Assembly: GCA_905178155.1 (NCBI GenBank)
Contig: CAJINV010000017.1
Coordinates: 1,596,269-1,660,268, forward strand
Reading direction: 5' to 3'
DNA: 64,000 nt
Origin: Amoebophrya sp. A120
Taxonomy: Eukaryota > Protista > Dinoflagellata
The position numbers were made by a program, and so were the translations under genes. The notes beneath the pieces are model-generated. The model was not told the origin of the DNA. It worked only from the letters and a program-made list of their open reading frames with translations, and did no database searches. This document shows positions 1 to 64,000 of this stretch, one piece after another; within the stretch, counting starts at the first letter, position 1; each line of letters starts with the position of its first letter.

Positions 1-85
1 AGTAGTGCCAGCCTTCAGTAGAGGCATTAGTTACCGCTGCAGCTGCAACAAGTGACTACTCCTGGTCCGTCGGACGAAGCCCCCC

Positions 86-2397
86 TTGTTGCTGTCTTCC
101 GGCTCCGTTCCGTCACTACACGATCCGACAGCGTCACCAAAAGTTGCGCACCAGAACAACGCGCTGCAGCTTCGTCTTCCACTACACAAGAACTACAAGT
201 GCGACATTGTTTATAACATCGATCACAAGCAGCCTCCTCCAACAAGGACCGCAGCTGGAAGAACAACTAGGAAAATGCCGGAGCGGAAGATGCGTACATC
301 GGCCGCGCACCGCGGCTCCCGGTGCAACGGATTCCGAACGTTACAAGGTTTGGAGGACGGTCTCTACCTGGCGTACGACCTGCAAAAGAGGTTTGAAGCG
401 AACAAGGAGAGGGCAGTGTCAAGTAGACAAGGGCCGAGACAGATGTTCACCAACCGACCGCCGATTACGAGGCAGTGCAGCGTCGTCCCGAAGTCCAACG
501 TGCCAAACGCTTTGCAGAACGGAAAATTCTCCTTCTGGCGAGATCTGCGGGGACCGTTTAAAATTACGGGGGTATAGAGAATAAAATGATTGTCATGTTG
601 CGTAGTAAAACTTTCTCATTTCATATTCATTTTGGATGGATGCTGCTTGTGATGAATCATCCATAGATGCGGGCATACAACTTCTACGACTTCGACTAAC
701 AATCTAGAAGTGACATCATCTTCATCATCATGAAAAATAACAAAACTGAAACTCAGCTCGCGATTCTGGACGACCAGAGTCCAGATTTCCAGGCGCTTTG
801 CGAGGAGTCTGACAGCCTGCGAAACGTCCCACTAGCGGAATTGAACGAGGTCTATAAAATCGAGTGGGAAGCGTACTTGAGTTACGATGTGGAAAGGAAT
901 TTCACGGACATTGAAGACAGGAGAATCTGGGGCATTGCGGTGGTGAAAGTACCACTGAACTACAAAAAGGGCGCGCTGAAGGTAAAAATTCTAATTCAGT
1001 GATTGAAAGAACCTACGAAAGTTTGTCTCACATTTTATTTCCAGCATTTATGCTATCTTCTGCCTTTGTTCTCGTTATATATGCATTTTGAGGAGAATCA
1101 TGCACCCACGTGCACGTCTACTTCGCGCATGAGTCATGACCAACAAGTTGAAGTGACAGCACACTCCCACAGGTCTATAGTTGGGGAAAGCCATCCTGCT
1201 TTGACAAAAAACTGGAATTTCTTTTCAAGCCCGAGAGCAAGAAGCCTTTCGGGCCGACCAAGGGAAAACTGCCACCAGGTAAGTGGTTCTCCTGCTGGAA
1301 AAGACTACACTATTTCTGTGAAAGATGCAGGTGAGTGAATGCAGCTAGATGTTTACGCCCGGCTTAGGCTTTCTCGTCGTTTTGCTAACTATGCTATTGC
1401 AACACTTTATAACTACACAGATCAATCGAGTCTGAATCGCTCGCAGCGACTAAACTCTCCGACTAGCCGCGCGTCAGCCAGTGATCTCGCCTCCACGGTA
1501 GCGTCTTGGGGAATTTCTCCAAGTGACTCAACCTCGTTTGACGGTTACAGCACAGGGTCGACACACTGGCCGACGGTGCCGTTTGGTATACTTGCTTTTC
1601 TACGAGTACAACTCCTAACGCACCATGGTGAAACTACAACAAGACGAGATGAACTCTGTCGTGCTACAGATCAGCATCTTTCTTTATCGTTTCAGATGGG
1701 TGCGACTAGTGCTACTTAGTGATCATTTGTCACGCGAACCCATTACCATTCCAGGTCGCCGCAGCCCCGCGGTCGCGTCAGACACGACGAGAAAAAGTCC
1801 GTTTGGCTCCCCCCTCGATTCCACCGGATCGCAAACCGGGTTGCTACCAAGGAGCTGCTCCTCCTCTCCGAGGACAAGGAGGACGCACAGCGCCGACTCA
1901 ACGTCTGTGGACGTGGTGGATAGGAGACGGAAGCTGAACCGAACTGGGGTGGATTTGATGACTGGATGGCGGAAATACGACCCGGCAAAGTCGTACTGAC
2001 TGTTAACGGCTTTATTGCTTTGCGATGCGCGATCCTTTTGCTTCTTGCGTGACCAAATTATATTTGACTACAGCTTGTTGGTTCGACCACTTTGCTTTCA
2101 ACTTCGTGATGTGTGAAAGAACAAAATCAAAATCACCTCCACAGCAACAGCAACAGCTTCTACGGGTCGCGTGAGCTCTCCCACCGAATCATTAGTGACA
2201 ACCTCTTCGCGAGCACCGGTCACGAGCTTGGGTTTTTCCAAAGCACGAGGGTTTATGACACGCAGAAAAAGATCTGGAAGCCGGCGAAGAAACAGCAGAA
2301 GTGCCGGTATCTGGACCCAGATTTCCACGACAGCTGCATGCACGCAAGCAAAATCATGTCAGTGGACAGGTTACCATTTCTAAGTGTCATCCTGTAA
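86..2397 (+). CDS. Multi-exon hypothetical protein (boundaries uncertain)
   Basis: A GT-AG intron at 572-756 joins ORF 86-577 in phase to ORF 730-1002 (..KITG|LAILDDQ..). Further donor/acceptor-like sites and coding-like ORFs continue to ~2400. No domain recognised. Confidence 0.35.
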
Positions 2398-3493
2398 GAT
2401 TGTACTGTCGTCGAGGGCCAGGACGAGATCGTCCCGCCACGAAGACATAAGCAGGAAGCAGTAGCAACACAATCGCGATACTTCAACTTCTTCAAATAAT
2501 GAATCAGCAGCTGAAATTTACGAACAAGCTTCATCTTCACAAAGACGTAAAGCGGACGGTGGACTACAGGACGACGCGTTTCGTTCCACCTTCGTGTGCG
2601 GGCTTCTACTACGCGTCGCAGACGTGAGATAGAGTTTACCTTGTTTACCAGAAATTATCACAATCAAATTATGCAACGAACCCTGAATCCATCCTTCTCC
2701 TTCTGTCATCTGTAAAATTATGTATTGTCATTGAATCAGAATGAATGTGCAAAAATAGATCCTGTCTACGAGGAGGTGGGGATAGCGTTTTTCAAATTTG
2801 GAGGCGCCGTCAACATCGGCCTCGTGTGACGAGGCAGACGTATCTACACGTAGAATCTTATTGTGACCACCACTACCACCCAAGAAAATGACAGACCACA
2901 ACGACACAAATGTATCGAGATTTTTGCTGCGTTTTCAAGTGCACTAGAACAGAAAGTCAGAACAGAAAGAATCACAGCCGAAAAAAACTATTGACGACGG
3001 CAAATCGATGTCGACGTTGTCGAGGTCTGATTGCTGCCCATGCAGCGTCTCTTGCAGTGCAAGAACTACATGCCTAGTTGTTTCGCGCACTTGTCGTTGT
3101 CAAGAGCATCTGTGTCCCCTAGTCTAGAAATTCAAATTGCTGTGCGTGCCTCGTCTGAGAGAGTGGCAAAAGGAAATAATGTCTGACATTGCACTCTGTA
3201 CCCTGAAACAATTAAACCAACGCGTCTGCATCCATGGAGCGAGACTGAAAATGGTGAAGAGGGAGGGTACAAATATGCGCAGTATCAGGCTGCTCCTGCG
3301 TCTTTTAGATTTCTTCGTGTAGAAAATCACGCTTTGCACAAACTAGCGCCAGAGTTTTTGTTTTCGCGTGTGAACAAAAATTGCACTTTCAGACCGTCGT
3401 GCTGGGTGTGTCTTGTTATCTCGTACTTCTTGTCCCCAACGAACTGCTTCGTCGTGAAGGAAGTACTCTTTTATCTTCACCCCCCACTACAGT

Positions 3494-4500
3494 ATGAGTG
3501 CCCGCCACGGTGGCGGCTCAAGCGGGGGTGGCAGTGACGACGACGAGTACAACGATCGCCGAGGACCCGGCGCAGGCGCTGTTCCGCCCGCTGGAGCATC
3601 ATCAATGGCAGACCGGTCGTCCCACCAGCAGCCCGGCGACCGGGAGAGGTCGGAGGACGACGGAAACGGGAGCAACATCGAAATGGAAGTGATAGACGAC
3701 GATGCTCCTGAAATTGAGCAGGAACACGAGGACATCGCTGCCGGCGACGACGCGGGCGGGGATCATGATGCAGAAGATGGGTTAGCGGACGATGCTGACG
3801 ACGACCTAGATATCGAAGGTGAAGATGAATCGGGCGAGGAGGAAGAGGAGGCAAGCGCGTCTGTGTCTGAGGGAGCGGATGACGACGCGGGAATGGACGA
3901 TGAAGATGACGACGGCGACTATATGCCACGAAAGAACTACTGCTCTCAGCAGGATCATCCACGTCTACGATTGACGCTCTTGCTCTTTGTGCTTGTGAAA
4001 ATTTTTGTGTAGTACATCTTACAGGTGGTCTCTGCAATTGCATCTGATCTCTTCATCTCCACGCCCACATCATCAAATGGAAGGATTTACAATCACTAGT
4101 GCAGTGTGTTGATTCCGGTCTCGTTTAGTTGGTAGGAATTATGGTGGTATAATATGAAGATCCTCACTTTTTAACAAAGAGAATCAAAAGGCCATACGTA
4201 GATATGAGTTTTCTCTGCGGGTTTTTTCGTGGATAGCGCCCGATGAATCGGAAGAGGAAGAGTCGTCGGCGGAAGAAAGCGACGAGGAGGACGAGGAAAA
4301 TGAAAATGACCAGCAAGACCCCGAACGCAGTGAGAACTCCGACCCGTCGCCCGTCCGGCACCGGGGCAAGAACGCTCCGGAAATCACCCGACAAGGCGGT
4401 GGTGCGGACTTGGTACCGCCGCGGGCGCCGGGAATGAGCGGAGGTGTCGGTGGTGCTGGAGAGAAGCAGAAACTACCGCCATCGTCGAAGGACCGCAGTA
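3494..4500 (+). CDS. Acidic low-complexity protein exons (possibly the 5' part of the 5237-7580 gene)
   Basis: ATG at 3494, D/E-rich ORF to ~3960, and a second D/E-rich exon-like stretch from ~4237 after an AG. Connectivity unresolved. Confidence 0.4.
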
Positions 4501-5236
4501 CTACTTGTTGATTGTGACAACTCTTGGTTGTTGTTTGTAATTGTAGCGCATGGCGCAAGTACAGAATCTAGTATGTATCGTGATGCTACTCGGAATACAA
4601 GTGCTAGCGGCACCAGCTCTCTTTGACTCTCACTCGGTTTTCTTATGTGGAGAAGCTGCGCCTCGGTTCCGCTACTGAATCAATGTGAGAACACGTTTTA
4701 AAGCCCCCGGTTATTTGTCGAGTGTAGAGCGATCCTCCTGGCGGAAATTATGTTTGCTTCCGCTTATACGTGGAACACATCTTGGCAATTATGTTCCCTC
4801 TGTCTTCTACAAAGCCACAACAGCTCCTTCGAACCTCATAGCATTTTGAGTTTCTACCTGTTGTATGCGTTCCTCTCCACCTTAGAAGTCCCTGCAGCTG
4901 CAACTGCAACTCGTTTACTCTTTACACAAAGAGCTCCAGCGGTTCGCAGCATAATTAGTAGAAGTCAAGTTTTTCTGTACACGCTCTCACTCACATCACC
5001 GGTCACAATACTCTGACTGCGACTGGAATAGGACCACGTACCTGTGATGTTTTCATGGTACGCTTGGGGGACAACAAAGCATGTTTTGCAATTAATATGC
5101 TGCTCGAGACCCAGCTTAGACAAAGACGCACATAATCCTACATTCCAACATGTAAGGTGCGCCACACAACTCCTCGTCCCAACTCCAAGTTCCAGCACAT
5201 CAGCCGGTTAAGAACCAGCTGCACATCGCACCAGCA

Positions 5237-7580
5237 GTGGTCCCGCAGCAGAAAAAGATCGAGCCCCAAGGTGGCCTCGGTCTCTCTTCGGTAAGTTCCT
5301 CCCGTGCTGTTTCTCCGGCCACACTGCAGCAAGGAGCAAAGATGATCGTGCCGCCGAAGCTGGCTTTGCCCAAACCGCCGACGAGAGAGGAGTCGTCATC
5401 CTCCAGCTCGGCGAGGAGCGCCGTCGCGGCCGTGTTACGACCTGGTAACACTGCACTATCAAGTGGTGCGAATTATGCCCAAGACGGGGTGAGGATCGGC
5501 AGCCCGACGGACTTTTCCGCTGGCAGCACTGCTGCGTTTGGTGCTGCGGCATCCTCCTCCTCTACCTCCACCGCATCGAATATTTTCGGCAGACTGTGGG
5601 GCTGGGTGAAGAGCACGGCGGGTTCGGTGTTTAAGAGAAGCAAGGAGGAACGGGATGCGGTCGCGGTAGAGGAGGAGCTGGCACGGGAAAGGGAAGAGAG
5701 GCAGAGAAGAGGAAGCACAACAGGAGCTGCGAACGAGACATCTGCACGTGTGCCCGCCGTTCCACCCAACTCGAAGGTGACGAACGTACCAGCGGACAAA
5801 CTGGATGTTAGAGACGAAGGTGACGATGTGGTGATGGAAGATGCTGGGGTGATACGACTGGAACAGGTAGAAGCTGATGTCGCTGGAAACGAAAAGCAAG
5901 CCGAGCAGGTTGATGAAGAGGGGAAGGAAAAAAGCAGTCCGTCTGCAAAGAAGCGACGTATAATATCATAATTTTCGTAAATTAGCATTTTCATCGCTTT
6001 TTTTGGCTCTGCAAAGGTTGTAGCAAATAACTGTTTTCTTGCAGCATCCAGGTTGATGTAGTTAGGAGTAAAACTAAAATCATGCTCAGAAGAAAATAAT
6101 CTCGATCTCCCTATCACAGGTATCAGCAAGGAAGACAATGCCATCGCTTCAGCTGCCGCCATCCAGCAGGGCGATAAGGTCGTGCCAAGGAGAAAGTCCG
6201 GCGCCTCCCCTCCCATGAAAAGCAAGTCGCCAACGAGTAAAAAATCAAAAGATTCTTCCCATTCGATGAAATCGAAGTCACCGGCTGGCGGGAAGAAAAC
6301 CTCTACAGGATCCGTGGAGCACGATCAGCAACCTCCTGTGAAAGCTCCGTCCCTAGTATCGAAGAGCCATCTAGTCGTGCCTTCTGCTCCGCCAGCGGAA
6401 CAGAACCTCCGAGCAAGCAGCGGATCATCGTCGCCAAAACTGGCCGCGAATATGACCGGATCCAAACGCCCACCATCGAATCCGTATCTGACAAAGCCGG
6501 ACGAAACCATCGAGAAGTTGCAGAAGGCAACCGGAACGCCGAGAACCCCGCATCGATGCTCCGTTCCCCCGAATCCGTTTAAAAATCGGCTACTGCATCA
6601 CAGCGCTTCGCCGTCGAAGCACCAACGAAAAATTGAGGCGAAAAAGTATAAATGAGTTTTGTCGGGAGAACAAGATGTGCATATCATGAGATGACATTAT
6701 CTGGTGCAAGAGGATCACTGCTCTTTTTTCAATTTCGATTTCATTCTATCTTGAAAGATCGCGAAACCATTATCAGGTACTTCTCCCCCTCCGCCAGTCA
6801 AGGCGCGCAGCCCCGCAGGCGCGTGAGTTTGAGCGACGGCCCAAATTCTGGCGGAGCCAGCCCGAAGAGAACTGTGACAATCCGGTTGTGCAAGAGGGCG
6901 GATAGGATGGTAAGGAAATAGTAGTAGACAAACGTTCATCGCACGATGATGTTTCATGATTCGCATCCTGACTGCTAGCTCAACATCGTTTTCATCGTTC
7001 GGCGATGGTTCCAGTAGTTGTTGAGGACCGTCACCGTTGTTCTGTGGACCATGATTAGAATAAAAAAATGTTGTCGCAGCTGCACTTGTCCTCCACAAAT
7101 TCACAGGTTACAGATCCGACCGACGGGGGAAACAAGTCCTCCTCGTCCAGCGGCGTCGCTTTCTCCTTCAACGAAAACAACGAAAAGGTCCAGATTGACA
7201 AACCCGCCAAGACCATAGCAACCGGAGCTTCTGCGTCACCCAAAATAAATCCGGCTTCATCCTCCACCACAACCGTGCTTCTCGGCACAAGAACCTTCCG
7301 CAAAGACGAGCGGATTTTTCACCTCTACGACTGGGCGCGCCAATTCACGGAGGACGACGATTTTGATCTGCGAACCGCCACGAAGGACCACGAGGAGGAC
7401 GAAAGTCTGAACCAAAAGGTGTTGATCGATGACATCGACTCGGTGACCTTGGCGGGCGTCGGTTTGGACGGAGAAAAAAGCTACGATTTGAAGGTGGTCA
7501 CGTTGGCAGAGATCGAAGCGGAGGGAGGGACTACTGCGGGGGCCGAAAACGCGGAACCGTGGAGCAAGGTGTGGATTTGA
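5237..7580 (+). CDS. Multi-exon hypothetical low-complexity protein (5' end uncertain)
   Basis: GT-AG introns at about 5958-6119, 6647-6776 and 6910-7106 join ORFs 5237, 6182, 6652 (3' part) and 7068 in frame. Stop at 7580. Confidence 0.55.
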
Positions 7581-8670
7581 TGAAGGGGACGGAGTGCTAC
7601 TGGGCCTGACCTGCTTGTACTAGCCGAGGAGAAGATGAACAACAGCAGGCTTTACGCAGCTTCAGTGTCGTGTATGTGTATGAAAGTTAAGATTGAGATT
7701 CAGATTTTGCGCAAAAATAGTCAACGCTTGCTGTTTATTCTCACGAAGTTCTACAATAACAGGGTCGACCGACAAGAGATTGTTTCTTCTTCAAAGATTT
7801 TTTTTGCATACTCGTCAAATAAAACGATAAATTGCCTAATGCAACGCTACCCTTGAGTGAACCCATCTACCATTGGTGGACACACACGCAAATACGAACA
7901 AACCTCCACTCGTCCGCCAGCAGGTTTGTAACTGTCATTTACATTTTGCTGTCGATTCGACCTGCGAGTTTTTTCTCGTGGTGTCCGTACCAGCATCAAT
8001 CATTGTACCCATTACAAGGACTACAAACTACGCACGCGCAGACTTTTTACGATTACTTTTTTGCATGATGACGTTGACGCGATCAAGATTACCGGAGGTG
8101 CTGCCGCGGTCAGCAAAGCAAACGCAGCCTGCGTCTCAGATCTTGCTATTGAATGTTCGTAGTTCAACGGAATCACAGGTATACAAAGCAGATGAAAAAA
8201 TTTACCAACCCATTCGTTTTTTTTTTTTTCGCGAACTATTTGAGGGAAACAGCAGCAGCTAGCAGCTAGTACAGCGGAAGCCATCGGCATGAAGTCGCCT
8301 CTTGTTTCTAATTCTATGCTATCGATCAATCGTTTTGCTTTTCGTTGGCATGCTTAGATCCGCTTGTTCCTTGTTCCGCTTGGCCACGTGATGCTTTTTT
8401 CCTTCCTTTCGTTTTCATTGACACCAGTGCCACGATGATGATTTGAACGATGAATAGTATCAAGCATTGGTATTGTCGTCATTGCTTATGCTTTAAGTTT
8501 GAGCAACATCAAACTAGCAATGGTAGTGGTGAAGTGTCCACTATCACAAGAATGCGCTTCATCCGCAGACTGAAACTTGTTCGTATGATGTATACGTACA
8601 AATAAGGCGCTGCTTCTTCATATGAAATTTCAATGCATTTGTTCACTTTCTTTTTGACTTATACGACAAA

Positions 8671-11600
8671 ATGCCATCTTCGTCCAGAACATTGCTAGCC
8701 GGTGTGGTGTTCCTGCAACTCCTGACAATTTTCGCAGCGGAGCAAACTGGTACTACGATGATCGCGAAGATGTTTATCCTCGGTACCCTTATCCCGCTTC
8801 AGCAAATTCGCATTGTCGCCCTCGGTTCGAGAGCCCCAGGACATCATGGTAATGGAAATCATCATCTTTTCGGTGCTGGCGTTCACCAGCCGCCCTTCCC
8901 TCAACCGGCAGGCGCGTCGTCTTCCCTTTCAGCGGCCGCGCCCAGCTCGTCCACGGGTGCCGTCTCCCAGCCCCCAGCGTCGCTGTATTTGGACGAGAGG
9001 ACAAACAGCCAAGCGCGGCGGCTTTCCTCTTCCGGGCACAGAGCTGGAGCTCCTACCGCGAGCAATCCCGTACCGTCGTGGCCGAGCTTCATTGTGCCGG
9101 TCCTGCACGGCTCTAGTAGTGCATCAGCGCCTACTGGCTCCTACAGTTCTTCTACCGGCGCACCGCCGCCCAGAACGGCGAGTAGGACCCAGTACAGCCC
9201 GGCAGGAGTGCCGCATAGCTCCTCACTACCGTCCTCCGCCGTTGCTGCGCCGCCTGCAGGTGCAAGTCCAAGAACAGCTGGCGCACACCTCGTTCACAGT
9301 GGCCCGCTCCCCGCTCACCGAGTTCGAGCGGCATCGGCGTCGTCGCCGAAAGCGGCTGCTGGTGGCGCATCTTCATCGTCTGGCCTGCGACGCACGAGCG
9401 GGGCCAGTCACCAGGTCGCGACTACTATCTCCAACGGCGGGCCGCCGGATTTGCGAACCCATCTGGATCCGCCTGGTGCAGGAGAAACGCGCCCATCGGG
9501 AAGGAGTTCCACTGTGTCGCGGGATGTCAGCAGCTCCGCTTCTTCCAACAGTACGGCGGGGTCGAGGAATTCCGCTAGCAGTAGCTCTTCCGCATCGAGC
9601 AGTGTGACGATGAATCAGGGGAGTCTGCCAGGTCGTAATGATGTTCCACCGACGGCTGAAATTGATCTCGGAGCACCGCGAGTGGTCAGGAATCATGACC
9701 TCGGGTTTGTAGACTCAGCAGCCGTCATCGACGAACGATCGACCGGCAATCGGCAAGCCGCAACTGGCGCTCGCGCAAGAACAGTAGAGCGTGAGGGGAC
9801 CACGATGATTCAGCCCAACACCGCGCGGGGCAGCTCTTCGTCGAACAGATGGAGCAGAGCGAGTGACGCGGTTTCCCATCGGGACAGCAGGGGAACGGGT
9901 AGTACTTTTACTTCTAACGCAGGAGCAGGTTCCTTGCATTTCTCCCCCTCGTCCCGTCTCATCGCGACGACCTCCACGGCAAACATACCCAACCCGCGAA
10001 ATGGCGACTATTCGCCCACGGTGTCGAGGCGTGCGTCGCTCGGAAGTGGTGGTGCTAGCCAGCAGACACAGGGTGGTTACGTTTTGCCCGCGACCAGCCC
10101 TGTTCTGACGACCAGCACAGCTAGCAACACAACTGCTTTTGCTAGTTCGGCCGCGATTCCGCCGACGTCTAACAGCCCAGTCTCGGCCCGAGTTGGTGCA
10201 GCAGCTGGACTAAGTCTGCAAACACACTCAGCTAGCATCCCGCAGCGGCGAGAGCAACAGCAGCAGCACGGCACGCCTGGCACGATTCGGCATGGTACGT
10301 TCCAGAGCCCGCGAAGTCTGGCGGGGGCATCAAGCTCGACCAATCTGTCCACTGCGGACCACACCCGGTTGCGTGCATCGGAGCGGACCGTGGAAGAGCA
10401 GCGCTCGCTGATTTCACAACTGGCCAACGATTTGCAGCACGCGAAGACGAGGCTGCGGTCGCGAGACAGGATGCTACATTCCGCGAAGGAGAAGGAGCAC
10501 CAGTTGTTCATCGTATTTCTATGTTTGCATGACAGATTTGAGTAATTGTCGCACATGCTACACGTACAAAATACATCACAGACTGAGATTTTGGCAGCTA
10601 CCTACAACTAGCTGCAAACATCATGATATTGATGAACAAGTTCATTGCAGTGTTGTTGCCCATGAAGCACGAATGTGAATGACACACCATTATCAGGAAA
10701 AAAGCTCCCTTCTGGAGCAGGTTGCTGGTTTGCAGGAGCTATCCTGTGCAAAAGTATCGTACTCGTATTGTAATCATGCATTACAAATCCTGTTGGTTCT
10801 TAAGGCAAATTAGCATTACAAATTTTCTTCCTCATGCTGAGGAAATTTGTATATGCATTTATACGAGTGCGATACTTTTGCAATTCATAGGAGCAGTGTG
10901 GGTTCCTTCAGACCGAGATGGACGCTCAGCGCTACTGCTACTCGTCGGAGCTGTATCGCAAGAAAAAAGTGTTACAGTTACACATTGTGTTGCAGGCCAA
11001 GCAAGACAGATAAGCTTTGTCATGCCGGATATGCATAGGAGCCTCGTTTCATAGGTGCTTTCCCGTAGGGTTTCTGCGATACAAGTTTTCTCTCTCATGC
11101 AGAGAAATTTGTTTTGCTGAATTCACTACAAATGTGTAACTGTAACACTTTTTTCTCACGATATGCTGGGGCGCCAGTGCCGCGAGTGGATCGAGTCCTT
11201 CCGGTTGTTGCGGGACGAGCTCACCCAGAAGGTGCAGGATTCTTGTGCCGCTGGGAGTTGCCGGGCGGACTCCATCAGCGAAGACCTGGTGCGGAAAATG
11301 ATGGAGGAGTGTGCGGCGGTCCGCAGTCTGGTCGAGAGGGCATTGGAAGAAGAAGAGATGGAGAGGCACATCGAGGACGAATTGCACGGACGTAGTCTAG
11401 ACAGCACCTCCATTTCCCAGCCGCAAACGCAACATGACTCCGACGAAGCTGGAGCAACGACGAGTCCGGAGGACGTAAACCCCACGACGACCTCTCGACG
11501 CACCCCCTCTGCTGGATCTGACGCCAGTGTGAAGAGCGCAGGTGAGGTGAAAAGGAAACTCTTCGGGCGACACCGGGCGAACACGGATTTGTCCGTGACC

Positions 11601-14600
11601 TCTACTATCGCACCGAATGTCGATGAGGAGGAGGAAATGGAGTGGAATGGAGGCGGGTCTTCCGCGACAACTTCGGGCAGTGTTGTCGATAGGTTTTTCC
11701 CCACACCGAGCCCCATGGACGTCGATGACGAGGGGGAAGATGCGACGGTGTATTACCACTCACAGGCGTCTCAAACAGAAAATAGCCGAGTGGAAGACCA
11801 AGCTTGCCCAGCTGGAGGTGCTGGGGGAACTACTACTGCAGCCGACGACAAGATGACCTGTTCTACCTCTAGCAGGTCAGTATCGAAGGAGAGCAAGCGG
11901 AACACAGTTACGAGCGAGGAGCAAGAAAAGAAAAACGGCGAGAGTGACAGGCTGATCTGCCACGAGATCGTGAAGCTACTGACCACTGCAAGCGAGGATT
12001 GGCAGGACCCAATCACGCTAGACGTCATGGACGACCCTTGTCTCGCTTCGGATGGTCACGTGTATGAAAAGTCCAGCATTGAGCGGTGGATGACGCAGTC
12101 GCGAACGAGTCCGAAAACCCGCGAACCTTTAACAGCCATGCCCCCAGTGGTGCCTGTCAGACTGTTGAAAAACACGATCACAAATTGGAAGGAACAGCAC
12201 TCGAAAGCGTTTGAGCTTGCACTGCTGCACAACCAACCGGAGATCTGCGAACATTTGATGGCCAGCGGTTTTGATGCGGACAAGTTCTTCCTGCAGAATG
12301 CAGCGAACGGGAATTTGGAGGTATGCAGTGCTCGTGTCCTCTTGATTTATCGTGCTCTGTAATTCGGCGCGACACGCACCGGGCACGTACAAGTGCACAA
12401 ACTCGCCGTAAAATGATCACGCAAACTGAAGCACTTGAATACAGCCACTCCCACCTTTAACCGTGTATTTTCGCCACCATAGCACGTACTTTCATCTCGT
12501 TGCTGTCCTCTTTGTTTTGCTCCGTCACCACCAACCCTATCCACAACAAATTGATGAATTTTCACGACCTACAACCACAGGTGATCAAGGCTCTTGTGTC
12601 CCCCACCGACGCCCGAACTCCATATGTCAGCCACGTGGCTGATTTGGTGGACGACATGCTATTACCAACACCGCCCCTCGGTGTCGTTTCTCGTGGCGGG
12701 ACGACGATGGCGACGCTCTTTTGCCAGTTTGACACCTTCAACCGGGACAGGCATATCCACCGCAAAAGTACTATCGCACTCGCAATCGCTATCAGTTGCA
12801 GTGATGCGCATGCGTGAAAACAAATGTAGTTCCTCATCTGAGCAGTCACCGTTGCAGATTCAGTTTTTCCTCTTGAAAGAATCTTGAATGCACATCACAT
12901 TTCTACGTACTAGTTGTAGGTGTAAGTAAGGTACTCTTGCAATGCATACGGGACAGCGAAAAGCAAATGTGGCCAAGCTTCACTGCAGTGCACGCAGCGG
13001 CATACCGCAACCACGCGGACATCGTCGAATTTTTGTTGCAGCAGCCAGGTAACAAGGGACAGTGGGTTCTTCTTGAGCACTAGCCTCCGCTTCGCATTCT
13101 TGAAGAACAAGTGTCGTGTTGAAGATGATCATGATTAACATTCCATTTTTGTTCGCTAGACTTCACATGGTAGGACAAAGTCTAATCTGCGGCTGCCATG
13201 CAAGAAATTTTACTTCTCCTCTACAGGCGTCGACGTTTGGGCGACTGACGGTTGTGGGAACACACCGCTGCACTACGCGGCGTACCATGGGAATACCAAG
13301 ATGACCGAGGTGATTCTCGCGAAAGCTGGCTTTTTAGACATTGTGATGGCCAGAAACGGAGGACAGAAGGCCGCTGGAATGTCTTCCCCGTCAACATACA
13401 AGACAAACTTGCAAATCGATGCGGGGCAACATCAGAACCCACTTCTCGATGCTGGAACAAGCTGCTCATTGATGCCGTTGGAAAATTTACCCGGCGTCAC
13501 TGCCCCTCCAACAGCGGCATACGTCGGCGCAAGTTCTTCGGAACCACCTGCAGTGGTCTCAACAAGAGCTTCGACCACGAGCGGCGTTCGTGGGAGCATT
13601 TCGTCCACGACAGATCTGGTGAACGATTTTCTGGACCAGAACCGCCAGCGCTATTTGAATTTCACGGGCAGCATTCGCGAACTCCGAGAGCTGCACCAGC
13701 AACTGACGGAAAGGCTGGAGTACCACGGGCGCTCTGCGCGACCGAGACGTCGACCGGCTCCTGCATCTTCAACAGCAGAGCCAGAGCCACCCCGGGAAGA
13801 GCGCACAGCTTCGTCCGTCGGCGCTTCAAGGGTCGACGCAACTCCCGCGCGACCGTCCGCGGCGAATCGAAGTACTCCGAACGGGCGAGAAAGCGTCGAC
13901 GAGCGCAGACGACGGCGGAGTGTTACTCCTCTCAGCCGGCGCGCGGGCGCATCGCAGGTTGGAGGTGCTGCATCGACGTCACCGGTGGCTGGTGGGGGCA
14001 CAGCTGCACCACCTACACCTCTTTCATCGTCAGCCGGGCCAATGTCCTCTGCGTCTTCAGGGTCTGCATCTGCTCGCGGCAGCCGCGTTTTGAGTGCTGC
14101 AAGCACTCCTGCGGGGACAGCTTCAGGAGCCACTGGTCAGCTGCAAACTAGCGCGGGAGGGGGAGCGGGCAGTCTGAGTGGCAGTTTCTCTGCACGAGGC
14201 ACGGCTGCGGAGTCGTCTAGTGCCGCTGGTGGTGCGCACAGTCTCAGCCCGCCGCTGCCAACCCGGGGTGGCGTGGCTTCGTCGGCGGGTGCGCTAGTTT
14301 CACCTGGGACAAGTGGGGCCAGCGTTTCGCGGACCCGCCCGGGAACCACGACCTCATCATCCTCTTCCGCCACCTACCGAGGAGCGTTGTCGAGCCAGTC
14401 CACCGCCAGCATCACGCCTAGAAGGGGGAACAATGGCAACACGGGCGGAATAAATGGCGCAGCTTCTTCTTCTCTCCACACCAGACCGAGTACGCTTGCG
14501 TCGCTGCGGGCCCGGGCGAACACAAGTCCCGGCACCGGGGCAGCTGGAGGTGCCAACAACAGCACGAACAATGCCGGGGCTCCTGCTCAGACTTCATCTT

Positions 14601-17600
14601 CCTCCTACGGCGGGGCGAATTACCCAACGCCAAGGGGCGTGAACAGGTCGCCTAGAACGGCTGCCGGCCAAGCTTCTTCGTCTTCCGGAAGTGCGGTTCA
14701 GACAGGAGGAGTCGCTGCCCTTACCGCTGCTGCACAGGGGCGCATGCAGCGCTTGCAATCAGTTTTGGCTGGAAACGTGATTGCAATGCCTGGAGCTCCT
14801 GGTAGCGCAACAGCCTCTGGAGCTCATCTCCCGGTTTCCCCTCTCACCCACTCCCGCACACCCTCCTACATTCCCTCGTCCGCAAGTGCGACGCACATCA
14901 CCCGACCTGGAGGCACGAGAGCGGATCAGTCGACGTCCTCACACCAGCATATTTACAGCGAACCGCTCCCGACCTCTCGAGACCGCCATCCGCTACTGGA
15001 TGAGCTGGCGGCGATCGATGTTGACGCAACCCCCGCGAATTTGGGTTTGCGCCCGGATATGGTGGACGCCGTCAGTCGGAAACGCGAGGAATGGCTGTTT
15101 CGGAGACTGATGCCTGCGGTGTTTTTGCAAAAGTCGAAAATGTCAGAAAACATCACTGCGAAGAATAGCCTGCAACTGGAGGAAAGAACAAGCAAGAATG
15201 ACCGGCGCAGTGGCCGCGACGGAAATCAGAAAAAGGGAAATCAAAGAAAGCATTCGTTGCCGCCCTCGGATCCGCACACCTATACGCAATTTCTGACCGA
15301 ATCGGCGAGGCGCAGCGAGGAAAGGCTGAAGCTGATCTATTGGTTCTGCAATTCTCTATCCGAAGCCGCCGATGGGGGCGAAAACTTCCGAATTTTGCAG
15401 CGCGAGTGCAGCCATCTGTTGACGTATTTGTCGGGGTGTGCGGAGCACAACCGAGCCCGCGCTCTGGAAGATCTGGAGGCAAGGATGCAGAAGCTAGACG
15501 TCAGTGATAGAGACAGGGACGTTGTCGACCAGCTGCGGGCTCGTGCTAGTACTAGCACAAATGGTGCTAGTACTGGTTCTGCATCGTCATCGGCCGACGC
15601 AGCAGGGTCGACAAGAACTTCTCGGACGCCGAGGACTCAAGGCAGTTCTTCTGCGCGCGAATCGCGAGAACGTATGGGCCACAACAGTCCGGTAATCACT
15701 GAGGAGCAAGTAGACGCTCTAACGAACAATCCTGCAGGCGGAAGTGGAACCTCTGGCTCTGGTGCGCCGCGACCAGCATCACAAATCCGCCTGAACCTCG
15801 GACCCATGCACGAAATCGATCTCTTACCAGATGATCGCGGACCAGTACCGGCGATACCGAGCGCTGCAACAGAACAGGCTACGGCTGCACAGACGTCGGT
15901 CGAGGAGCTCAGCAGAATTTACAGTCCCATCCCACAGCGAGGACTACACCCAGACCAGGACGAGGAGGAACCAGACGGGTACTACACCCCCACGTCTGCC
16001 GAATTTGACAACTTCCCGGTTGTTGTAGCACCAGATGTTGCTTCCGCAATATCCGTGCAAAACGAGAACGAACACCTTCAACAACTCCCCACACGCCCGA
16101 CTTCTCGATCTTTCGGTGACGGAAGCACAAGCAGCGCAGCAGCCGCGCGACGAAATCGCCCAATCCCGGGGGAGCTGGTCGACGATCAGATGAGAAACGA
16201 CGCAGGTGCGCCGTCTATGGGCGCAGGAACGGTGTTCGATGGAGAGGTGTTGCAGGGCGAGGTAATCCTGCAAACGCCGGACCACTACGGGAGCAACCCG
16301 TTTGAAGACACCACAGAGCAGCGGCACTCCCTCGGTGACGCTGTGGCCGCAGACACTGCGTTAGCAGCTGCCGCCAGACAGCAGCAGCTTCCCTTGGACC
16401 AGCGGAACACGCGGACAGTGACGATGACGTCGATTTCGCCCCCAAACGACGACGATTTCTCCAGCAACTCCGAACTGGAGTCCGTCACGGCGGAGCAGGA
16501 GCAGATTGACCGTTTTCTAGAGCAATACGCAAACGACCGACCGAGTTTTATCTCCCGCATCTCCGCGTTTTCCAACAGTATAAACACACTGCAATTCCGG
16601 GAACAGGCACGAAGAATGAGTGCAGCGGGAAGCAGCACGACCGGCGCCGCGAGAGGTACTACTTCTAGCACAGGTGGTCGAGAATCATCTTCGGGAGTAG
16701 ATGCTGCTGCTGCTGCACCGACATCTTCGGGGCGTGGCAGCGGTAGTGGAGTGGGTGGTGCAGCTAGTGGGAGTAGACCTTCACCCGGGAGAACGTCTTC
16801 CGGGTCCGGGTCTGCAGGACCGACACCGAGGACTAGCAGATCTTCGACGGCTGGTGCTGCAACGAGCAGTAGTGCAGCGGTATTAAACGCAGGGTCATCA
16901 ACATCTCCGACAAATGGAGCAGGTGGTCCAACAGGCACTACTAGTTCAACAATTCAGCCACGCCTCCGGCGCAGCGACAGCTCGTCGTACACCTACGCCT
17001 CGGTTGAGCAGGTCGATCGAAATGCAACAGTGGCAGATCCAGATCCAGATCAAGAAGCCATCCCAGCCTTCGAAGATATGCCATCGTGGCTTCGCGGGCT
17101 TGTATCCAAAAAAAAGAACCATCCCGATCCAATTTGGCATGCAATAAAACATGCGTCCGAGGAGCCTGTTTTTGTCATGTCAAAAATGGAAGATTGGGAT
17201 GAGTCTGTTTCTGTGGATAGCTCGCTCTCTCCAGCGACATGCCGCTCCCGACATGGATCTACCAGGCCGCCACTGCAGTGGACTTGGCGGGGAATAACGA
17301 TGCTGCCTTGCGGGCAGATCAAGAGCAGCCCGCAGAAGCAGCAGGTGGCTCTGCAGCGGAACAGCAGCAATTGCGTCGTCCCGGCGGACCGTCCGCCGAG
17401 ACTGTGAGCGGTGTGCGAAACGAGCGAAGCAGCAGCGATCCTCGACGTGCTGCTGGGATGAACCTGGCAGCTGCAGGAGCTGCTGCGTCAAGAAATCGAA
17501 CAAGAACCACAGCAGCAGCTGCACAGCCTGCTGACCTTTCACACGGCCCCGTTGCAGAAACACCCGCGGGAGCTGCCGACCGCCCGTCCATGACAGAGCT

Positions 17601-18486
17601 AGCGCGACAGATGTTTGGGTTCGCTTTTGCCGGCGATCCAGCTCCGGAACCGCCATTGGCCCCAGCGGAAGAGGAGCGGAGGATGTCATCTGCAGTAGCA
17701 GGCGGTTTTCCATTGGTGGATGTCAACCAGCAATACAGAACACACGTAGAGCAACACGCGGCAGTTGGAAGTAGACCACTAGCAGGACGAGGCAGCACCA
17801 GCACCAGAAGCTGCGGCGACCCAGACCTCACACATCACGGCCCCACTGCGCGCGACATTGTCAACTTGGATGCGCAGAACGTGAAGGGATTTACAGCGCT
17901 GCATGTAGCAGTGCAGGCAGACCATGCAAATTTGGTGGCGCTATTGCTGTCCTCGGGGGCAAAGGTTTGTTCTTGTTGTAGTTCTGCTGTTTCTTGGAAG
18001 AAGATTTTGACTATTGTTTCTTTTGGTCTATCAAACGAATGACCACAGCTTTTACTTTGGAGCTTGGCAAGGACACCGAACTTTCGGAAATCATGAGAAT
18101 GAAGAGAATTATGTGCCTGTCAGTGGTGTGATTTCAATCTGTATTGATACATGAATGAGCAACATCGGGCAATAAAACAAATGCGTCAAAAACACCAGCC
18201 CGCCACGGTAAGTAACGGGGTTTCCATGACACCGCTGTCCACAGCTGTATTGATGACAAAGAACCTGGAAGTCATGCAGCTCCTCTGGTTAAGCGGCACC
18301 CGTCGGCTCTCTGGCGTTGTGAATCCCAGACGCGGCGTTCTGGTTGATGAGATGATCAGGACATTGCTTGACATTCTGCTGACCGGAGAAGAGGAGGAAA
18401 GCGTCGAGTATGGTGGGCAACAAGACCTGCTACATCATCAGCCAGTGCAAGGTCTTGATCTACCACACGCGGCGCGTGGCGCGTGA
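8671..18486 (+). CDS. Large (~2,750 aa) U-box E3 ligase/ankyrin-repeat protein with Ser/Ala/Gly-rich linkers and a hydrophobic N-terminus
   Basis: Exons 8671-10512, 10697-10739, 10895-10953, 11169-12320, 12581-12750, 12957-13048, 13227-17102, 17225-17964, 18199-18486 total 8262 nt in frame. U-box motif DPITLDVMDDPCLASDGHVYEKSSIERW..SPKTREPL. Ankyrin motifs TAVHAAAYRNHADIVEFLL, GNTPLHYAAYHGN and GFTALHVAVQADHANLVALLL. Confidence 0.8.
10740..10889. mobile_element. Introner, family F1
   Basis: TATCCTGTGCAAAAGTATCGTACTCGTAT...ATACGAGTGCGATACTTTTGCAATTCATA, TSD GGAGC. Removal restores ..LQE-QCGF.. Confidence 0.9.
10954..11163. mobile_element. Introner (singleton family)
   Basis: TIR TATCG[CA/TG]AGAAAAAAGTGTTACAGTTACACATT, TSD AGCTG/TGCTG. 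Removal restores ..SSEL-GRQC.. Confidence 0.9.
12751..12956 (+). mobile_element. Degenerate F1-like introner with GC-AG intron ends
   Basis: 8-bp direct repeat CGGGACAG at 12743-12750 and 12949-12956. Residual TIR TATCCACCGCAAAAGTAC / GTACTCTTGCAATGCATA. Removal restores ..NRDS-EKQMWPSFTAVHAAA.. (ankyrin). Confidence 0.65.
17103..17219. mobile_element. Introner, family F4
   Basis: TATCCAAAAAAAAGAACCATCCCGATC...GATTGGGATGAGTCTGTTTCTGTGGATA, TSD GCTTG/GCTCG. Explains the frameshift between ORFs 13301 and 17239. Confidence 0.85.
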
Positions 18487-19680
18487 TAGATCTTCGTGTT
18501 GCGGCACACAAAAAATCTACAGCTACACGAGGAGAAACAAATTTGACGGCCTAGAGTAAAAAAAAAAAAGGTGGACACCGACTTGCCATCCGTCTACGCG
18601 TCGCGAAAGCTTTCTCATTCTGTTTCGTACAAGTGCAATTGTCTGCAGCCAACTACGTCTTTTCATATTCAAATGAACAAGCATTAAGCAAGTAGGGCAG
18701 CAGGAGATAAAGTATTGTGCCCCGCATTCCAGCATGTAGTGAAGATTTGCTCTTTGCAACAGTACCATAGTTGTGAATGTAGTTGAGGGCGCTGACTCGA
18801 CTCATTCTCATCCGAATTGAGGCATCTCCATAATATCTTCAACGTGAACTTAAATCATGTAACATGAGCTAGTACTCTGAAGCTCACTTTATTTCTACTC
18901 TTGCATTCAAACTCAGAACCAGGAAGCAACCTCCTTGAGAATAAACTTTTCATCCCAAGAAAGTACCGCATCGCTATATTCTATGTCAATTAGACACGTT
19001 TCGACGCATATCCAATTTTGTTGTCTGTTTAGTAGAAGAAATAGTGGTGTTGCAAGTCGAGAAAAAAAAACTGCAGCGCTGCAGTGTTTTTTTTTCGCCC
19101 TTGCAGCTACCAACTCCTCGCTCGATGAGTTGAGTTGTTTTATCAGAGCTTTATTGTTTTGACCCAGAATCTACTGTAGTTTGTCACAGATGAAGCATAT
19201 GCGTGACTCGTTGGTGGAGTTATTTGTTTATTCTAAAGGTAAAGCTACATCTGCCAGCATGTTTGTAATTTTGCGAAATGAACTTTCCGTGTGAAGCCCC
19301 GAATATAGGGGCCATGCTTTGACCGCGAAATGTGAATACTTTTGAAGCAGATGTACAACTTGCCTGACAAAATATTCTACTTACAAGATTACGGCACTAG
19401 TGCCTGCTCTTGAAGACGCAGCCTAACCGACGCTGGGTGCACGTCGGCTATTAAGTAGCCGTTACTGATATCTTCAACTTCACAGGGGGTCGCGACTCAC
19501 GATCAAGTAGCTCATTCCTTTGAGAAGACCGCTCGCATAGGGTGTGGTGGTGTATCTCTTGGAGGTTCAGGCATGTCTCATGCACTTGCGCGAAACGATT
19601 TGAGCGACGTGCTTTCGTATCACTCTAGTTCTAGAAGTTCTTTTGTAGATTAGATGTAAATAAAAAAGAAAATCAAAATC

Positions 19681-22600
19681 ATGTTTTTGCGTGCCGTCTT
19701 CTTTCGTGCCTTTCTGGCCCTCGGGTTGTTCTTCTCAAAAGCCCTAGACGACGAGGGTACCGTATTTATTTCCTCGGCTGCTGTTACTACTCCGCCTCCG
19801 CCAGAGCAACGCAGCAGTCCCTCACTACTTGACACAGAGACAGAGGTTGTCGAAAAGGAGCAGAAATACTACGACCAGCCGCTGCCCAGCTTCGACCCCA
19901 GCGGCCGCGAGGCCTCGGACGTAAATCTCACCGACTTCCGGCTTTTCAACCCGTACTGCCACCCGTTGAACCGTACGACCAGGCGCTACGAAGTGAGGCG
20001 GGTGTCCTTGGACGCACCACGGGTCTTGGATGTTGTGGCGGCGTATAGTAAATTTGGGTCCGTGGAGCCGAAGGGCAATGATCTTCCGGCTCCACCGAAC
20101 GATGCGGGGAGGATGCACGAACAAGTAGACCAGGCGGCGCGGCAGGAAGGACTACCAGCATCCGCATCGCGAAATAATAACCGGCCTGCGACTACTAGAA
20201 GCAGGAAAAAGCTCATCCGCCGTGTCCTGGGCTTCCCACATCCCGCGCATTCCGGCTTCGGGGACAGAGTTGGCATGTTTATCTCCCTGGCGGCACTTGC
20301 GAAAACCTTGTCGACGACAGAAACGCGACAGATGAGAGGTACAACTTCATCTGCAGATGAACACGGCGCCGGTTCCGAAAGTTCTCCACGTCTGTTGAAG
20401 ATTCAATATGATTACAAGATTCTGACCTTCTGGCCGGCGGGCGGGCGCAACGACAACTGGGGCCACAATTTTCGCCAAGACGGGTCTACTTGGCCAATCT
20501 TCCGCCCGGACCGATTTTTCACCCTGCTGCGGAGCCTACCGAAGCAACTCATCTTGCTTCGCTCGCGAGCGGAGTTTTTGCGAGTTTGGGACGCCTTGGA
20601 CACCATTGTCAGGAGGTTAGAGATGAAGGATGATGAAACTGGGGCTGCTACTAGTAGTGCACGAGCAAGTGCAGCGTCTAGCAGGGCTGAACCGGAAGGC
20701 AGCGTGATCAGCGTCAAAGGTAAAGAACGCAAAAAGGTCGAAATTGTGCACTACGCGAGCACCACACCCGGTGCTAGAATTGCTGCCGCAGCGGGGGGTA
20801 GAAATAGCAAACCACAAGACGGTCACAGCAACACCAAAGGATCTCCATCTTCTAGTAGTACATCCGGCACTCCGAACAAGATGAACAAGAGCACATTTCC
20901 CGCCTCGGCGCTGTTTAAGAACCTGCGGGAAAGTTGTTGCGGCATTTTTTCAGACGAGGAAATGGCTGAGCTTGGCAAAGACGACGAAGTTCCCATGTTT
21001 GAGCAGCAGAAAATAGTGACACGGTTAAATGGCGGCGAGGGGGCAACTCTGTATCTCCCCACCGCGGCGAAGGCCGCCGCCGCAAACGCGGACGCCCAGG
21101 CCGACGCTGCTGCTCTTTTATCGACTTCTAACGACAGGAAGAAAAACCCCAAATCGCACAAGGTCGAAATCGTCGCAAGTAGCACGACCGCGAGCGTTGG
21201 GCTGCTGCCTGAACTTGCGGTGGGCCATATGATGGAGTTGCAGGACCAGATTATGATGCGCACTGGAAAGGGAAAGATAACGGAAAACAAGAAAAAGGCT
21301 TCTAAAATAGACTCCAGCAACGACGTCGTGATCATTCCGTCCCAGCACGACCAGCTTTTCGCCGACATTCCCGAGAAGAACGAGTTTGACGTCTCTATCG
21401 AGTATGTCGTCGTCCCGCTCGACGACTTTGTCATGTCCTCCCAAATCGAGCACGGGATGTGGGTCCAACCCGAACCGACGTCGTTCCTGTTCAAATTGCT
21501 CTTTCCAGGTCTGAACACAGATTTGTTTGTCCAAAACTACTACGAACTGGCGCCGCTCGTACAGTTTCAAGCCCCTTCCGCGCGGATCATTTACCCGAGC
21601 GCTGTGCCTCCTCCGTCCTACGGAAAGGCGGACCACCTGCCTGCGCGTGCTGATGAAGATGATGAAAAGGCTGCAGTTCTTGTATCGACCCAGAGCCAAA
21701 CAGGTCGTTTGCAGACTCTTACACAATATGAAAATCGTGCTGACATGAGAACCGATGTTGATGAAGCAGGAGCAGCACCTTCATTTACAACATCCCTGAA
21801 CAACCGTCCTTACCTTGCCCTTTACCTGCGCCGCGGAGAGAAGCAGTACCACAGCAGCATGCGGGAGGGATTACTGTTTCACCACCTGAAGCAACTACTG
21901 GTGGTCGAAGCGCCGGTGTTCGCGAAGAAGTTTGCCTGGGTCGTCATCGGCGATACGCCCAGTGTGGTGGGAAGGTATGTCCGCTTTTTGAAGTCGTCCT
22001 GCAACGTGACGATCGCCGTATCTCGGGACGAGTTGGAGCTGGAGTATGAGCAGCAAGCCAGTACTTCATCTGAAGATCATCATCATGCGGAAACTCCCAA
22101 GTATTCCAGTACTAAGGCCCAGGATAATATTGGTCATAGTACAACTACGACATCGCCGGCTCGACCAAGCGAATCCTCCGAATCGCTCGTCGACTTCTTG
22201 CAGCGGGCGTTTCTTTCCGAAACGTCAGAACTTTTAGGGGATGAAGATCCAGACCAACAGAGCCCCCGCAGAGGAACAACTGTGTCAGTAACAAGTCCGG
22301 CAAAAAGTACTACCTCTTCTCTCTTCCGCCTCCCCTTCAGCAGGGACCACGAAACAATCAACAACATGCCGGCAGACCTGCAAAAGAACTTCACAGCCCT
22401 CTACTCTGACTTTTCGCTTCTGACCAGAGCGGCTGGTATTGTGATGCACACGGCGCGCGGGGACGGGTGGAGCTCGTTTCCAGCGGTGGCGGCGATGATA
22501 GGCGCGAGAAGGGCTGGAAGATCTTCGCCTATATGCATTGCAAAAGTAGAAGTGTGATCGTGTTCGTGCCTTCCTATAAATCACATGGCAAAGTTTTCCA

Positions 22601-23005
22601 AAGGGAAAAATGGTCGTGTCTGTCATGCGTATTTAAAGTAGAAAAGCAGTTCTGTCATCGCAAAACTGGCAAAATATATTATGTGAGTGCGATACTACTT
22701 ACAGCTTTTGCACAGGATTGCCTATCCCCATATTCAACTTGTATCTCGTTGGCAACACCTACACCTACTTCCCCGCCGCGGTGAAGGTGCACGCGAGGGA
22801 CCAGAGAAGGGAGCCCTACGATAGGAAAGACCTGCGGAACAGCTGGGCGATCGGGTACACGCATGACCCAAGTCGGTATGACATCTACAAAAGCATAAAC
22901 TGCGGCCGGGGGGTGCCGAACATGTACTTCCTCATAACGTCACATCGCTTTGTGGAGGAAGTTCTTGGACTACAACCTAGCGCCTGCACCCACTGTGAGG
23001 AGTAG
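19681..23005 (+). CDS. Membrane-anchored fucosyltransferase-like glycosyltransferase (GT11/GT23/NodZ-type GT-B fold)
   Basis: Hydrophobic N-terminus. Motifs SGFGDRV, YLALYLRRGEK, WVVIGDTP and DFSLLTRA..SSFPAVAA resemble conserved fucosyltransferase motifs, separated by low-complexity inserts. Removing the introner at 22532-22719 joins ORF 22718. Confidence 0.65.
22532..22719. mobile_element. Introner, family F1 (diverged)
   Basis: TATGCATTGCAAAAG...CTTTTGCACAGGATT, TSD GCCTA. Removal restores ..SSP-IPIFNL.. Confidence 0.85.
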
Positions 23006-23786
23006 TAAACTGGTGCATAGATGAGGACGAGGACGAGCCCAGTAGATGCTAGTAAAACTGTTCATGTTCTTGTTCTAAAGACGCAGCTTCCGTGCAAGCC
23101 ATGGCACATTTTTAGGTTTCTCGTTTCACACTCACAGCAAAGATGAAAAGCAGAAACAGCACACCATTCACATGGATGTTCGTTGCTCGTGGTTTTCAAG
23201 TATGTTGCTCTTGTTCTTTGTGCCTTCGACCTGTCGGCGTCACTTGTACCGTCCAAAGAAGGTGAACTTGCTGTACGATGCACATCTGCAGTCGTGATCA
23301 AAATAAAGGCAGTGCAAAATTGTTAATGCGATTTCGGCTCGCTCGAAAAATTTCATGGTCGCGGTCGTGTATCTGTATTCTGAGAACATTGCTTTCCTTG
23401 TTCTTTGTTTTCTACGTCGAGAGTGGAGTAGCACAAGCCTCCCGAGTGTGACTTCTACACCAGATCGTCGACCTCGTGATTGGGGAAAGTGTCATTACGA
23501 TGCCATGGTCGAAATAAAGAAGTCGCTCTCATTCTCATTGTTGCAGGTCGCAGCGACCTGAGGCAAAGGTAATATTCTGAACAAAACCAGGAGCATCGTC
23601 ACGGCCTGACTGGACTGTTAAATGTAAGTGCGCCGGGGTCGTGCTGCCTGTACTCTGTTGAAGTAAAGACGTCATCGAGTTGTAAATCTTTTTACCGTTA
23701 TTTGACGGGTACGATCTTTGTGCCGGTTCGCTCTCCTCTCGGTCTTCTCTCTTGTGAGCGCATCATCAGTGTATTGATGTTGTGCC

Positions 23787-24313
23787 TATGGGGGGACAAA
23801 CTAGGGGCGACGAACTGAGAACGGCCTTTTTTCGAGGCTTAGATGTAGTGGGTTTTTTGCGAATCGTCCACTTTCGGGGAAGCTCAGGCGAGGCCCCCTG
23901 CGTCTAGTTTTTGCGCAATAGCAGCGGCCTAATACGCCGCATTCTCTACCTGAGGTTCGCGCCTGCACCGCTTGCCTTGTTTCGAAAACGGCGCGGCGCT
24001 CGCGCTAGAAATCACTTTTATAGAATATCCAAGCCCATTCCGCCCTAGATATTGAATATCCAGCGCGGTATCCTATATCCACGCCGTCCCGCCGTGGAGA
24101 TACACCAGGGGGGCGTAATATTTTATAAAATGGCTCCGCCGATTTGGCTCCGGAAATGGTTGCCATGGACATAGAAAATACATCCGTGCGTGTGCATTTG
24201 GGGGCGCTGACGAAGCAAAAAAATCAAGCAACCCAAGAAATCGGGCCTATATCTAGACACAAAAAAAAGGCCATTCCCATTCTCAGTTCGTTTCCGAATT
24301 TTGTCCCCCCATA
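23787..24313. mobile_element. Intergenic MITE with TAT...ATA ends and 8-bp TSD
   Basis: TIR TATGGGGGGACAAA..CGAACTGAGAA..GGCCTTTTTT mirrored at 24240-24313. Flanked on both sides by GTTGTGCC. Confidence 0.85.
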
Positions 24314-24564
24314 GTTGTGCCCTCCCGGTTTCGTCGCGTCCTCGATGATGGTAACGTAAGCTGCTGAGCCAGAATGTATGGTGAGCTGCTTGCTGAGCGT
24401 TGATGCAAGTGGTGGATCGTTTGATATGCGAATGCAATGTCGTGAGCACCAGAGAGAGATACTAGTGAGCGGGGCGTGGAGCATGAACGTCTTAAGAGCT
24501 TCGCTGGATAATGAGCATGAGGTTGGAGAGACGCGAGTCGTGCCTGAGGTTTCTCACCTTTTGT

Positions 24565-27500
24565 AGAAAGACGCCGGGAGTACAACAGTAGTTCGTCACT
24601 ACATGATACTGAGTGGAAAATTTCAAGAATAAGAAAACGAGCAAAATTCGGTCTTTAGAGTCTCTAGGGCGGTCGGGAGGGGTTCCAAGATCGACGAAAC
24701 ACGATGCCGGCGGCTCGACCGGCAGCGCAGAAGCAGCACGCGGCGCCCTTGGGCTCGGCCGCGTTGCATCCGGCCGGGACGCCATTTCGCCAACCATCGC
24801 CACGGGGCGCCACTTGTACTTGGAGAGGAACCGGCAGGGCCCCCGCAGCCCGACAAAGCGGCTCTTCTTGACGCCGGCAAGCAGCTGGCCGGAGGATGAA
24901 AGTGGGGCGCTTTACAGATACGCGACGTCTTTGCCAGAGTTGGCCAAATGTTGTAGCATATTTTTCGACGCCCCAAACAGTTCGCCCAATTCGCGCGCCC
25001 AATCCGGACCCTTAGCAGGGTGGGACTCCGCTCCCCGACGGACTGCATTTTGGGCGCCCAGAATTGAGGCGCCGCGTGACTCCAGAATCGATTTCCGAAG
25101 TGGGCGAACTTCCAAAAGCGCGTTTTTTGAGCACAAGATGATCAAAAAAGTCCTCTGAGCGACCCCCCGCGCCAGGGGTTGCCGGAGGGGCCTACTTTTT
25201 CATTCTTGAAATTTTATCCAGTGGGAATAGGGCAAAAGCCCGTTTCAGGAATGGCCCAAATCTAGGGTTCTCGAGAGGGGTCGACCCTGTTCATTCTTGA
25301 AATTTTATCCAGTGGGAATAGCAAAATTTTGCGTGAATCACGGGCGCAATGCAGAAAAGAGCTCCGGCGTCGAGTCCCCTGGCAATGTCTTTACTCGGGC
25401 ACGCCCGCAGAAGCAGGCGGGATTATTTCAGTAGCTTCGAGCCGCTTCACGCTTGCCTGTGGAGGCGCCGCCGCGCCTCGCCTATTCGGACCACGTGACG
25501 ACCCGAGCCCATTTGGCCCCGGTTATGAATTTTCCAGAAACGGCCACACCTAGCTAACTAGTTTCGTGCGTGAGGTTGGTAGCCCTCGGCCCGTCAAGAA
25601 AGACGCCGGGAGTACAACAGTAGTTCGTCACTACATGAAGCCGTCAGCGTCCCCTCGCAGCTAGAAGTACAAGTAGGAGTATTTGTCGCTCGCGCCGCCG
25701 TGGAGGGGGCACAACGGCGCGGGATATTCTTCATAACTATAGAGCAGTAGAAATTTTAGAAACGGAGAGACCAAAGGAATGCTGTGCGAAAGGCAGCGCG
25801 CTAACTAGAATAGGGAATCCACAGCGCCCCAACGATTTTGCCTTTGAGGAAGTACGTCCGTCGCCAAATAGGGTCCTGGGGGTTTCTGGTAGAAAGACCC
25901 CCAGGCAGAATGAAATATGACCCCCCGGCAGACATAGATCCCGAGCGTGGGAGGTAGATCCCCAGGGAGAAAGATCCCCAAGTAGATAGATTCACAGGAG
26001 GGCTCCCAGGGACGGAGACACACCCCCAGGGACATACATTCTCAGTGAGAAACTTAGAACCCCAGGGAGATAGGTGCCCAGGGATGTAGTTTTCTTCTAG
26101 GGAAATAGCCCCCCAGGTAGATTGATAACATAGACCCCAGGCACTGACGCAGGTAAACCCCCAGTGAAGTAGGGCCACAGGTTGGCAAGTAGCCCCCCAG
26201 GTATGGGAAGGCTTTCAGCGGTAGATCCCACGGTATGGGCAGGAGCTGCGCCCCCTGCGCTCGGGGGCTGGCTTTGTTCTATCTGCCGGGCAGAACTGGC
26301 AGCGCCTTCTTTCGCTTTGCTAGCTTTCCCTTCCCACCCTCGGCCGGCAGCGCCGCTTTAGTTGGAAGGCAAAGGGGCCGCGAGCATGCCAGCAAGCAAG
26401 CTGCATGACCCGGAGGCCGTGTTGGCTTTGTGCGCCTTCCCCTCAGATATAGAATGATCTCTCAAGAGCGCCGCTGTGCCACATTCGTTCCCCCAAGCAG
26501 GCTGGCCCGGGTGGCGTTCTCCCGCGAAACCCCCGCGGTGCCTCCTGTTTCTTGCCTTCCTTCGGGCCTGCAGTCGTGCGCGTGGCCCCACTTCTCGCCG
26601 GGCCAGGCCCCGTTTATTGTAGAAAGACGCCGGGAGTACAACAGTAGTTCGTCACTACATGTTATCGCCGCCGAGGCGGCGGTAGTGAGGTCACGCTGGG
26701 TTTTTTTTGACTGGGCGCGGCCGTCCTCTCGGACCGGCGCGACCTACGGTCGCGCGGTCCGAGATCTTTTGTTTTTGGGCGCGGCAACAGGCCTCGGGCC
26801 GGCGCGACCTGCGGTCGCGCGGCCCGAAGACTTAGCGCGCCCGCGCTGCGGGCGCAGTGCGCATTTGCTTCCCCCCGCCTCATACATAAGAGCTTCTGCT
26901 GATTGGTTCTACGCGGTCTAGAGTGTGCTATCAGGAGGGTGTTCGCCGCTGTGATCCGTGGGCCCCGCACCTTCAAGTCATCGATCGGGGGCAGGCGTAG
27001 CAAGGGCGGCGACGCGAGACGCGGATGGGAAACCTGAAAAATGAATTAGAAGTGATTGCATGTGGGAAGACGAAGAGCCGCGAAATTCTGCACATTACAT
27101 GTAGGAAATAGAGCCTTCAAGTGATGGCGTGTGGGATATAGAGTATGAGCCTTGAAGTTCTGCACATGAGCGAAGGCGTGTCAAGCTGGCTGGTGGCTGC
27201 ACTAGCTATGTAATTAAATACTAATTGGAAGACGAAGATCATGATCCACGCAACATCCTCCTGATCCTGATCCTGATCCACGAAAGCAGACGAAGGAACG
27301 AAAAACAACCAAAGCGGCGAACGAACCCAAGCACGCACTGTGGCATTGCTCTAGCTTCTCCGGCGCTAGTACGTGCTTGCTTTCTTTTTTGGTTTTGGTC
27401 TTCTTGGGTGCCGAAGGGCCAAAAAAATCATACACGTTGTCACACACGAAAACGCTGTTGCTCATCTCATCATACATAGATCAAAGACTGCGGTCTGCTG

Positions 27501-27796
27501 TATCATACAAAGCAAAAAGACTGCGGTCTGTGGCCGCAGGAGGCAACTTTTTTCACTCTTGCCTCCTCCTACGCACCCGCTCCCGCGAATACCGGGGCGC
27601 AGGCGGATGCTCGGCCAACAAGTCGTCCTCTTCGTCCATGAGGACGTCTTCGTAAGTCCATTCGTCATCATCGTCGACGTCTTCGTAAGTCCATTCGTAC
27701 TCCCGTCGTAGAAAGACGCCGGGAGTACAACAGTAGTTCGTCACTACATGAAGCCGTCAGCGTCCCCTCGCAGCTAGAAGTACAAGTAGGAGTATT
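24565..27796. repeat. Widely spaced array of four identical 41-bp repeats with ~1-kb unique spacers
   Basis: AGAAAGACGCCGGGAGTACAACAGTAGTTCGTCACTACATG at 24565, 25597, 26621 and 27710. Copies 2 and 4 share a further 46 bp downstream. Confidence 0.95.
25890..26240. repeat. Degenerate minisatellite (AGA[T/C]CCCCAGG-like units)
   Basis: More than 10 variants such as AGACCCCCAGG, AGATCCCCAGG, AGAACCCCAGG and TAGCCCCCCAGG at irregular short spacing. Confidence 0.7.
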
Positions 27797-28272
27797 ACGT
27801 ACCCTTCACCTCATCGTGATAGTGATGAACGATGACGAGGACACGGGAAAAGCTGCAAACAGTTTCTCTATTTCGTATTCGTACGTCACACTCTGACCTA
27901 GCTGATTTCAAGTTGAGTTTGAAACAACGCTCATGATTCTCGATCAATAAACTCGTCTAGGATTGTCAAGACGTTCTCTCCTCGTCGGCGTATCCGTACC
28001 GCTCGACATAATAAGAAATCGCTGCTTAGTTGTTGGGGCACAATAAGTGTGTTTTTTTTTCTGCCCGTGAAGGTTATATATAGTTAACCAATAAGGCAAG
28101 AGCCGAATAAAACTTGTTCGTCCAGCACGACGTAGTCGGCTAGAAGAGCAAATCGCAAACCCTAGAGAAAAAAGGTCACCCTCCAGTAGTTCTTCCCAAG
28201 CCAACGAGACCCTCGTCCAGGAAAGAACTTCAAAAGAACCGACCTGGGATTACGACGACAACCGATCGCTAG

Positions 28273-31232
<2,960 letters not shown>

Positions 31233-33194
31233 AGCTGCGGTAGAAGAAGATGCTCATCTACTTCCTCAGGCAGCTATGAACCCCATTGTTCTCCTCGAGA
31301 ACGAGAACGTAACTGAAACGATCCTAAATTTTGTTAACTGGTTGAAAAGCTATCTCAGATTCTTGATTCAGATTCTTGTTTTTTTACCAGAAGAACAAGA
31401 TAGAAAAGTTTACACTGCTATCTGTACCGTTTAGAGATGACGAGCACGACGCGAACGGAGATTCCGAACAAGCGCACGAAGAGGATTTCCGAACCGGTCT
31501 AAGCCTGTCGTTTCTTTTTTTTACCTCGCTCCTGTGGCCGAAGATGCTTCTCCGTAGTGGTTGAGATAGAGTCTAGCTTGCTACGACGGATGAGAGCACC
31601 CCGGGGGAGTAAAATCAAGAAACTAACGATCATGTTGGCCGTGTTTACTTGGAGGCTATGCTGTAGTTCTTAATCTACGTCTCAGTCACCGTGCTTGCTC
31701 TCTGATGAGGTCACGACCTCCCTTGAGTCTGTTGAAGAGAGTTTTTTTTTGTTTCAGCACCTATGTCTGTTTCTCTGACAGTAACTCTCTGTAATCAAAA
31801 ACCATACTACATATAACGACTTTTATCAACAAAGTGCCGCAGCCGTTCGATCGGTCCTGCGGTACTGATTATGTGCTAAAAGAGGTTTGTGAAATCAGTT
31901 TTTTGTCGTCAGTTTCTGACCTTCGGGAAATTATCGACAAGTAGTACTACTTCACTTGTTTCTATTTACAACTCCGACTGTATCTATTTGTTTCGAACGC
32001 CGTATACGATCATGATTCTCAATGCTATTTCTGATTCTTCTTGCACAGCAGCTTTTTTACGAAATAAAGTCTTCTTGTTCCAGAATCTCGACCACCGCGT
32101 TGATGTCCCGTATTGCTGTTTGAACAATGCACTTAACAACTTGCGTAGACTTTTGCAACGAGGAAGAGGGCGAGGAGGCAACAACCGGTGTTGATGTTTT
32201 TACACCTTGTTGCAGCGCTACATACTAGGACCACCACTTCACCGCCCTAGCCGATTGCGGTGTCGTTCGCGCGTAGCTACATCTACCGCAATACTAGTTG
32301 CGCGATTGTAGTGATGAGACCAATCCTTGTTTGAAAGTGATAAAAGCTACGTGAAGATCATGACGGCCAAACTGTATACAAGAACGTAGCTTTACGAGGA
32401 CCCTCTTGAATGAACCAAAGTTTATCTCTGAAGAACAAATCACAACTTATAACTTACTTCCTTTGGATTCTTTCGATTTTATTTCGACCACGACTTTTCT
32501 GCCGCTTTTGACACCTTTGTAATATTCACGCCGTTTCGATTGCTTTGTAGTGCCGGTACGTGGAGGCCTCTGCAGCTGCACCAGTGCTCTCGAACGCAGT
32601 TGTCGCCATGCACCTTCATCAGAAGTTGTATCAGCACACACCGCTCCCGCTGATAGAAAATACGCGTACGTCAACATTTCTGTAAGTGAAGGCAGCTGTC
32701 GGCAGGAGCGTCTGCAGGAATCATTCAATTGCGATGCAGCTCCTCTTCGTACAATAGGCGGCTCCAGCTACAATCAAAGCGACGGCCTCGACGGTAACGA
32801 ACCTCTGAAAAAGCACCATGCATGCAAGCATGAGCAGCATGTCGAGCACCGGGGGCAGAGTGCTTGATTGTTATTATTGCAAGGTGCTGTTCGCCATTTC
32901 ATTTTCAATGTTGTCTACTAGGTTTTCCTGCCGACTTGAAGACGATGGGAGATTCACGTCCAGCACCACACGAAGGTGAAATACCCGAGAAAAGAACAGG
33001 CTCTGCAACTCACCGTCAGCGGACATGCATTTTTGCAAGAAAATGAAAAATGACTGCGAGTGAGTGCACCTGCTCCTGCACAAGTAGTGCGTACTGTTCT
33101 AATATCCTGCTGACTGGCTGCTTCTATAGAGCAGCTTTAAACTTTTCAACACGTATCTGTTTAGAGAAACAAAACGCAATCTTCCCTCAACAGG

Positions 33195-34221
33195 ATGGCT
33201 TTCGGCATCGTCAAGAAGTCGCTGCTTTCCTTCGCGGCATTTGCCGCGTCGTCTGTGCACGGGCTCGTCCCCCCTACGGAGACGGAGTTTTCCGATGAAG
33301 GCGATACCCGCGGCGCGAAGACGCAGGACGAGACCGGCACCACGTCTGGGGACCTGCAAGCCGTCGTCGGGAGTGATGGAAGTACGGTAGCTGCAATATC
33401 CAACAGAAAAAAGCAGGCAGGGCAATTGTACAATGCAAAAAGAAATAGACAGCAAAACCTGTACGTGCACTTCTGTGTAACCTAAAGTAAAGCACGCTAT
33501 GGGCTCGCCCATAGGAGATTTTTGTTTTGCAGCTCTTTGGTTATTTTTTGAAGGTACAAATATATATAATTCCCTGTCTGCTTTATTCTGTGTGATATGC
33601 AATGGTGGACGTGAACAAGGGAGTCGTCGCGGCTGTGGTGATCGGCGTGATATGCATTGTTCGCATCGGTTTAGGTACATGAAGATTGGATCAAGTTCAA
33701 GCTGCAGTTTTCAGAAAAACAAAATGAACTGGACGGAACAAGCAATTTGTGTCATGCTGTTTGTGGATGGTGGATGGTATGGATGCACAAAGACTGATTT
33801 GGCTTTTCATGCTGCGACGTACAAAGCTCCAGCATGATTTTTTTTTTTCCTTTTGTCGATCGTCCAGGACGAGGACCATGTTAATGTTTGTGTACGTATA
33901 CGATGCCCTTGCAGTCTGCCATACATTTGCTTGCAGATTTCTGGTTGGAACACAGATTTCGCGCTGGCCGTTAACGGCGCCGTGAAGAAGAGTATCCGCC
34001 ATGGTCAGGGTGGCGTGGAATGGACCAAAATCCAGGCGAAATGCAGTTGCGTGACAGAGAACGGTAATAAAGAAACCTCTACCGTGCAGACCGCGACCCA
34101 TCCAGACTACCAACACAATCACGTGGACGTATATGCGCGCTGCAAAGACGCGTGCGAGGATCAGTACCCAGGAAGGAAGGTGGAGGTGGAAGAGTGCAAA
34201 GTTTGCACCAACGATGTCTAG
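33195..34221 (+). CDS. Small putative secreted Cys-containing protein (spliced; middle unresolved)
   Basis: Signal-peptide-like MAFGIVKKSLLSFAAFAASSVHG. The 3' exon starts after TTGCAG (~33936) and ends ..CKDACEDQY..CKVCTNDV. Confidence 0.45.
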
Positions 34222-34750
34222 AAGGGATAAGTGCTGACGATATGATGTTCAAGCGCGGGAGGAAAAAGTACTTACACTTTGGCGACTTTCAGCATATCAT
34301 CAATTTTTGAAGTTGGACCATGATAGAAAAATAACGGCGTACAGGGTTTAGTTGTCGTGTTCGCCGGGGTAACTGACTCATGTGCAGTGCGACCACTATG
34401 TATACGTTCATTTCTTTTCGTTAGTGTTCGTAGTTGTGCTTCACTTTTTCGGTGTTTGTCTGGTGGTGCCTGAGTTGGAGAAAGATGGACGGACCACTTG
34501 ACCTTGAACACAGTTGAGAGGAGCATAGAGTCGCTTGTCCTACGACTAAGTACCGAAAGATAAACAAGAAATACTAACCACGAGGAACGAGACGACATAC
34601 GCAAGCCAAACTTCTCTACGTATGGATCCGCCAAAATATTCAAGAAAAAGTAAATGTGAAAACATTCAGCGAGGAAGTTGTCCCCAGCACCAGCGTCTTC
34701 TGGTTTTGTGAAAACAGAACAAGCAAAACGGACAGGAACACTAAAGCAAC

Positions 34751-35890
34751 ATGAAATCCCTTCGACGACCCTTCTCACAGCCCGCCGAAGAAGCCGGCGA
34801 CCTGGAAACAACAGCCAACTTCGATTGGTCAAGTCTCGACCGTTTGGCGGAAGACGTGCAGCACGCTAACTGCACAGCGTCGGCTGCGCAATATAAAAAC
34901 GTGAGAAACGGCGACAGAATCGCAGAAGCAACTACATCTACTTTGGCAACCGGAACAAGCGCCGCCTTCCCACCGGCGGCGCAGGATGAAAGCGCGCCGG
35001 AGCAAGCAGGAGAAAGAAATCACATCGAGGGAACTAGTGTAGGATCACACAGCGCTCTTCTCTTCCTCGACGTCGACGGTGTGTTGCATCCGGACGGCGG
35101 CGGCTCCGTACGAGGCTCCCTAGCAACCAGTACCCTGTGCAAACCACAGATGGTAATTTTGCGAAGGATTTTGGAGAAGCTGCACGAAAGACTACAACAT
35201 TGTAAAAATGCAGTTGTTAATACGGAAAATAAGCGCAACAACCTCCCAAGGAGGACACTACATCTCATCATCAGCTCCGCCTGGAGAGAGAACCCCGGCA
35301 GGACGCAGCGACTGCTTCGGGAGCTGGTGAAGTACGGTTTGGAGTTGGAGCATTTCGACGTGCGGAAAGCAGCACGACGCACGGTAGGAATGACCACACC
35401 ACAAATGGAAATGGTTGATCCCAGCACCTCCAGCCGAAGAACTGCTGCTCTTGTTGACGAGGCAGCTGAAGATGTTGATCTGTCCTCACTGCTGCTTCCC
35501 CTGAACGTATCCACCACCCCGGCGATGAACGACTTTTTCGTGCCCTTGAAACACCGAAGGGAGAAGGAAATTGCGGAATGGATACGAACTTTTGATACAG
35601 CACAACAAACGACTCCATCGGTTTCTACGTCTCAGCTACTTTCGCAGCAGCACCAACAGGAGGCGAACAAGGCTTTGCAGAGTGCAGGCGTACCGAGAAG
35701 TTCAAAAAATCTAACCGTTCTTGTCCTTGACGACTTACCGCTGCTGGAAGAGCACATTGGTGTACAAAACAGTTTTTTGCACGTCAACCTGGCAACGGGG
35801 CTGGTCGAAACCGATTTGGATAGATGCTTGAATCTCGTAGAAAAACAAGTAATAAATCACAACGCGTTCTTGTGCTGCAGCAGAAAATGA
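34751..35890 (+). CDS. HAD-superfamily phosphatase-like protein (Swiss-Army-Knife HAD type)
   Basis: Motifs FLDVDGVLHP, IISSAWR, REKEIAEWI and LVLDD. Confidence 0.75.
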   Translation: MKSLRRPFSQPAEEAGDLETTANFDWSSLDRLAEDVQHANCTASAAQYKNVRNGDRIAEATTSTLATGTSAAFPPAAQDESAPEQAGERNHIEGTSVGSHSALLFLDVDGVLHPDGGGSVRGSLATSTLCKPQMVILRRILEKLHERLQHCKNAVVNTENKRNNLPRRTLHLIISSAWRENPGRTQRLLRELVKYGLELEHFDVRKAARRTVGMTTPQMEMVDPSTSSRRTAALVDEAAEDVDLSSLLLPLNVSTTPAMNDFFVPLKHRREKEIAEWIRTFDTAQQTTPSVSTSQLLSQQHQQEANKALQSAGVPRSSKNLTVLVLDDLPLLEEHIGVQNSFLHVNLATGLVETDLDRCLNLVEKQVINHNAFLCCSRK

Positions 35891-36876
35891 AAAGAAGCAC
35901 GCGCAACATACTATCAACTTGTTGCTTTTGAATGTTGAAGTGGCATTTTATTTTATGTTCGTGATAGATCAAGATCATCACGGCGACTGCAGTCGGATGC
36001 GTTCTCGGCGCGGCTCTGAAGCGGCTGCTCGTCGCTTTGTTGATCATGATCTGCGGAATCGGTACATCTTTGACGTTGGAACGCTCGCTGTTGTCGTTTA
36101 GTACATTTCATTCGTACTCAAATAACCCGTCCGACGCTGCGTGGATCACATGCACTTGCACCGTCTAGAAAAGTGGATCAGCAGCGCGCGGGTTGAGTCA
36201 ACCCACAAGATCTGGTGGTCAAGGACAGACACTCATGATACCAAAGCGATGTTTCTCTGGATCACGAGAACTACATAACAGAAAAATTTTTAGTACAACA
36301 AGTTTCCACTTGTAGTGCCTCTTCATAATTTCCGACGTCTACGAGGACCACCCTAGACTGAAAATAAAACCCCTACTCTCTATTTCGTCAGTCGTTTGAT
36401 GAAAGAGCAGAAACAGTTGTCACATTGACGATCAGGATCATTCGAGCATCCCGATCCGGCTGAAAATTCGAGGTTCGCCCATCTTCGAAATGGAGTAAGT
36501 ATCTCCTCGAAATCGTATTTTTTTTTCGGGAGTTGTGCAGCCCAGGGATAACTCGGTCGTCGCGTGAGGAGCGCAACATTGATGCTGATTTACAACAACA
36601 ACATCAATGCATCTATACAGTTTTTTTCGACGATCTGTCCCGGAGGAAGGAGAAGGATCAGGCGTTGGGTCGGGACGTGGACGTGGACGTGAAACTAGAT
36701 TTAAATTTATACGATCGAGTGCTCCCGCTCCGTTGTCAGATGTCGAGCGAGCCGCTCGAGAAAGTAACAAGTACATTAGTAAACTAGGAAAAAGTAAATT
36801 TGGAATGAACTTGGTAAATTGCAGCGACAGATCTAAATAATTTTTCATTCCTCAATTGAAATAAAGGATCACCATC

Positions 36877-38658
36877 ATGCCCACTCTCTTCGCCGACCGT
36901 CGGCCGCAGGTCGAACGATGGCTCTCGGAGCACGCCCCCAATGCGAAAGTATCCAGGAAAAAACACCCATCCCCATCCATTTTTTGCATGGCAAATAGTG
37001 GATTTTATGCATGTTTTGCATGACAAATTGGATGGGGATGGGTGTTTTTTCCTGGATAGAAAGTCGTCTCGAGCTACCGGAGAGAAATCAGCCGGCAGTC
37101 GTGTGCCGGAATCTCGCTCTGGATCGGCACCATGTACGGCGGAGGCGCACTCTACCTGATCATCGGCGTGTTGCTCTTTTTCAGACGGTGGCTGCTCACG
37201 TTTGCTCGGGGTGCAGGTGACACGGCTGATTATACAGAGGAACGAGGAGGACAAGACGCGCTGTCCAGCACGAGCGGTCTGCTCCTTTCCCCCAGCTTCT
37301 ACTTCCAACTGGACCTCTTTTCCCTCTTCCTCACGTCTCTGGTCGTAACCGGCTACGGCTTCAGAACGGACTTTTTCCTGCGGAACTTCCCGAAAATTTC
37401 CGAAAAAATCGAACGATACATCATGGTCGGGTGCAACAAATACTTCGGCTGCGTCGTGATCGCGGAGGATCCGGCGGAATTCCGCAGATTGCTGTCCGAC
37501 CAGACCCAAGCGGTCATGGTGGGTCTGGCGCCGCACGACGTGCTACCGCTGGCCTGTTGCGGCCTAGCGCCGATTTGTCTGCAGGACAGTTTAAACTTGG
37601 CGGAAAATAAGCCGGGGGTGGTGATTGCCGCGACGGAGAGTATCCAGCTCACCCCCCTGTGGAACCAACTCGCGTACCTGCTGCATGCGCGGTCCGTGGG
37701 GAAAAAGCAGGTGGTGAGGGAATTAAAATCGGGCAAGAAACTCGCACTAGTCCCCGGCGGGGTGCAGGAGGTCCTGTGGAACTACTTCTACAAACAGGGC
37801 CTGGAAGAAAAGCAGGTACGAGATTTGCAGCAAGGACACGACACGTTTTTCGCGGAAATGGGAGGAGCAACAGGTGTAAAAACCGACAATACTAGTACAA
37901 CTGGATCGAATAAAGCAGAATCATGTAGCAGCACAACTGCAGCTTGCAAGAAGGAGGAATCCGAATCCACAGCGTCAATAAGCACGCTGACCACAGCTAC
38001 CACGACGAAATCCAATTCGCAAGTTTCTCTAGTAAGTTCCGACATAGGTTCTGGTGGCTCAACAACATCTTGTTCACCTGGCAAGAACCTATCTTCAGCT
38101 TCTTCACAGACAGAAACATCAGACCAGCACCAGCAGCAGAAGAACAAGGCGACAATTTTTGCGGAAAATGGAAAGAAAGACGCAGAACAACCTCTGAACA
38201 CGAAACAGGACGACTTTACCATCCTGTATCTCCAGAACCGCAAGGGGTTTGTGAAACTCGCGATCGAGCAAAAAGCAGCGGTCGTCCCGATTTTCGCGTT
38301 TGGCCAGGAAGCGGAGTTTTCCTTCCTCGCCCCGCAGCCCCCGGAGTCTTTCCCGAAGCTGCGGAGGCTGTTCTCCGAATTCTCGCGAAAAATCGGGTTC
38401 GCGCCAATCATTCCCCTGGGCATCGGGAAAATCCCGTTCGGGATTCCCAACAGCTGTCCGCTGGGCCTGGTAATCGGGAAACCGATCGTCGGAACCAACG
38501 TGGACGCGGTGCATGCGGAGTACTGTCGGGAGATAGTGCGGATAGGGGAACTGTATGGGAAGTGCTTCACTGCCGATAAAAATGACGCAGATTTTAGTAC
38601 AACTGGTGCGGGCGGAAAGACAGCGACGCAGGACAAGGGCCGGGTGCTCCTGATTTGA
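36877..38658 (+). CDS. DGAT2/MOGAT-family acyltransferase
   Basis: Removing the introner extends ORF 37132 to ATG 36877. N-terminal TM segments and motifs APHDVLP, LVPGGVQE, RKGFVKLA and VVPIFAFG. Confidence 0.85.
36950..37058. mobile_element. Introner, family F4 (apparently young)
   Basis: Perfect 30-bp TIR TATCCAGGAAAAAACACCCATCCCCATCCA, TSD GAAAG. Confidence 0.95.
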
Positions 38659-39627
38659 AGGGGAGCAGACGAGGGTGGAGATCGAGCTTTCCGCTGGCTG
38701 CTCTTGATGGTGGTGGATTTCAAAGATGCCTTGCATCTGCTTCATCTTTACACGATGAGCAGACGTTTTCATTTCTCGTGCGAGCGCCACCAGCTACTGC
38801 TGTCTGTTCTTCCTCGTTTTCTTCCGCACATGCATCGTGCAGCAATCCTCGAATTTTTACACGCAGTGGCTTTTTGCGACGAACTCTTTTTCAAATTAAC
38901 AGTAAGCACAGGAATGAGAGTTTTTCAATTCCATTTCACAAGTCGAACGAGGCTACAACGTGTGTAGAGTCTCGTCATCTCCTGGCTTCGATTGCCTGGG
39001 GTTTGTTCCTCGAGGCGCGCGAACGCAGTCTGCTTTCTCGAAAAGATATCTGCAACGGATTTGTTTCGCCGAATGGTCGAAATCGATATAGAAAAGCGAG
39101 ACGGAGGGCGACCTTCATTTTCAGATGAAGCGGTACTAGTTTATTTGAGTGATGATATGAGAGACCAGGCAATTAAGAAGATGAAGTGCAAGTGTCGCGT
39201 GTTTCGTTTTTGGCAGCTACCGCCAAAATATCAAGCCCGATAAAGACGAACATAATTTGAGCCTCGCCCTGATATCAAATCGGGGCACAGCACGTAGAGA
39301 CAAGGACAAGCCGTGAGAGAGAAAACATAGACAGCCTGCTTCGCTTCGTTCGCCGGTATAATTGAGTATGGAATTGGTGCAGGTGGAGGCATTTCCCTCC
39401 TCCTTGAGGAAGGCCAAGGAGTGTGCTCAGACTGGAGAACTCGCAACCAGGCGTAGTAGGCAGAAGATGAAATGGGCTTTGTGGATGAAAGATAGAGCAG
39501 CTGGCGGTCGTTGTAGGTTCGTCTTCGTCATTCATCGAATTTTGATTTAATAATCGCGTAGTTTTCACTAGTTGCATCCTCAGAGCCTCCTGCCATTGGC
39601 ATTGCCAACCACGAGCAAATCAACAAG

Positions 39628-42600
39628 ATGAACACTCGTACCAGCACGTTCTTCTTGCCGCGGCTCGTCTCTACACTAGCGCCTGCAGTCCTCTACTGCA
39701 GGATGGCCGTCGACGTGGGAGCACGCCAGTCTACTTCGGCACGACGAGCGCAGCAAACGCGGGTTCTGCTGGATGCCGCAGCTGAGGACTTGTCTCCTCA
39801 GCAAGATTTGCTCGTCCACCTGGGGGATGACTATGACACAGATAGCACACAGGAGTTGGTGCAGCATGATGTACACGACAAGCCAGCGGAACGATTCAGC
39901 GACGAGCAGCACAGGTCAAGGCTGCAACTGCTTCGCGGTAGGAAATCACATACACATCAAGACGAAGACCAAGAACCTGCAATACCAGAACCAGGCGCAA
40001 GTGACGTCATAACGAAATCTTCGCTACTACTACAACAATATCACCATCTTATTCCGGACGAAACTAAACAACCACAACCAAGAAACAAAGCAAGTGCAGC
40101 CACCAACCCGTTCTCCTCCTTCCAAGAAGCAGGGCAGCAGCAACATTTGGAGCATCTTCGCGCGAAGCTCAAGCCAGAGGACCACTTAGCAGCTCTAAAG
40201 CCCTTGGGTGAGAAGATTCTATCGAGCTGCTTCCCGCGGCCCTCCGAAGAAAACAAAGAGAAAAGGGGCAGAATGACCGACATCACCAGTGCTGGCCATA
40301 CGACCACATCAAACAAAAGAGCGAATGTCGAGATTCAAACGCGCGATCCTCTGACACGACAGCCACGGATCGACTTCGTCACTTTCTGGACGCCGCGCGG
40401 GGGCGACCAGGATTTGAAGCATCAGCTGCGGAGTTTTGGACAGAATGGCTTGCTGTCAAAACTCCGGAAAATTTTCGTTTTGATCCTACCACCACCAGAG
40501 ACAGGACGAGTGGCCACAGAGACAGACGCGGAGGATGAACTACAGGCAAGTGGACCAGAAGATGAAGATCAACATGGCAAACACAAAGAGCACGGTGTTA
40601 ATCTTGATGCAACAGAAGGAAGTACTACAAAAACCATGATGCAAGCGGACGAGGCGGAAATCGACGCGGAAACTGGTTTGTCATTGGACAGAGAGATCAG
40701 AGCCGGAAAGCAAAGCCAGGGCAGCGGCAATGCTCGAAAGCAACAAGATGAAATTGCTAGTGGTAGGACAACGCGAAAAATATCATCATCCTCAAAAACG
40801 ACCTCATCCATTTCAACCGCATCTTCGAAATCAAAGAAGCAAAAGCACTTCGCGATGGAGCGGATGCTGACTGAGCTCCAGCTGCCAAAGTGGCTCGACG
40901 ACCAAGCAGACGAGGCTGTTTTTGAAGTTACCACAGTCGGTGAAAAGGAGACAGATGTGCAGAACGCCAAAAGTTGGGCCCTTTCCCTGCTGCAACGTCG
41001 AAACAGGAAGGAGCGCGAGAAGAACTACAGTGACGCCGATGTTGACAGTGCTGGTAGTACTTCTACAACCGCATCAACCAGCGAGAACTACAAGGACGCC
41101 GCGAGAACAAGTAGAGCATCCTCTTCTAGTAGCTCAAATGCGGTTCTGCCAGCAGCTTCACTCGTTCCAACTATCTCCTTTGTCACGGTGCCACAGTGCG
41201 TGGAAGAGAAGCTGGCCGAGAGCCGCATCCGCTGGGCGCAAATCTGCAAGATGCAGCACATGCACAAGATTCCTGGCCTTTCCGACTGGTTTCTGTGGGG
41301 GCCGGACGACGTGTTTCTGTTTAAGAAATTTCCTTCCTTCGGAACAATTTTTGTGGAGAAGAAAAGTAAAAAGCCCTTTGCCTACTCCAGCGGCAGCTTC
41401 GGTCTCGGCGACTGTCTCGGGGAAAGACCGTTTGGCGAGTTGCACGGCGTGGCGTTGCTGAATAAGTGCGCTCTGACGGAAACTTCTGCGGAGATGGTGA
41501 AAGTAGCGCAAGACAAGGGCAGCACTGGCGCTGAAGGATCTCAACTGCTATCATGGTTGAAACACAAACAGTACGTGTACGGCGATGCCGACCAGAATGT
41601 AGGAGGCAAAATTCTTCATCCCGAACTGAATTCCGTCTGCGTCGCCACGCATGCCATGTTGGAGACTGGTGAAATTTTCGCGAACAAGCACCTGATCAGC
41701 TACGCGGGAAAAAATTCCAATGGCGTCGCCGTCATTGCGGAGTGCCACGTGAACGGGCCCACTTGTCACACCACGCAGTATTTGGAACAAATCCCGACCG
41801 TCTTCGTGAACGTGCAGGGAGACGGGTTCAGTGCGGAGTACCCAAAGTTGGGCGAGAAACTTTCCCAGAAAATAGAACCCTCCGATCGCATCACGAAAAA
41901 GTACTTCGAGAAGAAATTTCCGAACCCTTCGGTATTCGAAAAACAGATCACCGAAAGTGTGTTTTTCGACAAGGAGAAGTTTGAAGTCAAGGATGCTCCG
42001 GACGAAGAAAAGAAGAATAGTCGGATTGTGGAAGCCGAAGCCAGTGTTGGGGGTGGTGTTGAGATTTCCAAGTTGGTGAACAAAAACCAGATGTCGAATC
42101 GACAGCATGTGAAGAAAAGAAAAGTTTTAACGAACCCCTTTGCCCGCGAGTTAGAAAAGCTGGTAGGACGCCGGGAAAAGCTCAGAAAGCAAAGCCAAAG
42201 CCACTCTTCTGTGGAAAAATCGGACCTCCACTCAGGAAAGAATCCTGGCGCAAGACAGCAAAGCCACATTTTTGAAAAGAGACATGCTGTATTCAGGGAA
42301 AATTTGTCACCGTCACCGTTTTGGCATATTCATTTTTTGAGCAAAAAAATTTGAATTTCTGCTGGCTTTGTATGCGTGTCCGTGTCTGCCACATGTTGCA
42401 ACTGCGGCAAGCTAGCTACTGCGTTTCAAGCGCGCTGACCTAGCTCGCTGAAGGTAGTCCCGAAATATCCCAGAACGGCGCTGCCGTTATACAGGCCAAA
42501 GCCGCGGCTCCAGAAGGTCCTTGGCTGGGAGGCTGTCTACTGACACTAGAGCAACCAGATTTCCGTCCGCGGAGGATCGGAATATTGTGGCTGGTCTTGC

Positions 42601-45536
42601 TGGGTTGCCCCTCAGCATCTCGGGCACATCTTACTCCTTGACGAAAGACCTTCAGCAAAGGACCTCCACAACCCGTGAAAAAAAGGCAATTTTTTGAGCA
42701 AATTAACCGACGACCTGGTGACAAATCTCGAAAATCGTGCATTTTGCACGGTATGGTGGACTCTGGGAGCCCAAAATCGGAACTGGTGACAAATGCCAGA
42801 AATTTTGCATTTTGCGCGGTATGGTGGACGATTGCGCACTGATCAAAAATTCTTGCAGCTGCAAGAATTTTTGGTCCGTGCGCAATCGTCCACCATACCT
42901 TGCAAAATGCAAGAATTTGCTGATTTGTCACCAGTAACAAATCTGGCTCGGAAACGTCCACCATACCGTGCAAAGTGTAAAACTTCTGGGATTTGTCACC
43001 AGGTGGTCGTTAAATTTGCTTAAAATTTTGCTGCTTTTTTCTGGGTTCTGGAGGTCCTTTGCCGGAGGCCTTTCGTCAAGGAGTGACAAGGGCCCGACAT
43101 TCCGAGGAGCAACCCAACATCGCAAGCCGCACCATGCAGAAGGCCCCCCAGCAAGGGTCGAGCCCCTATGCGCCAGCAGCCAGCCTCCTCGCAACGGACC
43201 TTCTGGAGCCGCGTCTTTGGTCTGTACGACGGCAAAGCCATTCCGGGGCGCTTCTGGATTGCGTTCAACTACACGGGCCACCATGCTCGAAGTGTAATGC
43301 CTCGCGGGCCACATTTGCAACAACTGATCAATATGGGCATGTGTGGGATATCAGGAAAAAATCAAATTTTTTGGGTCGGAAAATGAATATGCCAAAACGG
43401 TGACGGTGGCAAATTTTCCCTGAATATGCTGCTTCCACCTCTCATCCTGAGTTTCTGGAGCAGCAGGAACAAACGGAAACGCAGGCAGCGGGCGCAACTA
43501 GAAAAGTCTCTTCCTCCGAGAAAATGAGAATGCAGAACCAGCTCCGGCTCCTCAACCGCGAAAAGCAAAAGGAGCTGCAAACAACGCAAGGAAATAAAGC
43601 GATGACCAACGACCTGTTCAATTCGAAACTGCAACACACCGCGTCGTCGTCGAAAAAAAAGTCGTCGGAGTTCCATTGTTGGATCAAGAACGAGGCAGAC
43701 AGTAACCGCACGGCCACCTCCATCGGCCACTCGTGCCTCGACCACACCGAGGAAGCCAGCTGCAACGGTGACGCGCTGTGCATCTGGCAGACCCACCCGC
43801 GGATGTGGCGCGAGTGCGCGTGGGCGAGTGAACACAAGGAGAAGCAAGTGGCGAACTCAGGCACGGCAGAGGATGAGGAATACTATGTGGACGAGGAATG
43901 CATGGGGCTGTGCAAAGACTGGTATTCGATGTGCTTTGGCTTGAACGACAACGACATGTGCGACTGGAATAATTTCGAGGAGTGTCGAAACGAGGAAGAT
44001 ACCTGCTACGAGGCCGGGCGGACCTGGGTCGAGACCTGCGGCGCACGGAATGCGCACACAGCATTAACCAAATTTTCTGCTGGGTACGTGGAAGACGCAG
44101 CGCAGTGGCTGTGCGCGGACGACGAAGAACCAGTTTTGACCATAGAGCATATGCAATCACAAATTTCAATAAACCGTGCACAGACATGACTACAAATGTA
44201 CCATCCAATACGCATGACAATTTTTTGTTGCTATGCTGCTACTACACCTTTGTTTCAGATATGAATATGCTAATCGAATTTGGTGATGCTGAATCATTGA
44301 AAAATATCTTGCAGAAATTCATGGCTGCCAATACTAGCTCAGACGGACACCATGCACGTTGCAAATTTTCATTGGATAAAGAACCTCTGCAGCCCCCAGC
44401 TGCAAGCGACGGACGAGAATTGCAAGGCGCAATGTATGGAGAAGCTGCAATTTTGCTTCGACGAAAGCGATGTGAATGCGCACGTGGACTTGCTGGGAAA
44501 AATGAACACCTGCACTTTCTGGTCGCAGGAATGCCACTGCAAAGTACGCGATAGAAAATGCATTATACCTTTTACGAGGACAACGTACAAAAGGCTTTGC
44601 AAATTATTCAAATTTAACGTTAATGTTGGAAGTTTTCCGAATGAAAATGACATTTGTATGTGTCGACAATCTTCGGCGACGACGAGATGAAGTTGAGGAG
44701 GCCTGTCATGCATGGTTAGCTGCACCATTGGTTTGATTTGTTTTTGTACGTACTCGCCAAGTATGGGATCAGCATTTTTTTCTTCTGCATACGAGGCCGA
44801 AGCGTACCACACCACCGGGAGCGGGTCGCAGCGGTGTGTTTCGGATGGGGAGATGTCGATGTACGAGTTCCAGCTCGCGGTCTTAGTTAACCCCGAAACC
44901 GACATTGCCGCCATCAACGCGCAGTGCCCAGACACGACCATTGCGCAGCCGGACGCGCGGTGTCCCGCACCGGCCCTGGAGGATGAGGGAGGCTCGAGCA
45001 ATGTCGCGGCGGTCTCGATTGGGTGTCTGTTGGTCGCGACGTTACTCATGATCGGTTGGGGATTTGCGACGGGAATGTTGAAGCTGGGCGACGGAGCGAC
45101 CACCGGAGCAGGGGAGGGGGGAGACGAGCTGGCGGGCGAGGAGAAGGGAACAGCTGACGCAAGTCCAAGTGCAGAAAAAAATGCGGACGAGGCTAAAGCG
45201 GATGATAGTGCAGCAGCGGCCACAGCTGCAAAGGCGGAACATCAGGAGCCGAAACCCCCAGATGAACAAGAAGAAACAAAACAGCCGGCGGTAGACAACA
45301 AGGGTCCGACGGGGGATGATGCGGTGGATGAGGCAATCACCGAGGCGATCGAGGACGCAGCGGACAAAGAGAAAGAGAAAGCCGCAGCCGAGGGGACGAC
45401 ACCAGCGCCCGCGGAAGCAGGAGCAGCGGCTGGGGAAACGGCGGCTACGGCGGAAACGCCGGCTACAGCGGAAACACCGGCTACAGCGGAAACACCGGCT
45501 CCGGTAGCGGATGGAGAGGCACCACCAGCGTCGTGA
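39628..45536 (+). CDS. Stealth-family sugar-1-phosphotransferase with Cys-rich region and C-terminal TM segment
   Basis: Stealth-like CR1 IDFVTFW, CR2 LKHQLRS..MHKIPGLSDWFLWGPDDVFL, CR4 YFEKKFPNPSVFE. Removing the elements at 42290, 44150 and 44545 joins ORFs 39628, 43524, 44352 and 44712 in frame. Confidence 0.8.
42290..43426. mobile_element. 1,137-bp foldback introner
   Basis: TIR TATTCAGGGAAAATTTG[T/C]CACCGTCACCGTTTTGGCATATTCATTTT, TSD TGCTG. Central palindrome AAAAATTCTTGCAG|CTGCAAGAATTTTT at 42858/9. Confidence 0.95.
44150..44378. mobile_element. Degenerate introner
   Basis: TATGCAATCACAAATTTCAA...TTGCAAATTTTCATTGGATA, eroded TSD GAGCA/AAGAA. Removal restores ..TIEH-LCSPQ.. Confidence 0.75.
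44545..44791. mobile_element. Degenerate introner coinciding with GT-AG intron 44544-44795
   Basis: TACGCGATAGAAAATGC...GCATTTTTTTCTTCTGCATA, eroded TSD CAAAG/CGAGG. Confidence 0.6.
45432..45500 (+). repeat. Coding 18-bp tandem repeat (AETPAT)
   Basis: GCGGAAAC[G/A]CCGGCTACA-like unit repeated about 3.5 times. Confidence 0.8.
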
Positions 45537-46126
45537 TGCTAAAGATTATGATGTGTCGTGAAGGTGTGCTGCTGCTGAGACTGAGTATAAAGCGTACGTC
45601 GAGAACTTTTGATGTCGTTTCGATATCGATTTAGACGTTTCAGATTCATTACTCACACAAAGATGAACGGAAGTTGTTGCAAACCCCGGCGATGACGAAG
45701 TAAAAAGTATGCGTAGTTTCAACTTGTGTAGTTTCCACTTGTTTTCCCAGAAACTACTAGACACCGCGAAGGCAACATCAGACTAGTGGACGGCTAGGCG
45801 AATCGCCTGGGTGTTCATTTTTTTTCATTTGTATAGCCGAGAAGTCTTGTTCTCATGAACACAGTAAGCTTCTCCACACAAAATCAGATTGAAAACAACC
45901 ACTAGCCGAGCAGTACAATTTCAATTACAAATCAGGTCTCACCGCGCACCGCCCCCGATTCGTTAGAATACAATTTCCCGGCTCCTCCCTCTTTAATTTC
46001 TGCCTCTACCCATAATTGCAACTCGTTATTTGTGTAGCTTACTTTAGCACTCAACTTCTTATCGCTTCCCTCCACAAGAAGAACCACCGCCCCGCTTGGA
46101 CCATATTATTTTGTATTTTTTCGTAA

Positions 46127-47322
46127 TGGCCGCCCTTGGCGTCTTTGCTTCGTGCCGCGACACCGCGGGAGATGCGGACGACGAGGCTTGGATGGCCTGG
46201 CTGCAGCCCGTAAGGGACGCGTTTCTGTTCTTCGAGAAACAGAAAACGTCAAACGTGTCGACAGCAGGGAGCAATAGAAGTGCTACTGCTGGTGGTGCAG
46301 TATCACCATCTCCCAGCACGACAGCGTCCAACGCGAGCTCCTCTTCCTCCTCCACCGCTCCACCTGTAGCCAGACCGTCCGCAAAGTGGGAGATCGCATA
46401 TCGCAGAAAACGCGACGGCGGAGACTTGCGGAACATCGGAACTGTTGCGGTGAACGCAGCTGCTGCGCACCAGAATGGAAGAAACTACGGCGCAGGAGCT
46501 GGTGGTGCACCAGCTCCTACAAGTACTACTAGATCGCAACCCTTAATGGTCGCCATGAGATATGCGATGGATCCCTATCTCCTGTCCATGAATGGTGACG
46601 GCGAAGACGCCGGTGACGCAAATAACCAGCCGTCCGGGATCTGTGGCTTCGTGACGGATTTTGTCTGGCCGGCGGATATTTTGCCAGAGGAGGTGGAAAC
46701 AGCCCCGGGTGAGGACACTCCTGCAGATAGGAATGATGTCGCGCCGCCGGACCAACCACCACAACAGCAAGTGAGCCAGCACCAGGAGCAAGCGACGCAG
46801 AGTTTCGGCGGCATCGAAAATTGCTACTGCTTTGGCCCGGTGAACCGGAAAATCAAGGTTTGGCAGGGAGAAGACCCCTTCGCAAACAGCTACTACGACG
46901 AGGACGATCCGCTGTCGCAACCGCCGAAAGCCGTGCGGTTTGCGGTGAAGCAAGGCTTAGTGGTCGGCGGGTCGAACACCGGCTCGATGCTGGTGTTGTC
47001 CCCGGATCTGACGTTAGCCGCGTCAGGCCCTTCATCGGTCTTCCCAACAAGGAAACGGAAGGAAGCGCTTGACGGAACCCAGAACAACGTTGGCTTCAAC
47101 GTCTTGGATGTTGCGGTGCTCAAATTAGTGGTAAAAGAAGAGTACAGCTATGGTGGAAACGGACCGAATTCGAACACCTCTGGCTTCGACCAATTTGGGA
47201 GGTACTCAACGGAGGAAGACCCGGGGCCCACGGCGGAGCAGGAGAACCAGAACGCTTTCATGTTGAATTTTATCTCCTCTGCGACAAGGAATCAGGCTGT
47301 AAACAGAAACTATTTTGGATAA
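46127..47322 (+). CDS. Hypothetical protein
   Basis: ~400-codon ORF with coding-like composition. No domain recognised. Confidence 0.55.
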
Positions 47323-47982
47323 AAGGAGCTACTTGTTGCTTTGATTGATGACACCGAACTGTTTTTCTGGTAGACGTGGATCATGAAGTGTTGAGGCAAT
47401 CATTGTCATACCGGACGTCTCCGTAGTACGAGAAATACACGGACGGACCCGACTTTTCGTACGAGGTTTTGCGCTCCTTTTCAAAACAGAGAGAGGGACG
47501 ACGAGGCGCATTTTCGCGCAGTTCACAGCGAGACAGGCGTTTTCTCTTTTTTCAAACCGAGTGCTCTCGGTGGCGTTTGCTTTTTTTTTGTTTCTTGAAG
47601 CACAGAGAGCGTCGAGTGCAAGAATTTCTACGTGGCACCAGCGAGACCGAGACGAGATGGAAAACACGAACGCAAGAGCTACAGGGTTTGTTCTCACATC
47701 TGCCTGAAAAGTGTGCCTCAGTTTCCTGAGGTGACGCCACAATTTCGCTCCAGGTTGTTCACGTACGTGTTTTGGGCTACTTCTAGTAGTGTAATTCTAG
47801 TAGTGTGACTTTTCCCCCGCCGCGGAAAAGTATCCACACCCACGACTCCAGTTCGTTGTACATGTACATGTACTGATTTAGACTTACTAACAACTTAATC
47901 CATAACTACTATCGTTCGATCTCCACCACCAATCTATGACATCTCCAGTTTCGCACACCCTATTTGTTCCCGCCTTCTCGTC

Positions 47983-50470
47983 ATGGATCCTCCCGTACCC
48001 CGTCGGCCGACCACCGCGACGAGGGCCACTCGTATTCCCATCCACAACACGAATGGTGAGGACAGACAGAAAGAGAGTGTCGCGGGCTTCTTGCCTGCGA
48101 CTGGCACAACTTTCCCGGCGACAAGTACGAATGCACCCTCTGCTATATTTTCCTCCTCCTCTACGTCTACCTCGACCGGTGCTATTTCATCCAGCAGCGC
48201 AATCTCGTCTTCCATCCAAACGACGGCCACCTACGGAACTTTGCGCCACCGCTTCCATCAACCGGGGAGGCAGAGGGGAAGCAATTTTGAACCAGGAGGC
48301 CGAAATGCAGGAGCGGGTAATATCGCCACCACCGCGGCGCACCACATATTCAAAAGTCTCGGGAGCAACGACGAGGAGGTGCTGGGAGCCTGTTATGGCG
48401 AGGGAGAGTATTCGTGTTTGTTTTTCTGCTTCTCTTGGAATGTTAGAAGTGTGTTGCTTAATATTTCATGCTGCAACTACAAGAGCGTCAGCGTTTTCGT
48501 TTACTAGTCGACCACCACCCTCGTCTGTTGCAGGAAAACAAGTTTCTTTAACGCTATCACAGGTGGCGGCACGCGACCGACCTGTACTACTACATTTCGC
48601 AGACCGTGATCTGGACCTTTGTGATCGACTTCTACGTCTTCATGGTCCTAGTGCGCTACTACCTCTACTCCTTCGTCTCTTCGATCTCTCTACCAAAACT
48701 CTCTTCTCTCTTTGGTTTTTGGCCGTTTGTGTCTACTTCGACGACGGTAGTTTCATCATCGACCACAATGTCCTCTTCCACCACAACAACCCCTTCCCCA
48801 AACCCTTCCTGCGACGGCGACGACTACCTGGCAACGTGGTTGAAAATAGGGCTCATCGGGTCCCTCCCCACCACCATATCCTGTGCAAAAGTATCGTACT
48901 CGTATAAATGCATTACAAATTTCCTCAGCATGAGAAAAATTTGTAATGCAGATTTCCCTTGGAAACAAGATTTGTAATGCAAGAGTTGCATTTGTACGAG
49001 TACGATACTTTTGCACAGGATACACCATCCTGGTCGACAACATCGTGCGGAAAACCACTTTCCGCACTGCTTTCGTCTGGGAATGTTTTTTCACCATGTG
49101 CGGAATCGTCTGGTACTGCACCGGGATGGCGCTTGTTTTTTCCTACGCGCCGCTATCAAATGCAAAAATGTCTGGGTCTGGAAGATTCCGAGACTCATTT
49201 GTCATGCAGTTTTTCCAAGGTCCCTGAGCTCTGGAATGCGGGGCCTAGCATCACAGGTTCTGCAGCCCCTTCGTGATGCCTATACTGCATGAGAAATGCC
49301 CTCTCAGCATGGCCAGAAGTGAGTACCTTTTGCCAGTCATGCAACACACATGTTTTTTGTGCCGTACGATCCGCAACTCGCATCACAAATTGGAATCCTT
49401 CCAGACCCAGACACTTTTGCAATGCATAGCCGCCGGACGACGACGAAAGTTACGCTGCGTCGTTCAGATTCGGAGCAAATGGAGCCGGGCACCTGGTAGA
49501 TAGTGGATCCACTTCAGCAGGACAAATGGCACAAGATCTTTCACCTGACCTCCCACAGGACCTTTGCCAAAGCATGCTCTGGACCACTGCGATGGGCGTC
49601 ACGGCGCTGCACGCGACGTCCTTCACACTCTTCACCACTTTTAGCCTCGCAACAACGTTACTACCGTCGCTGTTGAAGCTGTTGCTGCGGGTGCTGTTTC
49701 TCGGGCCAGGAGAGAAGAAGAGTAAGAAGGGCAAAGAGGAGCAGGAACTGGCTGACGAAGTGGATGTAGATGAGTTGGTCGACCAAGATGAAGAACTAGT
49801 ACATCAGCGCACTTTACAGCATGACACCGCAGGGGGCGGAGGCGAGAACGGTGAAGGCGCCGCAGAGAGACACTTCCAAGAGAAACATAGACGAAATTAT
49901 AGTAGACCCGGAGCGGCGAGGGGGCCGAGTGCAGCTCTTGTTGACAGAAAAACCCTTCTGAGGAGACCACCGCCGGGGAAAACTACACATGAAGTTGGAA
50001 TTACTGGATCTCGATCTCGAATCGGGGGAACAATAGCGACGCCGACGCCGGATCAGCACGCTCATCACCCAAAAATCGGCTCACGTCCACCGACCGGACC
50101 CATAAAGCAGCCACAGCTAAGGCCGAGAACCGCGGATGATGGGCTGTTTGGCGATCAGACTGTGCTGTTTGGCGATCAGACAGGAGCAACATCTTCCGGA
50201 AAGATCATGTCACCAGGGGAGCAAGGCAGCACGATGACTGATGAAACAATGGCGTCTACTACGCAGCAGTCCACTAGGGTAGGGTCGTCCGTCGGGACGA
50301 CCACCGGTTCTGGACGTACACCTTCTGATCCGCCGTCTTCAGGCCACCAAAGAGTATCTCTCAATGGGCAGCAACCATTTGGATTTGTTACCGTGTCGAG
50401 TAGTTCCTCCAGAATAACGCCGGATTTGCCACGGAGGCTGTTTGTTACCGCACAGGAGGATCGGGTTTGA
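47983..50470 (+). CDS. Multi-pass membrane hypothetical protein
   Basis: GT-AG intron 48408-48562 plus introners at 48877 and 49154 join ORFs 47983, 48606 and 49526. Several hydrophobic segments. Confidence 0.7.
48877..49022. mobile_element. Introner, family F1 (opposite orientation to 10740)
   Basis: Perfect 28-bp TIR TATCCTGTGCAAAAGTATCGTACTCGTA, TSD CACCA. Confidence 0.95.
49154..49428. mobile_element. Introner, family F2
   Basis: TATCAAATGCAAAAATGTCTGGGTCTGGAAG...CTTCCAGACCCAGACACTTTTGCAATGCATA, TSD GCCGC. Confidence 0.92.
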
Positions 50471-52297
50471 AGTAGCAGTAGTACGACATAGAAATGAGGA
50501 TGAGACTCAGACGGCCACTCGGCCCAAGAGGACGTGGACGCCGGCGCTGCAGTTGCATAATTCATCAACACGACCTTTTTTTCTTTCTCCGTCCTCTCGC
50601 ACTTTCTCTCACTCCGGAAGTTAGAAAAATGTCTACATGGTCGACGACCATGTCAATGTGCATAGAAATAGAACCTCTTTTTTTGTTTCAGCATTTCATT
50701 TTAACTTTTCACGTTTCAAACGAACCATTTTCGTGCTCTGGTGACAAAACAAACACTTATACAAAAATGAACAATCTTGCTGGTCATCAACAGAGGATGC
50801 TTTGCGTTTCTGCGTTCCCACTCTGAAACAACGTTAATCTTCGACATAGGCGGTGTACAAGCTTCTGCATGCGTGAGAGCTGCCACACAGGGACTCCCAA
50901 AGAAGCAGGACGATACTTTTTACGTTCCGGGTCTTCCCTCGGTGCTGTCAACAAATTGATTGATGCTTTTCTAAAAAGTAAGTCAGGGGGGCCACCGGCA
51001 AAACGAAAAGGGGTGACGAGGAGGAGGGCGACAAGAGAGCAAAACCGCGCGGACAAAGCTGAAATGAGTGCGAGTGGACGAGAGACCACCGGCTGAAGCA
51101 AACTCATTCTTTAATGTTGAATGCACGGGCTCAACAACGCAAACTGCGTTCAGGGTGGGAGCGAGCGTGAAGACGTAGATGTCGTCTACTAGCGCATGAG
51201 TGCCGACAAAGTTCCAGATCTGGTCTAGTAGTAGTACTCAAGAAGCGACGTGTAGCGAAGATTTTTTTTTCGTCGCTCTCTCAGCGAGGACGACGAGGCG
51301 AGCCAGGATATTTGAGGTTGAAAGCAGGTAAAAAGCTGAAGCTGTGCCTGCTGCGCTCGAAAGACCACATCAACGAGAATGACTTAATTTCATAGGTCGA
51401 TGCCTGTAAGTCCAAATTGTAGCATATGCATTAATTCTACCGGCGCCTTGTTCTGCATGATAATGATTGAGCCGAGAACAAGAGACAGAGGGGACTCAAC
51501 GCCATGATTTGTCCGCAGATTCACTTCTTGGAAGGCAAGAAGTTCCATACATGATTCGTTTGCGTATTTTGAAAAATGATTCATGAATTCGCTGTAGCTG
51601 TATGCCTCCACCTCGCAACCGATTCGTGATGAGTTTGTTATTTTTCCTTCAAGATTGCAACTCCAAAATGCCAATGCCAAACGACGTATCCGATAATTTT
51701 AATTCGTATGGTCTAATTTCTTAACTGACACGTACGAAGACCACCACTTCTATTTCGCGTTGCGATCAAAGGATCGCGTGGCTGCGAGATGCTGCTTTTA
51801 AGTGGTAGCAGTTAGGGTCTCTTCACTACTTCTTTTAGCTTATCCTAGTACTTCTTCCAATTCTAGTACCACGACTTCCGTTGTATGTTGGTCTTTTTAC
51901 TCCTTTCAACAAATACCGCAAAGCCAAGTAAAGCTTTTTTTAATAAAGATTTGGCTAATTATTTCCGCACCTGGACCTACCTCGCTCGCGACGTATAGCA
52001 TCACAATAATGTTTGGCCAACTACTTCTGCTATCGCTAACGTAACCCGCTGGTACAGCTGGAGCTCGCACCTACTTTTAATACGATCCATTTACTTAACC
52101 CTGGCAGCAGCCGCGACATCATGCTACTCAATTTGCTAGTATCTGAGTTCGTCGCTCGCTGGTCGTCGTGTGTGTGCAGGTCCTAGCACCCTGCTGCTCT
52201 TCCCTTTACTCCTTGAGGAGGGACTACGACTAAAGCCGCCTGAAATTCCTGATCCCAGCTCGTCAATCCGAACGTACTAGTAGCTACAGCCGCCACG

Positions 52298-55200
52298 ATG
52301 ACCGCAGTCGCTCCAGAAAAGCCCGGCTCCGGAAGCGGTATGAACAAATGCGATGAAAAACAAACGCTTTTTTTGTCATGTTACGGAAGAGGTGCATAGA
52401 TGCCACCACACTCTTGCAGCTGCCATGTGAATAATTTGTCACCTAGCTACTCCACCTACTTCATCACTTTCAATTTCAAAGTTGAACGTAAACTCCCACT
52501 CCCGCAGGCTCTTTCCACCACCCCTCCTCTGGTGCCTCTACCGCCGTATCCACAGTGAAGAATTCCCATGCACGCACAAATTGCGCTCTTGCATGGAAAA
52601 GGTTGTCTGCAGCTGCTACCCGTACTGCTACACTACAAATCAGCATTCTATTACAGGTAGAGGAAATTCAGACTATGTCTAGGTCTATGAGCACTTATTA
52701 GCTTGAAGAGAGAAAAAATTGTCATGCATTCAGTGCGTGCTGCACAGGAAATTTGACTCGCATACGCCAACCGCGCCGACTATGCGCCAGTATCGCAGAT
52801 CTGCAGCTTCGGCCGGCAAGAGTTCGAGGATGCGCAGTTTTATGCGCTGTAAAAGTATCGCACTCGTACTAATTGCAGTAGAGGCAAATCAGCATCTACA
52901 AGTTCTATTCTATTTCTCATTCTCATCCTGCGTGATCTGATCGATCCTGCTGATGCACTTGATTGTACTGGTGCGATAACGATATTTTTGCAATGCATAA
53001 GTTTGCGGCGCAGACGAAAGAAAAGCTGAAAATCCTGAACAAGGTGATGGAAAGAGAAGGCGATTACGACATCATTTTTCTCATCCTGATCATGGTGAAC
53101 TTGCTCATTATCGGTATCGAAACCGACGTGCAGCACGACCGGAAACAGTCAATCGGTAACGAAAACTTCCAGGACGCGATAACAGATAACCCATTTTTCT
53201 GGATCGAATGTTTTTTCCTGTTCGCGTTCACCGTGGAGCTAATTCTCCGATACCGAAATTGGAAAAGGAAAAGCAATTTAGCGGCGGAAGAAGAGGAGGA
53301 ACCGTTCGAGGCAGAACAAGTAGAAATGGAGCAGGACAAGGTCGTTAACATAGCAGCGCTGGAAGATTGGGATCAGAAAATCAATCCTCAAGTGGGTCAA
53401 GAACATCTTGCAGACGGCGCGTCTTCAATGCCGAATACAACAACGCAACAGAAAAGTGAAAATCAGAATGAACACCAGAAACCTCCTCCGAGCCCCGGGG
53501 TCGTACTCGTAGGAGACAACGCCAATCCCGCAGTCAGGTTGAATATGGAGGCAGGCACGACACCAGGAGCTCTTGTTGTTTCACCACCAGCGGCAGTAGA
53601 AATAATGCACCAGACGCCGAAAACTCCAAACCTGCTGGCTGGAAATCACACGTCGACAACATCTATTCACCACCATCAATCTGCCTCAAAGCAGGCCCCT
53701 TTATTCAACAAACTTTCGAACTATCAACTGCAAAAGTGTCTGGGTCTGGAAGAATGCCACGCGGGTCTTCCATGACCCTTGAGGTCTGGTATGTAGGACA
53801 TAGCATGACAGATTCTGTGAGAGTTCTATCATGCCTATCCTGCATGAGAAACTGCCTCTCGATTAGGGCAAAAGTGGACAGCTTATGGTAATCATCATGC
53901 AACACAGATTTTTACATGATTCAGATTTAGCATGACAAGTTGCTTTGATCCAGACCCAGACATTTTTGCATTTGATACGAACAAGGAGAGTCACATTTCC
54001 AAGATAACGAGTTCCTCGATCTCCGGCTTACCCCCCTCGTCCTTCCTATCCTGAGTAAAAACGTACCCACACCAGAGTTGTAATGCAAATCTGCATGCTG
54101 AAAATGTTTCTCATGCGGAGCCCCATGTGAAGCATTTTCTAGTCGTGTTTTGCAATTTGTCATGCTCCAATCAGCATGGTATGCTAGATCTGTGATGCTG
54201 CTGAGCTAGCTCAAACAGCACTACACTACGAATCCAAATTTGTCATGCAAAACAGCCAAAGCCTGTGGATTTGTCTAGCCGATTAGCCATCTTGACTATG
54301 GTGTGGGTACGTTTTTACTCAGGATACTTCCAACCGAGTAACCACTCCGCAATGAAAACTACAAGCGCATCGAATTATCAGAATGCAGCCAGTAGTACCA
54401 AACTTGGCTCGAGGTCGTGTTCACGGCCAAACGTGTTTGTGACGGAAAACGACTTGACACTGGGGGCGAATTTTGGAAACGTGTTGAAACTGTCCAACAA
54501 ATCGTTTTTACCCGGAGGAGGTGCTGGCGGGGGACCGCATTCTGCGTCGAAAACTGCGAAGAAGCAGCTGATGTCCCGAGCCGGCACGGAAAAATTCGAG
54601 CTGACCAGCCGAGCAAAAACAAACAGCTTTGACCTGTACGACGACGATTTCACTGGTGGGGAGAGAAGAGACGCGGATGTCTTCAGTAGCAGCGGGGGAG
54701 GCAAGACTTGCGCGGGTAAATATGAAATAAGTACAAATTACTGTATTCAGTTCCTTAGTTAATCTTAATCTTGCACCTTTTTGTATCGTATACATTTTTG
54801 TACACGATTCATCCTCCATTGTCGGCGAGCAGCAAGAACGTCAATTGCGTGAAAATTCCTCTCGTCGAAAATTCCAAGGTCGTTGCGTCCACCGAACGAA
54901 ACACTGCGTGCGCATCGCAATAGACAATGCGTGGACGGTGTTTGACACGTTTATCGTTCTGTGCTCCTTCGTGGACCTACTCGTTCTTCTAACTACCTGC
55001 TCGTCCTCCACCTCCTGCCGCGATTATCCAGGAAAAAACACCCATCCCAGCATCCAATTGATCACCTGTAGTCATGCAAAACACGCATAAAGTGCTGTAC
55101 ATGTCACGCAAAAAATGGACGATGGGGATGCGTTTTTTTCATCTGTGGATAGCGATGACCTCTCCTCTATTGCGATCTTCCGTCTTCTCCGCATCATGCG

Positions 55201-57235
55201 CGTGTTCCGAACGGTCAAGCTCCTCCGCTACTGCAAGTCCCTCTGGCTGCTCTGCCACGGGCTGGTGGCGGCGTTTCGCACGATAATGTGGATCGCGGCG
55301 CTCTTGTGCTTTCTGATTTACGCCAGTGCGATTTTTTTGACCCGGCTGATTGGGCACGACGAGGATTTCTGCAATGCCGAGCCGAAAATCGAGTGGTACT
55401 ACGGAACCGTGCTGCAGTCGATGTACTCGCTCTTCATCGTTCTCACGCTGGAGCAGTGGCCGGAGCGCGCGGAGCCGGTCATCCGGGCGGTCGGACCCGG
55501 GATGGCATTTTTTTTCATTTTCTACATCATCGTGACCAATTTCACGGTTTTAAACCTGGTCGTGGGTGTCATCTGCGAAAACATCCAGAGTCTGGCCTCG
55601 ACCAGCGACTTGGATTTGATGAGACAGGTACAAGATTTACTTCATGTCAGATCAACTTGCTGCAAGTGATACTTATCATGATTCCCAAGCATGATTCTCC
55701 TTCTCCTGGCAGAACAAGTGTTTATTGTCTTTTTGTAGTTATGCGGAATTTTTTCTGGCTTGAAAATTAATACCAGGAACCAGTTGAGGGCGAATTGTAC
55801 TGGTTCCTGGTATCTTCAAGCCAGACTGGCTCTCGTCCTGCAGCTATGGCTATGCATCGACTGGTGGCAACATGACAGACTTTTATGAAAATGATGATCT
55901 CAGGTCCAGCAAGACCGGCGGTTAATGCAGGAGAAGCTGCTGGAAATTTTCTGCGAACTGGACATCGACAAGAACGGTGAATTATGGATTGCAAATATCC
56001 CTGGATGTCTGAAAGGTGGAAACTTGTCATGGTAAATCTGAAGCATGCAAAAATCTATGTTGCATGAGTGCCAAAAGCTGTCCACTTTTAACCAGGTTGG
56101 GAGGGAGTAGTATCTCATGCAGGATAGGCATGGTAGAGACCCCACAGAGTCTGTCATGCTAGGTCCCGCATTCCAGACCTCATGGGTCATGGAAAATCTG
56201 CATGACAAGTTAACATTCTTCCGGACCCAGACATTTTTGTGCTTGATATGAATTGTCGAAAGAGGAACTTACCCAGTCCCTGAACGATTCCCAAATCCGT
56301 GCGATTCTGTCGAAAAACGAAATCCAAGACGAGGAATTGCACTGGCTGTTCGAGGTCTTGGACCGGGACGGCAGTGAGACGCTGACCATCGAGGAGTTTG
56401 TCAACGGGGTCATGGCGTTGAAATCCAGTGAGCAGGCGAGAGACCTCGTGTCGATGCAGTACACAAAAATTAGCCTCCTTTTATTTTCAACCTGTTTTTT
56501 ATCAAGAACCTATATTCGCTTCTTGCAGAGAAGATTGCTGAGCGCCTTTTTTTCTAAGTCGCAACATCAAAAAAGGAAAAAGCAAACAAGCGGCTCATTT
56601 TCTTATGCCAGCAACAGCATGATCTGGTAAACGAATACAACAGGTACACTCTGGTAAAAGAGTTCAACACACTCTCCAAATCGCACGAGCAGAAGGTTGA
56701 GGCATTAGATAAGGAAGTGCAGGACTTGAAGCAGGAGCTCTGGCGTCACATGGACAAGTCCGTGACTAGAGCGATTAAGGAGGTGCTGTCGGAAAGTAAC
56801 GTGAAAACGAAGGCGGGAAGAAAAAAGAGATCGACCAGAACATCAAAAACGAAGTCAGCAAACGGTTGCACGAACAAACCTCCGGCAGGTGAAGATGGGA
56901 AAAATCCCGCCGGCGCAGTGCAGAAACCGAAAAAGACAAAAAGACCAAACAGTAGTAGCCGACAAAGGACGATTGAAGCGGCCAACGCGCAAGTGGACAA
57001 AGGAGAAAATAGACCAGGAATCACGTCCGAAACGGCAGGCGGTGGCGTGGGTGGCCACCAACTAGTACCCGGCGTAGAAGATGTCCCGGCGATAACAGTG
57101 ACTGGCACGCCAAGACGAGACCCACCACCAGCGGTTGACGTTTCTAGCCGCGGCCGCACCGTGGAAGCGAACAGCTCGTCCTGTGAACGGAACAAAAACG
57201 CAAAAAGTCCACGACCACCCAAGCCAAAGGGATAA
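52298..57235 (+). CDS. Single-domain voltage-gated cation channel (BacNav/EukCat-like) with two EF-hands and a coiled coil
   Basis: S4 FRLLRIMRVFRTVKLLR, pore TLEQW, S6 NLVVGVICEN, EF-hands DIDKNGELSKEE and DRDGSETLTIEE. GT-AG introns 52338-52507, 54716-54878, 55628-55903, 56459-56643 plus six introners. Confidence 0.9.
52547..52764. mobile_element. Degenerate introner
   Basis: TATCCACAGTGAAGAATTCCCATGCACGCAC...GTGCGTGCTGCACAGGAAATTTGACTCGCATA, TSD CGCCG/CGCCA. Removal restores the frame. Confidence 0.75.
52841..52999. mobile_element. Introner, family F1 (diverged)
   Basis: TATGCGCTGTAAAAGTATCGCACTCGTAC...GATATTTTTGCAATGCATA, TSD AGTTT. Confidence 0.85.
53722..53977. mobile_element. Introner, family F2
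   Basis: TATCAACTGCAAAAGTGTCTGGGTCTGGA...TCCAGACCCAGACATTTTTGCATTTGATA, TSD CGAAC. Confidence 0.92.
54047..54326. mobile_element. Introner, family F5
   Basis: Perfect TIR TATCCTGAGTAAAAACGTACCCACACCA, TSD CTTCC. Highly similar to 61605-61872. Confidence 0.95.
55025..55151. mobile_element. Introner, family F4
   Basis: TATCCAGGAAAAAACACCCATCCC...GATGGGGATGCGTTTTTTTCATCTGTGGATA, TSD GCGAT. Confidence 0.9.
55983..56248. mobile_element. Introner, family F2 (reverse orientation to 53722)
   Basis: TSD TGAAT. The interior is the reverse complement of the 53722 element. Removal restores the EF-hand DIDKNGE-LSKEE. Confidence 0.9.
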
Positions 57236-59314
57236 AGAAGTAGATTTCAGCGCTTCGATCTTCGCAGGAGCCGGTGCTGGTACAGGGACTGACATATGTT
57301 CTTGAAGGACAACAGTTCGTGACGCCTCTAGATCGGACGGGTTTTAATTTCGCTTTAGCTATGTTTATGTTTTCCTTTTTAGAATCAAACCACAAGAGAC
57401 ACAAAATCAAGACAGAACCAGATCCAGAAATAGAGATGAAAGTAGACTGTATTTCTAGACTCCAGATGTTAAGTAAATATCTGTTGTAACGACTGGCCTC
57501 ATGTAGAATCAGTTTCTTGCTCGCCCCGCCCTGAGCAGTAGACAGAATTAGAAAAGTGTGAAGCTGGTCTAGTAACGTATTTACAAGCTCCTCAACACTA
57601 TTAAATATGATATCGAGTTTCAGACTGCATTCGAAATCACTAGAAGCGTCCTCCCGGTCCACCCGCTTCGGATTTTTATTAGCGCTTCGATTTGTATTTG
57701 TTGTAGCCATAATATTTTTTTCACTTTCACCTCTTTATGCTCTTGCAACAGAAATATTTTTTCACGTATCGTTTTCATTTTCACATGTACTTTAGATTTT
57801 GTGAAGCTTTTTTTATATACGCATAATCTCGTCACAGTGATATTGCAAGAGAGGCATGACGCTCTGCTTTTCTATTTCTACTGTGGAGGTTCTGTATGGA
57901 TAATTATCATCCGTAGTACCTGACTCCATGAAAACATGAACTTGTGTTGTGGAGGTAGTGGTGGTCACGTCTATGTTCGTCTTACCACATGTTGCCAAAA
58001 ATTGACTGTCAACGGTCGCGTGGGCATATTGTTGTAATTACTAGAACAAGAAGGGGTCCTCTGCTCTTCATAGCAGCATGATTTGTTATTGGCATTGTTT
58101 TACTTTTGTGTCCTCAGGAAGGTCATGATTGCCAAGCAAGAAGCCGTGCTTATGTCAACGTCTTCGTGCGGCCGCTTTTCCTCTCCGAGGAGTGGTAAGC
58201 AGGGACACGATCTGTACTCTCTCTGAGATGAGGGCATAGCCGCGTACTGCTTGTACAGCAATTATGTGCTTTATCTTTTCCAACAATTGTTTTGTGCATA
58301 TTTATTAGTAAGCTTTCTTTTAGCATTACCATAGCATGTTGATACATAAATTTTCCACTGTTGCAAGTTGTGATTTCTATCATGAAGGGGTATATGATGA
58401 TGCGAAGACCCAAGGTATTCTCTCCCTCGTGTTTCATTTGAAATAGATACTCAGCTCCTCAACTCCGCTCGCATCTATATTTTGCACGAATTTTTAAGCA
58501 CTGGATCAGCCTCGTCTTCATCGGTGGCATGATGATATTGAAAAGCGCCATGGCCACCACTTTACACCACCGCACAAACATCTTCACGAGTGTGTAACTA
58601 GTTATAGTTTACCACGACGTGGCGCGGAGGTCCTCCTCGCAGTCGTGTGACTGTGTATGAAACGCGAAAGCGAGCGCATTCGGATGAATTTGAATCGCGA
58701 TAAGAACTACAAGAGCAAAACAGTTCGTTTGAAGAAAAGCGACCTGAACGACGATGCTGTGTCGTCTCTTGTCATGAAACTCAGATGATACGTTGTCACG
58801 GATCATGAAAGAGAAAGCCGTTGTGAATAACGAAATTCAAAAGATCAAAGACCAAATGAAGAAAGACGACGCATTTATTGTTGTCCACTGAAGCTCTGGA
58901 AGATCCATGTCACTTTCCTTCTGTAATTGAGAAGATCTTGAAACCTCGTCCACAAACAACAAAGATCTCCCAAGCTGCAACACGCTGAAAGTTGCCGATT
59001 TTGCAACCTAAAGGTAAAAGAAAGTTGCATTTCAAAGATGATCCACTTTTATTTTTTGACAATTTGATGGAAGTTTTTGTTTTACCTCCTAGTACGTTTT
59101 TCGCTCCTTGCTACGATTGACGACAAGCCTCAACGTCTTTGAAACATTCCTTCACCCGCAGGAGTCTACAACAAGTTGTAAGGAAGTATACCTCGAGCTC
59201 GAACCTCGTCCATTTGTCTCCTGCTAGACAGTCTAATTCGCACCTGCATTTAATATCTCTTCTTTGTTAAACGCGCACCACTGCTCTCATCTGTTCACTC
59301 GCGATTCGTCCACA

Positions 59315-62300
59315 ATGTCGAATGTTCAAGAAGAGACCAAACAGGTTGAGCAGACCGCTCCAAAGATCGTGGAATCAAAGAATGACATCGCCGCGGTAGA
59401 GCAGAAGGACCAAGACACCACACCGACCGCGGCCGCTGCGCAGTCCCCCGCTACAACCTCCGCAAATTCCTCTCCGGTCGAAGTTAAGGAGGCGGAACAG
59501 ACTAACAAGCGACCGGCGGAACAAGCTGCCGAGGCTGTGAACAAGCCAGAAGCAGAGGTCGAGAACAAGGACAACTCTTGCTGCGCGACGGGCGCGTGCG
59601 AAGAAACAACTAAGGCCGACGAGGAGAAACCCTCTGAAGCGAAGATGGCAGAACCGGCGGCAAAACTGCGTAAAACCGACGATGGAAAGGCCGTCGATGA
59701 CAATCGCATGCAGGAGATCAAAAAACAGGTATTGAAGGATTTTTCTCGACGTTTGGGCGTTTATTTCATCATGATGTCCCGCCGATGATGAAATTGTATT
59801 GCAGACACACCTACCCTGGTAGAACCTTTTCGTGGAGTGACTGGAGGGAGTTTCCCCCCGTCCGTTTGTGTATATGGGCTGGCAGATCCCTAGAAGCTAA
59901 TGCCTGGAGTTGTTGGTCTTCCGCCCCTCTGAGTGGGGTCGGGGAAGGAGCCAACGCGGACGTAGTCCGCAGAATTCGCTGGATAGTTTGCTTTGTGATG
60001 GATTCACATCGTTTTTGTGTTCTAATGGATGGTAGCTCATGTGCTCTGAGTGCACCACAGTGCCATTCCGCCATTGTGGGCGCCTCCCAGCGGGGAGGGG
60101 GGTTTGGGAAGTTCGCGTTCTAATGAATGGTAGCTCATGTGCTCAGAGTGCACCGCAGTGCCATTCCACCAAAGAGGGTGCTCCCCAGCGGGGGAGAGTT
60201 AGTTCGGAAAGACCTTTGAGGGCACCGCCAGGGAGAGCTCCCTCCAGCAGGAGGGGTTTGCGGAGATTCATCGTGGGGCGAGGTCCCAGTGGGGAGACGT
60301 AAAATGTTGCTGGGCTGTTTCGGATGGATCCTGCTTTACTGTAGGAGGAACAGGAGCGCGGACGTACAGGAGTCCATCACGACAGAAGTTTTCGGCATAC
60401 TTCGTATGAATGCCTGCTCTTATTTTTAGGGCCTAACGGGGGCGAAGTCGCTCGTGTGGATTTAGGCACCGGTGGCAGGACCTATTTTGCGTTGAAGGAA
60501 GGTCTATCGTATCAGGATCCTGGTTCGCCGCGTAGACTCAGGGCGCCACAGGAAGCAGTGGCTAGCCACGGGAGGGGCCCCAGCGAGAGCCAGGGGGGTA
60601 CGCAGGTGCCAGGCGAGGGCAACAGCTTAGTTGGAGAGCTGCCCCTGTGCACATAGGTATTGTTAGTTTTGCCAGTGCCCGCCGGTCGAGGTGAACTTCC
60701 CTACGGGGACGGTCCCAGAGGCACTCTACCGCGGAGTTGCCGACGCCGCTAGGTTTGGATATAAGGGCGGCTCCAACGGAGCAGGGGCCGCGGGGATTGC
60801 TCTACAAGGCATTTACCAGCTTCGCTCTTCCAGTGGCTTCGGGGCCTGAGGTTTGAAGTCCTGCTTGGCGGGGATTGTCTGGGGGGCCCCCGACGTTCAG
60901 TTAGCCTCCGCGCGGGGGGATTTGAGGGCTTCTGCACCAGGGGAGCTCCGCTCCGTCCTCGGTCTCGCCTTGCTTTGGGAACAGGGGTCGTTTGGCACTG
61001 GCGGTATCCAATCCGTTACCCTTGCGAACTTGTTCCCAGGCTGGGGCTGGTGGTTCGGTGTCTCACTCCTTCGCCCGTCCTCTGTTCCCATTGCCGGGCG
61101 GGGCCGAGGTTTCTTCTTTTTGGTTCTTTACCCGCACCAGAATTTGTCTGTGGTACGTGCGTTGATGTTGCGGTATGGTCCCGCATGGCTGGGATTGAGC
61201 GGGTCTCGCTACTCGTGGAACCCTTGCGGGGATGGTGTTCGTGTTGGGGGGATCACCCACGTCGGGGTGTAGACGTACAAGAGGGCCTCGCGCTTGCCCG
61301 GGCCTATTGGCGGAGAGGCCCGCTGGTGGTTCTGGTTTCCTATTGGTCCGTTACAGGAGTACGGCTCTTACCACGTCGACTCCAACTCCATACCTTCGCT
61401 TTTGGTCGCTCGCTTCTGAGTTTGGGCGTTTTCATCATGATGTCCCGCCGATGATGAAATTTTTTGGAAGTGTCACGTCGATTGCAAGAATCACATGAAA
61501 ATTTTTTGAGTGTGATTTGATATCCGTTCGGGTTTATGCAATACAAATTCAACCAAATTTTCGAGGTCGAGTACTACCTGTCCGACAAGAATCTGAAGCA
61601 CGACTATCCGATTTAAAAACGTCCCCACCCCATAGTTGTAATGCAAATCTGCATGCTGAAAATGTTTCTCATGCGGAGCCCCATGAGAAGCATTTTCCAA
61701 TCGTGTTTTGAAATTAATCATGCTCCAATCAGCATGGTATGCTAGATCTGTGATGCTGCTGAGCTAGCTCAAACAGCACTATACTACGAATCCGAATTTG
61801 TCCAAAACTTGTGGATTTGTCTAGCCGATTCCCCATCTTGACTCTGGTGTGGGGACGTTTTTACTCAGGATAACGACGAGTTTTTCCACAACAAGATTTC
61901 CCAGGAGGAAAACGGTTTCCTGGAGATGGACGACATCCTGAAATGCAACAACATCAAAAACAAGCTGATGGTACGCAGTTTTCATCTTGTAAAATTGACA
62001 GTGAGTCACCTTTTTTCGACAATGTCAATGCTTCAGATCCCGCAGTATGGGTATGTATGTCAAGTCGTTGTTGCACTTGCAGTGATCACCTTGTCCGTTA
62101 CGACTACTTACCACGTCTACCATTTACTCATCACTCCAGGTAACCGACGGCGCAGAGATCTGCACTGCTCTGAAGAGCTCCGCAACGGTCGAGTGCGTGT
62201 GTGAAAACGAGAAGATGCGAATCCGCCGAAAGGACGGCAAGAAAACCCTGCCGAAGTTGGAGCCGCGCCCGGCCAAGGGCAAGGGAAAGGGGAAGGGAAA

Positions 62301-63925
62301 GGGCCAGCAGGTGCAGGACACCACAAACATCATTGACACCATGCAGTTCGAAAAAGACATCTTCAGATCTGGCCCGGTTTTGAGGTAAAATCTATAATGA
62401 AGTTGGTGATAACATCTTAATCTTTCACACTACGTTGAGCATGAAACAACAACTATTGGACCTTTTATAATTGCTGCACCTGCATACTCAGCATACGCTA
62501 AGACTCAGAGTAAGCTTTCCTAAATCCTATCCCCCCAAGAACTACTAGAAGCAGCTCCACCGGACACAATTCAATCCCGAAAAAACAGAATCACCGACCT
62601 TCCGGAGGGTATGCAGTGGAACGAGGTGAAGGGCGCTTTTTTGACGTACGTGAAAGAAAACAAGGACAACAAGGACTGTGCCTTCAGTCAGGCGAAGGTC
62701 ACGGGCCAGCACGGCGGCAAGGTGATGTCCGTTTCTAAGGTGTTGAGGGAGGCGGACAACGGGAAGGCCATCGGGGTCATCAGCAAGGACGACACGACGG
62801 CGGGCCCGAGAACCGTCTACGTCATGATCTCCGGGTTCCCGGGGGACATTTCGTATTTCAAAAACAACATGACGGAAATCAAAATCGAATTCAGAAAGAA
62901 GGAGGGGGAAGAAGCGAAAGGTACAACTTCGTGAACACTTTTGTCAGAAATGGAAATGTGCTAGTCGTGCATCTAAGAGTCTTCTTTTGGCATTCTTGCT
63001 TTTCGATTTCGATATATGCAAATCATCGTCAGGCGCTAGTTATTCACGCACCAGTTTCTGAGCTGCTGCGAACAAAGTTCACAAAAGTCATGTGTTGGGG
63101 TGGAAACCCTTAAGCGTTCCATGAACTACATAAAAGAAACCCCCTATTAAAAAATCCAAACCAGACCCGATCATCCGTCCGATCCAAGTGGTGACGGACA
63201 TCAAGCCGCTGAACAGCCTGTTTGAGAACCCGGAGGTGATGAATAAGGAGCAGAAGGAGCGCCGCAAGCGCGTGGCCCACGAGCGCAGCAAGCAGCAGCG
63301 CGAGAAGGGCGAGGGCAAGATTGTCGTGGGAAATGTGATGACCTTCGAGAACCTGCAGAAGCTGAAGGCCCACGTCCGCCAGATTCAGCAGGCCCGGAAG
63401 GACGGGGACGTGCTGGATAGCACCAAGAAGGACTTCAAGCTCATCGCCACCCTGCTGGACGCGCACCCGCGCGGCAAGGCCAAGAAGGAAAACATGTCGG
63501 GGCTGAAGATCGACATCTCCGAGCAGGGCAACAACCGCTGCTTCTGGGTCATGAAAAAGGACGGCTCCAAGGAAGATTTTTCCATGATCAAAATCTACGA
63601 CGAGCTGGAACGGAACGTGAAACTCCTGGCCGACGCAAAAGCCCCGGTTATGGAGGCGGAGGAACAAGCACCTGCTGGTTCCAGCTCTGCAGCTTCGGCT
63701 CCTGCGGAGGTCGTCGCAAAGGAAGGCGAACACAAGGAGGCCGCAGCAGCTGTTGTCAAAATTACGGAGGAAGGTGAAGCTGCTGCTGCTGCACCGACTC
63801 CCGCTGCTCCGGCCGCAGAAGAGGCGAAGAAGCCCGAGGAGGAAAAGGCTGCTGTTGTTGATGCTCCGAAGAAAGAAAAGGCTGACGAAAAAGATGCGGA
63901 AATGAAGCCGGCGGGAGCTGCTTAA
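59315..63925 (+). CDS. La-motif RNA-binding protein with RRM-like region and C-terminal DUF3223 (DCL-like) domain
   Basis: IKKQ|VEYYLSDKNLKHD|EFFHNKI (La motif), LRITDLPEG (RRM-like), HPRGKAK..NRCFWVMKKDGSKEDFS (DUF3223-like). Introns 59729-61565, 61971-62139, 62385-62588, 62921-63164 and the introner at 61605. Confidence 0.85.
59751..61461. mobile_element. GC-rich non-coding insert bounded by ~42-45-bp direct repeats, inside La intron 1
   Basis: GTTTGGGCGTT(TAT)TTCATCATGATGTCCCGCCGATGATGAAATT at 59751-59795 and 61420-61461. Internal ~98-bp tandem duplication at 60019-60197. Confidence 0.7.
61605..61872. mobile_element. Introner, family F5
   Basis: TATCCGATTTAAAAACGTCCCCAC...GTGGGGACGTTTTTACTCAGGATA, TSD ACGAC. 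Interrupts the La motif. Confidence 0.93.
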
Positions 63926-64000
63926 AAAGTCTTTTTCCGCTGTACATGACGAACAAGTGAAATACTTCCTAGACGACTGAAGGAAATCCCTCGACTTGCA

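Follow-up and report, generated by a model that had tools for sequence, protein, structure and literature searches.

The DNA analysed here is a 64,000-nt stretch (the window) from Amoebophrya sp. A120, a marine parasite. It contains a 41-bp repeat (A) whose four copies, at 24565, 25597, 26621 and 27710, are identical without a single mismatch, confirming the initial annotation; none of 100 shuffles matched the 41-mer, and no fifth copy with three or fewer mismatches occurs on either strand of the window. The 46-bp downstream extension (B) that had been reported for copies 2 and 4 is equally exact, and these two copies share 87 bp with 0 mismatches. Pairwise identity also runs past the 41 bp in the other combinations, reaching 45 bp for copies 1 and 3 (both with TTGT upstream), 44 bp for 1 and 4, 43 bp for 3 and 4, and 42 bp for 1 and 2. 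All copies lie on the plus strand: A1 at 24561..24606 (core 24565-24605, with the upstream TTGT as in A3 and one downstream base as in A2 and A4), where a contig from run X1 covers 24284-24590 at depth 21.9; A2 with B at 25597..25683, covered by read-depth contigs; A3 at 26617..26661 (core 26621-26661, upstream TTGT), entered by an X3 contig at 26423-26642; and A4 with B at 27708..27796 (core 27710-27750). With U and D as the left and right flanks, the array order is U-A-x-A-B-y-A-z-A-B-D, which can be read as three inserts of 990 (x), 933 (y) and 1046 bp (z) with perfect duplications of 42, 87-91 and 43 bp and a left edge in common.

The hairpin previously proposed at the 3' end of the repeat exists, but its stem is only 5 bp, and for copy 1 the folding does not exceed that of shuffles (z 0.09). 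A search of Rfam over 22000-30000 gave three weak matches, all far under cut-off, and no CRISPR repeat family. An snRNA, spliced-leader or ribozyme gene is accordingly unsupported by Rfam in that interval, and the hammerhead core motif is also absent. An exact-pattern scan with the repeat core returned no match in viral, metagenome or prokaryote contigs.

The intervals between the repeats had been called unrelated non-coding segments. They are indeed unlike each other, with no similarity better than E ~0.1, and a Pfam scan covering 35 of the 42 frames with at least 55 codons in 24300-28330 (the rest being flank frames and one 55-codon frame) brought no family to cut-off; z, however, is not silent, its right part being carried on spliced contigs of the downstream gene. 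Insert x (24607..25596) is a piece of a dispersed repeat family with about five copies and ends in CCCGTC plus one base. The family is found on five contigs, with a depth sum of 105.5 at 25542-25555, and its members occur elsewhere without the 41-bp repeat. These relatives show 7-8 differences in ~90 bases at the right end of x and depart from the window sequence after 25595; the contigs of two of them stop 2 and 18 letters past that position, implying shared family sequence beyond 25595. Judged by these contig breaks, x looks like a cut piece of its family rather than one that ends naturally. Within x there is a 32-bp exact direct repeat (25199/25290), inverted relative to the left end of x.

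Insert y (25684..26616) has about two copies in the genome (summed depth 43-54). It begins 5 bases ahead of a very high-copy hairpin mini-element (25689-25729; depth 1457 at 25705), carries an irregular array of CCCCAG motifs at about 25875-26210, and has a relative that differs by 10 substitutions and 31 gap letters over 25976-26347 (~3% substitutions). The third segment, z (26662..27707), is either an insert or native. It has GC hairpins at its left and is multi-copy near 26701 (depth 180) and otherwise single copy; an X1 contig covers 26632-27737 at depth 24 with 0 differences, and two local duplications of period 33 lie at 27483/27516 and 27643/27676. Single-copy, difference-free contigs span most of z and long parts of x. 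A frame for an acidic peptide at the z end (27556-27708, minus strand) was considered and rejected: its sole match among 1.84 billion proteins spans 17 residues, counted five times over in an unnamed protein with repeats, and we attribute it to chance.

Three insert lengths within 933-1046 bp have a chance of ~0.0025 under a log-uniform model of 100-5000 bp, and CCCGT lies at most 7 bases from the right junction in all three inserts (chance 0.002-0.003). The ends of x, y and z have no common terminal direct repeat, and neither these inserts nor a fourth, q, described below, has an A-run longer than 2 in the last 30 bases or a T-run longer than 3 in the first 30. A comparison of the spacers with dispersed elements and viruses, as the initial annotation had proposed, matched the parasite's own repeats, and the phage and virus searches were nil: the x motif had no exact match in viral or metagenome contigs, the y and z motifs had none in viral contigs, and no phage was matched by the array in blastn.

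Copy numbers were inferred from contig depth in sequencing runs, with single copy at 20-26; the runs matching the stretch come from two studies under one organism label, and four of the 11 listed were compared. In a genomic run, the contig consisting of A only (41 bp) has a depth of 98.2, or about four copies, and the A-B contig has a depth of 55.6, or about two; summed depth at 25612-25618 is 416.7 versus the ~414 expected from four local copies. Because these depths correspond to four copies of A and two of B, all copies are likely to reside in this array, with the repeat absent elsewhere in the genome. This speaks against the 41-mer being a dispersed transposable element's end, the possibility against which the original interpretation had been set. 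Single-copy contigs from X1, which may be the window's own source sample, enter the repeat by 26-30 letters from the junctions U|A1, x|A2, A3|z, z|A4 and B4|D, a reach that is just under our 31-letter bridging rule yet the maximum possible with 31-letter words.

Mis-assembly had also been named as a way in which the array might dissolve. The segments would then be real and their order, or their presence on one molecule, an artefact of threading the assembly through a repeat of 41-87 bp. The order of x and y is indeed taken solely from the assembly: no X1 contig spans a whole repeat copy plus both flanks, and U-A-B-y-A-x-A-z would be compatible with the X1 contigs. However, the junctions are present in read-derived contigs, the junction contigs are all at single-copy depth where the repeat is at about four copies, X3 and X6 contigs completely bridge z-A4-B4-D, and the alternative order too reads as nested insertions. 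We therefore regard an artefact as very improbable.

A feature stronger than the 3' hairpin, and overlooked in the initial annotation, is an inverted repeat over the z|A4 junction (27697..27728; two 13-base arms around a 6-base loop, with one mismatch), present at copy 4 only. The 13 bases ahead of copy 4 match repeat bases 7-19 in inverted orientation at 12 of 13 positions (z -4.99; chance ~0.0004), and the left edge of the repeat is the start of the 6-base loop. The TA-flanked 26-bp core of this palindrome is reminiscent of a mariner-type miniature element, a possible lead for z being native; four further TA-flanked hairpins occur in the window versus 0-1 in shuffles, none with the ends of the palindrome core. 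The x and z ends have 6 bases in common within 2 of the junction (chance 0.0027) and the U and y ends have 4, flush with it (chance 0.0045), both motifs having been picked after looking at 6 compared pairs. One X3 contig matches from 25671 on, 13 bases inside B, and has different sequence before it, a single loose end whose alignment is not visible and whose preceding sequence is absent from the window. The A1|x junction has no microhomology or fold-back, the end of the 91-bp duplication has no real hairpin (z -0.17), and subterminal hairpins at the insert ends are no better than shuffles except at the y start and the A3|z junction.

Downstream of the array lies the first coding exon (28318..28667, plus strand) of a PALP (pyridoxal-phosphate) family enzyme, presumably cystathionine beta-synthase or cysteine synthase, with the PALP matches in later exons. 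Its intron at 28668-28878 is spliced in X3 and X6 (an X3 contig joins 26878-28667 to 28879). Copy A4 is enclosed by a GT..AG intron of the gene's leader, 27369-28174: one X6 contig joins 27368 to 28175 at depth 65.9, with 28 letters on the short side. None of the runs recorded as matching the stretch is an RNA run, and the raw-read RNA run X9 has no reads on the entire stretch and is therefore mute on transcription either way. The array locus appears to have remade the leader of a housekeeping gene.

A second locus with like geometry occupies 59751..61461, within an intron (59729-61565). Here, copies of 45 bp (59751-59795) and 42 bp (61420-61461) of a hairpin-containing stretch, which differ by one 3-bp indel, surround the 1624-bp insert q; both repeat and insert are unrelated to those of the array. 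One junction has imperfect microhomology and the other a 15-base inverted match to the nearby flank. A hairpin precedes the end of the short duplicated unit by 2-4 bases at the array and at the second locus alike, and three of the four duplications in the window, at two unrelated sites, are 42-45 bp long, the fourth being 87-91 bp.

Our results support the earlier view that the array is no ordinary satellite or segmental duplication, and its appearance supports repeated insertion at one site. For the further proposal of integron- or CRISPR-like logic as dedicated machinery, we found no evidence. A site-specific capture system of that kind, or one driven by a tyrosine recombinase with the 13-6-13 palindrome as its substrate, would add ~1-kb cassettes and keep the repeat identical, in line with the repeat-spacer geometry, the identical repeats next to diverged spacer families, the near-equal sizes and the palindrome at copy 4. 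CRISPR arrays, however, alternate repeats of ~23-55 bp with spacers of similar short length, whereas the 41-bp repeat here separates spacers of 933-1046 bp and one duplication is 87-91 bp. Integron attC sites carry RYYYAAC and GTTRRRY core sites, neither of which occurs on either strand of A or A-B, and integron cassettes carry genes, for which neither the Pfam search of 35 of 42 frames nor the one searched peptide, with its chance match, gave any sign. The statement that no recombinase, RT or Cas gene is visible holds for the ~65 of 110 window frames of at least 125 codons that were scanned, which likewise lack Cas1/Cas2 or effector genes. In addition, three of the four copies lack the complete palindrome, a like geometry recurs at an unrelated site with an unrelated repeat, no Rfam family reached cut-off, and the spacers match no phage or virus but consist of repeats of the parasite itself. 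The array is like CRISPR arrays in geometry alone, with a ~40-bp repeat duplicated per insertion, and unlike CRISPR and integron arrays in its ~1-kb spacers from own repeats, its varying duplications (42, 43 and 91 bp), its lack of attC sites, cassette genes and Cas or integrase genes in view, and its eukaryotic host; we consider a capture system quite improbable. Least probable of the readings is one that the initial annotation had also entertained, in which A-x-A and A-z-A would be TRIM-like or split-direct-repeat (DIRS/Ngaro/PAT-type) elements and the 41-mer their terminal repeat. That layout, the TG..CA of copies 1 and 3 with its inverted end of 5 bp, and the inverted matches of z to both A ends would suit it. 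TRIM and LTR mini-elements have TG..CA terminal repeats, dispersed copies and a 4-6 bp target duplication outside, and Ngaro and PAT elements have an A..B-A-B terminal layout plus RT and YR genes. Here, by contrast, the genome has only about four copies of the repeat versus about five of x, the x relatives lack the repeat, no 4-6 bp duplication lies outside any TG..CA pair, a TG start is missing from copies 2 and 4, no polypurine tract is found at the ends, the layout is A-x-A-B, and no RT or YR domain was found in the frames scanned; depth largely refutes this reading. Motif searches in 12 of the 14 supplements of PMC12130899 were nil but uninformative, the long sequences being incomplete in the material available and Dataset S2 lacking the word Amoebophrya.

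Next after template-switch repair, to which we return below, ranks a transposon enzyme acting in trans, possible in our view though unlikely: a Dualen/R9-type non-LTR retrotransposon (two staggered nicks and target-primed reverse transcription) or a Replitron-like HUH transposase would have moved ~1-kb non-coding units into one repeatedly nicked preferred site. The literature offers precedents: duplications at Dualen insertions are often >50 bp, with a median of 900 (PMC9977147), the R9 target duplication is 126 bp (PMC9977147), variable duplications accompany Replitron-N1, which is non-autonomous and about 910 bp long (PMC10288648), and the A120 genome has non-LTR and LTR retrotransposons (PMC7789003). 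Such an enzyme would also suit the CCCGT near the right junction of all three inserts, their similar sizes, the left edge constant at T^AGAAAG and the end of B at GAGTATT^AC (27790-27798). The last of these fits the nick-site motif of circular Rep-encoding ssDNA viruses, but the nonamer has no significant stem and was recognised post hoc. As in Dualen-4b of Chlamydomonas and R9 of rotifers, as far as the available text of PMC9977147 describes them, the inserts lie between long perfect host repeats (42, 43 and 87-91 bp with 0 mismatches; 45/42 bp at the second locus), of variable length as in Dualen and at a fixed site as in R9. Unlike those elements, x, y, z and q carry no 3' element part with a tail or RT-coding remnant, no endonuclease trace and no common 3' sequence longer than 5 bases. 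Their target, moreover, is not rDNA but intergenic or intronic sequence of a single locus. The ~0.9-1 kb non-coding units, variable target duplications and hairpins by the junctions recall Replitron-N1 as presented in the accessible part of PMC10288648, but the 6-bp direct repeats at both termini, near-identical parents (the closest relatives are 3-8% off or absent) and a Rep gene were not found here, and Amoebophrya is unnamed in the Replitron supplements searched (PMC10288648). Also against a transposon enzyme, x seems cut relative to its family, the four inserts lack terminal repeats and shared internal sequence, and the ~65 of 110 long window frames scanned yielded no RT, HUH or transposase domain.

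One native landing site was likely duplicated to give the four identical 41-bp copies, and the array is probably what a series of insertions left behind, each having copied this site anew, rather than a CRISPR- or integron-like cassette store. We tentatively favor template-switching repair at a hairpin hotspot as its origin. From the sequences, identities, junction motifs and depths observed directly, we infer an order of events, donors and a pathway as follows. Repair synthesis would leave the site right after a small hairpin, copy ~1 kb of another template and rejoin upstream via short microhomologies, each event leaving an insert plus 42-91 bp of re-copied target. One switching history fits every junction. 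The precursor would have been U-A-z-A-B-D, in which the end of z carried the fold-back copy of A; from A, synthesis would next have moved to the x donor, with a landing at the z|A context via CCCGTC; A-B would then have been copied, with a switch to the y donor via overlap with the B end and a landing at the U|A context via TTGT, giving U-A-x-A-B-y-A-z-A-B-D. Three nested insertions with 42-, 43- and 91-bp duplications would give the same product, and z may be native instead of inserted.

Junction microhomology and fold-back (the 6-bp and 4-bp end matches and the 12/13 fold-back) and the non-natural x end are of the type expected from repair, and the inserts' lack of poly(A) tails and of Pfam matches to mobile-element enzymes favors this reading as well. 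The confinement of the repeat to this locus, the junctions of the second locus and the position of hairpins near the ends of the short duplicated units at both loci speak for it too. The available portions of the relevant papers document short fold-back inversions of 5-34 bp at DNA breaks (PMC11724301) and snap-back synthesis (PMC5728401). Like the templated insertions, fold-back inversions and synthesis-dependent microhomology-mediated end joining described there (PMC11724301, PMC5728401), the array has distant sequence copied in, junction microhomologies, inverted flank copies and no element-specific ends; unlike the templated insertions at breaks in yeast mutants, with medians of 88-187 bp in the accessible text (PMC11724301), it has inserts of 0.9-1.6 kb, direct duplications of 42-91 bp, recurring edges and no identical donor. 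The literature found on end-joining genes in Amoebophrya, seen in part, consisted of general papers only. Against template-switch repair, no identical donor was seen: relatives differ by 7-8% at the right end of x and by ~3% for y, and z is without a relative over most of its length. Because the repeat copies have no differences (divergence bound ~1.2% per copy) yet the donors are diverged or absent, lost or segregated donors must be assumed. The left edge was reused three times and the right edge twice, within a few bases, which suggests more precision than random repair and counts against this reading. So do the near-equal insert sizes, far above the yeast medians, the 91-bp duplication with no real hairpin at its end, and the single loose end behind the X3 overlap.

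A CRISPR- or integron-looking array can arise in a eukaryote through repeated insertion with long target duplication, which is relevant to scans that score such geometry. A bolder claim, which we hold to be doubtful, is that Amoebophrya has an undescribed integration pathway that places non-coding passengers of 1-1.6 kb just behind short hairpins with a measured target duplication of 42-45 bp (or about twice that) and leaves the target usable; it would build CRISPR-like repeat-spacer arrays in a eukaryote and could hand new leaders and splice donors to neighboring genes. Insertion with long target duplication may be common in this genome, as suggested by its four footprints at two sites within 64 kb. 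Should the duplication length prove constant at 42-45 bp, an unknown integrase or a nick spacing set by chromatin would be indicated for this dinoflagellate relative.

The array is real rather than misread: exact 41-bp repeats (A1–A4) occur at 24565, 25597, 26621 and 27710, as initially annotated, and the 46-bp extension (B) shared by copies 2 and 4 was confirmed. No further copy exists in the window at up to three mismatches, and 0 of 100 shuffled controls contained the 41-mer. Exact pairwise identity extends over 87 bp for copies 2 and 4, 45 bp for copies 1 and 3, 44 bp for 1 and 4, 43 bp for 3 and 4, 42 bp for 1 and 2 and 41 bp for 2 and 3. The layout is U-A-x-A-B-y-A-z-A-B-D, in which x, y and z are successive spacers of about 1 kb and U and D the upstream and downstream flanks. 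The spacers fit their earlier description as mutually unrelated and lacking credible reading frames: none resembles another better than E ~0.1, 35 of the 42 frames of at least 55 codons contained no Pfam family at cut-off, and an Rfam search of the array region gave no match near any cut-off.

Amoebophrya sp. A120 is a parasite of dinoflagellates, and the window holds a diacylglycerol acyltransferase frame with 100% identity to a protein labelled as coming from this strain. The array is flanked by a frame of 958 codons, which ends at 22557, and by a gene for a PALP-family enzyme, which starts at 28318. Four long uninterrupted frames of 624–1368 codons (8671–10545, 13301–17407, 19681–22557 and 39628–42354) have no Pfam match. 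Just upstream of the array, at 23786–24314, lies a multi-copy miniature element with perfect 15-bp terminal inverted repeats, enclosing smaller hairpin units.

Contigs were drawn from 4 of the 11 sequencing runs on record. Run X1 is treated as genomic because its contigs cover 30 of 30 bins, those in introns as well, with depths of 20–26 for unique contigs; it may be the source sample of the window itself. Copy numbers were estimated by comparing the depth of individual contigs with that of single-copy contigs from the same run, a summed depth being no copy number. Among the matches listed (8 of 17), the repeat-only 41-bp contig has a depth of 98.2 and the A-B contig 55.6, or about four and about two copies, so that all copies of A and B lie in this array. 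At single-copy depth, X1 contigs reach 26–30 letters into the repeat from U, x and z and exit it into z and D. Contigs from runs X3 and X6 cross z-A4-B4-D whole, and one X3 contig overlaps the final 13 bases of B ahead of y; the contigs of these three runs would also accommodate x and y in the reverse order.

The spacers differ in their relatives. Spacer x matches five contigs (summed depth 105.5 among the matches listed). Its relatives differ at 7–8 of ~90 bases, lack the repeat and diverge from the window after 25595. Two of them end 2 and 18 letters past that point, implying that sequence common to the family continues across the local junction, and x is therefore probably a truncated piece of its family. 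A single X1 contig (depth 27.6) links 24657 and 25285, and a shorter, internally reduced relative of x located elsewhere is suggested. Spacer y has about two copies, its relative being ~97% alike with a 30-bp insertion, and it starts five bases ahead of a hairpin mini-element. This 41-bp element (25689–25729; summed X1 depth 1457, roughly 60 copies) also occurs inside other contigs with unrelated flanks.

Spacer z is a single contig of depth 24 with zero differences, only its left hairpins being multi-copy; it holds two separate local duplications, each of period 33 (27483–27530 and 27643–27698). An X3 contig extends from 26878 into the spliced gene downstream, and in one X6 contig 27368 is followed directly by 28175 over GT..AG, with copy 4 removed and a short side of 28 letters. 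X3 and X6 are guessed to be RNA runs; splicing is evident. Spacer z may be the native leader, which its single copy number, its splicing and the palindrome at copy 4 would suit, or an insert, which the 43-bp flanking repeat would suit.

Read as inserts with duplications, x (990 bp) is bounded by repeats of 42 bp, z (1046 bp) by repeats of 43 bp and y (933 bp) by repeats of 87–91 bp, the three duplications having a common left edge within four bases. The 13 bases before copy 4, and before that copy only, are an inverted copy of repeat bases 7–19 (12 of 13, with a 6-base loop; z value −4.99, chance 0.0004). CCCGTC is common to the x and z ends (chance 0.0027) and TTGT to the U and y ends (0.0045), each among six pairs compared, and CCCGT lies near the right junction in 3 of 3 inserts (0.002–0.003). 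All of these chance figures, that for the inverted copy included, were calculated only after the motifs had been seen.

Outside the array, a scan of the window for exact direct repeats of at least 18 bp, spaced 100–5000 bp, returned one pair, which extends to a copy of 45 bp at 59751–59795 and one of 42 bp at 61420–61461, the two differing by a 3-bp indel. Its 1624-bp insert, q, is unrelated to x, y and z, has 59% GC, strong G/T strand skew and an internal 82-bp tandem pair, and its reading frames gave no Pfam match. The locus sits in an intron that would measure ~170 bp without q, in a gene with a weak, below-cut-off La-domain match (E 0.012). The duplicated stretch contains a 9–10 bp stem, and q starts with an inverted match to nearby flank (14 of 15 bases). 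At both loci the 42–45 bp unit ends 2–4 bases past a hairpin. The bold reading, a measured 42–45 bp integration pathway that builds arrays, seems improbable. A looser scan (at least 13 bp, spacing 25–6000 bp) found 31 pairs versus 1–8 in shuffles, those outside both loci being short and mainly miniature-element copies or local duplications. A TA-flanked inverted-repeat element occurs in two copies 89% alike (61604–61872 and 54046–54326), the former interrupting the La-like gene's reading frame in introner-like fashion.

In the most economical reading, the repeat is native single-locus sequence copied anew at each event. We tentatively favor template switching during repair, a reading that falls somewhat short of an even chance. 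It explains why x has a cut end, and also the microhomologies and the fold-back. From a precursor U-A-z-A-B-D, a four-switch path would yield the observed layout and both end matches. Fold-back inversions of 5–34 bp and distant templated insertions are documented in the accessible part of one study (PMC11724301), and snap-back synthesis in that of another (PMC5728401). Against template switching, no identical donor is seen while the repeats show no differences (bound ~1.2% per copy), insert sizes are near-equal (chance ~0.0025), insertion edges are reused precisely, and the yeast templated insertions in the accessible text (PMC11724301) are much shorter than the inserts here. The same observations favor an enzyme with a preferred site, like those of the Dualen and R9 non-LTR retrotransposons, which make long target duplications, or of the non-autonomous Replitron-N1, as far as the available text describes them (PMC9977147, PMC10288648). 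We consider such an enzyme the less likely of the two readings; tails, termini and remnants of coding sequence are all absent from the inserts. A nonamer at the edge between the B of copy 4 and D fits the nick motif of single-stranded DNA viruses; it has no significant stem.

The proposed CRISPR- or integron-like logic and the alternative of a TRIM or split-repeat recombinase element were not supported, their defining features tested here being absent; the likeness to CRISPR arrays is one of geometry only. The defining features of a Replitron tested here were likewise absent. The initial annotation saw no recombinase, reverse transcriptase or Cas gene in the window, and none, nor any HUH domain, was found in ~65 of the 110 frames of at least 125 codons.

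According to the accessible parts of the sources, repeats make up 23.8% of the A120 genome, most of them unclassified, and include both LTR and non-LTR elements (PMC7789003); the genome also contains numerous introner families (PMC12130899). Within the window, a PALP-family gene intron carries an element of extreme copy number (29040–29200; X1 bin depth ~39,000), to which copies at 30161–30421 are related. A 1.1-kb imperfect palindrome at 42290–43426 (center 42858/42859; 425 of 561 aligned bases pairing), with TA at each end and a 68-bp internal periodicity, resembles a foldback element. In the accessible portions of the literature searched, whose coverage was incomplete, neither this locus nor any 40–90 bp duplication in Amoebophrya is described. 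The array is best read as a locus-specific insertion hotspot with long target duplication.
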